In this document: in pieces, positions 1 through 64,000 of the stretch
Layout: every line of letters begins with the position of its first letter
Position numbering within the stretch: the first letter of the stretch is position 1
From: Sedimentisphaerales bacterium
GTDB taxonomy: Bacteria; Planctomycetota; Phycisphaerae; Sedimentisphaerales; Anaerobacaceae
DNA: 64,000 bases
NCBI GenBank assembly: GCA_963662565.2
Contig: CAXXXG010000008.1
Span: 3,614 to 67,613 of the forward strand
Direction of reading: 5' to 3'
Position numbers and translations under genes: made by a program
Notes under the pieces: model-generated
Database searches by the model: none
Told to the model about the DNA's origin: nothing
What the model saw: the letters and a program-made list of their open reading frames with translations, nothing else

Positions 1-139
1 GACCATCTTTTCACATGTTCTGACCTGTACACCATCTCGTCATGCACCGATACCTAACTTTAGAGGCAGACATGACTCGGTTCCGACCGGTTGAAATCGT
101 CGGCCCATACAACAATCGTTCAGAAAGAAAGGTCAAGAG

Positions 140-613
140 ATGATTGATGGTGTCAGTAGCAGTAACACGGCGGCCCTGTCCGCCATGGCTCAACAAGCCA
201 AAGAAACGAGTCTGACGGACGAACAAAAATCGGAACTCGAAAGCATTATCAGTAAGTATGATGCATCCACGGCCACCGAAGAAGATATGCAGGCCCTCTT
301 CAGCGAGCTGGAAGAAGCCGGCATCGGCCCTAGCAAGGAAGTAGGGGCGGCCCTCAATGCCGCGGGTTTCGCCCCCCCTGCGGGTCCGGGTGGTCCCCCG
401 CCCATGGGTGGAGTCGAGGATGAAGAAGAGGATGACGAGGACGATGAAGACATCCTGACCATTGATTCCCTGGAATCAGAAATCGTCCAAGAGTTCGCCG
501 AAAAGTTCATCTCAGGTGAATACGAAGAAGAAGACCTCGACGCCATGGCTGAAGACCTGGCCGAAGACCCCCGTGCTCTCCCGGCCGGAACCTTTGTAGA
601 CGAAGAGGCCTAG
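140..613 (+). CDS. hypothetical, very acidic protein (157 aa, D/E runs, Pro/Gly linker)
   Basis: Clean ORF with a purine-rich stretch before the ATG. No recognisable domain. Stem-loop plus T-run follows at 620-657. Confidence 0.55.
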   Translation: MIDGVSSSNTAALSAMAQQAKETSLTDEQKSELESIISKYDASTATEEDMQALFSELEEAGIGPSKEVGAALNAAGFAPPAGPGGPPPMGGVEDEEEDDEDDEDILTIDSLESEIVQEFAEKFISGEYEEEDLDAMAEDLAEDPRALPAGTFVDEEA

Positions 614-619
614 CCCCGC

Positions 620-657
620 AAGGCGTTTAAGCCCCAATCAATCGCCTTCTTTTTTTT
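620..657 (+). terminator. putative rho-independent terminator
   Basis: AAGGCG (620-625) pairs with CGCCTT (643-648), followed by C+T8 (649-657). The stem is short and the loop long. Confidence 0.4.
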
Positions 658-724
658 GACAAACAGGCCATGGCGAACCGATGAGGAGCCCCCCTCATGG
701 CTCATACAGGTTCGTCATGGCTCT

Positions 725-1549
725 TTATGTTTTCTTGCCACCCCATCGTGTCACCAATACGGTCACATTGTCATGGCCACCCGCAGCCAGGGCCATTTGC
801 ACCAAACGGTCACAACAGGCCTGCGGCTCTTCTATTTGGGAGAACATCCCGGCAATCTCTTCCTCTGCCACCATATCGGTCAGGCCGTCCGTACAGAGCA
901 AGAAACTATCCCCCCCCCGGAGAGCCAAGGAACGCACCCAGGCACGAGCACGCTCATCCATGCCGATATAACGGGTGATGACACCGTTTTCCTCGTGCTC
1001 CTCGGCCTCATGCGGTTGGAGCTGTCCCTCTTCGATCAACTCGGCCACCACGGAATGATCCCGACTCAACTGACGCAATCGGTTCTGACGCCAACAATAG
1101 ACACGACTGTCCCCCACATTAGCCAGATAGATCCGTTGATCGATAAACCAAACCAGCGCCAGGGTCGCCCCCATATCCTTGCACCCGCTTTCACTGTGGC
1201 CTTCCAAACGCAGTTGGTGACTCTGCTTGGCCACCTCTTGACGTAAAATACGACGAATGGTCTTGGGGCTGCGTCCGCGCGATTGCATCCAACGCGTCTC
1301 CAAGGCCGGCAACAGATCCTGGGCAATCATGCCCGAAGCCAATTCACCACCCCGGTGGCCCCCCATACCGTCGGTGACCAGAAACAAGCCCGCCTCGGGC
1401 TCAAGGGCATAGGCATCTTCGTTCTGCTGACGCACACATCCGACATCACTGGCCGCGCCCCACTGCAAGGGAAGGGGCAGATGTAAATGCTCGGCCAACG
1501 GTTCGATCAGAGCTGGATCCATGGATTCCCCCATTCGTTTGTCACTCAA
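725..1549 (-). CDS. PP2C-family Ser/Thr protein phosphatase
   Basis: Motifs RQQNEDAY, VTDGMGGHRGGE, LLCTDGLTD and AAGGHDNVTV. Overlaps the upstream kinase gene by 8 nt. Confidence 0.88.
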   Translation of the reverse strand: MSDKRMGESMDPALIEPLAEHLHLPLPLQWGAASDVGCVRQQNEDAYALEPEAGLFLVTDGMGGHRGGELASGMIAQDLLPALETRWMQSRGRSPKTIRRILRQEVAKQSHQLRLEGHSESGCKDMGATLALVWFIDQRIYLANVGDSRVYCWRQNRLRQLSRDHSVVAELIEEGQLQPHEAEEHEENGVITRYIGMDERARAWVRSLALRGGDSFLLCTDGLTDMVAEEEIAGMFSQIEEPQACCDRLVQMALAAGGHDNVTVLVTRWGGKKT

Positions 1550-2849
1550 AAAGACGACTATGACACCAGGGACAGTAACGCCAGTAAGTACTGTCTACAG
1601 GCCATTCGCATTTACCACAGGTCTCGGGAAAGACCGGGGCCTGCCATCGTTGATGCACCTTACGCCGACACCAGGGGCAATACTTCATAAAACGCATCAT
1701 GCGTCCCCCACAATGCTCACAAGACTCGCCATAACGCAAGGGAGCCTTGGTCGGACGGGTCACGGTCTCAAAGGGTCCCTCCCGACACCAGGGACAACTG
1801 TCCCATTGGGGCATGAGCCCATGATGGCAAGACGGACATACCTGAGCAAAACGGGTTCGCTCGCGCCAGCGCTGATGGTCATGTCCACACCAGGGACAGA
1901 TCACCATGGATTCGGCCACAGGCTCACCGCACTTTAGACAAGCCGCCATAGGGCCCAACACACGACTGTAACGCTTGATAAAGGTCTGACGCCGTTGCTT
2001 TTGCCAGTTAACCATTGTTTCCTTGCCGTTACCATTGCGTAGGCGTTGAGGCAAAGCCGCCAGCATGGCCTGATGCATCTTGTCGGCATTGGCAAAACGC
2101 TTCTTGGGGTTGACGGCCAGGGCCTGTTTAATAAAAGCAGCAAAATTCAACGAGGTCCGTTGTTTGAGACGGTCGTATCCCCGCGGTGGCCATTCAAAGG
2201 GCCAGCGGGGTAATACGCCCGTGATAAATTCGTAAAGAATGACCCCCACGGCAAAACAATCGCTGCGATAGGTGGGGTAGCCATAGGCCTGCTCTGGAGC
2301 GACGTAACCGGGAGTCCCGAAGTCGTCGATGGTCTTGGCTCGACCGCGTACACGAATGGCAATCCCGAAATCGCCCAGCACAGCCCGCCGATCGCCCAAT
2401 AGGAAGATATTGCCCGGCGTAACGTCGCAGTGCACAATCCGTTGCTCGTGGGCATGGGCCAGACCGCTAAGCACCTGATCGGCGATTTGAATGATCCGCC
2501 CCACGGCCATGGGACGGGTACAGTCCTCCAGGGTTCGGGTACAGAGTTCTGTGGCCAGCACGGCCTGGCCGTCGATGATGTCGGCATTCTTGACTGTCAG
2601 GATATGGGGGTGACGCAGTTTGGCCACGGCCCGCACCTCCCGCAATAGGGAATCATTGTCCCGCTTACCACTACCGCCGATCAGGGGAATCTTGAGGGCC
2701 ACCCGGATGCCCTCGATACGATCCTTGGCCTTCCAGACCTCGCAGGCCCCACCGGAGCCCAGGTGCGACTCCAAAATATATTTACCCAGTACCGTACCGG
2801 TACGCAGGCGTCCGGTGAAACCGGAATCGGTTTTCGGTTCGTATATCAT
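1542..2849 (-). CDS. Ser/Thr protein kinase with four C-terminal CxxC...CPWC zinc-ribbon repeats
   Basis: Hanks kinase motifs: GSGGACEVWKA, VALK, HCDVTPGNI, DFGIA, GTPGYVAPE. C-terminal repeats: CLKCG..CPWCG, CPSCH..CPWCR, CEHCG..CPWCR, CGKCE..CPWCH. Confidence 0.9.
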   Translation of the reverse strand: MIYEPKTDSGFTGRLRTGTVLGKYILESHLGSGGACEVWKAKDRIEGIRVALKIPLIGGSGKRDNDSLLREVRAVAKLRHPHILTVKNADIIDGQAVLATELCTRTLEDCTRPMAVGRIIQIADQVLSGLAHAHEQRIVHCDVTPGNIFLLGDRRAVLGDFGIAIRVRGRAKTIDDFGTPGYVAPEQAYGYPTYRSDCFAVGVILYEFITGVLPRWPFEWPPRGYDRLKQRTSLNFAAFIKQALAVNPKKRFANADKMHQAMLAALPQRLRNGNGKETMVNWQKQRRQTFIKRYSRVLGPMAACLKCGEPVAESMVICPWCGHDHQRWRERTRFAQVCPSCHHGLMPQWDSCPWCREGPFETVTRPTKAPLRYGESCEHCGGRMMRFMKYCPWCRRKVHQRWQAPVFPETCGKCEWPVDSTYWRYCPWCHSRLFE

Positions 2850-3054
2850 CTCTCTTATAGGCCCTTTAAGAATACCTTGTTAACTGTACTCTAGCATTTT
2901 TTTGATCGAGGTCAATTTCCAATTGACTAGTTGGTTTGCATTGTCTAAATACTCTATAGTGTAATGGAGAAAAGGAACCACAAACACGGATGTCTAGGCC
3001 TCTGGCTTACGTGGCTTGAATCGACTCAACAAGTGTTTTGGTGAGGGTAGAAAA

Positions 3055-3504
3055 ATGGACAACAACGCATCCGGCCTGACAGCCGAACAACTCGATGAGT
3101 TTCGCGACCTGCTGCTGGCCAAGCGGAATCAACTTCTGGGCAACGTCGTCAGTATCCAAAACGACACACTCAAACGCGAACAATCCGACTTCTCCTACAG
3201 TTCCGGAGATCTGGTGGACATGGGCAGCGATAACTATGAACTGGAAAACTCCCTGAGCCTCATGGACAGCGAACGCCGCCTACTACGAGAAATCGACGAC
3301 GCCTTCGAACGTATGGAGGCTGGGGAATACGGCATCTGTATGGGCACCGGCCAGATAATCGGGATTCCTCGCCTGCGAGCCATCCCCTGGGCCAAGTATA
3401 GCGTCGAATTCGCCAGCTTACTGGAACAGGGCCAGGCCTATGTCGATGAAGACGGCTACGGCTTCGATCAGGACGATGACCAACCCGACGCGGACGCAGC
3501 CTAA
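3055..3504 (+). CDS. DksA/TraR-family regulator, Cys-poor variant with acidic tail
   Basis: Coiled-coil region plus ...AFERMEAGEYGICMGTGQIIGIPRLRAIPWAKYSVEF aligns to the DksA C4 finger region, but only one Cys is retained. Start chosen at ATG 3055 after GAGGG; the ORF opens at 3016. Confidence 0.7.
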   Translation: MDNNASGLTAEQLDEFRDLLLAKRNQLLGNVVSIQNDTLKREQSDFSYSSGDLVDMGSDNYELENSLSLMDSERRLLREIDDAFERMEAGEYGICMGTGQIIGIPRLRAIPWAKYSVEFASLLEQGQAYVDEDGYGFDQDDDQPDADAA

Positions 3505-3714
3505 TAAACAGTAACAACTTGCTGGGGTGCGGTGCGTTAGGTCTATAGATACCAACGCCCCACCTCCCTTTTTAGACACCGCTAAAGCAATCCTACTCTC
3601 ACCACCAAGCAGACAAGAATGAGCGTGCTAGGACTCCCAACCGAAACAATCTGACAATACCCGGTTAAAAGACAAGATCCCCTACAAGGTTCGATCTACC
3701 CCAAAAAGATTGGG

Positions 3715-4041
3715 CTATCCCATTTCCGCCAGGCAAGCATCCGGTGCGTCGTCTATGCGTAAATACCACTGGCTTTTATCGTGGTAAAGATCCAAATGAG
3801 TGATGTCAAACGTATCTGGTAGTGGACGCACATGGGCGATGTTCTCTTTGGGATAAACGATGGTACGAGCTTCGTCGTGGGGGTAAACGGGCTTGACCTG
3901 GCCGGCATTAAACGAAATTCCCTTACCGTGAATCGTGATCCAGCCATTGGAAAGGTCCAATACCTTGCCCACAAAAAAAGCGGGGCGTTGTTTATCGAAA
4001 TACTGTTTGATGCGGACCAGTACAATCATTCCTTTATTCAT
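3715..4041 (-). CDS. hypothetical protein (108 aa)
   Basis: ORF only. Lies in an AT-richer patch. No motif recognised. Confidence 0.4.
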   Translation of the reverse strand: MNKGMIVLVRIKQYFDKQRPAFFVGKVLDLSNGWITIHGKGISFNAGQVKPVYPHDEARTIVYPKENIAHVRPLPDTFDITHLDLYHDKSQWYLRIDDAPDACLAEMG

Positions 4042-4057
4042 AAGAATTCCTTATGGT

Positions 4058-4300
4058 TCAACGGTTATGCAAACAATGTAATAGTTCGTGATACAGACGG
4101 GCCGCCCGGTTTACCTCCTCCCATGAGATCGATTCATCACGCGTATGGGCCTTGGCCAACTGACCGGGCCCTAGAATAATGGGCTTGCAGTTCACATTCC
4201 AGAGGAGATTGGCATCGGAGTGACTGTGAAATGAACCGATCTCGTAGCGTGTGAATTTCATAGCCACCTCAATCTTTCGGGCGATCATGGTTATAAACAA
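4058..4300 (-). pseudogene. C-terminal remnant of an ArgE/DapE-type M20 deacylase
   Basis: ...PIILGPGQLAKAHTRDESISWEEVNRAARLYHELLHCL matches the extreme C-terminus of acetylornithine deacetylase-like enzymes (GPGS..QAH.pDE). Only about 65 aa of homology, with no upstream catalytic part. Confidence 0.45.
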
Positions 4301-4730
4301 CCGACGCCGTTATCATAGGGTGGGAATGACCGAAAGCAAGCCATTTGTCCTTTTAAAAATGGAAGATTTATTGCTTGGATTTCAAGTATCCAATCTCAGG
4401 GTTTCTTTGACTTAGAAGGATATATGGGTACTACGCTATTTCAAGATTCCTGGGGTTCTTGAGGACCTTGACATCGAGGCGTTCAGGGAGCACCAGGCTC
4501 ACGAAAACAATCCTCTTGAAGGTCTCTTCCACGGACAGAGCCAGCAATTCTCTCGATAGTTTTCCGTCAAGATTTACTTTCCTTTCTCGCTTGAAAAGCC
4601 TTGGTATCCTGGTTTATGATCCTTGCTGTTTATTGACTCCTGCGGTGAAAATCATGCGTTTAATCTGAATTTGATATTTGCAGAGTAGACACTCCGCGGG
4701 GGCAAGTTGATTCCATAAAAGGAGTGGAAC

Positions 4731-5537
4731 ATGATTGCTATCGCGTCATTATTGATTGTGCTTATGATGTCGTTACTCATAACCCGAGTGGCGACCATGG
4801 CCTTAACGTTAACGGGGATGTCGCAGGAGGTAGCGAAATTCCAAGCGAGATCGGCTTTCACGGGTGTGGGATTTACGACCCATGAGGCAGAGGCCATTCT
4901 TTCGCACCCGGTGAGGCGGCGAATCATTATGTTGTTAATGCTGCTGGGGAATCTCGGCGTGGGCGCGGTGGTGGCCACTTTGATGCTGTCGGTCATGCAG
5001 ACGGCCGAGTCGGATCTTTGGTGGGTAAAGCTGTTGAGTTTGGTGGTGGGCCTGATGTTACTGAGTCTGGCAGCGAACAACCGACGTCTGGAACGACATT
5101 TAAATCGCGTTATTGCCTGGGGATTACGCCGTTGGAGTAATTTGCCCGTACGGGACTATGTCGCCCTGCTTCAATTACAGGATGGTTATGGAGTCAGCGA
5201 ACTCCTGGTTGAATCCGCCGATTGGTTAGCAGAGAAGACCTTGATCGAACTAAAGCTGCCGCGAGAAGGTGTGTTGGTACTGGGAATCAAGCGTACCACC
5301 GGTGTGTATCTCGGTACACCAACAGCAGAGACAGAGGTTCATGCGGGTGACACATTGATTCTATACGGTCCGGCCGAACGTATTGGGGAGCTTGATCAAC
5401 GCAGTCGAGGGAGCAAGGGAGATGTGGCCCATCGCGAGGCCATAGAAGAGCACCAAGAGGGTTTAGAAGCTCAAGTGAAGATCGACGATCAGAGGGACGA
5501 ACCAAACAAGGCAACCACATCGAACGACTTGCCTTAA
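4731..5537 (+). CDS. membrane protein with C-terminal TrkA-C (RCK_C) domain
   Basis: Two or three N-terminal TM helices, then ...VSELLVESADWLAEKTLIELKLPREGVLVLGIKR...VHAGDTLILYGP, typical of TrkA-C. Confidence 0.65.
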   Translation: MIAIASLLIVLMMSLLITRVATMALTLTGMSQEVAKFQARSAFTGVGFTTHEAEAILSHPVRRRIIMLLMLLGNLGVGAVVATLMLSVMQTAESDLWWVKLLSLVVGLMLLSLAANNRRLERHLNRVIAWGLRRWSNLPVRDYVALLQLQDGYGVSELLVESADWLAEKTLIELKLPREGVLVLGIKRTTGVYLGTPTAETEVHAGDTLILYGPAERIGELDQRSRGSKGDVAHREAIEEHQEGLEAQVKIDDQRDEPNKATTSNDLP

Positions 5538-5627
5538 GGGGACCTCTGATACCATTGACACGAAATACTTTTGGACCTAAGTTTACCGTGAGTTCATTTG
5601 AGACCTCAGGTAGAGTCTTCTGCTGTA

Positions 5628-7076
5628 TTATGGCTTTGGGCTCCACGTGTAATCGGCACCAATGACAGTGATGCGGTTGTTGACCTCGCGGGTGCCCTCG
5701 GTTAGCAGGGCGACGCGGTCGGCTTCACTTCGCTGGCCCCAGGTATTTACGCTGCCGGTCAGGGTGACGGTGGCGTCGGTGACTGAGATCGTAATTCGAT
5801 CGGCAACCCAACGCGTGGCCCAGTTGGCTTCGAGATGGGTTCGAATACGACCCTCTAAAACCGCATCGGTATACACACCTGAGGGGTTGACCGTCAGATT
5901 GTTCACCACTTGACGGATGCCCCGCACCGGCGCAATGACGTCCATAACCTGTGTTTTCTCGTAAAGCGTATTGACGGACCCGGCCAGGATTACCGTGCCT
6001 CCTTGTACGTAAATCTTGATGTTCTGGGAGTCGAGGTAGGTGGTCAAATTGACCGCCCGGCGCACATCCGTCCCGATGGCTTCGTCCGAGCGGTTTTCCA
6101 CATCGACCTTCAGATCGTTGAGCACCCAGCCCACACCGATGATTTCACGGGCCAGTTGTTCGGCGAGTTGGGCCTGATAATAGCTCGGGACCGATCCGCT
6201 GAGGGTGACAACACCTTGGTCTACTTTCAGTAAGAGTCGTGAGGAATCCAGGTAGACGTGCTGTTGGAGTGCCCGGCGTACGGACTCCTGGAGTTCCTGG
6301 TTACTCGGGGTGGGAAGGATACGACGGGGGCTGTTCTCCTGCCACCACTGTACGGTCAGCTTATTGTCTACGCCCTTGACGTACAGAATGTTGAGTACGA
6401 CGCGGCCGGCGCGTTCTTTTTGGTAGGCATTGCCCACTCGCCCTTCCAGGATCACGATACCGTTCCGAACGGAAGCCGAAATGGGTAGGCCACTGAGATA
6501 AATATCCCGATCCAAGAGAATCAGCACGTCGCGTTCGATCTCCCCATCGGTTCGAGGGGATCTGGGTAGGATGGTCAGTTCGTTGCGGAGTTGCTTGACC
6601 CCCGGCACCTGACTGACACGTAACTCGACCTCCTGGCGTTCGCTCCAGGATGCGACCTCGCCGGTCAGGGTGATGATGCCATTGATGAAATGGACCCCGA
6701 TAACGGATGAGGTTGGGGTGCGGTATTCAGCGAGACGCCGCTGTATGTCGATCAGGAGGTCTTCCTCCGATCGCTGGGGGCCTTCAACCACGAGATTGTT
6801 GATGACCCCCAGAACCCCATTGATCTTGCGGGCTTCGTTACCGGCATAATTCTTTCCCGCCAGACTGCCGACCTTTCCATTGAGCGTAACGATCCCCTCG
6901 GAGGTTTGGATATCAACCTGGGTGGTGGTGATACGCGGATTCTCGCTAAAGGCCTCGGCCACCCAGAAGCTGATCGTGGTATCGCTGGGGCGTTCTTGGG
7001 CAATCGCGTTCAGGTTGCTCAGCAACATAAGGCTCAAAGCGAACGATGAAAGAGTGTTGTGGAGATGGGTTGTCAT
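5628..7076 (-). CDS. secreted/periplasmic protein with six tandem BON domains
   Basis: Signal peptide, then six repeats of the G.VTL.G.V.....(x)..V.GV..V.N.L.V pattern. Confidence 0.8.
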   Translation of the reverse strand: MTTHLHNTLSSFALSLMLLSNLNAIAQERPSDTTISFWVAEAFSENPRITTTQVDIQTSEGIVTLNGKVGSLAGKNYAGNEARKINGVLGVINNLVVEGPQRSEEDLLIDIQRRLAEYRTPTSSVIGVHFINGIITLTGEVASWSERQEVELRVSQVPGVKQLRNELTILPRSPRTDGEIERDVLILLDRDIYLSGLPISASVRNGIVILEGRVGNAYQKERAGRVVLNILYVKGVDNKLTVQWWQENSPRRILPTPSNQELQESVRRALQQHVYLDSSRLLLKVDQGVVTLSGSVPSYYQAQLAEQLAREIIGVGWVLNDLKVDVENRSDEAIGTDVRRAVNLTTYLDSQNIKIYVQGGTVILAGSVNTLYEKTQVMDVIAPVRGIRQVVNNLTVNPSGVYTDAVLEGRIRTHLEANWATRWVADRITISVTDATVTLTGSVNTWGQRSEADRVALLTEGTREVNNRITVIGADYTWSPKP

Positions 7077-7149
7077 GTTGACGACTCCTTTCGGGTAAAT
7101 AGCGTCGTTGTCATGCCCTTGTGGGGTTGAAATGAGTGATGAATTTACC

Positions 7150-8259
7150 TTACCCGTGATAAAAAATCAAAACCAGATCGATGACGAATAACAGGACGAT
7201 TGTGGCTTCCATCGTAACCATAAACAGATCCGTACGATCCTGTTGAATCAAGTGGTAAAGGTCGGCCAAGGTACGCTGTTTTTGATCCGTAGTCTTTTGC
7301 CAATCCTCCAGATGAAAACGACTGGATAGGGCCTGATATATACGCGCCAGATGCCAGTCACCGAAAAACTTGGTGATGTTGGATAGTTCGTCACTGAGCC
7401 GAGATAGATCCACGCTGATTTCGCGTAGTTCCTTGTGGATGGCCCGGCCACTACGCAGGTTCAGCCGAGCTACATCACGATAAGCCCGTTCGCTGGCACT
7501 GTCCAACAGGCGATCGTAAATCCCGAGTTCCAGCAGTTGCACATTGGCGACCTCCATGATGTGCAGCACTTCGGCCGCATCGTCCGAATCGCCCAGTATA
7601 AGGGCCGCATCCCAGTCGATGACCACCAGATCCTGATCGTAATAACTCAGATCGTATTGGGTGGACTCGTCGATTTCTTGTTGGGACAGACGCTGGGGTT
7701 CGGGCTCTTCGGTCAGGAGCCCGGCGATGGCACGACGCTGTTGATCCAACCAGTCGGTGGCGGCTAGATCGGAAGACATCGGTTGAAAATGAAAGACGGT
7801 ATAGGCCTCGCTGGGACCCAACTGCTCGACCGGACGGACGCAGTGGGGTCCGAGGTCCTGCATGATCGCCTGCCCCAGGCTCAGAGCGAGTTGGCCGACG
7901 GGACCGTCTTCAGCACCATGGCTGTGGGTGTCCACTAAATGATCCCAGTCCTGTTGAACGAAGGGGACGTGGATGCAGAGGCTGATGGCTCCAATGTTGA
8001 AGACCTTGACCGTGCAAGTGACCTCAAGAGATTGTCCTTCCAGGGTGACTTTCTGGTCGGGCAAATGCACCAGGGCCGGTCGATAGAAGAAGGGTTGGCG
8101 AGGACTGCGTTTGGTCGTGCACAGGTTGTACTCCTGCACGGTTCGACCCAGCAAGGTGGTCAGCGAACCACGTTTCATATCGTAGGCGACATCGAATGCA
8201 TAGATGTAAACGATACTGCCGTTGTAACGTTCCAGCGAATGGTTGGATGGGGTGTTCAT
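7150..8259 (-). CDS. DUF155/RMD1-like protein with C-terminal TM helix
   Basis: The pattern (VYIYAFDVAYDM, VKVFNIGAISLCIH, long helical region, terminal TM) resembles the YagE/RMD1 family. Starts 15 nt after the upstream ligase gene. Confidence 0.4.
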   Translation of the reverse strand: MNTPSNHSLERYNGSIVYIYAFDVAYDMKRGSLTTLLGRTVQEYNLCTTKRSPRQPFFYRPALVHLPDQKVTLEGQSLEVTCTVKVFNIGAISLCIHVPFVQQDWDHLVDTHSHGAEDGPVGQLALSLGQAIMQDLGPHCVRPVEQLGPSEAYTVFHFQPMSSDLAATDWLDQQRRAIAGLLTEEPEPQRLSQQEIDESTQYDLSYYDQDLVVIDWDAALILGDSDDAAEVLHIMEVANVQLLELGIYDRLLDSASERAYRDVARLNLRSGRAIHKELREISVDLSRLSDELSNITKFFGDWHLARIYQALSSRFHLEDWQKTTDQKQRTLADLYHLIQQDRTDLFMVTMEATIVLLFVIDLVLIFYHG

Positions 8260-8274
8260 TGTTGTTCAGATTCT

Positions 8275-9825
8275 TTATATGGACGAGGATGGGGTCATTG
8301 TTTTGGTCCAAATCTGTTTGGGATCTCCATGATCATAGAAATCGACAACCTCGGCTTCGAGGATGTACCCGAGTCCACGATAAAAGGCTTGAGTGTTGTG
8401 ATAATCCGATCGTCCGGACGTTTCGATGACTACCCGATGGCCACCATGGGTTTCAATGTGATGTTCGGCATGTTCCATCAATATTCGTCCCAGACCTCGT
8501 CCCTGGTGCTCGGGTGCCACACCGATCCAGTAGATATCCCAGGTACTTACCGTACAGGGGGTTGGGCCGCAACAGATCCATCCCATGGCCTCGTCGTTTT
8601 GGCAGGCGACCCAGGATTGATAGTGTCCCTGCGGGCCGGTAGCATGGGCCTCGTCCAGAACTTCGCAGGCGATGGTCAGTTCGTTGGGGCGAAACAGATC
8701 TGTACGGGTCAAGGCTGACAGAACGGTTTCTCGATCGCCGGATTGGCTGCGACGAATGGTGATATCCCCAACGGAAACGGGAGGAGGAGGGGCGATTGGA
8801 GATTTCAGACGAGGCAGGTGCTCAAGGGCGTTGTAGAGACACAGGCGAATGAATTCGTGGTAGCCGATGTCACGGGCTGCCAGGGCCGCGGCAAAACCGG
8901 CGTCTGGGGAGATGTCGGGATTGGCATTGACCTCCAACACATAGGGGGACAGCTCTGCGTCCAAACGAAAATCCACACGGCAATAATCCAGGCATCCTAA
9001 GGCCCGACAAGAGGCAACGGCCAGTTCACGGACACGACTTTCGACCAGCACCGGTAACGGCGCGGGAATGATGCGCGGGGTGTGACGATACTCGAAAGAA
9101 TCCTCCAGCCACTTGGCCTCATAGCCCACGATGCGGGGACGATCCGGAGTAAAGGCGGAAAAGTCGATTTCCGCCAAGGGCAGGACCTGAGCCTCGTCGT
9201 GTCGCCAGAGTACCGAGACATTGAGTTCCCGGCCCTCGATATACTGTTCGATCAAGACCGGCTTGCCCAGGGTTTGATGCAAATGGCGGACTCGTTGTTG
9301 CAGGGCCTTACCGGCTGTCGGGATCACACTGTCACGGTCGATGCCCTCACTGGCATCCGTCCCCACGGGCTTGACGATATAGGGGCCGGGAAAAAGGTCG
9401 GCTTCATGGATAAGGTGGTTGGGACTGACACGAATGGCCCGCGGACAGGGGATGTCGGCGGCCCGTAGCACAGCCTTACTCTTCCATTTGTCGAGGCTCA
9501 GCAGCAGTCCGGCAGTACTGTTGCCGGTACAGGCTTTCCCCATCGCGGTGCACAGGGCCGGAATCCAATTGGCCTGTTCCGGATTCTCGGGAAAGCCTTC
9601 CACCAGATTAAAGACGACATTCTCCCCGGCACAGGCCAGGGCGTCCGGAATATGTTGCAGGTTATCTACGCCCACGGAACGCACCGGGACATGCAACTTG
9701 GCACAGGCCTTGGTTACGGCTGCGACTTCCTCCAACACACCGGCCTCACTCTCGGCAAATCCTCCCGCTGCTTGACCGGTTGGACGATTGTACAGAATCA
9801 GCACGCCTTTGATAATGTCGAGCAT
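8275..9825 (-). CDS. D-Ala-D-Ala-ligase-like ATP-grasp fused to a C-terminal GNAT acetyltransferase
   Basis: N-terminal Ddl-type ATP-grasp: DKWKSK, YIVKPVGTDASEGI, IEQYIEGRELNVSV, RVDFRLD..YVLEVNANPD. C-terminal GNAT: WIGVAPEHQGRGLGRILMEHAE. An alternative GTG start lies at 9804. Confidence 0.8.
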   Translation of the reverse strand: MLDIIKGVLILYNRPTGQAAGGFAESEAGVLEEVAAVTKACAKLHVPVRSVGVDNLQHIPDALACAGENVVFNLVEGFPENPEQANWIPALCTAMGKACTGNSTAGLLLSLDKWKSKAVLRAADIPCPRAIRVSPNHLIHEADLFPGPYIVKPVGTDASEGIDRDSVIPTAGKALQQRVRHLHQTLGKPVLIEQYIEGRELNVSVLWRHDEAQVLPLAEIDFSAFTPDRPRIVGYEAKWLEDSFEYRHTPRIIPAPLPVLVESRVRELAVASCRALGCLDYCRVDFRLDAELSPYVLEVNANPDISPDAGFAAALAARDIGYHEFIRLCLYNALEHLPRLKSPIAPPPPVSVGDITIRRSQSGDRETVLSALTRTDLFRPNELTIACEVLDEAHATGPQGHYQSWVACQNDEAMGWICCGPTPCTVSTWDIYWIGVAPEHQGRGLGRILMEHAEHHIETHGGHRVVIETSGRSDYHNTQAFYRGLGYILEAEVVDFYDHGDPKQIWTKTMTPSSSI

Positions 9826-10841
9826 AAAGCCTCCGGATACCGGGCACAGGCACTGGTGATAATGCGGTCTATCAGGACTTCATAGGCCAACCCCTCCTGC
9901 GTGGCGATCATGGGCAGGTCCGAGTGGGTCGGATGCAGGCCGGGCAGGGGATTGATTTCGATAAAGCAGGGACGACCGTTATGATCGAGACGGATGTCTA
10001 CCCGTCCGGTGTCACGACATTCGAGAGTGCGATAGCTGGCCAGGGCCAAGGCCTCGACCTCCTGACGTAACGGTCCGGTGGGCATGGGAAAGTAACGGAC
10101 ATAGGATTCGCACTGTTCCTTGACTTCATAGGAATAGTCCTGGGCCGGGGCATCCGGGGCGATGGCAAACTCCAGGGTTCCCAGGACAGCCGCATCTGAA
10201 CCAGTCCCCAGGATCGCGGTGGTGAATTCGCGACCGGGCAGGTACTCTTCCACTAATACCGGTTGTTGAAAACGCCGCAGCAGTGCAGTCGCCACCTGAT
10301 CCAGTTGGTCCGGATGGTCCAGACGGGATAAATGGTCCACTCCTTTACCCGTGCCTTCGGCCAAAGGCTTGGCAAAAAGTGGGTAGGTCAGATCGATGTC
10401 ACCCAGTTCCGAAGATTGGGTCACCACCTGGAAACGAGCGGTAGCCAGACCGGCCTGTTGAATCAGTCGCTTGGTCATGGCCTTGTCCAGGGTCAGGGCG
10501 CAGACCAGGGGATCGGAGAAGGTGTAAGGAATTTGGTAGAGTTCCAGTAAGGACGGCACCTGGGCCTCACGCGAGCGGCCATGGAGTCCTTCGGCGATAT
10601 TGAATACCAGGTCCCAGCGTTTCCCCTTGACCAGTTTTTCGGCCAGGGAGCGGGCATGACCGATACGCACCGGTCGATGGCCCAGTCCGTCCAGGGCCTG
10701 CTCGATGGCCTCGATGGTCGCGGCCGAATCGAATTCCGCCACCTGTTCATCAGTGTAACCCTGGGCCAGGTAATCGTCGCGTAAATCGTAGACCAGGCCG
10801 ATGGTCAGTCCGGTGTTGCTGTGTGTATTGAGTGTCGTCAT
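9798..10841 (-). CDS. D-Ala-D-Ala-ligase-family ATP-grasp enzyme
   Basis: LDKAMTKRL, PLFAKPLAEGTGKGV, VEEYLPGREFT, GRVDIRLDHNGRPCFIEINPLPGL. 4-nt overlap with the upstream gene. Confidence 0.8.
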   Translation of the reverse strand: MTTLNTHSNTGLTIGLVYDLRDDYLAQGYTDEQVAEFDSAATIEAIEQALDGLGHRPVRIGHARSLAEKLVKGKRWDLVFNIAEGLHGRSREAQVPSLLELYQIPYTFSDPLVCALTLDKAMTKRLIQQAGLATARFQVVTQSSELGDIDLTYPLFAKPLAEGTGKGVDHLSRLDHPDQLDQVATALLRRFQQPVLVEEYLPGREFTTAILGTGSDAAVLGTLEFAIAPDAPAQDYSYEVKEQCESYVRYFPMPTGPLRQEVEALALASYRTLECRDTGRVDIRLDHNGRPCFIEINPLPGLHPTHSDLPMIATQEGLAYEVLIDRIITSACARYPEALCSTLSKAC

Positions 10842-12583
10842 GATTTCACCTCGGTAAATTCATGGGCTAGTGCCTTGGCCATGCCATGGAAAAAGGCAGG
10901 TGCGCCACGGCGCAGATTGCGTAGGCTGTATCCCCCCTCCTGGACCACCAGTGTCGGCAAACGTAGGTCGCCGATCCGCTGGCCTATTTGACGCAGAGAT
11001 GTGGCCGTGAGGACGAACGAACCGGTGGGGTCGCCCTTCATGGTGTCGAATCCGATGCAGACCACCAGGAAGGTGGGTGCGAAGCGGACGATTTGTTTGA
11101 GGGCCTTGTCCAGGGTCTGGAGATAGAGCGTTTCGTCGGTGTTCTCGGGCAAGGGAAAATTCACATTAAATCCTGCACCCGACCCTTGACCGGTTTCGTC
11201 GCTGAACCCACTGAAATACGGATACGAATGGTTGGGGTGGCCGTGAATGCTGATCGTCAGCACGTCGGAGCGTTCGTAGAAGATGTCCTGGGCTCCATTG
11301 CCGTGGTGATAGTCAATGTCGAGCATAGCGACCTTGCCCTGGGCGCTGAGATAGTGCGCGGCAATGGCGGCGTTGTTGAAGTAACAAAATCCGCCGAAGG
11401 TGCGTCGCTCGGCATGGTGACCGGGCGGGCGGCACAGACTGTAGGCCACGCGTCGACCGTGCAGCATTTCCTCGGCCCCGGTCAGGGCGATATCCACGGC
11501 CTGGCGGGCGGCCTGGTAGGCGTTGCGGTCCAGGGGCGTGAAGGTGTCGATGCAGTAGTAACCCGCACGCACGGCCAGTTCCTTGGGCCGTCGCTCGGGC
11601 CGCCGAATGGGAAATACGTAGGGATAGACCGGACCCTTGTCACTGAGTTTTTCGCAGACCACTTTCAGGTAGGTCACGAAATCGCCGGCATGGACGTGTC
11701 GCAGGTGGTCCTCGCCATAGTGACGGGGCTTGATGGGATCGAACAGACCCGTGGGCTGCAAGGCCTGTTCCAGGGCTCCGACCCGAGCGGGTCGTTCCAC
11801 GTAGCCACGATCCTTAACGTGATGGATCGTGTGCAGATCGCCCGAGACCAGGGCAAAGGCCTTGACCCGATGGTCCTTGTGTTGAGTGGGTGACTCGGCA
11901 GTGTGGTAGCGCGGATCGCGGAGCCGGACCGGATTCTCGATCACGCTCTCGACAACCCGCTCGATATAGTCGGGCGGGACGATGTGGCCATACTTACGCT
12001 TGAGGATGATCCGCATGGCCGCGCGACACTCGGATCGCTTTAATGGCTTGCCACTGCCCAGATCGTCGTAAAGCAAATACGGAGCCGGATCGTCGTCGAT
12101 GGGGGTCTCGAATTCGGTGTTGATGATGGGACGCAGACCGTACTGTTCATAGAAGGCCAGATGTTTCTGGTTTTCCTTTAACAGCTTGGCGTCCTTAACG
12201 ACCTCAGGGTCGTCAGGCAACACCTCCATGTAGAGCCCGCGAGAGCCCTGGCTTTTGAGGTATTCCTGGGTGGCCTCGAACAAGGCGCTGCCGATCCCGC
12301 GTCCACGTCGCTCCCCGATTGTGGCCAGGAAGTCCAGCAGGCTGCTATTGATCTCCGGGAAGTGAATCACCAGAGAAAAGCCGGTGACCTTACCCAGCGA
12401 GGTCTCGCTGACCAGCAGGATGGTCCGGTAGCCAAACTTGAAGGGATGGTCCAGCAATTCGGGGATCTTGTCCGCATAGTCGGCCACGGCCCCAAAGTTA
12501 CGTCGGAAGATGTCCTGGGTCTGGCGGATGCGTTCCCGATCGATGGGAAGAACCGTACCATAGACCCGTTGAATCAGAATCAT
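10838..12583 (-). CDS. GNAT acetyltransferase fused to an HDAC/acetylpolyamine-amidohydrolase-type deacetylase
   Basis: N-terminal GNAT: ATIGERRGRGIGSALFEA. C-terminal Zn-deacetylase motifs: CRPPGHHAE, MLDIDYHHGNGAQDIF, GFDTMKGDP, VQEGGY. Confidence 0.85.
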   Translation of the reverse strand: MILIQRVYGTVLPIDRERIRQTQDIFRRNFGAVADYADKIPELLDHPFKFGYRTILLVSETSLGKVTGFSLVIHFPEINSSLLDFLATIGERRGRGIGSALFEATQEYLKSQGSRGLYMEVLPDDPEVVKDAKLLKENQKHLAFYEQYGLRPIINTEFETPIDDDPAPYLLYDDLGSGKPLKRSECRAAMRIILKRKYGHIVPPDYIERVVESVIENPVRLRDPRYHTAESPTQHKDHRVKAFALVSGDLHTIHHVKDRGYVERPARVGALEQALQPTGLFDPIKPRHYGEDHLRHVHAGDFVTYLKVVCEKLSDKGPVYPYVFPIRRPERRPKELAVRAGYYCIDTFTPLDRNAYQAARQAVDIALTGAEEMLHGRRVAYSLCRPPGHHAERRTFGGFCYFNNAAIAAHYLSAQGKVAMLDIDYHHGNGAQDIFYERSDVLTISIHGHPNHSYPYFSGFSDETGQGSGAGFNVNFPLPENTDETLYLQTLDKALKQIVRFAPTFLVVCIGFDTMKGDPTGSFVLTATSLRQIGQRIGDLRLPTLVVQEGGYSLRNLRRGAPAFFHGMAKALAHEFTEVKS

Positions 12584-13932
12584 TCGTAGGCCTCTGTGTC
12601 ATTGTCCGGGCCGCAGCAGGCACGGCGTCGATCCAGACGCACGGCCCGGTCGGGCTGGATGTGACTGTGGGCTCCGGAGGCCACATGCCAGACGCTGGGG
12701 GCGGCACCCTCGGCGGGGCTGACTATGGGGTCTTCGAAGCGGCTATGCGGTTCGGGGTAGGCGATCAGCATGCCTTCGTAGTTGCGAAGGACCGTGTGCG
12801 TGGGACTCTGGGACACCACGTAGGTCGGCAGCACGGGAATCTTTCCGCCGCCGTGCGGGGCATCGACCACAAAGGTCGGGATGGCCAGACCGCCCACGCG
12901 GCCGCGCAGGTATTCCATGATCTCCATACCCTTGGTAACGGGAGTACGGAAGTGCTCCACACCCCGAACCAGGTCACACTGGTAAAGGTAATAGGGACGC
13001 ACCCGCATACGGACCAGGCTGCGGCAGAGCTGCTCCTGGATGTGCGGATGGTCGTTGACTCCCCGCAACAGGACCGACTGGTTACCCAGAGGGATGCCCG
13101 CGTCGGCCAGGCGAGTGCAGGCTTCGATCGATTCGGGGGTGATTTCGTTCGGGTGGTTGAAGTGGGTGTTGATCCAGACCGGATGGTATTGACGCAGCAT
13201 CTGACAGAGTTCGTCGGTGATGCGTTGCGGCAGGACCACGGGCATGCGCGTACCGATGCGGATAATCTGTACCGACGGAACACTCCGCAGGTGCAGTAGG
13301 ATCGTCTCCAGCTTGTCTGTGGTCATGGTCAGGGGATCGCCGCCCGAAATGATCACGTCCGAGACGTCCGGGTGCCGAGTCAGGTAGTCGACCACCTGAT
13401 TGAGTCGTTGACGGCTGATGCTGTTTTCTCGGGTTCCGGCGACGCGTTTACGCGTACAGTGACGGCAGTACATCGAACACATGGTGGTGGCGATCACCAG
13501 GGCACGGTCCCCATAACGGTGAATCAATCCCGGAACCGGCATATCGCGACATTCCTCCAGGGGATCGGAACTGAGAAACGGCGGATCGATCAGTTCGTCC
13601 AGTTGCGGAACCGCCATCTGAAACACCGGGTCGGATGGATCGGCCGATCGGATCAGGGAGGCATAGTAAGGGGTGATCGCCATGGGATACTTGCCGATGA
13701 CCGGAGACAGGTCGGAAGAGGCCTTCAGGGCGGGAAAGAGATTTAGCAGTTGCGGAACCGTTCGAATACGGCTGCGGATCTGCCAGCGCCAATCATTCCA
13801 TTCGGGATGACGTACGGGGGCGGGGATCAAAGTCGAAGACTGGAGGCAGACCGGTGGAGGTTCGTCGTCGGCACTTGTCCGCGCGACCGACGTCAGTACG
13901 GGATTACCTCCTTTCTGGAAATTATGATTCAT
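12580..13932 (-). CDS. KamA-family radical-SAM lysine 2,3-aminomutase (paralogue 1)
   Basis: [12 protein letters not shown] radical-SAM cluster, [45 protein letters not shown]. Has N- and C-terminal extensions. Confidence 0.9.
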   Translation of the reverse strand: MNHNFQKGGNPVLTSVARTSADDEPPPVCLQSSTLIPAPVRHPEWNDWRWQIRSRIRTVPQLLNLFPALKASSDLSPVIGKYPMAITPYYASLIRSADPSDPVFQMAVPQLDELIDPPFLSSDPLEECRDMPVPGLIHRYGDRALVIATTMCSMYCRHCTRKRVAGTRENSISRQRLNQVVDYLTRHPDVSDVIISGGDPLTMTTDKLETILLHLRSVPSVQIIRIGTRMPVVLPQRITDELCQMLRQYHPVWINTHFNHPNEITPESIEACTRLADAGIPLGNQSVLLRGVNDHPHIQEQLCRSLVRMRVRPYYLYQCDLVRGVEHFRTPVTKGMEIMEYLRGRVGGLAIPTFVVDAPHGGGKIPVLPTYVVSQSPTHTVLRNYEGMLIAYPEPHSRFEDPIVSPAEGAAPSVWHVASGAHSHIQPDRAVRLDRRRACCGPDNDTEAYE

Positions 13933-14092
13933 GGATCAAATCCTTATCTTAAGAAAATAGAATACCGTTCGAGCAAACGCTCTCACAATGACGGGATGTA
14001 GTTCCTCTCCGAGGTTCACACCGATCGTCGGCACGAATATTCGGGATACCTGAGCACTCTCACCTTAAAGTTGTCAATCAACAATGGCTGAG

Positions 14093-14121
14093 GATATAGT
14101 ACGTTTTATTCGGCAGGTCAA
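14093..14121 (-). promoter_or_regulatory. candidate sigma-70 promoter for the kamA-side operon
   Basis: On the minus strand: TTGACC (14121-14116), 17 nt spacer, TATATC (14098-14093). Implies a leader of about 150 nt to the ATG at 13932. Confidence 0.35.
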
Positions 14122-14161
14122 TCACGAAAAAACAAAAAAACAGAAAAAAAACATTTGGCTG

Positions 14162-14189
14162 TTGACGTTACTGTAAAACAAGCTATATC
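14162..14189 (+). promoter_or_regulatory. candidate sigma-70 promoter for the C39/RimK-side operon
   Basis: TTGACG (14162-14167), 16 nt spacer, TATATC (14184-14189). Preceded by an A-rich tract at 14126-14150. Confidence 0.35.
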
Positions 14190-14250
14190 TAGCGCGCATA
14201 ATATTCCTTTTGGTGGACAAACCGCGTCATGAAAGGATCGTGGTTGACTC

Positions 14251-14974
14251 ATGAGAACGACACTGACATTGGAAATTTTACCACAACCGGACGACACCAC
14301 CTGTGGCCCGACCTGCCTGCATGCCTTGTATCGTTACTTTGGTGAGACCGAGGATCTGTCTGAGGTCATCCGGGAGGTGCCGTCACTGCAAGGTGGGGGA
14401 ACACTGGGTGTCATGCTGGCCAATCATGCCCTGGCCCGCGGCTATCAGGCCACGATCTATACCTACAATCTGCTCATCTTCGATCCGACCTGGTTCGCCC
14501 CCGGTATTATTCTGACCGAGAAGCTGAGTCAGCGACTGGCCGTCACTCAAGACCGCAAGCAACGTCGGGCCTTGGAGGCCTATCTGCACTTCCTGGAACA
14601 AGGAGGAACCCTCTGCCTGGAGGATTTGACACGCTCGCTGTTACGTCGTTTTTTAAATAGCGGACGTCCCATCCTGACCGGGCTCAACTCGACCTTTCTC
14701 TACCGTACCATGCGGGTCTACGGCGACGACATGGTCGATGACGATATCCGTGGGGAGGTGGTCGGACACTTTGTCGTGCTCTGTGGTTACGATCGAGAAA
14801 AAAAAAACCATTCTGATTGCCGATCCCTACAGCGGCAATCCTTATTCTGCCGATCGCATGTATGAAGTTCCTATCGATCGTGTCATCGGTGCCGTTTTCC
14901 TGGGCGTAATGACCTACGATGCCAACTTTTTAATTATCGAGCCCAAGCGGCAACGAAAGGCCCTTGATTCATGA
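14251..14974 (+). pseudogene. C39-like cysteine peptidase, interrupted by a +1 frameshift in an A10 run
   Basis: DDTTCGPTCL (Cys) and GHFVVLCGYD (His). The reading frame moves from frame 1 to frame 2 at A10 (14798-14807); removing one A gives ...YDREKKTILIADPYSGNPY... The stop overlaps the next ATG (ATGA). Confidence 0.7.
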
Positions 14975-16433
14975 AAATACTGCTAGTGGTCTCTAATGCC
15001 AAAAAATGGCCCTTGAATATCCCGGACTGCGAGGTGGTTGCGGCCCGCAAGTATCTGACCGAGCCGGTCTTCTCCCATCTGACAGGTGTGCGGGTCTTCA
15101 ACCTGATGTGTCCCTGCCGTTACCAGAGCCAAGGCTACTACGTGTCCCTCTTGGCCGAGGCCCGCGGCCATAAGCCCGTGCCCAATATCACCACCCTGCG
15201 GGACCTTTACACCCCGGCCATGGTTCGTATGACCAGTGCGGCCCTGCAAGACTCCATCCAAAGCAGTTTGCAGGGCATCAAGTCGGACCGCTTCGAATTG
15301 AGTTTATACTTTGGCCGCAACCTGGCCAAGCGATACGACAAACTCTGTCGTGAGCTATTCAATCGTTTCCACGCCCATTTCCTGCGGGCCATGTTTGTGC
15401 GGGTCAAGGGACAGTGGACCCTACAGAATATCAGCCCCATCAGCATCAACGAAGTACCGGACAGTCACTACCGCTTTGTGGAAGAGGCGGCCAACGACTA
15501 CTTCACCCACGCGGGCTATCGTCAAAGGAAACTCCAAACCTTCCGCTACAGCCTGGCTATCCTGCACCAACCCGGTGAAAAGATGCCCCCTCCAATGGTG
15601 CAGCCCTCAAGAAGTTCGTCAAGGCCGGTCACAAACTGGGCCTGGACGTTCAGTTCATCACCAAGGACGACTTCGGTCGTCTGTCGGAGTTCGATGCCCT
15701 CTTCATTCGCGAGACCACTAATGTCAACAACCACACCTTCCGCTTCGCCCGTTATGCCGAGGCCGACGGTCAGGTGGTAATCGACGACCCCCAGTCCATC
15801 ATTCGCTGTGCCAATAAGGTCTTCCTGGCCGAGTTACTGGGGCATCAACGCATCGCCACGCCCGAGACCATGATCGTACACAAGGACAATGTGGACCTGA
15901 TCCGCCACACCTTGGGCCTGCCCTGCGTACTCAAGCAGCCGGACAGCAGCTTCTCCATCGGCGTCAAGAAGGTCACCGAGGCCGATGATCTGGAACACGA
16001 AGCCCTGGCCATGCTGGAGAAGTCAGAGCTGATCATCGCTCAGGCCTTTTTGCCCACCGAGTTCGACTGGCGCGTGGGCATCCTGGATCAAAAGGTCCTG
16101 TACGTCTGCCGCTATTATATGGCCGAGAATCACTGGCAGATCATCAAGCGGGATGCCAAGGGCCGCAAGGAAGAAGGCAATGCCGACACCCTGCAACTAC
16201 CGGATGTCCCGGAAGAGGTCCTCAAGATCGCCCTGCGTTCCACCGCTCCCATCGGACGTGGGCTCTATGGCGTGGACATCAAACAGGTGGGCAGCAAGTT
16301 CTACGTCATCGAGGTCAACGACAACCCCAGCATCGACGCGGGCGTGGAGGACGCGGTCCTGCAGGACGACCTCTACCAACAGATCATGGCCGTGTTCCTG
16401 CAACGCATCGAACAACGCAAGGCCGTGGTCTAA
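14971..16433 (+). pseudogene. RimK-like ATP-grasp ligase with RLAN-type N-terminal domain, interrupted by a -1 frameshift in a C5 run
   Basis: The N-terminal domain matches the RimK-like ATP-grasp N-terminal (RLAN) pattern. After ATGCCCCCTCC (15583-15593) homology continues in another frame (PSNGAALKKFVKAGHKLGLDVQFI...DALFIRETT...VVIDDPQSIIRCANKVFL...IEVNDNPSID). Confidence 0.75.
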
Positions 16434-16445
16434 GGATCCTTCAGC

Positions 16446-17669
16446 ATGAGCAAAACATCACTCCACCTCTTCGAAGGCTACGGCCTGGAACTGGAATACA
16501 TGATTGTGGACCGCGATACCTTTGAGGTACGCCCCATCGCCGACTGGCTACTGGCCCAAGTCGGCCCCCAGGGTACCCGCGAGGTAGAACAGGGGCAACT
16601 GTGCTGGTCCAACGAACTGGCCCTGCATGTCATCGAACTCAAGGGCAACGGCCCGGTGGCGGACATGACAACCCTGGCCGACCCTCTACAGCGTGACATT
16701 GCCCGTATGAACGAGCTGCTGGCCGCCCAGGGGGCCTGCTTGATGGGCTCGGCCGTACACCCCTGGATGGATCCCGATGCCGACTCTCGCCTGTGGCCCT
16801 TTGAGGATGCCCCGATTTACCAGGCTCTGGACCGCATCTTCGGTTGTCACGGTCACGGCTGGTTCAACCTGCAATCGGCCCACCTGAATCTGCCCTTTGC
16901 CAATGACGAGGAATTCGCCCGCCTGCATGCGGCCATTCGCCTGGTGCTGCCGATCATTCCGGCCCTGGCTGCGGCCTCGCCGTTTTTGGATGGGGTTGAC
17001 ACCGGCCTGTGGGACGCCCGTCTGCATGTCTACAGCCAGCACTGCAACCGCCTGCCTGCGGCCATTGGCAAGGTCATTCCCGAGCCAGTCTCCAGCGAGC
17101 AGGAATACCAGGACACCATCCTGGAGCCGCTGTATCAATTGCTGCGTCCGCTGGATAAAGAAGGCACCCTCTGTTACGAATGGAGCAATGCCCGTGGTGC
17201 CATCGCCCGCTTCGAACGTAACGCCATCGAAGTCCGCCTGATCGACGTGCAGGAACATCCCGGCATGGATCAGGCCGTGGTCGGGGCGGTGGCAGCGGCC
17301 ATCCGCCTGCTGACCGATCAGGCTTGCCAGGACAAGGACGCCATGAACGCTCTGTCCTGTGTGCGTTTGCGCAAGATCCTGGACGAAGCTATTGCCTGGG
17401 GCGAACAGGCCCAGGTTACTGACGATGATTTTTTGCGTCTTTTGTGTGGTTCGGATCATCCCCGGTCCGCCCAACAGGTGTGGCGGGATATGATCTACCG
17501 CTGCTCGGATTTTGCGGGTCCGGCCCGTGCAGGGGTTGAACAACTCCTTACACAGGGGACCCTGGCGACGCGATTGCGTCAGGTCACTGGCCCGGTCACC
17601 GGGGAGTCCTTGCACAGGACCGCACAGCGATTATGTCAGGCCTTGGCACGTGGGGAAATGTTGGTGTAG
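16446..17669 (+). CDS. GCS2-family carboxylate-amine ligase (glutamate-cysteine ligase family 2 / YbdK-like)
   Basis: GLELEYMIVD, ELALHVIELK, GMGSAVHPW and HLNLPF pattern of the GCS2 family. 407 aa. Confidence 0.7.
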   Translation: MSKTSLHLFEGYGLELEYMIVDRDTFEVRPIADWLLAQVGPQGTREVEQGQLCWSNELALHVIELKGNGPVADMTTLADPLQRDIARMNELLAAQGACLMGSAVHPWMDPDADSRLWPFEDAPIYQALDRIFGCHGHGWFNLQSAHLNLPFANDEEFARLHAAIRLVLPIIPALAAASPFLDGVDTGLWDARLHVYSQHCNRLPAAIGKVIPEPVSSEQEYQDTILEPLYQLLRPLDKEGTLCYEWSNARGAIARFERNAIEVRLIDVQEHPGMDQAVVGAVAAAIRLLTDQACQDKDAMNALSCVRLRKILDEAIAWGEQAQVTDDDFLRLLCGSDHPRSAQQVWRDMIYRCSDFAGPARAGVEQLLTQGTLATRLRQVTGPVTGESLHRTAQRLCQALARGEMLV

Positions 17670-17710
17670 TGTCACGACCGTGGCATAACTCTCCGTCGGA
17701 GTGAACAAGC

Positions 17711-18217
17711 ATGTCTTGGAAATGGATTTGGGATATCAGCCCACTGGATTACCACTCGATCCTCTGTGTCGTAGCCGGCGCCGCCTTTGTCGGTCTCGAA
17801 CGCCAACTGATGGGGAAACCTATTGGTATCCGTACCAGTTCACTGATCAGTTTTGGAACCTATATTTTTGTGGCGATGGCACAGTCGATCATCAGTGAGC
17901 AAATGGACCCATCCCGTATCATCGGCCAAATCATCACAGGGATCGGCTTTTTGGGTGCGGGTGTAATGTTTTCCCAGAATGGATCCGTGCAAGGCGTCAC
18001 ATCGGCAGCGGCGATTTGGATCTTGGCGGCAATCGGTGCCGTTGGCGGGCTGGGATATCCCCATCTCAGTGTGAAGATCGGAATTCTGGCTGTTTTATTG
18101 TTGGTGGGGATCGAAAAGGTCGAAAGAACCTTCACCTTTATGCAGCGTGGTGTGCATCGTCGAGTGCAGCAGTATCGGGACAGATCTCCCGATAAAGCGA
18201 AACAGGCAAACAAATAA
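17711..18217 (+). CDS. MgtC/SapB-family membrane protein
   Basis: GAAFVGLERQLMGKPIGIRTSSLISFGT, ITGIGFLGAGVMF, AAAIWILAAIGAVGGLG. Confidence 0.8.
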   Translation: MSWKWIWDISPLDYHSILCVVAGAAFVGLERQLMGKPIGIRTSSLISFGTYIFVAMAQSIISEQMDPSRIIGQIITGIGFLGAGVMFSQNGSVQGVTSAAAIWILAAIGAVGGLGYPHLSVKIGILAVLLLVGIEKVERTFTFMQRGVHRRVQQYRDRSPDKAKQANK

Positions 18218-18228
18218 GGTAGACATCC

Positions 18229-19017
18229 ATGGAAACGACAGAAGTCCTCTGGACATTAACCGAACAAGAGGGCCCCATTGTGGCCTGTGCCATTCATGAG
18301 GGTCACGACGTCCGACCCGAGGTTGCCATAGGCTTGGCTCTCCATGAAGATGACCGTCTGCGTGAAGAAGATCCCTATAGCGGCGAATGGACCGCTGTGG
18401 GGGACACTCGACTGGTCGTGCATCGTTCACGCTTTGAAATGGATCTCAACCGCCCGCGCGAGCGGGCCGTGTATATCGAGCCGGCCGACGCCTGGGGGCT
18501 GACCGTCTGGCAACAGCGTCCGCCGCAGGCATTGATCGATCGATCGCTGGCCCAGTACGACGATTTTTATGCCATGCTAGGGGACCTGCTCGTTCGCAAA
18601 CAAAAAGAGCATTCTCGACTGGTGGTCCTGGATCTGCACACGTATAATCACCACCGCTTGGGACCGGAGCAGCCCTTTGACGATCCGGCCCTGAATCCCG
18701 AGATCAATGTAGGCACCGACACCATGGACCGGTCGCGTTGGACCCCGCTGGTGGAGCGTTTCATGCAGGACCTGCGTGAGTACGATTTCATGGGACGGTC
18801 CCTGGATGTCCGAGAGAACGTAAAATTCGGTGGCGGTTGGATGAGCCAGTGGATCCACGATCACTTCGGCGAACAGATATGCGTGCTGTCCGTGGAGTTC
18901 AAAAAGACCTTCATGGACGAGTGGACCGGCCAACTCTATCCGGATCTATTGGCAGCCTTTCACTGTGCTCTGGTGGCAACCCTGCCGGGCCTACGAGAAA
19001 GTTTGAAGTCATTGTGA
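18229..19017 (+). CDS. N-formylglutamate amidohydrolase (FGase)-family hydrolase
   Basis: AIHEGH, RSRFEMDLNR, VVLDLHTYNH and SVEFKK resemble the FGase family layout. Confidence 0.65.
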   Translation: METTEVLWTLTEQEGPIVACAIHEGHDVRPEVAIGLALHEDDRLREEDPYSGEWTAVGDTRLVVHRSRFEMDLNRPRERAVYIEPADAWGLTVWQQRPPQALIDRSLAQYDDFYAMLGDLLVRKQKEHSRLVVLDLHTYNHHRLGPEQPFDDPALNPEINVGTDTMDRSRWTPLVERFMQDLREYDFMGRSLDVRENVKFGGGWMSQWIHDHFGEQICVLSVEFKKTFMDEWTGQLYPDLLAAFHCALVATLPGLRESLKSL

Positions 19018-20930
19018 AAAACAATAACTCAATAGAAACCATCACCTCCTATCAGGTGGCCAAGGTCATTGAGCGGTTGTCCGAGGGTAAGCGTATTCGT
19101 CGCAGCTTACCCCGTTCGGGACGGGTGCATATCGATCGTACGCTGCCGTTCATTGTGGTCTGCCGTACAGGCCCACAGGGTTCGGATACCCATACCGCCC
19201 GTTTGGTGCGGGGTGAGGCCTCGTATCTGGTGGCGGCCGGTGACACCGACTTCTATCCGGGCCTCAACAACCTGGTATCCCACGTGGTTGCAACCCTGTC
19301 CAATGAGTGCGCCTCGTTCCTGGTCATCGAAATCTGGGCCGGATCACAAACATCGACCCAACCGATGGCGGATGGCGGGATCGAACCACCGGCATTTTGT
19401 ATCCATGTGCCCAAGAACGATCCGCCCACCCGCACAGTGGAGACGTTGGAGCGATCCTTGCAACGCATCAAGATACTACGTCGAGGTGCGAATGTATGTG
19501 TTGAAACCGTCGAGCAGCCGGCCCCACCTGGGCTCAAACCGTTGCTCTCGGCCAAGGAGGCCCGCCTGCGCAACTGTTTCATGGTGGGTCTGGAGATCCA
19601 GCCTATCTATTGGGATACCGAGACCGGCCAACCCTATCCCCTGGTCCTGCGTAGTCTACACCGTAGTTTGTCTGTGGCCTTCAAGCGGGCGGCCTTTGAG
19701 TTTGCCCGTTTGCGTACACCACGTCGTCCCGCCAACTACCAGGCCCTGGGGCGACGGGCCTTTGTCAAGGCGGTCTGGCAGGTGGACCAGCAACTGGCCC
19801 GCATCAGCCAGTCCTTCGACTATCTCCTATTGGTGACGCCGATCAACGCTGACGCAGCCTGGAAGCGTTTTCACCAGAACAAACATGACAAGAATCCGGT
19901 CTTCTACTATCGCCCTTTGCCCATCGATCCGTCCCTGGTCAAACGGCGGCTCTACCAGGTGCCCATCGAACGTATCGAGGATCCGACCCTGGCCTCGGTC
20001 TTTCGCGAGAAACGCTGTGAGCTGGACCGCATGATCAATCTGTTGACCGAGCGGGGCAAGCCTTCGTTTGTGTACAGCAGCCAGCAACTCTTCGGCGGGG
20101 TTCGCGACGAGTTGCTGACCCTGGCCCGACGTATCCTGGCCAAGGTCTCGCCGCGGGCGCGAGAGGACAAAGGGGGGCCCATGCTGGACGCCCGGGCCTT
20201 TGCTCAACGCGTGCGTGCGGAGTTCGATTATTACCGCAATCAAAGATGCGACATCGATCCTAAGGTTTCCGTTCGTGACGATGTCAGTGGTGTGTTGGTT
20301 TCGCAGGGGCAATTGCTCGTGGGCAGCGGTTTCAAGGTGGCGGCCTCGCGGGTTGAGGGGCTACTTCAACACGAGGTGGGCACGCATGTTTTGACCTATC
20401 TCAATGCCCAGGCCCAGCCCTTTCAACTGCTCTGTTACGGCCTGGCCGGATACGAGCCCTTGCAGGAAGGACTCGCCGTACTGGCCGAATACCTGGTGGG
20501 CGACCTGGGACGCGGACGGTTACGTCTGCTGGCCGGCCGCGTGGTGGCCGTGCATGCCCTAGTGTCCGGAGCGGCCTTTGTAGAGGCCTTTAGGCTGCTG
20601 CACAAGGAGCATGGCTTCAAGCTGCAAACCGCCTTCAATATCACCATGCGGGTCTATCGCGGCGGCGGGCTGACCAAGGATGCAGTGTATTTACAGGGGC
20701 TTGCCTCTCTGCTAGACTACCTCCAAGACGGTGGTGATCTGAATTTGCTCTGGGTGGGCAAAATCGCTGCGGACCATACCTCCATAATGCGGGAGCTGAT
20801 GAGCCGTGAGGTCCTGATTCCTGCACCCCTGCATCCCCGTTATCTGGAATTTGAATCGGCCCAGGCACGCCTGGCAAAAGTGAAGTCAGGCGCAACGCCT
20901 TTGGATCTTATCGAAGGGAAAAGAAAATGA
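19014..20930 (+). CDS. DUF1704 / QEGLA-motif protein, MATCAP-like metallopeptidase
   Basis: HEVGTH (HExxxH) at 20370-20387 and QEGLA at 20463-20477. Start set at GTG 19014, overlapping the upstream stop (GTGA). The ORF is open from 18837 but that part overlaps the FGase gene. Confidence 0.75.
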   Translation: MKNNNSIETITSYQVAKVIERLSEGKRIRRSLPRSGRVHIDRTLPFIVVCRTGPQGSDTHTARLVRGEASYLVAAGDTDFYPGLNNLVSHVVATLSNECASFLVIEIWAGSQTSTQPMADGGIEPPAFCIHVPKNDPPTRTVETLERSLQRIKILRRGANVCVETVEQPAPPGLKPLLSAKEARLRNCFMVGLEIQPIYWDTETGQPYPLVLRSLHRSLSVAFKRAAFEFARLRTPRRPANYQALGRRAFVKAVWQVDQQLARISQSFDYLLLVTPINADAAWKRFHQNKHDKNPVFYYRPLPIDPSLVKRRLYQVPIERIEDPTLASVFREKRCELDRMINLLTERGKPSFVYSSQQLFGGVRDELLTLARRILAKVSPRAREDKGGPMLDARAFAQRVRAEFDYYRNQRCDIDPKVSVRDDVSGVLVSQGQLLVGSGFKVAASRVEGLLQHEVGTHVLTYLNAQAQPFQLLCYGLAGYEPLQEGLAVLAEYLVGDLGRGRLRLLAGRVVAVHALVSGAAFVEAFRLLHKEHGFKLQTAFNITMRVYRGGGLTKDAVYLQGLASLLDYLQDGGDLNLLWVGKIAADHTSIMRELMSREVLIPAPLHPRYLEFESAQARLAKVKSGATPLDLIEGKRK

Positions 20931-21973
20931 AATTAGGATTTCTGGTCAACGACATACAGACCGAACAGGCCGGTTACACCACCACGCGTCTGGCCATGAC
21001 CGCCATCAACCGTGGACACGAGGTGTGGATCATTGGAGCAGGCGACTTTGCCTACAGTGTGGACGAACACATCCATGCTCGCGCCTACCGCGCACCTAAA
21101 TCCAAGTACAGCAACAATAAGACCTACCTGGCCGATTTGCAGGGCCCCAAGGCCAAGCGAGAATGGATCGTGGTCGATGACCTGGACGTTCTCATGCTCC
21201 GCAACGACCCCTCGGCCGACACCGGTGTACGCTCCTGGGCCCAGACCGCGGGGATCATCTTCGGTCGGGCCGCTATGCGGGCCGGGGTCATCGTGCTCAA
21301 CGATCCCGACGGTCTGGCCAAGGCCATGAACAAGATGTACTTCCAGCTCTTCCCTGAAGAGGTCCGCCCCCGCACCATCATCACCCGCGATCGCGATGAG
21401 ATCCGTCGCTTTGCCAAGGAAGAAGGTGGCCACATCATCCTCAAGCCCCTGCAGGGTTCGGGCGGTACAGGCGTGTTCATGGTACGTAAGGACGATCTAT
21501 CCAATATCAACCAGATGGTCGAGGCCGTCAGCCACTACGGCTACGTCATCGCCCAGGAATACCTGCCCGCCGCGGCCGAGGGGGACATCCGTCTGTTCCT
21601 CATGAACGGCCAACCCCTCCGCTACAAAGGCAAATATGCCGCCTTCCGGCGCGTACGTTCCAGCGAAGACATCCGCAGCAACATCCACGCCGGCGGCAAG
21701 CTCGCCCCGGCCGTGATCACCAAAGAACACCTCGACGTCGTGGAAATGGTTCGTCCCAAACTCGTGCAGGACGGCATGTTCCTCGTCGGCCTCGATATCG
21801 TCGGTGACAAGCTCATGGAAATCAACGTCTTCAGCCCTGGTGGCCTCGGCAGCGCCCAAAACTTCGAAAAAGTCAACTTCTGTCACCCCGTCATCGACGC
21901 CCTGGAAAAAAAGGTCGAGTACATGAAGTACTATCGCCGCAACTTCGACAATGTCGAAATGGCGATGCTTTGA
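20927..21973 (+). CDS. glutathione-synthase-like (GshB-type) ATP-grasp ligase
   Basis: MKLGFLVNDI...RLAMTAINRGHEVW N-terminal domain, ILKPLQGSGGTGVF, AQEYLP, EINVFSPGG. ATGA overlap with the upstream gene. Confidence 0.8.
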   Translation: MKLGFLVNDIQTEQAGYTTTRLAMTAINRGHEVWIIGAGDFAYSVDEHIHARAYRAPKSKYSNNKTYLADLQGPKAKREWIVVDDLDVLMLRNDPSADTGVRSWAQTAGIIFGRAAMRAGVIVLNDPDGLAKAMNKMYFQLFPEEVRPRTIITRDRDEIRRFAKEEGGHIILKPLQGSGGTGVFMVRKDDLSNINQMVEAVSHYGYVIAQEYLPAAAEGDIRLFLMNGQPLRYKGKYAAFRRVRSSEDIRSNIHAGGKLAPAVITKEHLDVVEMVRPKLVQDGMFLVGLDIVGDKLMEINVFSPGGLGSAQNFEKVNFCHPVIDALEKKVEYMKYYRRNFDNVEMAML

Positions 21974-22120
21974 GAACCCCGCTCAGACGCCGCGGGGGCT
22001 TATAAAAAGAAATCGGGGAAAATGTGACAATTTGTTGAGTTAATTTGTATAAATAGACTTTTAAAGAAATCGCTTCGTTGCTTAGGGTATAGGAGATTCC
22101 CAAATTCCATTCTACATGAC

Positions 22121-22636
22121 TCAACGATTCCATGACGTGTTAAAATCTAGGCGTCTTATTAATTCGAAAGTGTTAATGCTGTTAATTCCTAAAGAAGCAC
22201 AAACATCAGGGACATGTTTATTGGCTCCTTGCCTACTAGGTTTTGATGCCTCTTCTGTGACAATGCACCGATTTTTGACATCCAACAGTGCATAAGAAAT
22301 TAAGAAAGGATCCCGCCCCATTTTTGCAATGTCGTCATCAGTTGGATTGGGCAAATAGCCGTTGTATACTACATGAGAGACAAATTGAGACTCAGCCTCT
22401 TCCTTTAATCGTAAAGCATCCTTCACTTCCGTTGTCGCTGCCCAGGCGGCAAGTTCATCTTGTTCTCCTTGCTTAGATTTAGTGTCCTTAAATTCTTCGT
22501 AAATCTCAATCGGAATGGCTATATTTTCACGCTGTCCTTGGTATATTAACCATTCCCAAAATTCCGGCACACGAGAAAGTGGATAGTACCAATTTTTGGC
22601 ATTAATTAATACATTGGCATCCAGTAAATAAAGCAA
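22121..22636 (-). CDS. DUF4411-family PIN-like nuclease
   Basis: N-terminus MLYLLDANVLINAKNWYYP...VPEFWEWL is characteristic of DUF4411. Lies in an AT-rich region. Confidence 0.7.
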   Translation of the reverse strand: MLYLLDANVLINAKNWYYPLSRVPEFWEWLIYQGQRENIAIPIEIYEEFKDTKSKQGEQDELAAWAATTEVKDALRLKEEAESQFVSHVVYNGYLPNPTDDDIAKMGRDPFLISYALLDVKNRCIVTEEASKPSRQGANKHVPDVCASLGINSINTFELIRRLDFNTSWNR

Positions 22637-22647
22637 TGCAGGCTTCC

Positions 22648-23841
22648 CTATACGGCATTACTAAGTTCAAAAATCTTATGTACTTTCAAGGGCCTTACGC
22701 CAAGTAGAAAACCAGCTCTAGTAGGGGTAAGAACACCCGACGAAGTCATTCTTTCTGTAAATCGAATTAAGGCTTCTCCAAGACTGTGTCTACGTACAAC
22801 AAAATAGCTTGGGCCGCCCTCTTTTTGTTTCTTTTGATTTCTCGTTTTGTCGCGATAATCAAACCACTGTTTGTCGAAATGCTCATTTAGAGTCAACCAT
22901 AAATCATGGGTGACTATCCCCTTTCTGTATAGGCGATAGGAAACAAGAGCACTACTTACGTTTTTATCTCTTGCAAAACTTGTTATAACTTCCGTTAAAG
23001 CAATAAACTCCACGTTGCCGCTAAATTTGAGATTTCTGAGTTCATTCTCGGGAAGCAAGATTTGGCTTGCTACGTCACTGCAAAATTTTTCGACCTTCTT
23101 TTCTGTTTTAGCCCCGCTGACACCGGTTTGCCCTAGCCACAGATGTGCGATTTCATGCAAAAGAGTAAAAGACCATGCAGCTTTAGAGTCTAAATCGTTG
23201 ATAACAACAAAAGGTGCAATCTCGTCAGATAATACAAATCCTCGGAATATCGACGTGCTAATATTGGTATGATGAGATCCGAGATTGCCTATTAGGAGAA
23301 CAAAGATCCCCACATCTTCTGCCAGGGCCCGCAAATACTTAAAGGCATCATGCGTTGTTTGGCATTGTTGATATGTGTTTAAATCAAATTTTATCGATTC
23401 GCAAATAGAAGATGCCACTTGAGAAACGCCTTGTTTGATATCTGCACAGCCAATGAATTCTAACCTTTGTTCTTCATCTTCCTCAATCAGTGTTTCCCTT
23501 AGGAGACTCTGGCGTGCTTTGATGTCTCTGATTAGTACATCTACATAGGCATTTTCGGTTGGGACAACATTGACAGGTAGGGTGCGAAAATCTTCACCTC
23601 TGTCACCCCGTAGCGGTTGTTCTTCCATATATAAAGTCAAGAGGGGCTTTTTATAGAGCTTCGCCATTTTTACAAGCAACGACCGGGAAGGATCTTTTTC
23701 CTGGCTTTCAAAAGCTAGCAATTTATCAACCGCACTGATTGTTTTGCTATCTGTGAGTTGAAGCTTTATGGAGGCTTCTTCGACAGACAATCCTGCAGAT
23801 TTTCTCGCCCAAATCAATATTTTGGGATTCACATTAGGCAT
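22648..23841 (-). CDS. XRE-type HTH fused to an ImmA/IrrE (COG2856) zinc metallopeptidase
   Basis: N-terminal HTH (ILIWARKSAGLSVEEASIKL) and HEIAHLWL HExxH motif. Lies 11 nt upstream of the DUF4411 gene. Confidence 0.75.
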   Translation of the reverse strand: MPNVNPKILIWARKSAGLSVEEASIKLQLTDSKTISAVDKLLAFESQEKDPSRSLLVKMAKLYKKPLLTLYMEEQPLRGDRGEDFRTLPVNVVPTENAYVDVLIRDIKARQSLLRETLIEEDEEQRLEFIGCADIKQGVSQVASSICESIKFDLNTYQQCQTTHDAFKYLRALAEDVGIFVLLIGNLGSHHTNISTSIFRGFVLSDEIAPFVVINDLDSKAAWSFTLLHEIAHLWLGQTGVSGAKTEKKVEKFCSDVASQILLPENELRNLKFSGNVEFIALTEVITSFARDKNVSSALVSYRLYRKGIVTHDLWLTLNEHFDKQWFDYRDKTRNQKKQKEGGPSYFVVRRHSLGEALIRFTERMTSSGVLTPTRAGFLLGVRPLKVHKIFELSNAV

Positions 23842-24135
23842 ACATTACTCAGTCCAACAAACACGACCACCACTCACAGTACCTTCTCTTGCCACTCTCT
23901 AGTGTAACCCAAAAAGGTAATCTTATAAAATACTACCATACGTTTTTTCGGACAAGTTAACAGATATTAGCCAGGCATTTCTGGCAAAGATACAGTTTAT
24001 ATCTACAAGTCAGTAAAAACACACAAAATATAACCACTGACGGCTCTGAAGAAGGGCTAGACCTTAAAAAAAGTTAGCGGTATAGACTTAAGCCCTTTTG
24101 AGCTTTAAAAATGCCAAGGCTTCCCGGATCAAACC

Positions 24136-24414
24136 TCAGATAAAGGCAGCAGGTGAGACTCTGAATCGCTGGCTGATGGTTTTGATGTGGGCTTTGCTCA
24201 ATGAGCGTTGTCTGTTGAGAATGCGTGATCCGAGGGAGCGATCTCCTAAGAGACGTCCAAGATCGGAGGCGGTCATTTCATTGGCCTCCAGGAGGAATTT
24301 TAGATTTTCGATGGGATCATGGTCCACCTGGATGGGGTAGACTTGGGATTCGTAAATGCTAATAATGCCACTTTTGTTCATAGTATGTCGATGTTTCGCC
24401 GACTTACTATGCAA
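24136..24414 (-). CDS. HigA-like antitoxin HTH protein, short/orphan
   Basis: ...LLEANEMTASDLGRLLGDRSLGSRILNRQRSLSKAHIKTISQRFRVSPAAFI matches the C-terminal HTH of the HigA family. The N-terminal part is short and no toxin ORF lies next to it. Confidence 0.6.
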   Translation of the reverse strand: MHSKSAKHRHTMNKSGIISIYESQVYPIQVDHDPIENLKFLLEANEMTASDLGRLLGDRSLGSRILNRQRSLSKAHIKTISQRFRVSPAAFI

Positions 24415-24633
24415 AAATCTGATGTAAACTCAACGGTCAAAATTACCACCCTAAAAGACGGGGTGTTCCATCTCTGCACAGTCATGCCTTCGGGCTTCTG
24501 CCGTTTAGGTCACCCGCTCCTGCCGTAAATGCCTTAACAACCGATCCGATAGAGGCTTACACAAAACAGCTATGCCATGGCACAACAATTGCAATTGATC
24601 AATCTTAAGAGTAATTGAAAGGTACTTCACATT

Positions 24634-25023
24634 ATGGTTAGAGCTGAAACAAACTCTCGATCCAACACGATCCTGATTCTGGGGGACCACAACCACCACG
24701 GACTGGAAGGCGCACTGGCCGATCTGGGTTTTACGCCCGTGGTTTGGAGCAGTGCCCTGCACAGTTTGGATAAGCTTCGGAGTCAACCGATTCATGCGGT
24801 GGTGATCGACCGGGACGTGGCCCATGCCGACGTGCTGGAGTTCATCCTCAATGTCAGGGACATCAACGCCCATATCCCCATTGTGGTGGTGGCCCATCGC
24901 AAACAGGACCAGACCGACGAGGCCATGCGTCAGCAATCTCAGGTCATTTATATCCAAGCGTCCTCCCAAGATCCACAACTCTGCGAAACCTTGTCGCAAC
25001 TACTTGTACCAGAAAAAAATTGA
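24634..25023 (+). CDS. stand-alone response-regulator receiver-like protein
   Basis: ILILGD..., AVVIDRDV (candidate phospho-Asp) and PIVVVAH give a CheY-like layout. The conserved Lys is not evident. Confidence 0.55.
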   Translation: MVRAETNSRSNTILILGDHNHHGLEGALADLGFTPVVWSSALHSLDKLRSQPIHAVVIDRDVAHADVLEFILNVRDINAHIPIVVVAHRKQDQTDEAMRQQSQVIYIQASSQDPQLCETLSQLLVPEKN

Positions 25024-25112
25024 ATGAATACCGCGTTGCGTCCTTGTGATGATGGCCGGACGTGACGCATTGAACGACCTCCCAATGGGTAAATTTAAGA
25101 TCAATCATTATT

Positions 25113-25499
25113 ATGGAGAATAGACAGATGCCCACCCCTTTTACCTTGGCTGTGATGGAAGCAACCGATCCGCAATTCAGTCATTGTCAAGTCACGATCA
25201 CCCCGCACCAGGCCGTTGCCTGGGCCTCTGACCGGAACGACCTAGACCAACTGCCCGATGATATCGAAGCCTTGCTCGTCTACACCGGTAAGACGCAACA
25301 AGACACCCTGGTGGTATGCGAACGATTGCGCAGCCACACTCGAACGGCTTCCATGCCCATCATCTTCGTGGCCCCCAGTTACGATATCACCCATACCTTC
25401 GTGGTTCAACGGGCAGGCAACGCGGAGCTGCTCACCGAGCCGTTTACCCTGGATGAGTTACAAGATTGCCTGGAAGAATTCACCACAGAGACCTCATAA
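25113..25499 (+). CDS. pseudo-receiver (degenerate CheY-like) protein
   Basis: ALLVYTG replaces the phospho-Asp strand. PIIFVAP and ELLTEPFTLDELQDCL fit the receiver beta4/alpha5 layout. Confidence 0.45.
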   Translation: MENRQMPTPFTLAVMEATDPQFSHCQVTITPHQAVAWASDRNDLDQLPDDIEALLVYTGKTQQDTLVVCERLRSHTRTASMPIIFVAPSYDITHTFVVQRAGNAELLTEPFTLDELQDCLEEFTTETS

Positions 25500-25551
25500 G
25501 GCCCTTAAACACGAACTCATACCCATCAAAATCAAGAAAGGATCACGCTCA

Positions 25552-25830
25552 ATGCGTTTATACATCGGCAATCTCGCCACTCAGATTCAAGAACAGGAAC
25601 TCCAAAAGGCCTTTGCCGCCTTCGGCCAGGTTCAATCCGTCAGCATCATGCGGGCCAAGGCCACAGGCGAGTCATTGGGATACGGTTTCGTCATTATGCC
25701 CCAGAGGGAGGAGGCCCGCGTCGCTCTGGAGGCCATGAACGGACAACCCTTAAAGGGACAAAACCTGCGGGTGGAGAAGAGTAAACAACGATTGGCTCGT
25801 CGCAACAAACCATCGTACCAAAAACGATAA
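25552..25830 (+). CDS. RRM-type RNA-binding protein
   Basis: RNP2 LYIGNL and RNP1 LGYGFVIM, with a basic tail. Start at ATG 25552 after AAGGA; the track ORF opening at 25258 is an upstream extension. Confidence 0.85.
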   Translation: MRLYIGNLATQIQEQELQKAFAAFGQVQSVSIMRAKATGESLGYGFVIMPQREEARVALEAMNGQPLKGQNLRVEKSKQRLARRNKPSYQKR

Positions 25831-25859
25831 AGAACCTGGGACCCTAGCGGAATGTATTC

Positions 25860-25898
25860 AGGTCGCGGAACGCCTCTGAGCCCCGCGACCTGTTTGTT
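25860..25898 (+). terminator. putative rho-independent terminator
   Basis: AGGTCGCGG (25860-25868) pairs with CCGCGACCT (25883-25891), followed by GTTTGTT. Confidence 0.5.
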
Positions 25899-26000
25899 AA
25901 AAGGCTTTTTGTGCATATTTCCCCTCACTGGCTTGCATTCAGTCTTGAGGTGTGAGACACTGCTTTAACATTTTACCAGACACTACGGAGCCCCAATTTA

Positions 26001-27365
26001 ATGCCTCTGGCCAACGCACATATTATCACCGTGGAACGCAACAACGACGTGACACAACGTCTCAAGGGGCTGGTTCCTTCTACGACCGTGCAACTTCAAC
26101 GGGTTTCAAGTATGGATCACGTGCTGGAGCAATTCGAGACCACCCATTTCGATGTGTTGATCCTGACCAGCTCGGTGTTTCAGGCCGGACATATCGATGG
26201 CGTAGAACTGCTGGATGTGATTGCGGCCAACAGCCCCATGACCCAGGTCATCTTCCTGGCCGAGGCCCGTGACATCCGCATGGCCATGTCCGCACTCAAG
26301 GCAGGCTCCTACCAATACGCCAAGCTACCCGTGGCGGACGACGAATTGCGTCTCCTGATCGAGACCGCAGTGGAGCAACAACCCCGTTACGGTCACAACC
26401 TGCTGCTCAAGCAGGCCGCACCCGAGATCAAATTCGAAAAACTGATCGGTCGGTCCAAGGGCATGAAGGAGGTCTATCGCCAGATCCGCCAGGCCTCAGC
26501 CACGGACATGCCCGTGCTCCTGATAGGTGAAACCGGCACGGGCAAGGACCTGGCGGCCCAGGCCATCCACAATCAAAGTCGACGTGCACATGAATCCTAT
26601 GTCCCGGTCAACCTGGGGGCCCTACCCGCCGAATTGGTGGCCAGCGAGCTGTTCGGCCACGAAAAAGGAGCCTTTACCGGCGCCTATCAGCGGCGTGAGG
26701 GCAAGTTCGAACTGGCCCGAACCGGCACCATCTTCCTGGACGAAATCTCCAGTATCGACGAACGCGTCCAGATCGGACTACTACGCTTGATCGAGGAAAA
26801 ACGCTTTCACCGCCTGGGCGGCAAACAGACCATTACCTCGGACGCCCGCCTGATTACAGCCTCTAACGAGGACCTAGAGGAATTGACCCATCGCGGCACC
26901 TTCCGTCAGGACCTCTACTTCCGTCTGGATGTCTTTCGTATCTTGATCCCACCCCTGCGGGACCGTCACGGTGACATCCCCCTGCTGGTGGACGAATTCC
27001 TCAAACGCTACAACCGCTCCTTCCAAAAGAACATCCTGGGCATCTCCCCGGAATGCATCAGCCTTTTGGAGTCTTATGACTGGCCCGGTAATGTGCGGGA
27101 ACTCAAAAATGTCATCCAACGGGCCGTGTTGGTCTGTATGGGTGAGGTCTTGCTACCCGAACACCTGCCGCCCCGCTTCAAACCGGACCAGCACGCGTAC
27201 CCCACTGTCACTTTCCGCATCGGCACGCCCTTGAGCGAGGTCGAACGGGAAATGATCATCCGGGCCCTGGTGGCCGCTGAAAACAACCGAAAACGGGCCG
27301 CGGATCTGCTCGGCATCAGCCGCCGTGCCCTCTACAACAAGCTGGACAAATACGGTATCAAGTAG
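26001..27365 (+). CDS. sigma-54-dependent transcriptional activator (NtrC family) with degenerate receiver
   Basis: AAA+ sigma-54 interaction motifs: GETGTGKDL, ELFGHEKGAFTGA, LDEI, RFHRLGG, RQDLYFRL. C-terminal Fis-type HTH: RAADLLGISRRALYNKL. The receiver has ER in place of DD and Thr in place of the phospho-Asp. Confidence 0.9.
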   Translation: MPLANAHIITVERNNDVTQRLKGLVPSTTVQLQRVSSMDHVLEQFETTHFDVLILTSSVFQAGHIDGVELLDVIAANSPMTQVIFLAEARDIRMAMSALKAGSYQYAKLPVADDELRLLIETAVEQQPRYGHNLLLKQAAPEIKFEKLIGRSKGMKEVYRQIRQASATDMPVLLIGETGTGKDLAAQAIHNQSRRAHESYVPVNLGALPAELVASELFGHEKGAFTGAYQRREGKFELARTGTIFLDEISSIDERVQIGLLRLIEEKRFHRLGGKQTITSDARLITASNEDLEELTHRGTFRQDLYFRLDVFRILIPPLRDRHGDIPLLVDEFLKRYNRSFQKNILGISPECISLLESYDWPGNVRELKNVIQRAVLVCMGEVLLPEHLPPRFKPDQHAYPTVTFRIGTPLSEVEREMIIRALVAAENNRKRAADLLGISRRALYNKLDKYGIK

Positions 27366-27370
27366 GGATC

Positions 27371-27387
27371 TGTGCATAAAATGCACA
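27371..27387. promoter_or_regulatory. perfect palindrome TGTGCAT-aaa-ATGCACA, candidate enhancer (UAS) for the adjacent sigma-54 activator
   Basis: 7-bp arms with a 3-bp spacer, about 150 bp upstream of the sigma-54 promoter at 27525-27540 and immediately after the activator's stop codon. Confidence 0.4.
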
Positions 27388-27524
27388 CAAATGGCAATCC
27401 AGGAAAGCTTGCGCCTCAAACCTGCACACTCTTAACTCTATGCGAATCAAACACTTAGACTTTATCTATCACTAGCCCACCCTAAACACAAACCACACAT
27501 AGACTTATAATTATTTCTTATCTT

Positions 27525-27540
27525 TGGCATCACCCTTGCT
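27525..27540 (+). promoter_or_regulatory. sigma-54 (-24/-12) promoter
   Basis: TGGCAT-caccc-TTGCT matches the consensus TGGCAC-N5-TTGCW with correct GG/GC spacing. Lies about 65 nt upstream of the small HTH gene and the abl operon. Confidence 0.65.
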
Positions 27541-27603
27541 TGAATACAGGCCTTGGGTATTACCCCTGAAACTATGGATGTTTTAGTCAAAGGAGAAACG
27601 ATT

Positions 27604-27816
27604 ATGAGTAAAGCCAGACGCACCAAACGCCGCTCACGTACCCGACAGGCCTGGTCCAAGGACGAGATCAAGACCCTCAAAAAGATCTTTCGCAACATGA
27701 CGACCATCGATGTGGCCTATGAAATGGGACGCACTGTCGGTAGTGTTCAGGGCAAGGCCAGCGTACTGGGACTCACCAAGACTCGTAAACATATGAAGGC
27801 CATTGGAAAGGCCTGA
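27604..27816 (+). CDS. small basic SANT/Myb- or GcrA-N-like HTH protein (70 aa)
   Basis: AAAGGAG sits 8 nt before ATG 27604. [14 protein letters not shown]...[23 protein letters not shown] resembles the GcrA N-terminal / Myb-like DNA-binding fold. Confidence 0.55.
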
Positions 27817-27931
27817 GAACACCATGGCCAGACCCCGCGACCGACGGTTTACCACACAACAACGTCCTGTGAATCGCCGGTCGCGGGGTTTTGAGCCCAA
27901 TACCGCACCCCAGAAAGGAAACCATAATTTA

Positions 27932-29266
27932 ATGCCAGTACTGACCGATCGTCAAAAAGACATTGCACAACGCATTCACGAAGACGCCGCCCAGGAGCAA
28001 TGGCGCAACTGGATCTGGCAAGAACGCCACATCATTCAGGACATCGACCGCTTCGAAGCCCTTACAGGAATTCAATTCTCAACGGAGAAGCGGGCTCAGC
28101 TGAAAAAGACCATTGAAAAGTTCCCCGTCTCGATCACACCCTACTACCTGTCCCTGATCGACCACGAGGACTATGAAAACGACCCAGTCTATCGCCAGGC
28201 CTTTCCCTCGGTCTCGGAACTGACCCTGCAGCGTTGTGACATGGCCGACCCCCTGGCCGAGGACAAGGACAGCCCGGTCCCACACATCACGCACCGCTAC
28301 CCGGATCGCGTGCTGTTTCACGTCAGTAATGTCTGCGCCATGTATTGCCGCCACTGCACGCGCAAACGCAAGGTCGGTGACGTGGATTCCATCCCGGATC
28401 GTAAGACCCTGGAACAGGGCATCGAATACATTCGCCAAAATCCCCAGGTGCGCGACGTGCTGCTCAGCGGTGGCGATCCCTTTATGTTGGCTGACGATTA
28501 CCTGGACTGGCTCTTGACCGAACTGCGTGACATCGAGCATATCGAGGTCATCCGTATTGGTACACGAACACCTGTGGTGCTGCCCTACCGCATCACCGAC
28601 AAACTGGTTAACATCCTCAAGAAACACCACCCCCTCTGGATCAACACGCACTTCAACCACCCGCGTGAAATCACGGCCTCGGCCCAGGTGGCCCTACGCA
28701 GACTCGCGGACGCCGGCATTCCCCTGGGCAACCAGACCGTGCTGCTGGCCGGGGTCAACGACTGCCCGCGCATCATGCGTCGCCTGGTGCACAAGTTGGT
28801 ACAGAACCGCGTGCGTCCCTATTACCTCTATCAATGCGACCTGTCCGAGGGCCTGTCGCACTTTCGCACGCCCGTGGGCAAGGGCATCGAGATCATCGAG
28901 AGCCTGATCGGCCACACCAGCGGTTTTGCCGTGCCCACCTATGTGATCGACGCGCCGGGTGGCGGCGGTAAGATCCCCATCATGCCCAACTACCTGATCT
29001 CCTGGTCCACCAACAAGGTCATCCTGCGTAACTACGAAGGCGTGATCACCACCTACAAGGAGCCGGACTCGTACGAGCCCATTTTCTGCGACCGCGATTG
29101 TGACAATTGCGACCTGCAACTCAAACTCGATGGTGCCGATGAATGCGCGGCCACGGGTATTGCCAGCCTGCTCAGTGACGCGCACGAGGCCGTGAGCCTG
29201 GTGCCGGAAAACCTCGAACGTATGGAACGCCGCAAGGACAATCAGGACAACATCGTCGAATTATGA
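27932..29266 (+). CDS. ablA: lysine 2,3-aminomutase (paralogue 2; AblA-type)
   Basis: [58 protein letters not shown]. Start at ATG 27932 after GAAAGGAA; the ORF is open from 27803. Confidence 0.9.
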
Positions 29267-30687
29267 GCCCCATTGACTACGTAATCTTCGGCTCCTACTT
29301 CGGCGCCGTCTTGGGAGTCGGTGTCTATTTCTATCGCAAGAACCAGACGCGGGAAGACTACTACGTGGGCAACCGCAACATTTCCAGCGGTCACGTGGGT
29401 ATGTCCATTGTGGCCACGGATGTGGGCGGCGGTTTTTCCCTGGGACTGGGGGGATTGGGGTTCGTCATGGGCCTGTCCGGCAGTTGGCTGTTGTTCACCG
29501 GCCTGGTGGGGGCGTGGCTGGCCGCCATCCTGGTGGTCCCGCGTGTCAAACAACTGGACCAGGTGCATGGTTTCCTGACCTTCCCGGACTTCCTCAAGCA
29601 CACTTACGGCCCGCGTGTGGCCATGGCTGCCGCAGTCATCTCGGGCCTGGGTTACCTGGGTTTTACAGCAGGTCAGATCCAGGCCGGGGCCACCCTGGCA
29701 GCCGGCAGCGTGTTTGCGGATGTCACCTTCATGGATCCGGTCAAGTTCTCCCTGATGGTCATGGCCGCAGTAGTGATCATCTACACGGCCATGGGCGGAC
29801 TCAAGGCCGTCATCTACACGGACACCATTCAGTGGGCCGTGCTGCTGGCGGGACTCTTGTTCTGCGGTCTGCCTTTTGCCTGGATCAAGGTGGGCGGGTG
29901 GCAGGCCCTGCGTGACAACCTGCCCGCCGCGCACTTCAGCCTGACCAACATCGCACCGGTGGAATTCATCAATTGGATCGCCACCATCGTACCGGTCTGG
30001 TTCGTGGGTATGACCCTGTACCAACGCATCTATGCCTGCAAAGATGTCAAGCAAGCCCGTAAAGCCTTTTACATCGCCGGACTTTTGGAATATCCCTTGA
30101 TGGCCTTTTTGGGCGTGTCCCTAGGGCTCATGGCCCGCGTGGTCTTCCCCGAGGCCCAACAAGAAATGGCCATGCCTATGCTGCTCAGTCACGCCTTACC
30201 CGTAGGGATCACCGGGATCGTACTGGCCGCCTATTTCTCAGCCATCATGTCCACAGCAGACAGTTGCCTGATCGCCAGCTCCGGGCACTTCGTCAACGAC
30301 CTGATCGAGCCTGGACTTAAGAGTAAGGACAACATGAAGCTGTCCATGCGGCTCTCGCAGATCGCCACCTTGGTGCTGGGGACCGTTGCCCTGGGGCTGA
30401 CCCAGGCCTTTGACACGGTGCTGGAGATTATCATGCATGCCTACAGCGTCATGGTCGCCGGATTACTGGTGCCCACCCTGGCGGCCCTGTTTGCCCGGCA
30501 GCCTCACCCCAAGGCTGCCTTGGGGGCCATGGTGGGCGGTTGTGGTGTCACAGCCGGATTGATCGTGGTAGAAACAGCGAAGTGGGCCACCCTGCCCTTG
30601 GGACTGGCCCCCAGCATCTTCGGGCTCATGACATCTGTTCTCATCTATGGATTGGCTGCAACAATGACAAGGAACTCCCATGCCTGA
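29263..30687 (+). CDS. sodium:solute symporter (SSS) family transporter
   Basis: About 13 TM helices. [25 protein letters not shown] and [10 protein letters not shown] are typical SSS motifs. ATGA overlap with ablA. Confidence 0.8.
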
Positions 30688-31513
30688 CACCCTGGAAACC
30701 CTCGGTGCGTCTCTCATTCAGCACGGACCGGACAGCGACCGTATCTATCTCATGAAACTCGCCCCTGCGGACACTGGGACCATCATCGAGCAACTGAATG
30801 AATTGGCCCACGAGCGGCAGTACAGCAAGATCTTCTGCAAGGTCCCCAGTGACCAGGTGACACGCTTTCAAGCGGCGGACTACCAACAGGAGGCCTTGAT
30901 CCCCAATTTCTACCAGGGCCAACAGGACATGGCCTTCATGTCACGCTTTGTTCAGCCCGAACGGGGACAATTGACGACCGCACAACAGGCCCGCATCGAC
31001 AAGGTTCTGAACATTGCTAAACAAAAGGCCGAGATTCCAACTACGTCACCCAGTCCGGAACACCTACGTCCCTTGACAACGACTGACGCCCCAACCCTGG
31101 CCCGCCTGTATGATCGCGTCTTTCCCTCATACCCCTTCCCTATCACGAATCCGCAGTACCTGCGCGACACCATGGCCACGCACATTCATTATTTTGGGGT
31201 GTTTGAGAATAGAGAGTTGATCTCGGCATCCTCGGCCGAGACTGATGCAGCCGAAGCCAATGCGGAAATGACCGACTTTGCCACCTTACCCGACCATCGC
31301 GGCCAGGGCCTGGCCCTGCATCTCTTGAGTCGCATGGAACATGACCTGCGAGATTACGGTTTTCAAACCCTATACACCATTGCCCGGGCCGTCAGTGCAA
31401 GCATGAACGTCACCTTTGCTCGGGCCGGTTATCAATTCGCCGGCACCCTGGTCCACAACACCCAAATTTCCGGCAGTATCGAATCCATGAACGTCTGGTA
31501 CCGCAGCAGTTAG
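30680..31513 (+). CDS. ablB: putative beta-lysine N6-acetyltransferase (AblB-type GNAT)
   Basis: The IQHGPDSDRIYLMKL N-terminal signature plus a C-terminal GNAT (FATLPDHRGQGLALHLL), in the classical position next to ablA. Confidence 0.7.
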   Translation: MPDTLETLGASLIQHGPDSDRIYLMKLAPADTGTIIEQLNELAHERQYSKIFCKVPSDQVTRFQAADYQQEALIPNFYQGQQDMAFMSRFVQPERGQLTTAQQARIDKVLNIAKQKAEIPTTSPSPEHLRPLTTTDAPTLARLYDRVFPSYPFPITNPQYLRDTMATHIHYFGVFENRELISASSAETDAAEANAEMTDFATLPDHRGQGLALHLLSRMEHDLRDYGFQTLYTIARAVSASMNVTFARAGYQFAGTLVHNTQISGSIESMNVWYRSS

Positions 31514-31672
31514 TTCAAAATCAGCACGAGACAACCAAGCCACATCCGGTTATAATGCGGCTTTTATAATCTTTCCCGGTGGTGTGACATTTTCCAACCG
31601 GGCCGGATATGGTGCTGCTATGGCACTCTAGTGAACCCTGAATTTGAACCGTTATTTCACGGGAGAGTGCAA

Positions 31673-33154
31673 ATGACACAATCCATGCATTTTGCTGCTG
31701 TGGACCTGGGGGCTGAAAGCGGTCGGGTCATGCTGGCCACGCTGAGCGACAAAGAATTGACCATCGACGAAATCCATCGTTTCCCCAACGGTCCGGTCGA
31801 GCAGGATGAGGCCCTGCATTGGGATTTCGCCAGCCTGATGACCGAGATCAAGGCGGGCCTGAAAAAGGCCTTTGCCGCCCAACCCGCGATTGCCAGTATT
31901 GGCGTGGACACCTGGGGCGTAGATTACGGCCTGATCGATAAGCAAGGCCAGCTCATAGAAAATCCCTACCACTATCGCGATAGCCGTACCTCGGAGATGA
32001 TCGAGACGGCTTGCTCGATCCTGGGACGCAAGACCCTCTATAACAATACCGGCATCCAATTCATGCCGTTCAATACCGTGTTCCAATTGCTGGCTTGTAA
32101 GCGTCAGCGTCCCGAGCTGCTCGAAAAGGCCGACAAGCTGCTGCTCATGCCCAACTTAATTATGTACGAACTGTGCGGGGCCGCCTTTGCCGAATATACC
32201 ATGGCCAGTACCACCCAGTTGGTCGATATGAAAACCGGGAAATGGTCGGATACGGTCATCGAGGGCCTGGGCCTGCCCAAGAACATCCTGCCGGAGATCC
32301 GTATGCCGGGTGAACAGGTCGGCACGCTCAAGCCGGAACTGGCCCGCGAACTGGGCGGCCAGGAAGTGCCCATTGTCTCGGTCGGGACCCACGACACGGC
32401 CTCGGCCGTGGCCGCCGTCCCGGTCAACCACGATAAAAGCTGGGCGTATCTATCCAGCGGCACCTGGAGCCTGATGGGCCTGGAAATCCCAGCCCCGGTG
32501 ATCAACGAACAGTCCTTTGCCATGGACTACACCAACGAGGGCGGCATTGCCAACACCATCCGCCTGCTCAAGAACATCATGGGCCTCTGGCTGGTGCAGG
32601 AATGTAAACGCCACTGGGCCAAGGAAGGTGACGACCTCAACTACACCCAGATCACCCAGATGGCCTCCCAAGCCAAGCCCTTTGCCGCCGTGCTGAACAC
32701 CGACTATGGCGAATTCTTTGCTCCCGGTCAGATGCCGCAAAAGATCAATGAGTACCTGGGCAAGACCTGCCAAGGACAACTCACAGACAAGGGACAAATT
32801 GTACGCGTAGTCCTCGAAAGCCTGGCCCTGAAATACACCGGTACCATTGCCAACCTGGAAGAGCTGGGCGGCCAGTCTATCGATGTACTGCACATCGTGG
32901 GCGGTGGTATTCAAAACGAGTTGCTCAATCAACTGACTGCGGACGCCACCGGCAAAACCGTGATCACCGGCCCGGTAGAGGCCACGGTCATCGGAAATGT
33001 CCTGATGCAGGCCCTGGCCGCCGGTCAGATCCAAAGCCTGAGTGAGGGACGGGCCATTGTAGCTCAGTCCTTTGCGGGTAAGACCTATGAGCCCAGCAAT
33101 GCAGAAGCCTGGGAGGCCTATCGTAAAAAGGCCGCTAGCTTGCCTTCGATTTAA
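31673..33154 (+). CDS. rhaB: rhamnulokinase (FGGY family)
   Basis: FAAVDLGAESGRV, GVDTWGVDYGL, NPYHYRD, GTHDTASAV, IVGGGIQNELLNQLTADATG. Start at ATG 31673 after GGGAGAG. Confidence 0.85.
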   Translation: MTQSMHFAAVDLGAESGRVMLATLSDKELTIDEIHRFPNGPVEQDEALHWDFASLMTEIKAGLKKAFAAQPAIASIGVDTWGVDYGLIDKQGQLIENPYHYRDSRTSEMIETACSILGRKTLYNNTGIQFMPFNTVFQLLACKRQRPELLEKADKLLLMPNLIMYELCGAAFAEYTMASTTQLVDMKTGKWSDTVIEGLGLPKNILPEIRMPGEQVGTLKPELARELGGQEVPIVSVGTHDTASAVAAVPVNHDKSWAYLSSGTWSLMGLEIPAPVINEQSFAMDYTNEGGIANTIRLLKNIMGLWLVQECKRHWAKEGDDLNYTQITQMASQAKPFAAVLNTDYGEFFAPGQMPQKINEYLGKTCQGQLTDKGQIVRVVLESLALKYTGTIANLEELGGQSIDVLHIVGGGIQNELLNQLTADATGKTVITGPVEATVIGNVLMQALAAGQIQSLSEGRAIVAQSFAGKTYEPSNAEAWEAYRKKAASLPSI

Positions 33155-33162
33155 AAGAAGTC

Positions 33163-33234
33163 TCTCGCAAAGCCGCAAAGACCGCAAAGTTGTTTTTAAA
33201 TTCTTTTCTTTGCATCCTTAGCGGCTTTGCGAGA
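33163..33234. repeat. long intercistronic inverted repeat with CGCAAAG iterations
   Basis: TCTCGCAAAGCCGC (33163-33176) pairs with GCGGCTTTGCGAGA (33221-33234). The left arm continues with three CGCAAAG copies. Confidence 0.6.
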
Positions 33235-33286
33235 AATATAACCTGTTGAGAAATCCTGGTTTAGATCATATTAACTGGAGGACTAT

Positions 33287-34558
33287 ATGAGTTCAGACAA
33301 GACCATAGAACAAGCTTACAGCCTGGCCCAAGAGCAGTATAAGGCCTGGGGCGTGGATACCGAGGCAGCCATGAAAAAACTGGCCGCCATCCCTATCTCC
33401 ATGCACTGCTGGCAGGGTGACGACGTAGGCGGCTTCGAGACCGTGGGCGCCGAGCTGTCCGGTGGCGGCATCCAGACCACGGGCAATTACCCGGGCAAGG
33501 CCCGCACCATCGATGAATTACGTACGGACATCGAAAAGGCCCTGTCCCTGATCCCGGGCTCGCACCGTCTCAACCTGCACGCCTGTTACATCGACAACGG
33601 CGGAACCTTTGTGGATCGTAACGAGATGGAGATCAAGCACTTCCAGAGCTGGATCGACTGGGCCAAGGCCAACCAGCTCGGTATGGACTTCAATGGTACC
33701 TTCTTCTCCCACGCCAAGGCGGCCGACGGCTTTACCCTCAGTCACGCCGATCAGGGTATCCGTGACTTCTGGATCGAGCACGGCATCGCCTGCCGTAAGA
33801 TCGGGGCCGAGATGGGCAAGCAACTGGGCTCTCCTACGGTGACCAATGTCTGGATCCCCGACGGGCATAAGGACATTCCCGTGGATCGCCGCGGCCCACG
33901 GGCACGCCTGGCTGATTCGCTGGATAAGATCTTCGCGGAATCCATTGATCCCAAAATCCACCTGGATGCCGTGGAATGTAAACTCTTCGGCATCGGTGCC
34001 GAGAGCTACACCGTGGGCTCGCACGAGTTCTACATGGGCTATGCGACCTCTCGTCAGAAGCTGCTGTGCCTGGATGCCGGTCACTTCCATCCGACCGAGG
34101 TGATCTCGGACAAGATTTCGTCCGTGATGATGTATGTCCCTGAGCTGTTGCTGCACGTGAGTCGACCGGTGCGTTGGGACAGTGACCACGTGGTCATCCT
34201 CGACGACGAACTGCGGGCCATTGCCCAGGAACTGGTGCGGAGCGGCCAGCTGAACAAGGTCCACATCGGGCTGGACTTCTTTGACGCCAGCATCAACCGC
34301 GTGGCCGCCTGGACCATTGGCACCCGTTGTATGATCAAGGCCCTGCTCATGGCCCTGTTGGAACCCACCGGCCAACTGCAGGAGTTGGAACTGGCCGGTG
34401 ACCTGACCAGCCGCCTGGCCCTGTTGGAAGAACTCAAGACCCTGCCGCTGGGTGCGGTATGGGACACCTATTGCCTCCGGACCGGTCGGCCCGTGGGCAA
34501 GGCCTGGCTCGACGAGGTCAAGACCTATGAGAAGGACGTCTTAAGTAAAAGGTTATAA
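33287..34558 (+). CDS. rhaA: L-rhamnose isomerase
   Basis: The N-terminus ...[18 protein letters not shown] and overall length (423 aa) match RhaA. Confidence 0.9.
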
Positions 34559-34563
34559 AAAAG

Positions 34564-34627
34564 GTTCACAGTTCACGGTTCACAGTTGAAATAGAAATGT
34601 ACTCCACCAACCCCATGAACCGTGAAC
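34564..34627. repeat. GTTCAC heptad repeats (3 direct, 2 inverted) between rhaA and the permease gene
   Basis: GTTCAC at 34564, 34571 and 34578. Inverted ATGAAC at 34615 and GTGAAC at 34622. AAAAGG/CCTTTT flanks allow a hairpin. Confidence 0.55.
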
Positions 34628-34637
34628 CCTTTTAAGG

Positions 34638-36155
34638 ATGAATCGCATGACAACCGAACAGACCGCCGAACAGGCACAGCAAACCGAAGGCACGAGTGAG
34701 TACGAACGCGAACCCGTACCGGAAAAGGCCCGCCTGGGCTTCAAGAGTTTTGTAGGCATGTATGCCGGTGAACACTGCGCCGGTACGGAACTGATGTTGG
34801 GACCATTGTTCGTGGCCGCCGGGGTCAGTGCCTTTGACCTGATCGTGGGACTGCTGTTGGGCAATGCCCTGGCGGTCCTGAGTTGGATGTTTATGTGTGC
34901 CCCCATTGCCACACGGGTCAGGCTAACCCTGTATTATCAACTGGAAAAGATCTGCGGACGTAACCTGGTCACGGTCTATAACTTAGCCAACGGCGTGATG
35001 TTCTGCTTTTTGGCCGGAGCCATGATTACTGTGTCAGCTACAGCGATTGGAGTCTGGTTCAAATTCCCTATGCCGGGTCTCGGTGACATGTACCCCAACA
35101 GTGCCGGCTGGGTGATTGCCGTGGCCGTAGTTGGAGCGTTGATCTCCGTAGTGGCGGCCTTTGGTTACAATATGGTCTCCAAGTTCGCCAATATCGCCGC
35201 ACCTTGGATGGTCCTGGTCTTTTTGGCCTTTGGCCTGGTGGGATTTAAAAAGTTTATCGATGTGACCGGATCGGAAATCCACTCTCTGAGCGACCTATGG
35301 ACCCTGTGCAGCACTCAGATTTGGAAGGGTGGCGAACCTATAGAAGGCCAGGTAAAATTCACCTTCTGGCATGTAATGTTCTTTGGCTGGTTCTGCAACA
35401 TGGCTATGCATATTGGTATGAGCGACCTGTCTGTATTCCGCTTCGCTCGTAAGAGTTGGCAGGCCGCAGCTACAGGCTCAGGCATGTATGTAGGCCACTT
35501 CATGGCCTGGATCGCAGCCTCCAGCCTCTATGCCTACCAACTGCACATGGATTCTACGAATACCGATGTCCTACCTGGCCCTATGGCATTTGAAGCTGCG
35601 GGACTCGTCGGCCTCTTATGCGTAATCATCGCTGGCTGGACCACAGCCAATCCCACCATCTATCGGGCGGGCCTGGCCTTCCAGGCGATCATGCCCAAGT
35701 GTTCTCGTTTCAAGGTGACCTTGATGACAGGGGCAATTGCTACAGTGGCGGGCATGTTCCCGGCCTTTGCTATGAAGCTCCTGGACTTTGTGGCCTTTTA
35801 CGGGCTGCTACTCATGCCCATGGGAGCAGTAATCTTTATCGATTTCTGGTTGATTAAAAAGTTCGGAATGCAAAGTAACTACGCTGAAAAAAGCGGTCGC
35901 ATGTTCAATTTGGCTGCTTTCACTGCTTGGATTGTTACAGTTCTCATAAGCATGATCTTCGTTAAACTAAGTTGGATCCTCGATAAGTGTGTGGAATGGA
36001 AGCTTTGCGAAATGACCGAGCGACTCCAGGAGATTAAAGAAACCTATACCATCCAAATTTACTTTGTATCTCTGCCTGGTTGGTTTCTCGCAGCGGCCTT
36101 ATACATCGTGGTCAGCAAGTTCTATCAAAAGAAAATCCGCCCGGCGGTACAATAA
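34638..36155 (+). CDS. NCS1/CodB-like permease (substrate unknown, rhamnose-cluster associated)
   Basis: 12 TM helices. The N-terminal EREPVPEKARLGFKSF..GEHCAGTELMLGP pattern is purine-cytosine-permease-like. Confidence 0.55.
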   Translation: MNRMTTEQTAEQAQQTEGTSEYEREPVPEKARLGFKSFVGMYAGEHCAGTELMLGPLFVAAGVSAFDLIVGLLLGNALAVLSWMFMCAPIATRVRLTLYYQLEKICGRNLVTVYNLANGVMFCFLAGAMITVSATAIGVWFKFPMPGLGDMYPNSAGWVIAVAVVGALISVVAAFGYNMVSKFANIAAPWMVLVFLAFGLVGFKKFIDVTGSEIHSLSDLWTLCSTQIWKGGEPIEGQVKFTFWHVMFFGWFCNMAMHIGMSDLSVFRFARKSWQAAATGSGMYVGHFMAWIAASSLYAYQLHMDSTNTDVLPGPMAFEAAGLVGLLCVIIAGWTTANPTIYRAGLAFQAIMPKCSRFKVTLMTGAIATVAGMFPAFAMKLLDFVAFYGLLLMPMGAVIFIDFWLIKKFGMQSNYAEKSGRMFNLAAFTAWIVTVLISMIFVKLSWILDKCVEWKLCEMTERLQEIKETYTIQIYFVSLPGWFLAAALYIVVSKFYQKKIRPAVQ

Positions 36156-36166
36156 AGGAGCACTCC

Positions 36167-36340
36167 ATGCAGATGATACTCAAAGTCGTTTCCCTGTTGG
36201 CCTTAATTGCTCTGATTGCGCCGGCCATTGGTTATCTTGCCGGGCAGGTTACTTTAGAAAAGATGAAGACCGTAATGCTGGTTGCCACGTTGGTTTGGTT
36301 TGCCACGGCGACACCGGTAATGTGGAAGGCCAAGGGGTAG
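36167..36340 (+). CDS. small two-TM membrane protein (57 aa)
   Basis: AAGGAG sits 6 nt before ATG 36167, with two hydrophobic helices. The track ORFs 36064/36080 are upstream extensions. Confidence 0.5.
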   Translation: MQMILKVVSLLALIALIAPAIGYLAGQVTLEKMKTVMLVATLVWFATATPVMWKAKG

Positions 36341-36499
36341 GAGGATTTTCCTAACGCCTCTTAGGCTTTTCCTATTTTACCATTACCATGAACTTTCCAT
36401 GTAAAATGAACCAACACCAAAGGAGCCACTCTTAAGCCAACGAGTAACCCTAAAAGGTGGAATGAGAACAACATCTCAATCCCATTCCCACAATCAAAC

Positions 36500-36540
36500 C
36501 TTGCGGCATGCTTTCATGAAACATGCCGCAAGTTTTTTTT
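36500..36540 (+). terminator. strong rho-independent terminator
   Basis: CTTGCGGCATG...CATGCCGCAAG stem (36500-36532) followed by T8 (36533-36540). Confidence 0.8.
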
Positions 36541-36867
36541 ACCTACATGCCCTTCTGTATAACTCTAACGCCAATGCATGCTTATCCCGATTACCAATGT
36601 CACTGTCTCAAACTTTGTTAAAACTTTGTAAAAGGTCACCCTTGACGTTCAACCAAAACCGCCCATACTATATGTCACAACCATGGAGGGTTGGAACCAA
36701 GAGTTCAGGGACAGGGACGTCCCACCTTTTTCCTGAACGAGTTCCTAATCGGGTTTATTTATCTCATTTCCATGACAACGGTTGATTCCTTGGGTCGCTG
36801 TGGTTTAATAGACACAGTTGGTGATAACAGGAAACACGTTATGAATATAGCCTTAGGAGTATGACCC

Positions 36868-37848
36868 TTGGCCGCTATTGATCTCGATTTTGCCCGCAGT
36901 GTCATTGCTGCAGAGGGCTCTACCATCTGTTCCATGCAAGACGTTGTCGATGAAGCCTTTGCCGCCGCCATTGAGATGATTTACCAGAGCAAGGGATCAT
37001 GTATTGTCAGCGGTATTGGTAAGGCGGGTATCATTGGGCAAAAGATCAGTGCCACCATGGCATCAACCGGCACTCCAAGCCACTTTCTCCATCCGGCCGA
37101 GGCCGTACACGGAGACCTGGGCCGTCTTCGTCAAGACGATGTGGTCTTGACCTTGAGTTACGGCGGTGAGACCGATGAAATCGTCCGCCTGATCACCCTG
37201 GTCAAACAACTCCAGATCAAACTCATTGCCATCACCAGCGATCCCAAGTCCACCCTCAGCAAACACAGCGACATCGTGCTGCTCATGGGCAAGGTTACCG
37301 AGGCCTGCCCCCTGGGGGTCGCCCCCAGCGTATCCACGGCCTGTATGTTGGCATTGGGAGACGCCTTGGCCTTGACGCTGATGAAGGCCCGTGAATTCGG
37401 CGTGGAGGACTATGTGCGTTTCCATCCAGGCGGATCCCTGGGCGCCAAACTCATGACCGTGGAGCAATCCATGATGTTCAAGCCCGGCGAAAAACTCCCC
37501 CTGTGCCAGGCCTCGGACACGGTCAAGGCCATGCTGACCCAAACTCAGGACGTCAAACGTCATGGTGCGGTTATGGTCGTCGATGGGCAAGGGAAACTCG
37601 CTGGAATCGTAACCGACGGCGATCTGCGCCGTGCCATTACCCAGTCGGGGGCAGACGCCTTTGACCTGACCATGGCGCAGATCATGACGGCCCATTGCAA
37701 AGCCATCCGCCTGGACGCCCTGGCTGCCGAGGCCACCGGCCTGTTTCATAAATTCCGCATTGATGAATTGCCGGTAGTGGACCGTGAAAACCGTCCTGTG
37801 GGTCTCATTGATGTCCAGGATATCGTCACCATCAAGGTGGTGGGATAA
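36868..37848 (+). CDS. kpsF: arabinose-5-phosphate isomerase (SIS + 2 CBS domains)
   Basis: VSGIGKAGIIGQKISATMASTGTPSHFLHPAEAVHGDLG and SYGGETDE, with C-terminal tandem CBS (GIVTDGDLRR, LPVVD). Confidence 0.85.
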   Translation: MAAIDLDFARSVIAAEGSTICSMQDVVDEAFAAAIEMIYQSKGSCIVSGIGKAGIIGQKISATMASTGTPSHFLHPAEAVHGDLGRLRQDDVVLTLSYGGETDEIVRLITLVKQLQIKLIAITSDPKSTLSKHSDIVLLMGKVTEACPLGVAPSVSTACMLALGDALALTLMKAREFGVEDYVRFHPGGSLGAKLMTVEQSMMFKPGEKLPLCQASDTVKAMLTQTQDVKRHGAVMVVDGQGKLAGIVTDGDLRRAITQSGADAFDLTMAQIMTAHCKAIRLDALAAEATGLFHKFRIDELPVVDRENRPVGLIDVQDIVTIKVVG

Positions 37849-38047
37849 TCCATCAAGGCGACTCAAGATTACCTTCATAATATTTTCATAAAATCTGAAA
37901 TTAACTGTGACCCACCGCGAAACCCCTACACTGTATAGGTAGAATCCTTCCATGGATTGGCGTTCACCGACGTTGGTCCATTGAAGCGATGATCCTTCTT
38001 CCCAGAGGATGCCGGGGCCTGTCCCCTAACATGGCCCCGGCTATTTT

Positions 38048-38875
38048 TCAGGGTACCCACAGCGGGGTTTGATTGGTGTAATGATTTGGATCGCCTGTCA
38101 CCATGAGGTCATCCGCAGCAATGTGATCGAGATGCCCATCGGAAAAGGTGACATTGACCGACTGGTTGGGGTGACGACCTTTGACCGCATCATCCTGCAT
38201 AACGGACATGATATCACTCCTGAGGGCATTCGCAGAAAAGCCGGGGATATAAGATCGTTTCTCTCGATTCTTATCAACCTGCGCGGTCAAACCACTAAAA
38301 TCAAAGGGGTCGATGGTTGCGTGCTGCCAGGAAACCAAGGTGTAACCGCTATCACACAGCAACAAGGTCTTGCCCGGCTGCCTCAGTCGAGCAAGACTCT
38401 TTGATCGCGGTGAGAACGCTTCATAACCAGGAGTCTCACGCACGCTAGGGAAACCAAGCAGAGACCGATTAATACCAAAATTGCCGCACAGTACATTACT
38501 TAGCCCAACGTAATAATTATCCTTGAATGACGTGGAAGGACATTCCAGATCTTTCTGACACCAATAATCCTCTGTGCGTTGACAAATCAACTTAAACCAC
38601 CACTGATACATTGGCAAATCCAGCATTCGATAACCGACGACATCCTCATCACGAACCTCAGAGAGTTTGATGATAGTGAACGCAGGGGGTAAGCTTTGGA
38701 AATCCGATTCATAGGTCATTAAGGCCGTATAAAGCTGCCTCTGCCGAGACATACATTGGGCACTACGAGCCAATTCACGCACCCGCCGACCCACCCCAAG
38801 CCCAAGATTGATCAAAAAGGCCAGGATGGCAATAACAACCAGCAATTCAATTAGAGAAAAACCTCGAATTCTCAT
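38048..38875 (-). CDS. prepilin-type N-terminal cleavage/methylation protein (PVC-type, DUF1559-like)
   Basis: RGFSLIELLVVIAILAFL N-methylation motif and C-terminal ...NVTFSDGH. Start at Met13 of the track ORF. Confidence 0.75.
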   Translation of the reverse strand: MRIRGFSLIELLVVIAILAFLINLGLGVGRRVRELARSAQCMSRQRQLYTALMTYESDFQSLPPAFTIIKLSEVRDEDVVGYRMLDLPMYQWWFKLICQRTEDYWCQKDLECPSTSFKDNYYVGLSNVLCGNFGINRSLLGFPSVRETPGYEAFSPRSKSLARLRQPGKTLLLCDSGYTLVSWQHATIDPFDFSGLTAQVDKNREKRSYIPGFSANALRSDIMSVMQDDAVKGRHPNQSVNVTFSDGHLDHIAADDLMVTGDPNHYTNQTPLWVP

Positions 38876-38927
38876 GCACACCATTATATCCGGTGTCACA
38901 GGAAAATACATGCCGTTTCTCTCTCAA

Positions 38928-40724
38928 TCAACTATCTGGATATTCTCCGTCACACGCCCACCACACAACCGGATACACTGTGCCCCAAGACTTACAATCT
39001 GAAGGACATAACAGCCACTCCCGAATCAGATAAGGAGACTCATAACAGTCGGGCACATCCTCGCACTGATAGTACCAAAAGTATTGAATTTCTTTACCAG
39101 AACATACCATATTGACCTCTATACATTGCTGAGGATTCATTGATATCTGGTTGGGTATGGTACATCCATCGTAGCCCTCGCCTCCCAAGATGGAGGCCTG
39201 GACATCCAATGACAACTCCGCCTGTTCGTTGATTTCAAGGGCTTGATCATTTGATAAGAGCAAAACAATGAATTCGTCTTGATTCCCAAAGTGGGCTTTC
39301 TTGAGAGGTCGATAGAAGGTGTTACTGGTCAGATCGATGACCCAGGCTTCCGTGGTATTGACATAATCGAGCAAAACAAAGTGCCCCTTGCCCGGACGAT
39401 AGAGTATGGCCTGTACCCCTTCCAAGGCCTCCATTTCCTCCCAGGTCAAAATGACTGCACGTGCATTGATCCCCAGGCCTTGGGCGATCTTAGTCATATC
39501 CAATAAACTCGTCAGGCCATCACTGGCCACCAGATCAGTGGCCTCGGTCCAATCCAGGGTCTTGCCCAATTGCTCTATAGCATAACGCAGATGAACAGAG
39601 GCGCAATTCTGGAGCAACGATTCGTTTTCATTGACAACCGCCAGGCGTTCAGCCAACAGCATCTCAGGATCCACCGTGACATTGTGATAATAATACAAGG
39701 GCCCAGTGGATTGGGGATTGGTGCGCATCACATGGGTATTCGTGGCCAACTGGGCCTGAAAACGGCTGCTCACAGGAGTCACCGCACTAACGGATAAGGC
39801 CCAACGATGGGAATTGAGTAAACGTCCCTCAAGATCCTGATGCTCTATATAAATCGTGGTCGGCACCCAACGTTCGCCAACCTGGACATAATCGGAACAC
39901 ACGGACCGATCCATCCAATTGAGTTGGATTCCTTGCCACTCCAACGGTGCATAATCTAATGCGGGATCCAAAGTCATGGTATAGGTCACACCGCTATCCA
40001 GGGCCAGCGTCAAATCAACGACCGTTTGACCCTCCGAACTCGTTTCCTGGGCCAGGATTTTCGCTGACTGAAGATCTACCAGAGACAAATCACCCTGCCC
40101 CCAACTGATAAAACCCGCCAACAAAGGAGCCAGAGCCAACTCCGGTGCCATGTCCTGATCCTCGATCACCGCATTGGCCACGTCATGGTAATAGCGGGTG
40201 TAGGCTTGTCCATCCCAATAAAAACTTCGTAAGCGACTCTCTGGCAGTCTAACATGATTGGTTTGAATATTATCCACCAGTGTCCCTGTTGGTATAATCG
40301 AATCCTCACGTTCAATTATCTCTATTTGATAATGATATCGACCTCCACGGATCGCGACCTCTTCCTGGGTAACCTGGGTATATTCATTAAGCCATACGTG
40401 ACGAACATTAAAAGGGATAGCTTCCAAAAAATCCTTTTGGGTTTCTTCTGTGAGTTGGGGCTTGTCATCAAGTGCCAAGTAGGCGGCAATCTCCTCCTTG
40501 ATACGTGACTCAACCCAATCGACATCCGTGGTCTTGGGGGCTTGGTACTCAACATGTTTGGCCTTGACTGACCCGGAAGTGATCCATCCATCTGAGGTGT
40601 TTTCCACCAATTGAGAGAGCAGGCTGTCGATCTCAGCTTGTGTCAACTGACGATCCGCATACAGACAGGGGGTTAATAGGCAGGAAATCAGTGCGCATAA
40701 AAGTAGTGCTCGGGGTGTCTTCAT
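38928..40724 (-). CDS. secreted protein with C39-like cysteine-peptidase domain and Cys-rich tail
   Basis: Signal peptide MKTPRALLLCALISCLL. LQNCASVHLRYAIEQLG (Cys) and GKGHFVLLDY (His). Ten Cys in the last ~85 aa. Confidence 0.55.
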   Translation of the reverse strand: MKTPRALLLCALISCLLTPCLYADRQLTQAEIDSLLSQLVENTSDGWITSGSVKAKHVEYQAPKTTDVDWVESRIKEEIAAYLALDDKPQLTEETQKDFLEAIPFNVRHVWLNEYTQVTQEEVAIRGGRYHYQIEIIEREDSIIPTGTLVDNIQTNHVRLPESRLRSFYWDGQAYTRYYHDVANAVIEDQDMAPELALAPLLAGFISWGQGDLSLVDLQSAKILAQETSSEGQTVVDLTLALDSGVTYTMTLDPALDYAPLEWQGIQLNWMDRSVCSDYVQVGERWVPTTIYIEHQDLEGRLLNSHRWALSVSAVTPVSSRFQAQLATNTHVMRTNPQSTGPLYYYHNVTVDPEMLLAERLAVVNENESLLQNCASVHLRYAIEQLGKTLDWTEATDLVASDGLTSLLDMTKIAQGLGINARAVILTWEEMEALEGVQAILYRPGKGHFVLLDYVNTTEAWVIDLTSNTFYRPLKKAHFGNQDEFIVLLLSNDQALEINEQAELSLDVQASILGGEGYDGCTIPNQISMNPQQCIEVNMVCSGKEIQYFWYYQCEDVPDCYESPYLIREWLLCPSDCKSWGTVYPVVWWACDGEYPDS

Positions 40725-41231
40725 GATCAGATCCCTCATCTTAAGATTGACGAATTTGTTATCATGCCAGCCAAGCGCACTTTCTGGTATCTATAACTAA
40801 AGAGAGTGACAGACGATTAAAAGTTTGCATCAAAAGCGGACATTCGGAGAAAATTATCACCACACATCAATTTGAGCTTCCATCACCCACTTGATATAGA
40901 CAGGCAGTGAGATAAATAACACCGCCACATATGAGAGTTAGAAAAACTCAACGAGACGACACTGTTAATTTAGGTCATCTTTTATTATTCGTTCTCGTCC
41001 TCCCCATTCCGCACCCATAACGTCACCCAGAGAAACTTCACTTTTTTCACTCAATTCGGAGCTTTTTTTTTGTCCCTCGTCCCATAAAAGTATAAAGTTT
41101 TACAAAGTCGGACGCCGACAATGACTAATAACGTATCGCTATTATTAGTGTTGAAAAAAGGGATTTTTTCGCTCAGCTTCTTGGGGTAACTTGGGGCGGC
41201 GAAATGGAACCATGAGCTGGAGACCAATGGA

Positions 41232-42596
41232 ATGAGAACGATAGCAGTGGTAAACCAGAAAGGTGGCTGCGGGAAAACAACCGTATCGATCAACCTTGCC
41301 AGTGCCCTGGCACAAGCCAACAAACGGGTTCTGCTCGTCGATATGGACCCCCAATCACACTGTGCCGTGGGATTGGCTGTACCCGAGGAACAAATTGAAC
41401 AAAGCATCTACGACGTCCTGATCAGCAAGAGTCGCAATGAACCCATTCGCCTCTCCGAGATCCTGTGGCAAATCAGTGACCGCCTGGAATTGGCTCCTGC
41501 CAGTATCGACCTGTCCGCTTTTGAGCAACAGATGACTGGCGTCCCTGATCGTGAATGCTGCCTCAAGAACGTCCTGGACGAGGTTAGTGACAGTTATGAC
41601 TATGTCGTGGTCGATTGCCCGCCTGCTGTGGGCCTGTTGACCTTCAACGCCCTCCGGGCTGCTTCGGACGTGGTCGTCCCGGTCGAAACCGGTTACTTCG
41701 CCCTACATGGACTAAGTAAACAACTCGAAACCCTGGGCATCCTGTGCAAACGTTGCCGTCAGCAAGTCGATGTCAAGGTCCTGGCCAGCATGTATGACAT
41801 CCGCACCAAGATGGCCCGCGAGATCCTGGCCGAACTGAGAACTCATTTCTCGGATCGCATGCTCAAGACCGTGGTCAATTTCAATACCAAGATCAAAGAA
41901 GCCGCCTCCTTTGGCCAACCCATCAACGAATACGATCCGGCCAGCAAGGGTCAACAGGACTTCCAAATGCTGGCCGAAGAGATCATGGGCACCGAGGCCA
42001 AGCAGGACAGCAAAGCCCTGGTCAACACCCTAGCCGACCAGCTCGATGCCATTAGCAGTAGCGCCAACGAGCTATTGGAAGAGGCCAACCAACAAGAAGT
42101 CGAGATCCAAATCGAAAACACCCTGGATATTGCCGAACCTCAAGAGGCCCTCGAAAAGGTCGAACCCCTGGCTGAGGCCGTGATGACCGAGGAACAGGCA
42201 CAGGTCGAAGAACTCCAACCGGAACCGGAGATTGAAATCATTGCCGAGACCGAAGAGGCTCAAGAAACTGAACCTCAAGTTCAGGCCATGGATACCGAAG
42301 CCAAACTTTCTGAATACTATGGCGTTAGCCAGGCCCATGATGCAGTCATGTTCGTGAGCCTGTACCCCAGAGCAAATAACGTTCAGCTCGCAGGTGACTT
42401 CAACAATTGGCAACCCCAGGACACCCCCATGGAACGTGTGGGTGACAGTGGGGTATGGCAGGCCAAATTGAACCTGGGCAACGGCCTCTATCGCTACCGC
42501 ATCGTGGTCGATGGTCAATGGCAACAGGATCCCTATAACGAGCGAACCGAGATGAACCCATTCGGTGAGATGAACTCACTGGTTGAGGTCAAGTAA
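41232..42596 (+). CDS. ParA/MinD-family ATPase fused through an acidic linker to a CBM48/AMPK-beta-type glycogen-binding domain
   Basis: Deviant Walker A NQKGGCGKTT and DCPP. C-terminus: VMFVSLYPRANNVQLAGDFNNWQP...GVWQAKLNLGNGLYRYRIVVDGQWQQDPYN. Confidence 0.75.
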   Translation: MRTIAVVNQKGGCGKTTVSINLASALAQANKRVLLVDMDPQSHCAVGLAVPEEQIEQSIYDVLISKSRNEPIRLSEILWQISDRLELAPASIDLSAFEQQMTGVPDRECCLKNVLDEVSDSYDYVVVDCPPAVGLLTFNALRAASDVVVPVETGYFALHGLSKQLETLGILCKRCRQQVDVKVLASMYDIRTKMAREILAELRTHFSDRMLKTVVNFNTKIKEAASFGQPINEYDPASKGQQDFQMLAEEIMGTEAKQDSKALVNTLADQLDAISSSANELLEEANQQEVEIQIENTLDIAEPQEALEKVEPLAEAVMTEEQAQVEELQPEPEIEIIAETEEAQETEPQVQAMDTEAKLSEYYGVSQAHDAVMFVSLYPRANNVQLAGDFNNWQPQDTPMERVGDSGVWQAKLNLGNGLYRYRIVVDGQWQQDPYNERTEMNPFGEMNSLVEVK

Positions 42597-42626
42597 ACTC
42601 GCTTATCAAGACTAAAAAGAGTCAAA

Positions 42627-42658
42627 GCCACCCAAGCTAGCTTGGGTGGCTTTTTTTT
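42627..42658 (+). terminator. rho-independent terminator
   Basis: GCCACCCAAGC-TA-GCTTGGGTGGC perfect palindrome followed by T8. Confidence 0.85.
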
Positions 42659-42821
42659 GTATCAACATCGGAAACCCAATGATAGGCTTCGCGAACGTAT
42701 CCTTGTTCCATCCAATGAAAATTGAGCCTGCGGCTCAAGGCGGGATTCGCTGACACGGTAAGCTTGGCTTGTCAAACCCGATTGGATCTTTGATCCAATC
42801 GGGGTCTCATCCGCATCTATA

Positions 42822-42860
42822 TTTAAACCCACCTGGGCACAAGGCCCAGGTGGGTTTAAA
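42822..42860. terminator. 17-bp perfect inverted repeat, likely (bidirectional) terminator 3' of tRNA-Ser
   Basis: TTTAAACCCACCTGGGC-acaag-GCCCAGGTGGGTTTAAA, directly abutting the tRNA 3' end. Confidence 0.6.
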
Positions 42861-42948
42861 CGGAGAGGGCGGGATTCGAACCCGCGGTAGGGACAAGCCC
42901 TACACAGCCTTTCCAAGGCTGCTCGATAAGCCACTCCGACACCTCTCC
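42861..42948 (-). tRNA. tRNA-Ser (anticodon GGA), class II long variable arm
   Basis: Reverse complement: GGAGAGG...CAGCC-TTGGAAA-GGCTG...GGGTTCGAATCCC...CCTCTCC-G. No encoded CCA. Confidence 0.9.
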
Positions 42949-43033
42949 AGGTATGCAGAGTTGGGCGTGATGCCCAAAGCAAGTCGCTTTTATACCATTT
43001 TTAGCCCCATTCCGTCAAGAACGTCATTAGCCT

Positions 43034-43528
43034 CTATCGACTGTTTTCCGCCCGTCGTCTGCGAAAAAACTCCTTTAATAGCTCAGAACAAGGCTCAGCC
43101 AACACTCCGGAGACCACCTCGGGCCGGTGATTCAGGCGGGGATCTGCCAAAATCTGATACAGACTCTGTACGGCTCCTGCCTTGGGGTCCTCACAACCGT
43201 AGACCACCCGGTCAATGCGAGACAACACCAAGGCCCCGGCACACATGGTGCAGGGCTCCAGCGTTACATACAGGGTGCAGCCATGCAAACGCCAGCACTC
43301 CAGATGCGCTGCGGCCTGGGTTAATGCCACGACCTCGGCATGGGCGGTCGGGTCCTGAAGCTGCTCCCGCTGGTTGTAGGCCTTGGCAATGATCCGGCCC
43401 TCATGCACAATCACCGCTCCAATAGGGACATCCCCATTTTCCTCGGCAATGTAAGCCGCATCAATGGCCATGCGCATAAAACGCTCGTCTGAGGGTGCCA
43501 GCGAAGGGATGTCATGTTGAGCATTCAT
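43034..43528 (-). CDS. tadA: tRNA-specific adenosine deaminase
   Basis: HAEVVAL and PCTMCAGAL CDA zinc motifs. 164 aa. Confidence 0.9.
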   Translation of the reverse strand: MNAQHDIPSLAPSDERFMRMAIDAAYIAEENGDVPIGAVIVHEGRIIAKAYNQREQLQDPTAHAEVVALTQAAAHLECWRLHGCTLYVTLEPCTMCAGALVLSRIDRVVYGCEDPKAGAVQSLYQILADPRLNHRPEVVSGVLAEPCSELLKEFFRRRRAENSR

Positions 43529-43560
43529 AGTGATATGGGGTCCAGAGGAGAAAAAAAGAG

Positions 43561-43633
43561 TACCCCCAAGGGGAGTCGAACCCCTGTCTCCAGGATGAGA
43601 ACCTGATATCCTAGGCCACTAGACGATGGGGGC
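43561..43633 (-). tRNA. tRNA-Glu (anticodon CTC)
   Basis: Reverse complement: GCCCCCATCGTCTAGTGGCCTAGGATATCAGG-TTCTCAT-CCTGG...AGGGGTTCGACTCCCCT-TGGGGGT-A. Confidence 0.85.
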
Positions 43634-43679
43634 ACTAAAAAGCACCGATTTTACTGACCAATCAATAATCGATCAAAAA

Positions 43680-43753
43680 TAGCGACGGGTGGATTCGAAC
43701 CACCGACCTTAGGCTTATGAATCCCACGCTCTAACCAGCTGAGCTACGTCGCC
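43680..43753 (-). tRNA. tRNA with anticodon CAT (Met or lysidine-modified Ile2)
   Basis: Reverse complement: GGCGACGTAGCTCAGCTGGTTAGAGCG-TGGGA-TTCATAA-GCCTA-AGGTC-GGTGGTTCGAATCCACC-CGTCGCT-A. The identity (Met vs Ile2) cannot be resolved by eye. Confidence 0.8.
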
Positions 43754-43915
43754 AGGTCTGACGAAAGTTAATAACATAGCAATACCAACCAACCTTTGTC
43801 AATCGTTTTGCCTGGTTTAACTGACAAAAATACCCGGTCTCACCTGCCATCGACTGGGAGGGATAGCAGGCGAAACCGGCAGGTTCCTCCTGAACCTGAA
43901 CACATGATTTTTAAG

Positions 43916-44515
43916 CTAAATCGCTGTTTTTCGTCTTCTTCGGGATAAACCAAGAACCCCCAACCCCAACAAGGCAATCGTTGCCGGTTCGGGTACACTG
44001 ATGACGGTGATTTCACTGACGGTCCCCTGGCCTGAAGAACTCCCGCCACTGCCACCACTGAAACTCGCTGAATAAAAATCAACCACCGAATTGGAGAGTA
44101 CACCCCCGCCGCCTCCACCGCCGCCAACGCCAGTGGAGGTAATCAGATCTTCCTCACCCAAACCCATGGTGATGGGTTCGTAGACCGCAATGACTGCACG
44201 GGATTGATCTAAACGGACAGTTGTAGTACTGGAAGTGGGATCCGATACGTCGCCTAACCAATAGGAAAACCGGAAGCCGCTCTGAGGCATGGCCGTAATG
44301 GTGATCTCGGTCCCGGGCGCATACTCATGCACACCCGTGCCCAGATCCAATGAGCCGCCATCTGCAGGGCTTTGCTCCAGCAGCAATTCCACGCCACCAT
44401 CACAGAATCCCGGCCGGGCGCATATCAATATCACCCAAACCATGAGGATCCACCCCAAGCGACGGCTATTTGTCCAATAGCCCCCAAACATTTTCCCAGT
44501 CACCCTCTTTGTCAA
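43916..44515 (-). CDS. PEP-CTERM sorting-domain protein with InlB-B-repeat-like domain
   Basis: C-terminus VPEPATIALLGLGVLGLSRRRRK, Gly-rich linker and N-terminal signal anchor. Confidence 0.8.
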   Translation of the reverse strand: MTKRVTGKMFGGYWTNSRRLGWILMVWVILICARPGFCDGGVELLLEQSPADGGSLDLGTGVHEYAPGTEITITAMPQSGFRFSYWLGDVSDPTSSTTTVRLDQSRAVIAVYEPITMGLGEEDLITSTGVGGGGGGGGVLSNSVVDFYSASFSGGSGGSSSGQGTVSEITVISVPEPATIALLGLGVLGLSRRRRKTAI

Positions 44516-44846
44516 TAAAACCGTTTCATGTGCTCCAACTGCCTAGGAGAAAAGCGAAGCCAGTGTGCTTCTCCATGCGTCAGAAATCCTACGGGAAAGA
44601 CAAATCGGTCCATGATAAGCCCAGCAGACTCCGCTGCCCGGGCAATTAATTCGAACCCCCAGTTCGAATGTACAACACTAATTTAGTTAAAATAGGCAGA
44701 CAGTTCAAGCAACCTCAACAGTGTATAACCCTATAAAAGAACCGTCCCTATAAATCACCCCTCTGCCATCTCTACTTAATCCATTTCCGGACTTCACCAC
44801 CAAAAATAGAGGATAGCTCCATAGTTTTTCTCGCTTATTCCCTAAT

Positions 44847-44879
44847 ACAAAAGCGGCCGAATCCAACGATTCGGCCGCT
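44847..44879 (-). terminator. rho-independent terminator of the sigma/anti-sigma operon
   Basis: Minus strand: GCGGCCGAATC-gttg-GATTCGGCCGC followed by TTTTGT. Confidence 0.75.
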
Positions 44880-44938
44880 GAACCATCCTGATACTCAATT
44901 GTGCAGGTACGGTCGGATGGCTTACTGATATGCACAAA

Positions 44939-47900
44939 TTAGAGGTCAGACGATGGCTCATACTCTGCCATGGCCTGAGAAACCAGATCAGAAAGTTGTT
45001 CGGCCTGATCCGTATCGGCCGTCATCACAACGTGTCCCTCTGGATCAATCAAGGTAAACTTTTTGTCATACTGATCCAGAAGCTCCGGCATTTCATTGAT
45101 ACGTTCAATTTCAACATAGAGCACCTTCCATGGGATCTCGTGATAGGCGATGAAATAATCAAAGGGGGGACGTAAATCAATCACCGACATGGTCCAAAGC
45201 GACAGGCTTAAGATTTCAAGTTTATCTTTATCGTACTGTTGGTGTACCTGTTTGAGGTAAGGCAACACGGAGTGAACATAGTTCATCTCCTTCATAGGGC
45301 CACCAGATTCGACGAGTACAAACTTACCACGACAATCCTTTAAGGTTACGATCTTGCTAGAGTGACTGGGCAAGTCGAAACCTGGGGCTATTTGACCTTC
45401 ACGAACCGGTAGCCTCTCATGTAATTCAATCGCACCCAGGTCATCAGTATTTTCAGTGATCTCCACACCACTTTTAACCGTGCGGTACATGCCCCTATCC
45501 TGCAGGTCCAATTCTATGATAAGGTCGTAAAGTCCCGGCTGAACCCCGGAGATCAGGACCTGCCCATCCGCATCAACCTCGCCAGTATAGGTCTTCATAT
45601 CCATCATTAAGGGCATGATTCTTCGAACATAAGCCTGTCCCTCTTCACTTTGCATAAATGTTTCATTCCATTGTTGCTTTTCCTGGGCCGTCATACACAA
45701 CAGATTTTCCGGTAACATCACATCAATGGAGGTGATCGTTCTTAGATCTAAATGTGTTCGCAGGACCACTACTGCCTCTTGATGATCTGTAATGGCATCA
45801 TTAAGCAACTGCAGTACGATTTCACCGCCATTTCCCTCTAGCATTAAAGTCTCAGTGCATCCTGCCTCGACCGAAATAATCTGGCTAGGCATGGACTTTC
45901 TCTGACCATCAACCTCTTCAACGCGTGCAACCGCGTAGGCTCCCGCCGAAACGCGTTCAAAAACAGCCACACCATTGGCATCGAATTCCATATCCCAATC
46001 GACGACAACCCATTGATCGCGACTGGTCATATAGGTCCTATCCAAATGAACCCGACTACATGATTCACCTTCGGGTGCTAAAACCTCAATACATGCCCAG
46101 GGCTCCAGATCAATGCGTGTCAACGAAGGAACAAGAGCAGGATCTATGCGATAATACCCCAGGGGATGTGTAATAAACAATTCATTGGGTTCCTGCATTC
46201 CCGGCAAATCAAACTGCCCATTGGGATCCGTCATGGTTTTGGTGTTTAGGGGGGCAAACACCTCACCAGCCTGTAAGCGAATGGATCGTTCTTCGGTGAC
46301 CTGAATCACCTCCGCTCCAACAGCCGGCATTCCATCCGGGAGATATACGGTTCCAGTCAAAGAACGGAGTTCACCGGGAACCAAGGCAATGGAATGTTCC
46401 AACTCCGTACCATCATTCATCACACACGGACTACAATAGGGTAAATACCCGGGAGCCTCAACTCGAACCATGACCCCTGCAGCATTCATCTCCACCTGAT
46501 ACTGCCCGTCTACACAGTAAAGAGGATTAGTATTCCAGGAGGGGGTATCTCCATGCTGGTCAACTTCGGCCTTATAAAGATAAAATTCCGGAATGGACTG
46601 TCCGCTCTCAGCATCAACCACCGTCCCCTTGAGCATCCCAGATTGATAGAGGATAACGGTATAAGGCCTCTCCCTTGTCTCAATAAGAACATTGTCATTC
46701 GTGACATAACCGCCTTTACGCACCCTAAAGAAATGCTTGCCTTGAGGAAGATCCTCCACTCGGGCCCATCCTTGAGCATCGGTCTGCATAGAAGGACGCG
46801 ATGGTGAAATACCGGATCGCTCTTCAATAATCCAATTGGTCCAATAGATATTGGCACCTTCGAGTGGCGATCCACTTTGATCCAATACTTGTATTGCTGC
46901 CGTTTGCCCTGAACCTAGAGTCAACACAAGTGGTTCTTGATCCTTTTGAACATCTACCAGTTGTCGATCGGGCGCAAATCCCGAAGCAAAAGCCGCTACA
47001 ACCCAATCTCCTGGATGAACGTGCTTAAACACAAATATTCCGTTGGGATCTGTAGTCACCTCAGTCATCCCCCCAGCATAATTACCCCTCCATTTCCACG
47101 CCTTTACTTCAACATCCACTAGGGGATACCCAAGCTCATCCTGCACTAACCCCGTCAAGGTGAGCCCCGACCAAACCGTTAAAACATGCTCGCCAGCCAT
47201 CAATCGATCCAAGCGGGTCTGTTGTCCACTTGCAAAGATATAGTTCGAATTACGAGAACTCATTGAAACATTAGACGCCCCCGGCAACATCTCTTGGCTA
47301 AACCAATATCCTTGTTTATCCGTCTCCAAAGTCAAATACTGCCAACCAAAACTCACATTACCATGCGAATGTCGAGCAACGATGCGAGGTTCGGCTACAG
47401 AATAACCCACTAGGAAGTCGGGCATGGGATGCCCATTAGGATCTATAACTCGACCACTGACGTCGATGCCCTTGAACAGTTGGATTTCGTGGGTCTTGGG
47501 CCAGGGCTCAATATTCCCCCTGCCTATTTGATAGGTCACCTGCAACGGACAATAGCCAGCCTTGAGAATAAAGACCGTCAGAGAATACAGTTGGTCATGA
47601 CTCACATCAAGCTGACACTTCCCATCTTTGTCGGTCACTTCCCTCACATCCCCCAAGGGCCACCCTGACCGAACTTGAATATCACAACCGGACACTGGCT
47701 CCCCTGTGTCACGATCCACAAGGCATAATTCCAACACCCCTTCTTTCTCATGCACAGCATCGTGATAGGTCACTTCATTCGTTTCGTGCGAGTGAACCTG
47801 TGTTCCCAGATCATTCGCTTCCTGCAACATCAACCGTTTTCGAATTCGCGTTATAGCTGATGTTATGGCCTCAACAACAGCTGAATCCGATTCCTTATCC

Positions 47901-48376
47901 AACAGTCTCTGTAGTTGCTTCAAGGCAGATAAACTGCCGACCTGACCTAGATAACCGGCTACCTGAATCCGCGTAGTATCCTGGCCCTCCTCCAGCAAAG
48001 CCAACAAGGCGGATTCGTCTTGACGATCAAACGCAGCTTGAGCCCGTTGTTGTTCATGGGCCAACAGAGTTTCCTGGTCGATGGGCGTGTCTCGTTCCTT
48101 CACAACTTCGGGTTTCGGGATTATTTCCCTTTGCTCATCGCCACTGAGGCGATGGGCGATCATGAGCAGTCCCACGATTAAAACCGCGGCAACGGCCCAT
48201 TTGGTAACCGGGCTTTCCATAATGATTCTCCACAACGGTCGTTGGACGACCGATTTGTCTTTAACGGCTTGGTTGAGTGCAGCTTCGGCCGCAGCGAGAA
48301 TGCGGCGATCCGCATCCTGAGTCGGGGATAAACGCAGGTCCTGAGCCAGCCTTTCAATGTCACGCGGCGTTCTCAT
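44939..48376 (-). CDS. giant single-pass anti-sigma-like protein (HEAT-like repeats, multiple CarboxypepD_reg-like Ig domains, degenerate thioredoxin-fold C-terminus)
   Basis: 4-nt overlap with the upstream ECF sigma gene and a TM helix at about aa 55-75. Repeated '...G.V.D..G.P...A.V' beta-sandwich units. AhpC/TSA-like GQIAPGFDLP...GKFVLVE without CxxC. Confidence 0.6.
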   Translation of the reverse strand: MRTPRDIERLAQDLRLSPTQDADRRILAAAEAALNQAVKDKSVVQRPLWRIIMESPVTKWAVAAVLIVGLLMIAHRLSGDEQREIIPKPEVVKERDTPIDQETLLAHEQQRAQAAFDRQDESALLALLEEGQDTTRIQVAGYLGQVGSLSALKQLQRLLDKESDSAVVEAITSAITRIRKRLMLQEANDLGTQVHSHETNEVTYHDAVHEKEGVLELCLVDRDTGEPVSGCDIQVRSGWPLGDVREVTDKDGKCQLDVSHDQLYSLTVFILKAGYCPLQVTYQIGRGNIEPWPKTHEIQLFKGIDVSGRVIDPNGHPMPDFLVGYSVAEPRIVARHSHGNVSFGWQYLTLETDKQGYWFSQEMLPGASNVSMSSRNSNYIFASGQQTRLDRLMAGEHVLTVWSGLTLTGLVQDELGYPLVDVEVKAWKWRGNYAGGMTEVTTDPNGIFVFKHVHPGDWVVAAFASGFAPDRQLVDVQKDQEPLVLTLGSGQTAAIQVLDQSGSPLEGANIYWTNWIIEERSGISPSRPSMQTDAQGWARVEDLPQGKHFFRVRKGGYVTNDNVLIETRERPYTVILYQSGMLKGTVVDAESGQSIPEFYLYKAEVDQHGDTPSWNTNPLYCVDGQYQVEMNAAGVMVRVEAPGYLPYCSPCVMNDGTELEHSIALVPGELRSLTGTVYLPDGMPAVGAEVIQVTEERSIRLQAGEVFAPLNTKTMTDPNGQFDLPGMQEPNELFITHPLGYYRIDPALVPSLTRIDLEPWACIEVLAPEGESCSRVHLDRTYMTSRDQWVVVDWDMEFDANGVAVFERVSAGAYAVARVEEVDGQRKSMPSQIISVEAGCTETLMLEGNGGEIVLQLLNDAITDHQEAVVVLRTHLDLRTITSIDVMLPENLLCMTAQEKQQWNETFMQSEEGQAYVRRIMPLMMDMKTYTGEVDADGQVLISGVQPGLYDLIIELDLQDRGMYRTVKSGVEITENTDDLGAIELHERLPVREGQIAPGFDLPSHSSKIVTLKDCRGKFVLVESGGPMKEMNYVHSVLPYLKQVHQQYDKDKLEILSLSLWTMSVIDLRPPFDYFIAYHEIPWKVLYVEIERINEMPELLDQYDKKFTLIDPEGHVVMTADTDQAEQLSDLVSQAMAEYEPSSDL

Positions 48377-48921
48377 GGTTGCACCCCTTCCTGCTGCAAA
48401 AGCTGCTGCAATTTGCTGATCGCATATCGATAACGGCTCAAGGCCGTCTTACCGGATACCTGTTGCAGTGTCCCGATCTGGCGAAAGGTCATGTCCGCCT
48501 GGGCGTGTAGCACAAAGGCCTCACGCTGCTCTTGGGGCAGTTGAGCCAATACCCGTATCAAGGCCTGGCCTTCTTCACTGAGTTGCAAAGCCTGCTCCGG
48601 ATTGCCATGATTCGCAGCCAAGGACAAATCCTCGACCGAGCAACCCGCTTGACGAACCGAGCGTCGCAACTGGTCACGAGCTCGGTTGATAACGGCTGTA
48701 ACCAGGTAACCCTTGAGGTTGCCCCGGATGGTGAGTGTCCCGGCCTTACGCGCCAAGTGTACAAACACATCCTGTAGACAATCCTCAGCCAGAACCCCAT
48801 CACCCAACACCGACACGGCCATGGTATAGAGGTCCGTGCGATACTGGGTGTAGATCCGGCGCAAGGCTTCCGGACAACCCCGGTTCAACTGCTGAATCAA
48901 TTTTCGATCGTTACACTGCAA
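48373..48921 (-). CDS. ECF-type RNA polymerase sigma factor
   Basis: Region 2 (DCLQDVFVHL...NLKGYLVTAVINRARD) and region 4 (EAFVLHAQADMTFRQIGTLQQVSGKTALSRYRYAISKL). Confidence 0.88.
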   Translation of the reverse strand: MQCNDRKLIQQLNRGCPEALRRIYTQYRTDLYTMAVSVLGDGVLAEDCLQDVFVHLARKAGTLTIRGNLKGYLVTAVINRARDQLRRSVRQAGCSVEDLSLAANHGNPEQALQLSEEGQALIRVLAQLPQEQREAFVLHAQADMTFRQIGTLQQVSGKTALSRYRYAISKLQQLLQQEGVQP

Positions 48922-49017
48922 TTCTGGTCCTGCATCTCTGGATTAAACGTTCAACCGCTCATAGACGAAGGGAGAATCGAAATGACTCTAACGAATTTCG
49001 GTGAAAAGAGAAATTTT

Positions 49018-49566
49018 TTATGGAAGCTGGTAGATGGTAAACCCCGCTTCTGTAGGGTGATCCGAGACCCATAGGTGGGCAGCGAAGCGGCGTAACTCGT
49101 ATAGCATCAGTAAGTCGGCAATACTGCCCACGACCGTAAAGGTCGTGAGCATGACCATCATATCCGAAGGGTACAATAGGAATAAGACCACAGCCACAGG
49201 CGTCATGAGAACAACCGGAGCAGCAGCAACCAGGCGTGTGACCTTGACCGTCATATCAACCTTGATGTGACAAACGGCCGCCAACATCTTCCAATTGACC
49301 TTGAAACAGATGTCGCGCCAGGCAATCTTGCCCACGACCATGGCAGTCGCCGCATGTAGACACTCGTGCACAAAGGCCAGGGGAAAGATCAACACGAGTC
49401 CCAACAGAATGCTTCGATCAGAAGGACCCGGTCTAAAGCCGAGGACCAAGGCCAATCCAAAGATCCCCGAAGCCAAAATCACGCACAAAGCCCCTGCCCA
49501 TCCCCACACCCTGCGTTTATCCAAACAAACGCGGGCCACCTCAACTCTATCTCCAGGACTCTCCAT
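49018..49566 (-). CDS. DUF3267-like membrane zincin (HExxH)
   Basis: Four TM helices with HECLHAA after TM1. Confidence 0.5.
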   Translation of the reverse strand: MESPGDRVEVARVCLDKRRVWGWAGALCVILASGIFGLALVLGFRPGPSDRSILLGLVLIFPLAFVHECLHAATAMVVGKIAWRDICFKVNWKMLAAVCHIKVDMTVKVTRLVAAAPVVLMTPVAVVLFLLYPSDMMVMLTTFTVVGSIADLLMLYELRRFAAHLWVSDHPTEAGFTIYQLP

Positions 49567-49575
49567 GATGACGTG

Positions 49576-50679
49576 TCACTCCCCCCACTTGGCCTTCCAG
49601 GCCGGATAGTCGCGTTCCAGTAGCTCCTGGGCGTAACTGCCCAGGTAGGAATAGCCGTTACGACGTTCATCACTTAAATCGCTAAAATCATCGCGGGGAA
49701 TACCGTCACGATTGATGAACATGGGTTTATTCGTACCGATTTCAACAAAACGGGCCCAGAGGGGACCGGCGTTGGGATCGTCATTTAACATCCGATCAAA
49801 ACCACGTTCGGTATTTGGATCTGGCCGCCATGTCAGTCGCTTACCCGTAATCTTGGTGGACTCGAACCAGGCACAGGCAGACTCGATGGCCTGTTTGACC
49901 TCGGGAGAGGGATCCTCCAAGGCCATCAGATAGCGAACAATTCCCACACTCTCCTGACCACTGAGTGACACCAATTCATAGCTGCGGGCTTTGGCGGGTT
50001 CCAGGGTAACCTCATCATGCTGGGCGCACCAAACCGTTAGCTGCCCATCGACACGTACCTGGGTCTTGAGAATGATGTCCAAACCTCGTACGATGGCATC
50101 CTGACATTGAATTCGGCGTGACTCATCCACAAAATCAACCTCATCATTCTGCTCGGCAATGTCCCTCAACAGGACCATTACCCGGATCATGGCATTGTCG
50201 TTGTAGGTGATATGTTGGTAATAGCCCGGACGCAGGGGATAGAACTGAGGCCAGCCCCCATTGGGATACTGGGCCTCCAGCAGATAATCCAGCCCCTTGA
50301 GAAAGGCCTCTTTATAGCGATCATACCCAGTCGCCTGGTAGACCCGTGCCAAATAAACCATCTGCGTCGTGGTCGCTCCATTATCGATCGTGGCTCGAGC
50401 AAGGGACTGTTCTTGACGCAGTTTATCTTTCTCGTCTTCACTCAAGGGTTTGGCCATATCGATGTTTTTGTCCCAACCGCCAATATCGTGCTGATAGAGC
50501 AGGACGTTGTCGGCCACCTCGATGGCCTGATCACTGGCATACCAGGCGGCCGATTGATGCAGGCAAGCCCGCCAACGAATAGAGGGGCGTGAGGCACTAG
50601 CATCATTGTCAACGGATGTGCATGATAGCGAGGTTGTCATCCCAAATATCAGGACTATCAAAGCTGCTGATCGTTGCAT
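49576..50679 (-). CDS. pectate lyase, PelA/Pel-15E (PL10) family
   Basis: Signal peptide. LLYQHDIGGWDKNIDM, TIDNGATTTQMVYLARVY and YPNGGWPQFYP are characteristic of PL10. Confidence 0.7.
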   Translation of the reverse strand: MQRSAALIVLIFGMTTSLSCTSVDNDASASRPSIRWRACLHQSAAWYASDQAIEVADNVLLYQHDIGGWDKNIDMAKPLSEDEKDKLRQEQSLARATIDNGATTTQMVYLARVYQATGYDRYKEAFLKGLDYLLEAQYPNGGWPQFYPLRPGYYQHITYNDNAMIRVMVLLRDIAEQNDEVDFVDESRRIQCQDAIVRGLDIILKTQVRVDGQLTVWCAQHDEVTLEPAKARSYELVSLSGQESVGIVRYLMALEDPSPEVKQAIESACAWFESTKITGKRLTWRPDPNTERGFDRMLNDDPNAGPLWARFVEIGTNKPMFINRDGIPRDDFSDLSDERRNGYSYLGSYAQELLERDYPAWKAKWGE

Positions 50680-50817
50680 GAGAACTCCTTGGTTTTTGAC
50701 CTGTTGTTGTCTCTATGCTATCTAAACGTCCAAATTGAAGCAATACTGTACAAAATCATTCCTGAAGGCCATAATGGCGTTTCATGAATGAATTCAACAG
50801 TATGAAAGGATCTGGCT

Positions 50818-52179
50818 ATGAGTGATGCCATTGCAACCTATATCGATGCCCACAAAGCCCGTTTTGTAGACGAACTCCAGGAATTTCTTCGTTTTCCGTC
50901 CGTCAGTGCCCAACGCAGCCACGATCCCGACTGCCTGGCCTGTGCCCAATGGCTGCAAAAACACTTCGCGGACCTGGGCCTGGACTGCACCCTGGAGGAT
51001 CAAGGCGGCCAGCCCATTGTCGTGGCCCGCAAAAAGGGCAAGAGTGACAAGCGGGTGGTGATCTACGGCCACTACGATGTCCAGCCCGAGGATCCCATCG
51101 ACCAATGGAAGACCCAACCCTTTGAACCGGTCATCAAGGACGAGATCATCTACGCCCGCGGCGCCACTGACGACAAGGGCCAGCTCCTGGCCCACGTCAA
51201 GGCGGTCGAAGCCCTATTGAAAACCGAGGGTGAACTGCCCTGCGAGATCATCTTTATGCTCGAAGGCGAAGAGGAATCCGGCGGCGACGCCCTGGGCCGT
51301 TATGTACGCGGACCCGGCAGTGAACTCAAGCCCGACGCCGTGGTCATCTCCGATGGCGACATGTACGACGAGACCACCCCGGCCATCACCTATGGCCTGC
51401 GTGGCATCATCACCTTCGAGGTCACGGTCAAGGGCCCGGGCTTTGACCTGCACTCGGGCGCCTATGGCGGAGCCGTGGCCAATCCGGCCATGATGCTGGT
51501 CCAGTTGCTCAGTCAGTGCGCCACTCAGGACGGCCATATCAAAATCCCGGGCTTCTACGATGCGGTTCGTCCCATCCCAGACTGGGAGGCCGAGAACATC
51601 CGCTCACTCAATTTCGACGACCAGGTCATCCTGCGCGACACCCAATCCCCGACCCTACACGGTGAGACCGAGTACAACACCCTGGAACGCCTGTGGGCCC
51701 GCCCCACCTTCGAGATCAACGGGATCTACGGGGGCTACCAGGGCCAGCACTCCAAGACCATCATCCCGTCTCAGGCCACCGCCAAAATCAGCGTGCGTCT
51801 GGTGCCGGACCAATCACCCGAACAGATTCGCGACCTGATCTTCGGCTACCTGCGTTCCATCTCCCCGGATAGCGTGACCTTGGAGCTGGAATTCACCGGC
51901 GGCGGACCGCCCGTGGTCTACGATGTCACCACCGACACCATGCAAGCGGCGCAAGCTGCTCTCAAGTCGGGTTTTGACGCCGAGGCCAAGTTTATCCGTA
52001 CCGGTGGTTCGATCCCCGTGGTCAGTACCTTCTCCGACCAGTGGAATTGCCCGGTCATCCTCATGGGCCTGGGCCTCGACAGCGACGGACCGCACAGCCC
52101 CAACGAACACTTCAGCCTCAAGAATTTCTACAAGGGGATCAAGGCATCCGTGGATCTGTTCCGCAGAATGGGATCATGA
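50818..52179 (+). CDS. M20-family dipeptidase
   Basis: IYGHYDVQP, ARGATDDKGQ, EGEEESGG and SPNEH motifs. Confidence 0.85.
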   Translation: MSDAIATYIDAHKARFVDELQEFLRFPSVSAQRSHDPDCLACAQWLQKHFADLGLDCTLEDQGGQPIVVARKKGKSDKRVVIYGHYDVQPEDPIDQWKTQPFEPVIKDEIIYARGATDDKGQLLAHVKAVEALLKTEGELPCEIIFMLEGEEESGGDALGRYVRGPGSELKPDAVVISDGDMYDETTPAITYGLRGIITFEVTVKGPGFDLHSGAYGGAVANPAMMLVQLLSQCATQDGHIKIPGFYDAVRPIPDWEAENIRSLNFDDQVILRDTQSPTLHGETEYNTLERLWARPTFEINGIYGGYQGQHSKTIIPSQATAKISVRLVPDQSPEQIRDLIFGYLRSISPDSVTLELEFTGGGPPVVYDVTTDTMQAAQAALKSGFDAEAKFIRTGGSIPVVSTFSDQWNCPVILMGLGLDSDGPHSPNEHFSLKNFYKGIKASVDLFRRMGS

Positions 52180-52210
52180 TCGATGTTGGCACACAGAGTG
52201 CGAAATAACG

Positions 52211-52290
52211 GGTGCCATGCTTATGCTTGCATAAGCATGTTATTATGGTTGATTCGCTACTCATGCTTACGTAAACGTAAGCATGCCACC
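52211..52290. repeat. two inverted copies of a ~29-nt hairpin element with compensatory substitutions
   Basis: Copy A is GGTGC-CATGCTTATGC-tt-GCATAAGCATG (52211-52239). The reverse complement of 52262-52290 is GGTGG-CATGCTTACGT-tt-ACGTAAGCATG. The differences T/C+A/G and C/T+G/A keep the pairing. Confidence 0.7.
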
Positions 52291-52329
52291 CAAGAAATAT
52301 ATACCGAATAATTTGGGAAGCGAAGGGAT

Positions 52330-53109
52330 ATGCTAGGCGCCATTGCCGGTGACATCATAGGCTCGGTATACGAAAACCTGCACACCAAACGCAAGGATTT
52401 TAGGCTTTTTACACCGGTCTCTAAGTTCACCGACGATACGGTCCTGACCGTAGCCGTCGCCGACGCCCTGATGAATGACCGCGACTATAGCAAGGCCATC
52501 AAGACCTACGCCCGTAAACATCCCTTGCGGGGCTACGGTCCTCGCTTTCTCAAGTGGATGGCCTTGCCAGGCAGCAAGCCGTACAACAGCCTGGGCAATG
52601 GCTCGGCCATGCGTGTCAGTCCCGTGGCCTGGGCCTGTCAATCCGAAGAAGAGGTCCTGCTGGAAGCCGAGCGTTCCGCCGCCTGCACCCACAACCACAC
52701 CGAAGGGATCAAAGGCGCTCAAGCCGTAGCCCTGGCCATCTGGCTAGCTCGCCATACTCAAGATAAAGAACTCATTCGCTGCAATGTGGCCGAACGTTTC
52801 GGTTACGATCTCAGTGACACTATCGATCACATCCGACCCAACTACAAACCCGACATCACCTGCCCTGGCTCGGTCCCCCAGGCCATCATCGCCTTTTTGG
52901 ACAGCACCGACTTCGAAGACGCCATACGCAACGCCGTCAGTCTAGGCGGCGACGCCGACACCCAAGCCTGCATCGCCGGATCCATTGCCGAGGCCTTTTA
53001 TGGCGAGATTCCAGAAGAGATCCTGCAAAAGATCCAGAAGAAACTCTCACCAGACCTATGGGAAACGACGCAGAGATTTTGTCAACGCTATGACATCCGA
53101 TCCTCATAG
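52330..53109 (+). CDS. ADP-ribosylglycohydrolase-family protein
   Basis: GAIAGDIIGS, NGSAMRVSP and GGDADTQACIAGSIAEAFYG. Confidence 0.85.
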   Translation: MLGAIAGDIIGSVYENLHTKRKDFRLFTPVSKFTDDTVLTVAVADALMNDRDYSKAIKTYARKHPLRGYGPRFLKWMALPGSKPYNSLGNGSAMRVSPVAWACQSEEEVLLEAERSAACTHNHTEGIKGAQAVALAIWLARHTQDKELIRCNVAERFGYDLSDTIDHIRPNYKPDITCPGSVPQAIIAFLDSTDFEDAIRNAVSLGGDADTQACIAGSIAEAFYGEIPEEILQKIQKKLSPDLWETTQRFCQRYDIRSS

Positions 53110-53115
53110 ATAGCT

Positions 53116-54366
53116 CTAAACCCATAACTGCGAGATGGGCACGGCAAAGAGCTTGTCACCAAAGCCTGCCACCGATTGGCCATCATAAAGAACGACACCT
53201 GAGGCAAAGTGGTTTGGTCTAACATCTCTTAACTTGCGTAGGCCCTTAAAGTCCTCAGCAGTCACGGTTGACGCGGCTTTGACCTCCACGCCTGCGAACC
53301 GTCCTTCCGATTCCAACACAACATCCACTTCGACCTGATCCTTGTCACGAAAATGACTGAAGGTCATCGCTTCTTCCTGCCAACTGGCTAGCCTCCGCAA
53401 CTCTTGATAGACATACGTTTCCAGCAACCTGCCAAACAGTGGACGATCCGCCCACAGAGCATCTCCACTCAATCCCAACAGCGAACAGGCAAGTCCGGTA
53501 TCGCCCATATGCAGCTTGGGCGTCTTGACCAATCGCTTCATCCGGTTGCTGTGCCAGGCAGGCAATTCATCCAACAAAAAGATCCGAGACAATAGGGTTA
53601 GGTATTCACGAATCGTCTGACGACTGATTTGAAACGGGCCCGACATTTCGGAGACATTCACCAAACGCGCCGTTTGCCCCGCAGCCATGACCAGCAGTCG
53701 CGGCAACGCATCCAAGGCATTGATACGCGCCAAATCACGAATATCTCGTTGAATCAGGGTGTCGGCATAATCGCGATACCAAGTGGCACGGCGACGGGCA
53801 TTGGTACGTGCCAAAGCTGCGGGAAAGCCACCTGCAACCACCTGTTCGGCCAGGGCTTTTCCGAGGCGAAACCCCGATGGCCCGGCTTTAAAGTCCGAGG
53901 CAAAGAGGCTGGAAAGAAAACCACTCCGTTTCCCACCCACCTCTGCCCTTGACAACGGATGCAACCGCAGAATATCCATCCGTCCTGCCAGTGAATCCGC
54001 CAGTTTGGGCACCAATAATACGTTGGCCGATCCGTTCAGGATAAAACGTCCAGGCTTACGACAGGAATCCACCGCCACCTTGAGCGAAGTGAACAGCTCT
54101 GGAACCCGCTGCACCTCGTCCAGCACCGCCCGCTCCGGCAGATCGGCTACATAGCCAACGGGATCGGCCTGGGCTGCCGCCCGCTGAACATCATCATCAA
54201 ACGTGAAATAGGTAAACCCCGCCGCATCACCAACCCATCGAGCTAGCGTGGTTTTTCCACACTGCCTCGGCCCGTGGAGCAATACCACCGGCGAATCCGC
54301 CAGGGCCTCCGTGATGCGCGGCTGCAAAAAACGCGGATACATCGTCTCTTCACTCATACCCAACAC
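53116..54366 (-). CDS. COG1373-type AAA+ ATPase with DUF4143 domain
   Basis: LLHGPRQCGKTTLARW Walker A, LDEVQ Walker B and the C-terminal restriction-endonuclease-like DUF4143 pattern. Confidence 0.75.
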   Translation of the reverse strand: MLGMSEETMYPRFLQPRITEALADSPVVLLHGPRQCGKTTLARWVGDAAGFTYFTFDDDVQRAAAQADPVGYVADLPERAVLDEVQRVPELFTSLKVAVDSCRKPGRFILNGSANVLLVPKLADSLAGRMDILRLHPLSRAEVGGKRSGFLSSLFASDFKAGPSGFRLGKALAEQVVAGGFPAALARTNARRRATWYRDYADTLIQRDIRDLARINALDALPRLLVMAAGQTARLVNVSEMSGPFQISRQTIREYLTLLSRIFLLDELPAWHSNRMKRLVKTPKLHMGDTGLACSLLGLSGDALWADRPLFGRLLETYVYQELRRLASWQEEAMTFSHFRDKDQVEVDVVLESEGRFAGVEVKAASTVTAEDFKGLRKLRDVRPNHFASGVVLYDGQSVAGFGDKLFAVPISQLWV

Positions 54367-54381
54367 CTGTACAAGATAGAT

Positions 54382-54437
54382 CGTCTATTTGCAAGATAAT
54401 TACCGTCTAATTGTCATTTAGAGAGCGTCTGATTGTC
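54382..54437. repeat. three direct CGTCTnaTTGyC repeats at exact 22-bp spacing
   Basis: CGTCTATTTGC (54382), CGTCTAATTGTC (54404), CGTCTGATTGTC (54426). They start 16 bp upstream of the ATPase gene start (54366). Confidence 0.65.
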
Positions 54438-54585
54438 GATATAACAAAATAAGACCAGGGCACTATATACTATCCACCAAGGCTTCACCTGTGGACACAG
54501 AATGGATAACTACTTATCTAACATAACTTTGCAACAGACAAAACAAACTTTCTCATGTATGATGAGGATTATTTCCTAACTTTTT

Positions 54586-54611
54586 GAAACACTGACCCGC
54601 TGACTGTGTCT
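54586..54611 (+). promoter_or_regulatory. candidate ECF-type promoter
   Basis: GAAAC (54586-54590), 16 nt spacer, TGTCT (54607-54611), about 40 nt upstream of the sigma-fusion gene. Only a loose match to GGAAC-N16/17-CGTC. Confidence 0.25.
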
Positions 54612-54649
54612 GGAATGTCAAATGAAGGCAGCCCATAGGAGAAACCACC

Positions 54650-57600
54650 ATGGCCCATGACAGTCAGCTCGTGCAAGCCTGTATGCAAGGCGACAGCAGT
54701 GCATTTGAAATCCTGGTGCGAAAATACCAATCCCTGATCTGCGGGATTACCTTCAGCGGCACCAATAACATCGATCACAGCGAAGAACTGGCCCAGGAGA
54801 CCTTTCTCAAGGCCTGGAAAAACCTGGCATCTCTCAAAGACGTCGATCGGTTCCGCCCCTGGCTCTGCACCATCGCCCGCAACCTGGTACGGAATTATCA
54901 CAGACAGAACAAACGCGGGACTCCATCAACGCTGAACCCGAACGCTTGCCTATCGGACAACGATCCCTCTGAGCTCGCCAGCACTCAAGATGATATCAAG
55001 CTATTGGAACGTGCCCTGCAAGCAGTTCCTCCAGAATACCGAGAACCACTGGTACTATTCTACCGCTGTGAACAATCCATTCAGCAGGTAAGCCAGAACC
55101 TCGACCTCAAGGAGGCCACCGTTCGCACCCGCCTGCATCGCGGACGACAGATGCTTAAGGAACAAACCGCTGCCCTCGTCGAACAAACCCTGGCCCGAAC
55201 CAACCCCAAAGACACCTTCACCAAGGCCGTCATGGCCGGGATTGGTACTGGCCTGGCCGCCGGAACCATGGCTGTCCTGGGCACGGCCAGTGCCGCTGCT
55301 AGCTTGGTACAAACCAGCACGGCCGGTAGTTCGCTCATTGCCACGATCACGGGTTTCATGACAACCTTGACGGGCAAAATCGCCTTGACCGCCGCCACCC
55401 TCACCCTGGCGGTCGGTCTGGTGGTGCATTCGCAAAACAACATCCCCCAAACGCAGCCGACCGACCTGATCCCAGAAGTGGCCTCGGCCCCAACGTCAGT
55501 CAATGGCATCAACGAACCTCAGGACGTCAGCCGTCTTTCCCCCACACAGGGCATGGACGCAACCTCCCCTACCGAACGCAATCCCATTGCCACCATCCCG
55601 CCAACAACCCAAGACAATCAAAAACAGACGCCGAGGTCCACTCGCCATCCGGACTGGCCCTTACTCAATGAGCCTCTGCGATATTGTTCAATGGAAATAC
55701 CACAGCAAAACATAGGCAATTGGATTCATCTACCCCGTCGGATTCGCAAAGAAGATCCGACCTCCATTACCATCGACAACGGTCTCGATCAAATGAAGAT
55801 CAATAAAATGGATCGGAGCGTACAGCATTCCGAGTCACCCTATCTTCACGACAAACGCGCCATCGCAAGCGAAGATTTGATTCAATATCTCTTCCTCTTC
55901 GGACGCAGCAATGATCCTTCCATTGATCCTAATTGTTTCGAAGACGAAAATTTGTCTGTCGAGCAAATCGCTCAAGAAGACAATGGAGCACTCCTGATCT
56001 TCAAGATCACCACGCCCCAACTCGAAGGTTACGTTAAAACCCTGGTCGATGCAGTGACTCGTTTGCCCGAAAAAATGGAAGTTCATTACAACGATCCCAA
56101 TTCGAGCACCCAAACAATTAGTGTCCAAGAAATCCTATTCGATTTTTCCATCATTCCAGAATACATGTTCCAAATGAATGCCCCCAACGGCTATACCGTT
56201 CTTCCCCGTAAACAGCCGCCCTGCTTCCGAGGCGAGGTCATTGATGAGCTGGGCAATCAGGTTGCCGGAGCCGAGGTATTTGCCTACTATTTCCCCCTGT
56301 ACGACAAAGAGTATCTCACCAGTAAAACAGACGAAAAAGGGCATTTTGAAATACCCATCCCCAGTTCCCCGGGTGGCGGCTCCGTGCATTTGCCGGTTTG
56401 CTTCTGGGCCACGATCCCGCATGAACCAGATTATATGGCTTGGACCGTTCTCCATACAAACCATGATTACAATTTTGAGGACATGAATGATTTGATTTCC
56501 GGTTACGGAGGGGACATCATCCAATCGGAGAACAAATGGGGTACGATGACCAGTACCCGCAATGGCATCTCACGAGAAATCCAGGTCCTCAATACTTATC
56601 AACACAAACCAGTTATCAGTAATATCAGCCTGGTGATGCAACAAGCGGGCATCATCGCCGGTCATGTCACGAATGAACAAGGGGACCCCATTGACAAGGC
56701 GACTTTGACAACAACCTTTAGCATTGTAGATCCCAACGAAAACTCGGTTTCATTGGAATCCTGGAGTAAACATTGGAACCCCAAGGGAGTCACCAACGAA
56801 TCAGGGTATTACGAAATCAACCAACTTCCTGCTCTATGGAAGGGATGTGAGTACACGCTCGACATATCGGCAGTTGGATACGTGGCAGAAAGAAAACAGT
56901 TCAAAATTGATGAGCCACTCAAATATCATGAATTTAATATTTCTATGAAGCCTCAGCAGGTCACGATCCGTGGAGTATTAAAGGACAATTTAGGAGTCCC
57001 TTTGGCCGGACGCTCCATTTCACTTTCCGTACCGAATATGCGGGTAAACGATTGCCACACTCAAACCGACACCAATGGCGTCTTTGTACTCGAAGGATGC
57101 CCGGACGTGCCCGGTTTAGAACTGATCTCACATTTGAGCACAGGCTTCCCATATAATTTCCACGAATTAACCAAAAAGGAATTGCTCGCCTATAAGTATT
57201 ATCCGGACGTCACTCAATCCATCAACTACCAGGCAGGTCAGCGAGAGTATGTTGTCGAATTGACTGCCATCCGTCCAGAGATGAAGGTGAAGGTACTTGT
57301 AACCGACACTTTTGGCCAAGCCCTGCCAAATTTCAAGGTCTGTTTAGATGGCACACTGGCACCCAATCAATTCGGAGCAGGGAACTCAGCTACGCGTTTC
57401 TGGGGTGCAGGAAAATTAAAGGGACGAACAAATGAAGAGGGTGAAATCTTATTCGACAACATCCCAGATATAACCGAGATGAAAATAATCATCGATCCTC
57501 AAAAAGATATAGAGTGGGAAACCAGTTGGCTAATGGGCAAAGAGCGAGAACAAGAGCGAAAATACCTAGATACGTTTGACAAGCAATACACCAACCTCTA

Positions 57601-57751
57601 CCAACCCCAAACCCTCCCCATTGAATTAATAGAAGGACAGACTGAGTACACGATCCATATCGTTGTACTGCCGCAAGGCTCAACCGCCGGCCAACCCCCT
57701 CAAAGAATAGGCAGGCGTTTACCCAGTGAGGACTACAACGAAATTCATTAA
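54650..57751 (+). CDS. ECF sigma factor fused to a TM segment and ~770-aa extracytoplasmic domain (CarboxypepD_reg-like repeats)
   Basis: aa 1-185 hold sigma regions 2 and 4 (FEILVRKYQSLI..., ETFLKAWKN, YREPLVLFYRCEQSIQQVSQNLDLKEATVRTRLHRGRQML). Hydrophobic Ala/Gly/Thr-rich segment at aa ~195-265. Beta-sandwich repeats follow (GEVIDELGNQVAGAEV, GHVTNEQGDPIDKA, GVLKDNLGVPLAGR). Confidence 0.8.
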   Translation: MAHDSQLVQACMQGDSSAFEILVRKYQSLICGITFSGTNNIDHSEELAQETFLKAWKNLASLKDVDRFRPWLCTIARNLVRNYHRQNKRGTPSTLNPNACLSDNDPSELASTQDDIKLLERALQAVPPEYREPLVLFYRCEQSIQQVSQNLDLKEATVRTRLHRGRQMLKEQTAALVEQTLARTNPKDTFTKAVMAGIGTGLAAGTMAVLGTASAAASLVQTSTAGSSLIATITGFMTTLTGKIALTAATLTLAVGLVVHSQNNIPQTQPTDLIPEVASAPTSVNGINEPQDVSRLSPTQGMDATSPTERNPIATIPPTTQDNQKQTPRSTRHPDWPLLNEPLRYCSMEIPQQNIGNWIHLPRRIRKEDPTSITIDNGLDQMKINKMDRSVQHSESPYLHDKRAIASEDLIQYLFLFGRSNDPSIDPNCFEDENLSVEQIAQEDNGALLIFKITTPQLEGYVKTLVDAVTRLPEKMEVHYNDPNSSTQTISVQEILFDFSIIPEYMFQMNAPNGYTVLPRKQPPCFRGEVIDELGNQVAGAEVFAYYFPLYDKEYLTSKTDEKGHFEIPIPSSPGGGSVHLPVCFWATIPHEPDYMAWTVLHTNHDYNFEDMNDLISGYGGDIIQSENKWGTMTSTRNGISREIQVLNTYQHKPVISNISLVMQQAGIIAGHVTNEQGDPIDKATLTTTFSIVDPNENSVSLESWSKHWNPKGVTNESGYYEINQLPALWKGCEYTLDISAVGYVAERKQFKIDEPLKYHEFNISMKPQQVTIRGVLKDNLGVPLAGRSISLSVPNMRVNDCHTQTDTNGVFVLEGCPDVPGLELISHLSTGFPYNFHELTKKELLAYKYYPDVTQSINYQAGQREYVVELTAIRPEMKVKVLVTDTFGQALPNFKVCLDGTLAPNQFGAGNSATRFWGAGKLKGRTNEEGEILFDNIPDITEMKIIIDPQKDIEWETSWLMGKEREQERKYLDTFDKQYTNLYQPQTLPIELIEGQTEYTIHIVVLPQGSTAGQPPQRIGRRLPSEDYNEIH

Positions 57752-57794
57752 ACAGAAAGGATGGCGTTCCATCCTATTCCCAATGATCACATAT

Positions 57795-57840
57795 GACCAA
57801 GCCAGGTTCTGCTAATATTTTAGCAGAACCTGGCTTGGTC
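57795..57840. repeat. 21-bp perfect inverted repeat between convergent genes (possible bidirectional terminator)
   Basis: GACCAAGCCAGGTTCTGCTAA-tatt-TTAGCAGAACCTGGCTTGGTC. No flanking U-tract. Confidence 0.6.
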
Positions 57841-58081
57841 GACATAGGATTTGACCTTTCTGCGATCATCAGTCGCATCTTAATCTCTATAACCGGAGTG
57901 ATTGGCTTTAAGCCGACGTAGAGCCCCTCACTCAAATATTAACTTCAATATCCAGAGTTGAGTTGCGATTATTCAAGAATGTTGGGCTCTATGATTTGGG
58001 TGCTGATGAACCACCAAAACACTAAGCCACCAATTTTTAGAAGTTGTTCCTTTGTGTCTTGGCGTCTTGGTGGTTAGAACC

Positions 58082-61000
58082 TTAAGGAGCCGAGTCCTGA
58101 TGTTCCCACCAGCGCAGATCGGCCCAGGTTTCGTTGACCTTGCGAACGCTGACCCAGTAGATCTTGCCTTGGCTGCTTTGCACGGCAATGAGTATAGATT
58201 TATCTTGAGGTGGAATAATTTCACTGAGTTGACTTCCACCCAACTTGGGCAAACGGTCGATCCAATCTGGCTTAGGAGTCAAACGGTTTGCATGGGCCCG
58301 CGATATCCAAAGCATGCGAACATTCGAATTGGGATCGATCTTGAGGGTGCCGCCGTTGTCTGTGCTCCACCCCAGATCATATCCCTCCGGCAGAGGCCAG
58401 TCAGGACGATCGCTCAATCGCTTAGTACTCAATCTCTCAAGATCGATAGGCTTATCTGCCCTCAATGTACCAGCATAGTGTTTCGGGGCATTCGGATCTT
58501 TCTCGAACATCTTCCGATGCATGTCAAATTGCGGCGAACGTTCAAATGTCAACCAGTCCGTGACAAACTCACGGCTATAGTATTCGCGAATTGGAGGACG
58601 GGCCTTGGCCACCTCCACCGAAGGTTTTAAGATAATCCGCCAACGTTTATCTCCGACACTTTCCCAATCAAGCCCCTTCACCCGGTAATCACAACTCGTG
58701 CTGAATCGTTGCGAACCAGACTGCAAGGTCAAATCTCCGGCAAGCTGAAGATCATCGCGTCCCTCTGCCTGGACATAGATTTGGAATGCGGTGTTAAAAG
58801 GCCAATGATCTGTTGTTACCCTCAAACCCAACAGTGCACCAGTCACACCCTTTTGCCAATCATCGGTAAAAGGGGTCTCAATAGCCTTACGAAGAATGTC
58901 CTCCCAGCCCTCCTGATAAACCGGTCGATAGTAATTCTCCGGTATCGCCTCAACCACCTCAAATTCAACGACGTCAGTTAATAGACGATTAAAATGCAAG
59001 GACTGATCAGGCTGGCAAGGATCAATTACGTCAATGTTCTTCCAGCCAAAGGCTACGGTGTGTCTGCCTGCAGACAAATTAAAGTCATCATCACACCAGA
59101 GATCATCAGGTAGTCGGAGCCTAGAGCCTACATCTCCAAATGGCCCTAGTCCACGTCTGGAGATATAGTCATTCCCATCAATCATAATAAAAATCGGGTC
59201 ATCATCAAGGTAGATATTTCGCAGTTCAGGTCCCCAGGAATATCCCTTACTTTGAAAATAAAGTGTGATGGGCTCACCCTGCTGATAGTAAGCATGGACG
59301 TAAAGTTTAGGCAACGGCATACGATCCCGCATGAGCATACGTTTGATGTCGAGGACGTATTCGTCTGCGACAGCCTGACGTTCCACCTCATTCGCATCAA
59401 CTGACAAATATGAGCCATCGGACAATTGCGTCATCACAGGCAGATGGGGAGCTTCAACTTTTAAATATCCGATTTGACTCATAGGAATCATTTTAATCAA
59501 AAGAGTACACCTCTCGCAGAATCCCTGCGATACATGGTAACCCGGCATCCAGATCGATGATTCGGAAGGAGATTCCGCATCTGCCATTCCTCTTCCTGAA
59601 AACATCATTAGCATGTCGCCTTCCCAATACAGATCACGACTGGTACTTCTGATTTCAGAATCCTGATAAAAACTCCAATCAGTACCAATTAGAGGAGTTT
59701 GAAATTCCAGACTAACCTCATTGAAATAACAATCCTCACCCCCCCATACCACATGCCCTGACAATTTAAAATGGGTTCGTTCATCATTTAACAGTCTACG
59801 CTCTAACTCCACTGACAAACTGCGTGGTTGCGTAGAGCCAGTAAAGATTTTATGTCCAAGCCTACGCATGGGCTGGCCATTTTGATACAACTCCGCAAAC
59901 ACCAGCAGTTGTTCGTTGGGACGGGCTGCGACATTGTATTCGTTGACATAGTATTCAATGTCCCCCTCTTGTGTACGAGTACCATTAGCATTCCCAAGCG
60001 ATTCGAATTTGACCAGTCGGTCCCTATGAAGCCACCAGTCGAATACCCCTCCTTTGGCCATGGGTAACAGAGCCAAAGCCAAAACCATAATTGCACCGAG
60101 ACCGATCAAACCGACCTTCGTAGTTTTGGGAATCGGGCGTGTCACCATGTGCTTGATGCGATCGGCCAGGGCCTTTTTGGATTCCACCACACCGATCAGG
60201 CCGAGGGTGAAGCTGGGTCGGGCCATGGCGATCTCGGCGATGTCGATGAGGGTGTCACTGTAGGGACCGGCATCGTCTTGGCCCTGTCGGGTCAAGACCG
60301 TTTCGTCTACGGCCTTTTCACGGAGACGTCGGATGGTGCCATTGGCCAACCAGAGCAAGGGGTGAAAGAAATATACGACCTGCAGGAGCGTCTGGATCAG
60401 ATTGATCCACAGGTCGCCCCGCTTAATGTGGAGCCGTTCGTGCAGCAGGACGGCCTTGAGTTTATCCGGTGACAGTGATTTCTCGATGGATTGCGGCACC
60501 AGGATCACCGGGCGAAACAGGCCACAGGCCGCCGGGCTGTAGAGTTCCTCGGTGGTACGCACCTCAACTGGACGCTTGAGCGGAACGAGCGTTGCGCACG
60601 ATTCGATCACCGCATCACAAGGTTCATGGACCGGGTGACTTTGCTTGACCAGTCTTCTGACATAGTTCAATCGCTTCAATAGTAAAACGCTAATGACAAG
60701 CACACCAGCCAGCCAAGCCAACAACACCCAGGCTTGCCAGGTGAGACTGGGTGTCACAACCTCGCGGGGTTCCGATGCAATCGCCGCTTCAAAGGAGATC
60801 TGTTCCGTTGGAATCGGTTCAACCGGCTGCGATGGAGTCACGACATGAGGCAACGGTTGAGAAGAAGCAGCCTCAACCGCCGGGCTATGCGGCTCCAGGC
60901 TGAAGACCGGATCAAATGCGTCCCAATCATTCATGCTGGACACGGTGGGCATCTCCACCCAATACCCAACCCCCGTGGGTACACTCAAGGTCGGTGGGAG

Positions 61001-61183
61001 CACCAACTTGACCAGCACCAGCATCCACAGACCATAACGCACCACAGCCCGCACACGCTTGCGAATCAACCCGTCAACCGCATACAACACAGCGATCAAA
61101 ACCGTGGACTGAATGAGCATAGGCCAGGAAAAATCACAAAACAATTCACCTGCCCGATTACTTAGATTGATGAACGTCTCCAT
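58082..61183 (-). CDS. BlaR1/MecR1-like M56 peptidase signal transducer with ~700-aa non-PBP sensor domain
   Basis: N-terminal multi-TM M56 domain with LLHERLHIKRGDLW (HExxH, about 60425-60445). The C-terminal region has no SxxK/penicillin-binding motifs. Confidence 0.75.
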   Translation of the reverse strand: METFINLSNRAGELFCDFSWPMLIQSTVLIAVLYAVDGLIRKRVRAVVRYGLWMLVLVKLVLPPTLSVPTGVGYWVEMPTVSSMNDWDAFDPVFSLEPHSPAVEAASSQPLPHVVTPSQPVEPIPTEQISFEAAIASEPREVVTPSLTWQAWVLLAWLAGVLVISVLLLKRLNYVRRLVKQSHPVHEPCDAVIESCATLVPLKRPVEVRTTEELYSPAACGLFRPVILVPQSIEKSLSPDKLKAVLLHERLHIKRGDLWINLIQTLLQVVYFFHPLLWLANGTIRRLREKAVDETVLTRQGQDDAGPYSDTLIDIAEIAMARPSFTLGLIGVVESKKALADRIKHMVTRPIPKTTKVGLIGLGAIMVLALALLPMAKGGVFDWWLHRDRLVKFESLGNANGTRTQEGDIEYYVNEYNVAARPNEQLLVFAELYQNGQPMRRLGHKIFTGSTQPRSLSVELERRLLNDERTHFKLSGHVVWGGEDCYFNEVSLEFQTPLIGTDWSFYQDSEIRSTSRDLYWEGDMLMMFSGRGMADAESPSESSIWMPGYHVSQGFCERCTLLIKMIPMSQIGYLKVEAPHLPVMTQLSDGSYLSVDANEVERQAVADEYVLDIKRMLMRDRMPLPKLYVHAYYQQGEPITLYFQSKGYSWGPELRNIYLDDDPIFIMIDGNDYISRRGLGPFGDVGSRLRLPDDLWCDDDFNLSAGRHTVAFGWKNIDVIDPCQPDQSLHFNRLLTDVVEFEVVEAIPENYYRPVYQEGWEDILRKAIETPFTDDWQKGVTGALLGLRVTTDHWPFNTAFQIYVQAEGRDDLQLAGDLTLQSGSQRFSTSCDYRVKGLDWESVGDKRWRIILKPSVEVAKARPPIREYYSREFVTDWLTFERSPQFDMHRKMFEKDPNAPKHYAGTLRADKPIDLERLSTKRLSDRPDWPLPEGYDLGWSTDNGGTLKIDPNSNVRMLWISRAHANRLTPKPDWIDRLPKLGGSQLSEIIPPQDKSILIAVQSSQGKIYWVSVRKVNETWADLRWWEHQDSAP

Positions 61184-61204
61184 ATCGTCGCCTCCGCTGA
61201 CGGT

Positions 61205-61606
61205 CTATTTCCGTTTCTTCTCGGCCTGTTTGACAATTCCCCGCAAGGCCTGGATATCGTCTTGAGAAAACTCATCCTGTTCCACCAAGAACTGCACCAG
61301 GGGCGTCAAGGCCCCGTCAAAGGCCCGCTTGAGGGTACGCTTGACCTCCCTGCGTTTGGCCTCTGCCGGGGTGATGGTCGCGGTGAACAGTTGCAGATTG
61401 CGGATTTTCGTCATGCCCAACAGGCCCTTGGCCACCATGCGATCCATCATGGTCTTGACCGTGCTGTAGGCCCATTGCCGGGAATCGGCCAGAGACTCCT
61501 GCACGGTCCCGGCGGCACAGGGATCATTCTCCCAGACCACCCGCAGAATATCCCATTCCGCCTCGCTCAGGTCCCACACTTGTTTCTTCTGATCCGTTTT
61601 TGCCAT
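61205..61606 (-). CDS. BlaI/MecI/CopY-family transcriptional repressor
   Basis: LSEAEWDILRVVWENDPCAAGTVQESL...WAYSTVKTMMDRMVAKGLL winged helix. Start at ATG 61606 after AGAGAGG; the ORF is open from 61690. Confidence 0.85.
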   Translation of the reverse strand: MAKTDQKKQVWDLSEAEWDILRVVWENDPCAAGTVQESLADSRQWAYSTVKTMMDRMVAKGLLGMTKIRNLQLFTATITPAEAKRREVKRTLKRAFDGALTPLVQFLVEQDEFSQDDIQALRGIVKQAEKKRK

Positions 61607-61619
61607 AGCAGCCTCTCTT

Positions 61620-61652
61620 TCTAATGCGTTAGAAACTACACGACACTTGTCG
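61620..61652. promoter_or_regulatory. two short palindromes upstream of the blaI-like gene (candidate operators)
   Basis: TCTAA-tgcg-TTAGA (61620-61633) and CGACA-ct-TGTCG (61641-61652). Confidence 0.25.
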
Positions 61653-61840
61653 AACATGCAAGAGGTTTTTCTTCTTTCAATGCATTCCAAACGCCCCCAC
61701 TATCCAATTTCAGGAAAGGATGCCTCCTTTCTGCACCGCAGGAAGAAAGCCACCCCATCCACTGTAAACACTTACAGTTAAAGAACTTTCATCCGAACCT
61801 CTCAATGGCAACGACTGATCTGCCAAAAATAATTTTAAAT

Positions 61841-61885
61841 ATTAACTTGAATATTCGGAGTCGTATTCCGAATATTCAAGTTAAT
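61841..61885. repeat. 19-bp perfect inverted repeat overlapping the start codon of the downstream ATPase gene
   Basis: ATTAACTTGAATATTCGGA-gtcgtat-TCCGAATATTCAAGTTAAT. The last AT of the right arm belongs to the ATG at 61884. Confidence 0.7.
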
Positions 61886-63035
61886 GAAGCCTATAATTGA
61901 TAGAAATCGATATGCGGACCAAATCCATCAAGCTCTAAGGCGGTCTCCAGTGGTTGCCCTGCTGGGGCCTCGACAATGCGGCAAAACGACCTTGGCGCGT
62001 TCCATCGCCGCCCAACAAGAGAGTCTCTATTTCGACCTGGAAAGCCAGACCGACTTGCGGCGTTTGGCGAACCCGGAATTGATGTTCAAATCTCAATCCG
62101 GACTGGTCGTCATCGATGAGATCCAAACCCTACCGGAATTGTTTGCGACCTTGCGTGTGGTGGTCGATAGCCCAGAGAATCAATGCACATTTCTTATCCT
62201 AGGCAGTGCCTCGCCCGAACTCATCAAAAACGTATCTGAAAGTCTGGCGGGCCGGGTTGAGTTTGTGGACATGGCAGGCTTCGATCTTGAGGAATTGGGG
62301 GCTGAATCCTGGCAGCCACTTTGGATCCGCGGCGGCTTTCCCCGCTCCTACCTGGCGAAGAACGACCCGGATAGTGTTGCATGGCGAGAAGGATTCATCC
62401 GCACCTTTCTAGAGCGTGACATCCCGCAACTGGGAATCAAGATCCCCGCCCCTGCCCTACGTCGCTTTTGGACTATGCTGGCCCACTATCACGGTCAAAC
62501 CTGGAATGCCACCCGCATGGCAACGGCCATGGGAATTAGCGACAAGACCATCCGTTCTTATCTGGACATTCTCACCCAGACCTATATGATTCGGCAATTA
62601 CAGCCCTGGCACGAAAACATCCGCAAACGTCAAGTGAAGTCCCCAAAAATCTACTTTCGTGACACCGGTCTGCTACACAGCCTGCTGGACCTGCACGACC
62701 ACCATAGCATCACGGGACACCCCCAGGTGGGAGCCTCATGGGAAGGCTTTGCCATAGAAATGGTGTTGCGGGTTCTGAATCCATCCCAAGCCTACTACTG
62801 GGCCACCTACAGCGGAGCGGAACTGGACCTGCTACTCTTGATCAACGGACGTCGTTATGGGCTGGAATTCAAATTCAATGAGGCGCCGGACAAAAGCAAA
62901 TCCATGACCATGGCTATCGATTCACTCAACCTGGATCACCTCTTGATCGTGTCTCCCGTGCAGGAAGCTTGGCCCATCACAGAAAACATTACCGTTTGCC
63001 CCATATCACAGGTTGGGCAGTATTTAGGCCAATAG
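61884..63035 (+). CDS. COG1373-type AAA+ ATPase with DUF4143 domain (paralogue)
   Basis: ALLGPRQCGKTTLARS, VIDEIQ, the GSAS... pattern and C-terminal EFKF. Confidence 0.75.
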   Translation: MKPIIDRNRYADQIHQALRRSPVVALLGPRQCGKTTLARSIAAQQESLYFDLESQTDLRRLANPELMFKSQSGLVVIDEIQTLPELFATLRVVVDSPENQCTFLILGSASPELIKNVSESLAGRVEFVDMAGFDLEELGAESWQPLWIRGGFPRSYLAKNDPDSVAWREGFIRTFLERDIPQLGIKIPAPALRRFWTMLAHYHGQTWNATRMATAMGISDKTIRSYLDILTQTYMIRQLQPWHENIRKRQVKSPKIYFRDTGLLHSLLDLHDHHSITGHPQVGASWEGFAIEMVLRVLNPSQAYYWATYSGAELDLLLLINGRRYGLEFKFNEAPDKSKSMTMAIDSLNLDHLLIVSPVQEAWPITENITVCPISQVGQYLGQ

Positions 63036-63040
63036 CAGGA

Positions 63041-64000
63041 TCAACGCCGGCGTTTCTTGCGTGACTTGCGGCCCTGGGGGTGTTTACGGGTTTTCTTTTT
63101 GGAAGACTTGCGACGCGGGGGCCGTTGGGTTTGAGCCAGGGGTTCGGTTGGGACGACGTTGAGTTGACGGGCCGGGATGCTGACCGAGGCGATGCGAACC
63201 TTGAGGGGTTGGCCCAGGCGGAGGGTGACGCCGGATCGTTCGCCCACGATCGAGTGCGTTTTCTCCTGGAACTCCCAGTGATCCGGGCCCAGGTCGGTCA
63301 TACGGATCAGGCCTTCGATACCGAACTTGCGACATTGAACGAACACACCAAAGCCGGTCAGGCCTGTGATCACGCAATCGAGGTCCTCGCCCAGATGGTT
63401 GCTGAGCATCTGCAGGATGAGTACGGTCTTGAGTTCGCGTTCGGCGTCTTCGGCACAGCGTTCGGTGAAGCTGAGGTGGCGACCGATCTCGGGCAAATCG
63501 AGTACGGCGGCATCCTGGGTGGCCTTGTCGATGCGTTTGTCCAACACATGTTGCAACATGCGGTGCACCATCAGGTCGGCGTAGCGGCGGATGGGACTGG
63601 TGAAGTGACAGTAATGCGTGGAGGCCAAGGCATAGTGGCCGATATGCAAGGGGGCATAGACCGCCTTTTCAAAGCTACGCAGGACTGCAATGTTGACGGC
63701 CAGGGAGGACTCGGTGCCGACTACACTCTTGAGCAGATCCTGAATGGTATGGCGGTCCGGATTCTCCTGCAGGGAAAAACCAAAGGCCTTGAGCAGACGG
63801 GCCAGAGTCTTGAAGCTCATGGGGCTGGGATCCGGATGAATGCGCCGCATAAAGGGGATATTCAGTCGGTCCAGGTGACGGGCCACGGCATCGTTGGCCT
63901 CGACCATGAACATCTCGATGATGGTGTGCGGGTAGCAGTCGTCCGCGGGTTGGGCATCGATGACCTGGCCCTCATCGTCGAAGATCAGATCGGTTTCGGT
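63041..64000 (-). CDS. rnr: ribonuclease R, C-terminal part (gene continues beyond the window end)
   Basis: RNB motifs ...HTIIEMFMVEANDAVA, HIGHYALAS.HYCHFTSPIRRYADL, an S1 domain and a Lys/Arg-rich tail. The frame stays open to nt 64000. Confidence 0.85.
   Translation of the reverse strand, partial: TETDLIFDDEGQVIDAQPADDCYPHTIIEMFMVEANDAVARHLDRLNIPFMRRIHPDPSPMSFKTLARLLKAFGFSLQENPDRHTIQDLLKSVVGTESSLAVNIAVLRSFEKAVYAPLHIGHYALASTHYCHFTSPIRRYADLMVHRMLQHVLDKRIDKATQDAAVLDLPEIGRHLSFTERCAEDAERELKTVLILQMLSNHLGEDLDCVITGLTGFGVFVQCRKFGIEGLIRMTDLGPDHWEFQEKTHSIVGERSGVTLRLGQPLKVRIASVSIPARQLNVVPTEPLAQTQRPPRRKSSKKKTRKHPQGRKSRKKRRR

Follow-up and report, generated by a model that had tools for sequence, protein, structure and literature searches.

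An AMPK-beta-like CBM48 module fused to a ParA ATPase in Phycisphaerae, a candidate tether between cytoplasmic alpha-glucan and the nucleoid

The ParA-CBM gene and its surroundings

The window, a stretch of 64,000 nucleotides, carries at positions 41232..42596 of the plus strand a single open reading frame of 454 amino acids plus stop codon, which joins a ParA ATPase domain to a CBM48 domain, both scoring above their Pfam cut-offs. The N-terminus of this protein (ParA-CBM), MRTIAVVNQKGG, agrees with that of its homologues, and a Shine-Dalgarno-like GGAGA (41219..41223, plus strand) was read in the sequence 8 nt 5' of the ATG. The upstream neighbor is divergently oriented (38928-40739, minus strand; ORF call), and the intergenic region that separates the two genes (40740..41231, plus strand) is the presumed promoter region. 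The initial annotation had described it as an AT-rich promoter; its composition bears out the first part of this description (40.9% GC, compared with 53.5% for the window), but a scan of the upstream region revealed no sigma-70 consensus site. Downstream, an intrinsic terminator with a 13-bp stem, a 4-nt loop, and a T-run occupies 42624..42660 (plus strand; terminator scan and sequence), the scan itself reporting the stem plus T-run at 42624-42653, and a tRNA-Ser gene is convergent with ParA-CBM. With a divergent gene on one side and a convergent tRNA gene on the other, the ParA-CBM gene is monocistronic, as had been proposed initially along with the terminator.

The genes surrounding ParA-CBM are ordinary housekeeping genes in the window and at 20 other loci, and no synteny is conserved across families, the neighbors being LpxK, Maf, HldE, and AroB. 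Within its clade the gene is single-copy and core-like. The absence of parB or another partner, already remarked upon in the initial annotation, holds at a wider scale: parB is not adjacent to the gene and the one good ParB that the genome has is encoded on a different contig, a McdAB-like small partner gene is absent from the locus, and no partner gene for ParA-CBM was found in the window's own genome. Because ParA-CBM has neither a signal peptide nor a transmembrane segment, its CBM faces the cytoplasm. A search of PADLOC-DB with the protein returned only a 27-bit match over the P-loop (residues 4-64), and its neighbors gave nothing beyond a match of a TadA deaminase fold to a dCTPase model; a defense island at this locus was considered and found no support from PADLOC or from the housekeeping neighbors.

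Domain structure and conservation

Residues 1-255 (41232..41996, plus strand) form a Soj-type ParA ATPase domain, which confirms the N-terminal deviant-Walker-A ParA of 255 residues that had been recognized at the outset. The Pfam model AAA_31 matched residues 1-179 (E 8.8e-52), and CbiA matched too. The best sequence matches among solved structures were ParA 8ray (E 1e-51) and Thermus thermophilus Soj 1wcv (E 3.8e-45). When the predicted structure was compared by Foldseek, the ParA part superposed on Soj with a TM of 0.86 and gave values of 0.82-0.86 against 9a6n, 8ray, 2bek, and 6iub; the McdA structures 6non and 6nop were also among the fold matches. The deviant Walker A, K10-GGCGKT-T17 (41259..41282, plus strand), includes the signature N-terminal lysine, and the protein also has the Walker B Asp and, following strand 2, the catalytic Asp of Walker A'. 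D39 aligns with the catalytic Asp that was mutated in T. thermophilus Soj D44A (2bek) and Hp Soj D41A (8jmj). Conservation across the family was assessed in 136 aligned sequences, consisting of the window protein and 135 representatives from clusters at 50% identity; K10, K15, D37, D39, and D128 were kept in all 136, leaving the ATPase motifs intact family-wide. In the alignment, R191 falls opposite the Arg of the T. thermophilus Soj 'MYDGRT' stretch and is the equivalent of the Soj DNA-binding Arg; it is invariant in 76 near homologues and present in 60 of the 136 sequences family-wide. The ParA domain by itself has a charge of -8, and the whole protein is acidic. Chromosomal Soj/ParA proteins (1wcv/2bek, 6iub/8jmj, 8ray) are the closest known relatives (E 1e-51 to 1e-42, TM 0.82-0.86), whereas ParA-CBM is not linked to parB, belongs to a separate clade, and possesses an extra helix, an acidic spacer, and a CBM48.

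The segment that follows the ParA domain, residues 256-362 (107 amino acids), contains 30 D/E and 4 K/R for a net charge of -26. The initial annotation had depicted an acidic linker of ~115 residues; the acidity stands, but residues 256-291, the first ~36, form a conserved amphipathic helix (41997..42104, plus strand; AlphaFold2 and conservation in 76 homologues) and are not plain linker. AlphaFold2 predicted one helix across residues 239-291 (pLDDT about 75). A heptad pattern, with spacing read from the sequence, comprises V264, L267, L271, I274, A278, and L281; L267, I274, A278, and L281 are invariant in the 76 homologues. The remainder, residues 292-362 (42105..42317, plus strand), is assigned as a disordered acidic spacer on the basis of low pLDDT and composition, with pLDDT below 50 and 19 D/E versus 1 K/R for residues 293-353. 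This spacer is 6-69% identical to those of homologues and variable in length; across the family, the CBM match starts a median of about 130 amino acids (range 4-282) beyond the end of the ParA domain. AlphaFold2 predicted no contact between the CBM and the ParA domain (linker pLDDT below 50). A conserved helix, K358-L359..Y362-Y363-G364, is located directly before the CBM.

The C-terminal residues 363-454 (42318..42593, plus strand) constitute an AMPK-beta-like CBM48, as established from Pfam, alignment to 1z0n, a structural model, Foldseek, and conservation. The initial annotation had identified a CBM48/AMPK-beta module here and had made this proposal dependent on the C-terminus matching CBM48 models, which it does: AMPK1_CBM matched residues 381-454 (E 6.9e-12, 45.8 bits versus a cut-off of 26.8) and CBM_48 matched residues 364-435 (E 1.2e-10, 42 bits versus a cut-off of 22.4). 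The C-terminal domain alone matched the AMPK beta1 glycogen-binding domain 1z0n with an E of 7.6e-8. The model of the isolated domain (pLDDT 92.7) has the AMPK-beta fold; its top 50 PDB fold matches in Foldseek were all CBM48 modules of GlgB or AMPK beta, and it aligned with 1z0m at a TM of 0.88 and an rmsd of 2.0 A. For the AMPK beta CBM structures together (1z0m, 1z0n, 4yef), the identity is 30-32%, the TM 0.88, and the rmsd 1.3-2.0 A. The settings of the two modules differ, with that of ParA-CBM joined by a disordered tether to a bacterial P-loop ATPase and that of AMPK beta located inside a kinase regulatory core.

Alignment to 1z0n predicts W393, R423, W430, F444, G445, and N448 as ligand residues, and ParA-CBM retains AMPK beta1 W100, K126 (as R), W133, G147, and N150. 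These sugar-binding residues are intact across the family: W393 (equivalent to AMPK beta1 W100) is retained in 135/136 aligned sequences, W430 (W133) in 131/136, and G445 (G147) in 130/136, while position 423 (K126) is R in 109, K in 24, and Q in 3 of the 136. Glycogen binding by the AMPK beta1 CBM is abolished by W100G and K126Q and weakened by W133L and G147R (PMC6274970), and the residues that it requires for binding are the most conserved positions in the CBM of ParA-CBM. Identity to homologues amounts to 30-90% for the CBM, compared with 40-97% for the ParA domain, and only the linker diverges fast (6-69%). By these sequence comparisons, the CBM evolves at about the pace of the ParA domain.

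Distribution, other ParA proteins, and glycogen genes

The initial annotation had pointed to the taxonomic spread of the architecture as a check on the proposal, and this spread turned out to be wide in the class and rare elsewhere in Planctomycetota. At a threshold of E <= 1e-23, ParA-CBM matches were found in 106/151 Phycisphaerae genomes and 17/22 families, nearly all frames among the matches listed being 350-740 amino acids long; outside Phycisphaerae, 3 genomes matched in a 201-genome Planctomycetota sample. The architecture recurs in metagenome-assembled genomes labeled Omnitrophota, Desulfobacterota-like, and Eisenbacteria, so that beyond Phycisphaerae its distribution is scattered over several phyla. 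The concern that the fusion might be an assembly chimera was dispelled by more than 100 full-length homologues with identical Pfam architecture on independent contigs, and by its presence in complete chromosomes. The gene tree required 11 family-label changes, which is the lowest number possible, compared with 17.4 in shuffles, and none of 200 shuffles was equally low. Because the tree follows taxonomic families, the sequences indicate that ParA-CBM was inherited vertically through most of Phycisphaerae.

A second Soj-type ParA clade ('group A') was present in the window's own genome and in 10 of the 11 others that were examined, and it was recovered also where a genome has a single Soj-type ParA. 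The ParA domains of the fusions form their own clade (support 99/99). ParB was never encoded near any ParA in the 11 class genomes examined. The possibility that ParA-CBM is the sole or chromosomal ParA with an extra domain was rejected in view of the group A distribution and the support for the fusion clade. Its phylogenetic placement makes ParA-CBM an accessory ParA that is separate from the widely conserved Soj-type ParA.

In a relative that lacks the fusion (G117), a 98-residue AMPK1_CBM protein heads a same-strand glycogen cluster whose members include an alpha-glucan phosphorylase, a GT5 glycogen synthase, and a GH13+CBM48 enzyme, and pairings like this were also found in G010 and G137. 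These stand-alone CBM proteins of glycogen operons in fusion-less relatives are closely related to the CBM of ParA-CBM. The window's own genome encodes a GH57-GT5 fusion, three more GT5 matches, and four GT35 phosphorylases; canonical GlgB, GlgC, and GH13 were not found in it by TIGR01515 or motif scans. Across the class, 115/151 genomes have GT5 and 73/151 have a GH13 branching-like enzyme of any kind. In these 151 genomes, the joint occurrence of fusion and glycogen genes was not discriminating, with GT5 and GH13 also present in fusion-less families, and some fusion-bearing class genomes showed neither GT5 nor GH13 by the models used. Since glycogen genes occur in families without the fusion, ParA-CBM is dispensable for glycogen metabolism.

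Candidate functions of ParA-CBM

We consider it about an even chance (probability of roughly 0.5), from what the sequences and models convey, that ParA-CBM tethers or positions cytoplasmic alpha-glucan on the nucleoid under the control of an ATP switch. The ParA domain would bind ATP and close into a sandwich dimer, which would sit non-specifically on nucleoid DNA in a Soj-like manner. The conserved heptad helix would exit the last ParA helix and lead into a floppy acidic spacer of about 70 residues, at the end of which the AMPK-beta-type CBM48 would grip the alpha-1,4/1,6-glucan of cytoplasmic glycogen-like particles. Many ParA-CBM molecules on each particle would create a multivalent, ATP-switched bridge from storage glucan to chromosome, with ATP hydrolysis freeing individual links; the particles would therefore remain with the nucleoid, spread over it, and be shared between daughter cells, and they would not drift or coalesce. 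We infer that ParA-CBM binds both DNA and glycogen and that it may affect granule position; stimulation of its ATPase would have to take place in a genome where no partner gene was found. Indirect support for glycogen as the cargo is provided by the ligand residues, the operons with sister CBMs, the glucan synthases and phosphorylases, and the accessory status of this ParA. Several observations count against the proposed nucleoid tether, including the weak family-wide conservation of R191 (60/136 in the alignment) and the overall acidity of the protein; the missing GH13 GlgB and lack of an obvious GlgC in the window's own genome, which bear on whether it makes branched glycogen granules, also count against this reading, as does the dispensability of the fusion for glycogen metabolism.

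Related arrangements are known for other cargos. In the known logic of ParA cargo systems, a separate cargo-bound partner stimulates the ATPase, and the covalent attachment of cargo in ParA-CBM, by departing from this logic, also weighs against the nucleoid-tether reading. At face value, a ParA that is fused to its cargo adaptor and has no partner is better described as a regulated tether than as a ParA/partner ratchet. McdA/McdB, PpfA, ParC, and MipZ are likewise accessory ParA/MinD ATPases that serve non-DNA cytoplasmic cargo; systems of the McdA/McdB type employ a separate cargo-bound, ATPase-stimulating partner, whereas ParA-CBM has a fused module and no partner gene. PhaM/PhaF-type proteins bridge PHB/PHA granules to the nucleoid, so daughter cells inherit the granules. 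These phasin-like proteins bind DNA passively and have no ATPase switch, and their polymer and folds differ from those of ParA-CBM; by analogy, the concept that might be shared is a storage-polymer granule tied to chromosomal DNA for inheritance. McdA is described as using the nucleoid as a matrix (PMC13556221).

To our knowledge, the organization and inheritance of bacterial glycogen are essentially unstudied; positioning or tethering proteins are known for carboxysomes, PHB granules, plasmids, and chemoreceptor arrays. The family would offer a direct handle on glycogen inheritance, with one gene, two well-understood domains, and clear point mutants for sugar binding (W393A, R423A, W430A) and the ATPase (K15A, D39A), and it would show whether a ParA can function when its cargo adaptor is covalently attached and a partner is absent.

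More tentatively, ParA-CBM could be a self-contained ParA machine, made of a single polypeptide, that would actively space glycogen particles along the nucleoid and partition them. CBM-anchored molecules would coat the particle, their ParA heads binding and releasing DNA in an ATP cycle, and the activator would be either the heptad helix 256-291 or the CBM-adjacent K358-L359..YYG helix; such a helix would be concentrated on the particle surface, the cargo carrying both motor and activator. Such a machine, if real, would be without precedent both as a positioning system dedicated to a polysaccharide store and as a ParA system in which the ATPase itself recognizes its cargo. It is unlikely that the protein senses glycogen status and moves no cargo, its CBM gating a ParA switch that acts on a nucleoid process, e.g., ParB/parS segregation or replication initiation, to couple the cell cycle to carbon stores. 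Soj acts with DnaA in replication initiation in Bacillus subtilis, and the ParA domain of the fusion is Soj-like. The closest module to its CBM is that of AMPK beta, through which glycogen inhibits AMPK (PMC2642990; PMC6274970). All genomes examined have an orphan ParB, which could therefore be addressed by more than one ParA; however, the separate group A ParA is already available for chromosome functions, the long, variable, disordered spacer fits a tether better than an allosteric sensor, and the predicted absence of any CBM-ParA contact also weighs against a sensor. Least probable of the readings weighed is that the CBM-like domain binds another ligand, such as a protein partner or other polymer, or that ParA-CBM scaffolds glycogen-metabolizing enzymes and not granules; its ParA domain would in that case position this alternative cargo. 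Beta-sandwich CBM/E-set folds also serve protein contacts, and both the conserved helix before the CBM and the lack of a GH13 GlgB in the genome would suit this idea, but the glycogen-binding residues of AMPK beta1 are the most conserved in the domain, the top 50 fold matches are all glucan-binding CBM48 modules, and the sister stand-alone CBMs reside in glycogen operons.

The initial annotation was unaware of any description of such a system, a statement that no longer holds. A literature search on ParA plus glycogen positioning had as its sole match a preprint of 22 Oct 2026, in which ParA-CBM appears as the 'CBM-containing system' of clade ConB5, a predicted immune system (bioRxiv 10.64898/2026.10.19.760177). 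It depicts the same fusion of ParA with a C-terminal AMPK1_CBM. The grounds for immunity, purely in silico, were a fast-evolving CBM and a sporadic distribution, and the variants described have either a transmembrane protein that carries a second CBM and is encoded upstream, or an inactive ParA and an REase encoded downstream (bioRxiv 10.64898/2026.10.19.760177). An immune sensor, whose CBM would recognize an infection-associated carbohydrate cue (glycosylated virion parts, fragments of cell wall or capsule, or polysaccharide depletion) and thereby trigger a ParA multimerization that limits the invader, appears improbable to us for the window's clade. Its assignment by the preprint to an immunity-associated ParA branch and its scatter over several phyla outside Phycisphaerae favor such a role, as does a degenerate ParA-like partner encoded downstream in families f10, f11, and f15, which corresponds to the inactive-ParA variant of the preprint. 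In contrast, neither the second-CBM transmembrane protein nor the inactive ParA plus REase is present at the locus or elsewhere in the window's genome, the cytoplasmic CBM speaks against a sensor of this kind, and the single-copy gene stands among housekeeping neighbors, with no PADLOC defense match beyond the P-loop level. The CBM does not diverge rapidly in this clade, its identity tracking that of the ParA domain and its ligand residues being near-invariant, and the gene is not sporadic within the class but vertically inherited through most of it (106/151 genomes, 17/22 families, family-congruent tree). These results give grounds to question the sole published reading, immunity, for a large Phycisphaerae clade.

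Domain structure, conserved residues and gene setting

The ParA-CBM gene (41232-42596, + strand) is a single open reading frame for a 454-residue protein, and the initial annotation's description of it as a lone gene for a ParA ATPase joined by an acidic linker to a CBM48 domain proved accurate by Pfam, structure matches, models and gene setting. Residues 1-250 matched AAA_31/CbiA-type ParA models in Pfam (AAA_31, E 8.8e-52), and the C-terminal region matched both AMPK1_CBM (residues 381-454; E 6.9e-12, 45.8 bits versus a cut-off of 26.8) and CBM_48 (residues 364-435; E 1.2e-10, 42 bits versus a cut-off of 22.4). Sub-threshold NCBIfam matches were to ParA partition ATPases and, for residues 355-443, to the N-terminal CBM48 of GlgB. 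The nearest solved structures were ParA 8ray (E 1e-51) and Soj of T. thermophilus and H. pylori for the N-terminal part, and the glycogen-binding domain of AMPK beta1 for the C-terminal part. The whole protein was modeled with AlphaFold2 from 76 homologues, and the model comprised four parts: the ParA domain, which superposed on Soj/ParA structures with a TM score of 0.86; one long helix (residues 239-291); a disordered stretch (residues 293-353, pLDDT <50); and a confident beta-sandwich (residues 361-454). The CBM modeled separately, with 42 input sequences from several phyla, reached a pLDDT of 92.7 and superposed on 1z0m with a TM score of 0.88 (rmsd 2.0 A, 30% identity). With Pfam scores above the cut-offs and top 50 PDB matches of this model consisting solely of CBM48 modules (of branching enzymes and AMPK beta), the assignment of the C-terminal domain to CBM48 is upheld. 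The linker (residues 256-362) contains 30 D/E versus 4 K/R; its first part is a conserved helix with a hydrophobic heptad (V264, L267, L271, I274, A278, L281) that may form a coiled-coil contact.

We aligned the protein with 135 family representatives. The ATPase motif residues K10, K15, D37, D39 and D128 were each present in 136/136 sequences, and D39 aligned with the Asp replaced in 2bek and 8jmj, both structures of hydrolysis-deficient mutants. The 'MYDGRT' Arg of T. thermophilus Soj aligned with R191; it corresponds to the DNA-binding R189 of B. subtilis Soj. R191 is invariant across the 76 near homologues, yet is found in only 60/136 sequences family-wide, so DNA binding by the ParA part is plausible but not secure. 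HMMER alignment equated W100, K126, W133, L146, G147 and N150 of AMPK beta1 with W393, R423, W430, F444, G445 and N448, respectively. In AMPK beta1, glycogen binding is abolished by W100G and K126Q and weakened by W133L and G147R (review PMC6274970). Among the 136 aligned sequences, W393 was kept in 135, W430 in 131 and G445 in 130; position 423 was R in 109, K in 24 and Q in 3, and position 448 was N in 98 and D in 19. Identity to the window's copy was 30-90% for the CBM, tracking that of the ParA domain (40-97%), and fell to 6-20% in the linker.

The gene is stand-alone. A 492-bp region of 40.9% GC separates it from the divergent upstream gene, GGAGA was read from the sequence 8 nt before the ATG, and downstream lie a terminator with a 13-bp stem (42624-42653) and tRNA-Ser(GGA) and tadA, which converge toward it. 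Rhamnose catabolism genes, a KpsF-like isomerase, an ECF sigma factor, a pectate lyase and tRNAs make up its surroundings in the window. The divergent gene (38928-40739, - strand) encodes a 603-residue secreted protein that is Cys-rich at its C-terminus and has a segment weakly resembling C39 peptidases; it received no confident family assignment. The ECF sigma factor gene (48373-48921) stands directly upstream of a gene for a 1145-residue protein that combines CarboxypepD_reg repeats with an AhpC/TSA-like segment at the C-terminus (whole pair 44939-48921, - strand); the two may be a sigma/anti-sigma-like module. Elsewhere, at 22001-24000, the GC content falls sharply to 0.40 versus ~0.54 for the window, and a 397-aa ORF there (22648-23841, - strand) carries an IrrE/ImmA-like M78 peptidase domain; this region may be a mobile-element or prophage remnant.

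Distribution, descent and relation to the chromosomal ParA

A word-indexed search returned >100 full-length homologues (56-87% identity) of identical Pfam architecture, their named sources being Phycisphaerae, Sedimentisphaerales or Planctomycetota; the fusion is thus no assembly chimera. Exhaustive searching of cluster representatives at 50% identity yielded 3260 clusters at E <= 1e-30. Among the best 150 of these, 135 had both the Walker A motif and the CBM, and the end of the ParA domain was separated from the start of the CBM match by 4 to 282 residues (median 130). One 1812-aa representative (P0157) has 18 separate stretches matching the query's CBM and is apparently one very large tandem array of CBM48 modules of this type.

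When 151 genomes evenly drawn from the class Phycisphaerae were searched with the CBM profile, 106 had a match at E <= 1e-23; the listed matches covered 17 of 22 families, and nearly all of them fell within open frames of 350-740 aa. Outside the class, merely 3 genomes of a 201-genome phylum sample had matches at E <= 1e-22. When one genome per species was scanned, 576 relatives were recovered. The best 80 of the 576 were all MAGs, mostly with Phycisphaerae labels, along with a few Pirellulales, Planctomycetales or Isosphaeraceae and the other-phylum labels Candidatus Omnitrophota, Candidatus Auribacter, 'delta proteobacterium'/Desulfobacteraceae and Candidatus Eisenbacteria. The CBM motifs were kept in all those examined. 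The homologue of a Phycisphaerales MAG (L064, match 986-2410) has an in-frame stop within the CBM (NER*EMNPYG, within the final 300 bases of the match); the gene may be a pseudogene, or the stop may reflect a sequencing error or codon recoding. The maximum-likelihood tree built from 29 fusion proteins agreed exactly with taxonomic families: it contained 11 label changes, the minimum possible, compared to a mean of 17.4 for shuffled labels (0/200 shuffles as low), and the window protein grouped with the other family of its order (support 100/99). Such a pattern is that of a chromosomal gene passed on by vertical descent.

Five Soj-like ParA genes are present in the window's genome, along with one good ParB, whose gene (C28:517179-518141, - strand) is on a different contig from the window with no ParA adjoining. 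ParB was likewise always single and never near a ParA in 11 further class genomes (G110, G007, G048, G051, G136, G117, G044, G134, G109, G097 and G072), seven of them single-contig. Sequence comparison and a tree split the ParA proteins into three: group A (KGGVGKT; 290-370 aa, the tail acidic or proline-rich), group B, which comprises extra ParA paralogues, and the fusion clade (99/99 support), which includes distant metagenomic members. Group A was recovered in 10 of the 11 further genomes, including both genomes with a single Soj-type ParA, as well as in the window's genome (C39:241225-242331), and is likely to be the partition ParA that partners ParB. The window's fusion is an accessory ParA rather than the chromosomal one. 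Nested in the fusion clade is a 358-aa ParA of G109 without a CBM (L059, G109:C2:373000-377000; 1797-2873, + strand), apparently because the glycogen-binding module was lost secondarily.

Alpha-glucan genes and stand-alone CBM proteins

As the fusion protein lacks both a signal peptide and TM segments, the ligand of its CBM must be cytoplasmic. A capacity to make and degrade alpha-glucan is plausible for the window's genome, since it encodes a 917-aa GH57-GT5 fusion (C28 about 678600-681400, + strand, outside the window), three further proteins with a GT5 starch/glycogen synthase domain and four GT35 alpha-glucan phosphorylases. Motif scans of this genome did not find GH13 or GlgC, and the pathway looks unusual because a canonical GH13 GlgB was not found. 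One of the GT5 proteins is 1833 aa long (C37 about 281000-286600, - strand) and also has an amylase-C-like segment; genomes of the same order contain frames of comparable length (1815-1857 aa) with the same GT5 match. GT5 or GH13 branching-like genes did not discriminate between class genomes with and without the fusion.

Stand-alone proteins of 92-140 aa carry a CBM close to that of the fusion (E 1e-14 to 1e-26 versus the fusion profile). In G117, a genome of the window's order that lacks the fusion, the first gene of a tight same-strand cluster (locus L142, G117:C1:228500-239500; 1784-8311, - strand) encodes a 98-aa AMPK1_CBM protein; after it come genes for an 857-aa DUF3417-type alpha-glucan phosphorylase, a 509-aa GT5 glycogen synthase and a 678-aa GH13+CBM48 enzyme. 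Match coordinates indicate the same arrangement in G124. A GT4/GT5 transferase precedes a 96-aa CBM protein in G010, and another lies 1.3 kb from the fusion gene in G137. These small glycogen-binding proteins, which appear unstudied, offer what we consider the best contextual evidence for a glycogen link.

Candidate functions

The initial annotation had regarded the architecture as undescribed. It is already catalogued, with a function predicted in silico, in a preprint of 22 October 2026 that surveys ParA domains in immunity (bioRxiv 10.64898/2026.10.19.760177), and the window gene adds to that family; full-text literature searches turned up no experimental study of a ParA that serves glycogen. 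The preprint argues from 'rapid divergence of the CBM' and a 'sporadic' distribution that carbohydrate sensing triggers ParA multimerisation against invaders, and describes variants with an upstream TM protein bearing a second CBM, or with a downstream inactive ParA + REase (10.64898/2026.10.19.760177). The downstream arrangement probably occurs in three families (f10, f11 and f15), where a 430-640-aa P/A-rich protein is encoded immediately downstream of the fusion gene (L028:9394-10989 and L037:9332-11011, + strand; homologues in L030, L034, L038, L039 and L041). No Pfam model matched this protein, which carries an (L/I)ADLFL(T/S)G motif in its N-terminal part; its profile gave a weak match to a MinD/FlhG-like ATPase (E 7.5e-8), and no partner of this type was found in the window's genome. 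The two immunity arguments do not hold for the Phycisphaerae clade, in which the CBM is conserved and the distribution is dense and vertical. Moreover, the window surroundings point away from a defence island, the neighbours at other fusion loci include LpxK, Maf, HldE and AroB, and PADLOC yielded solely P-loop-level and deaminase-fold matches. An immune sensor is therefore improbable here, and a glycogen tether fits this clade better.

We consider an ATP-switched tether or positioner between glucan and the nucleoid the most likely function, with a probability of roughly 0.5. A sensor of glycogen status that gates a Soj-like regulatory function is a weaker candidate, and a non-glucan ligand or an enzyme scaffold is the least probable of the alternatives. 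The positioning of polysaccharide granules proposed in the initial annotation is supported in part, and the observation behind it is confirmed. The main difficulty for this reading is that known ParA systems require a separate activator bound to the cargo, whereas in this case the adaptor is part of the ATPase polypeptide and the genome encodes no partner. Unless some part of the same chain serves as the activator, the protein may thus act as a regulated tether instead of a ratchet.
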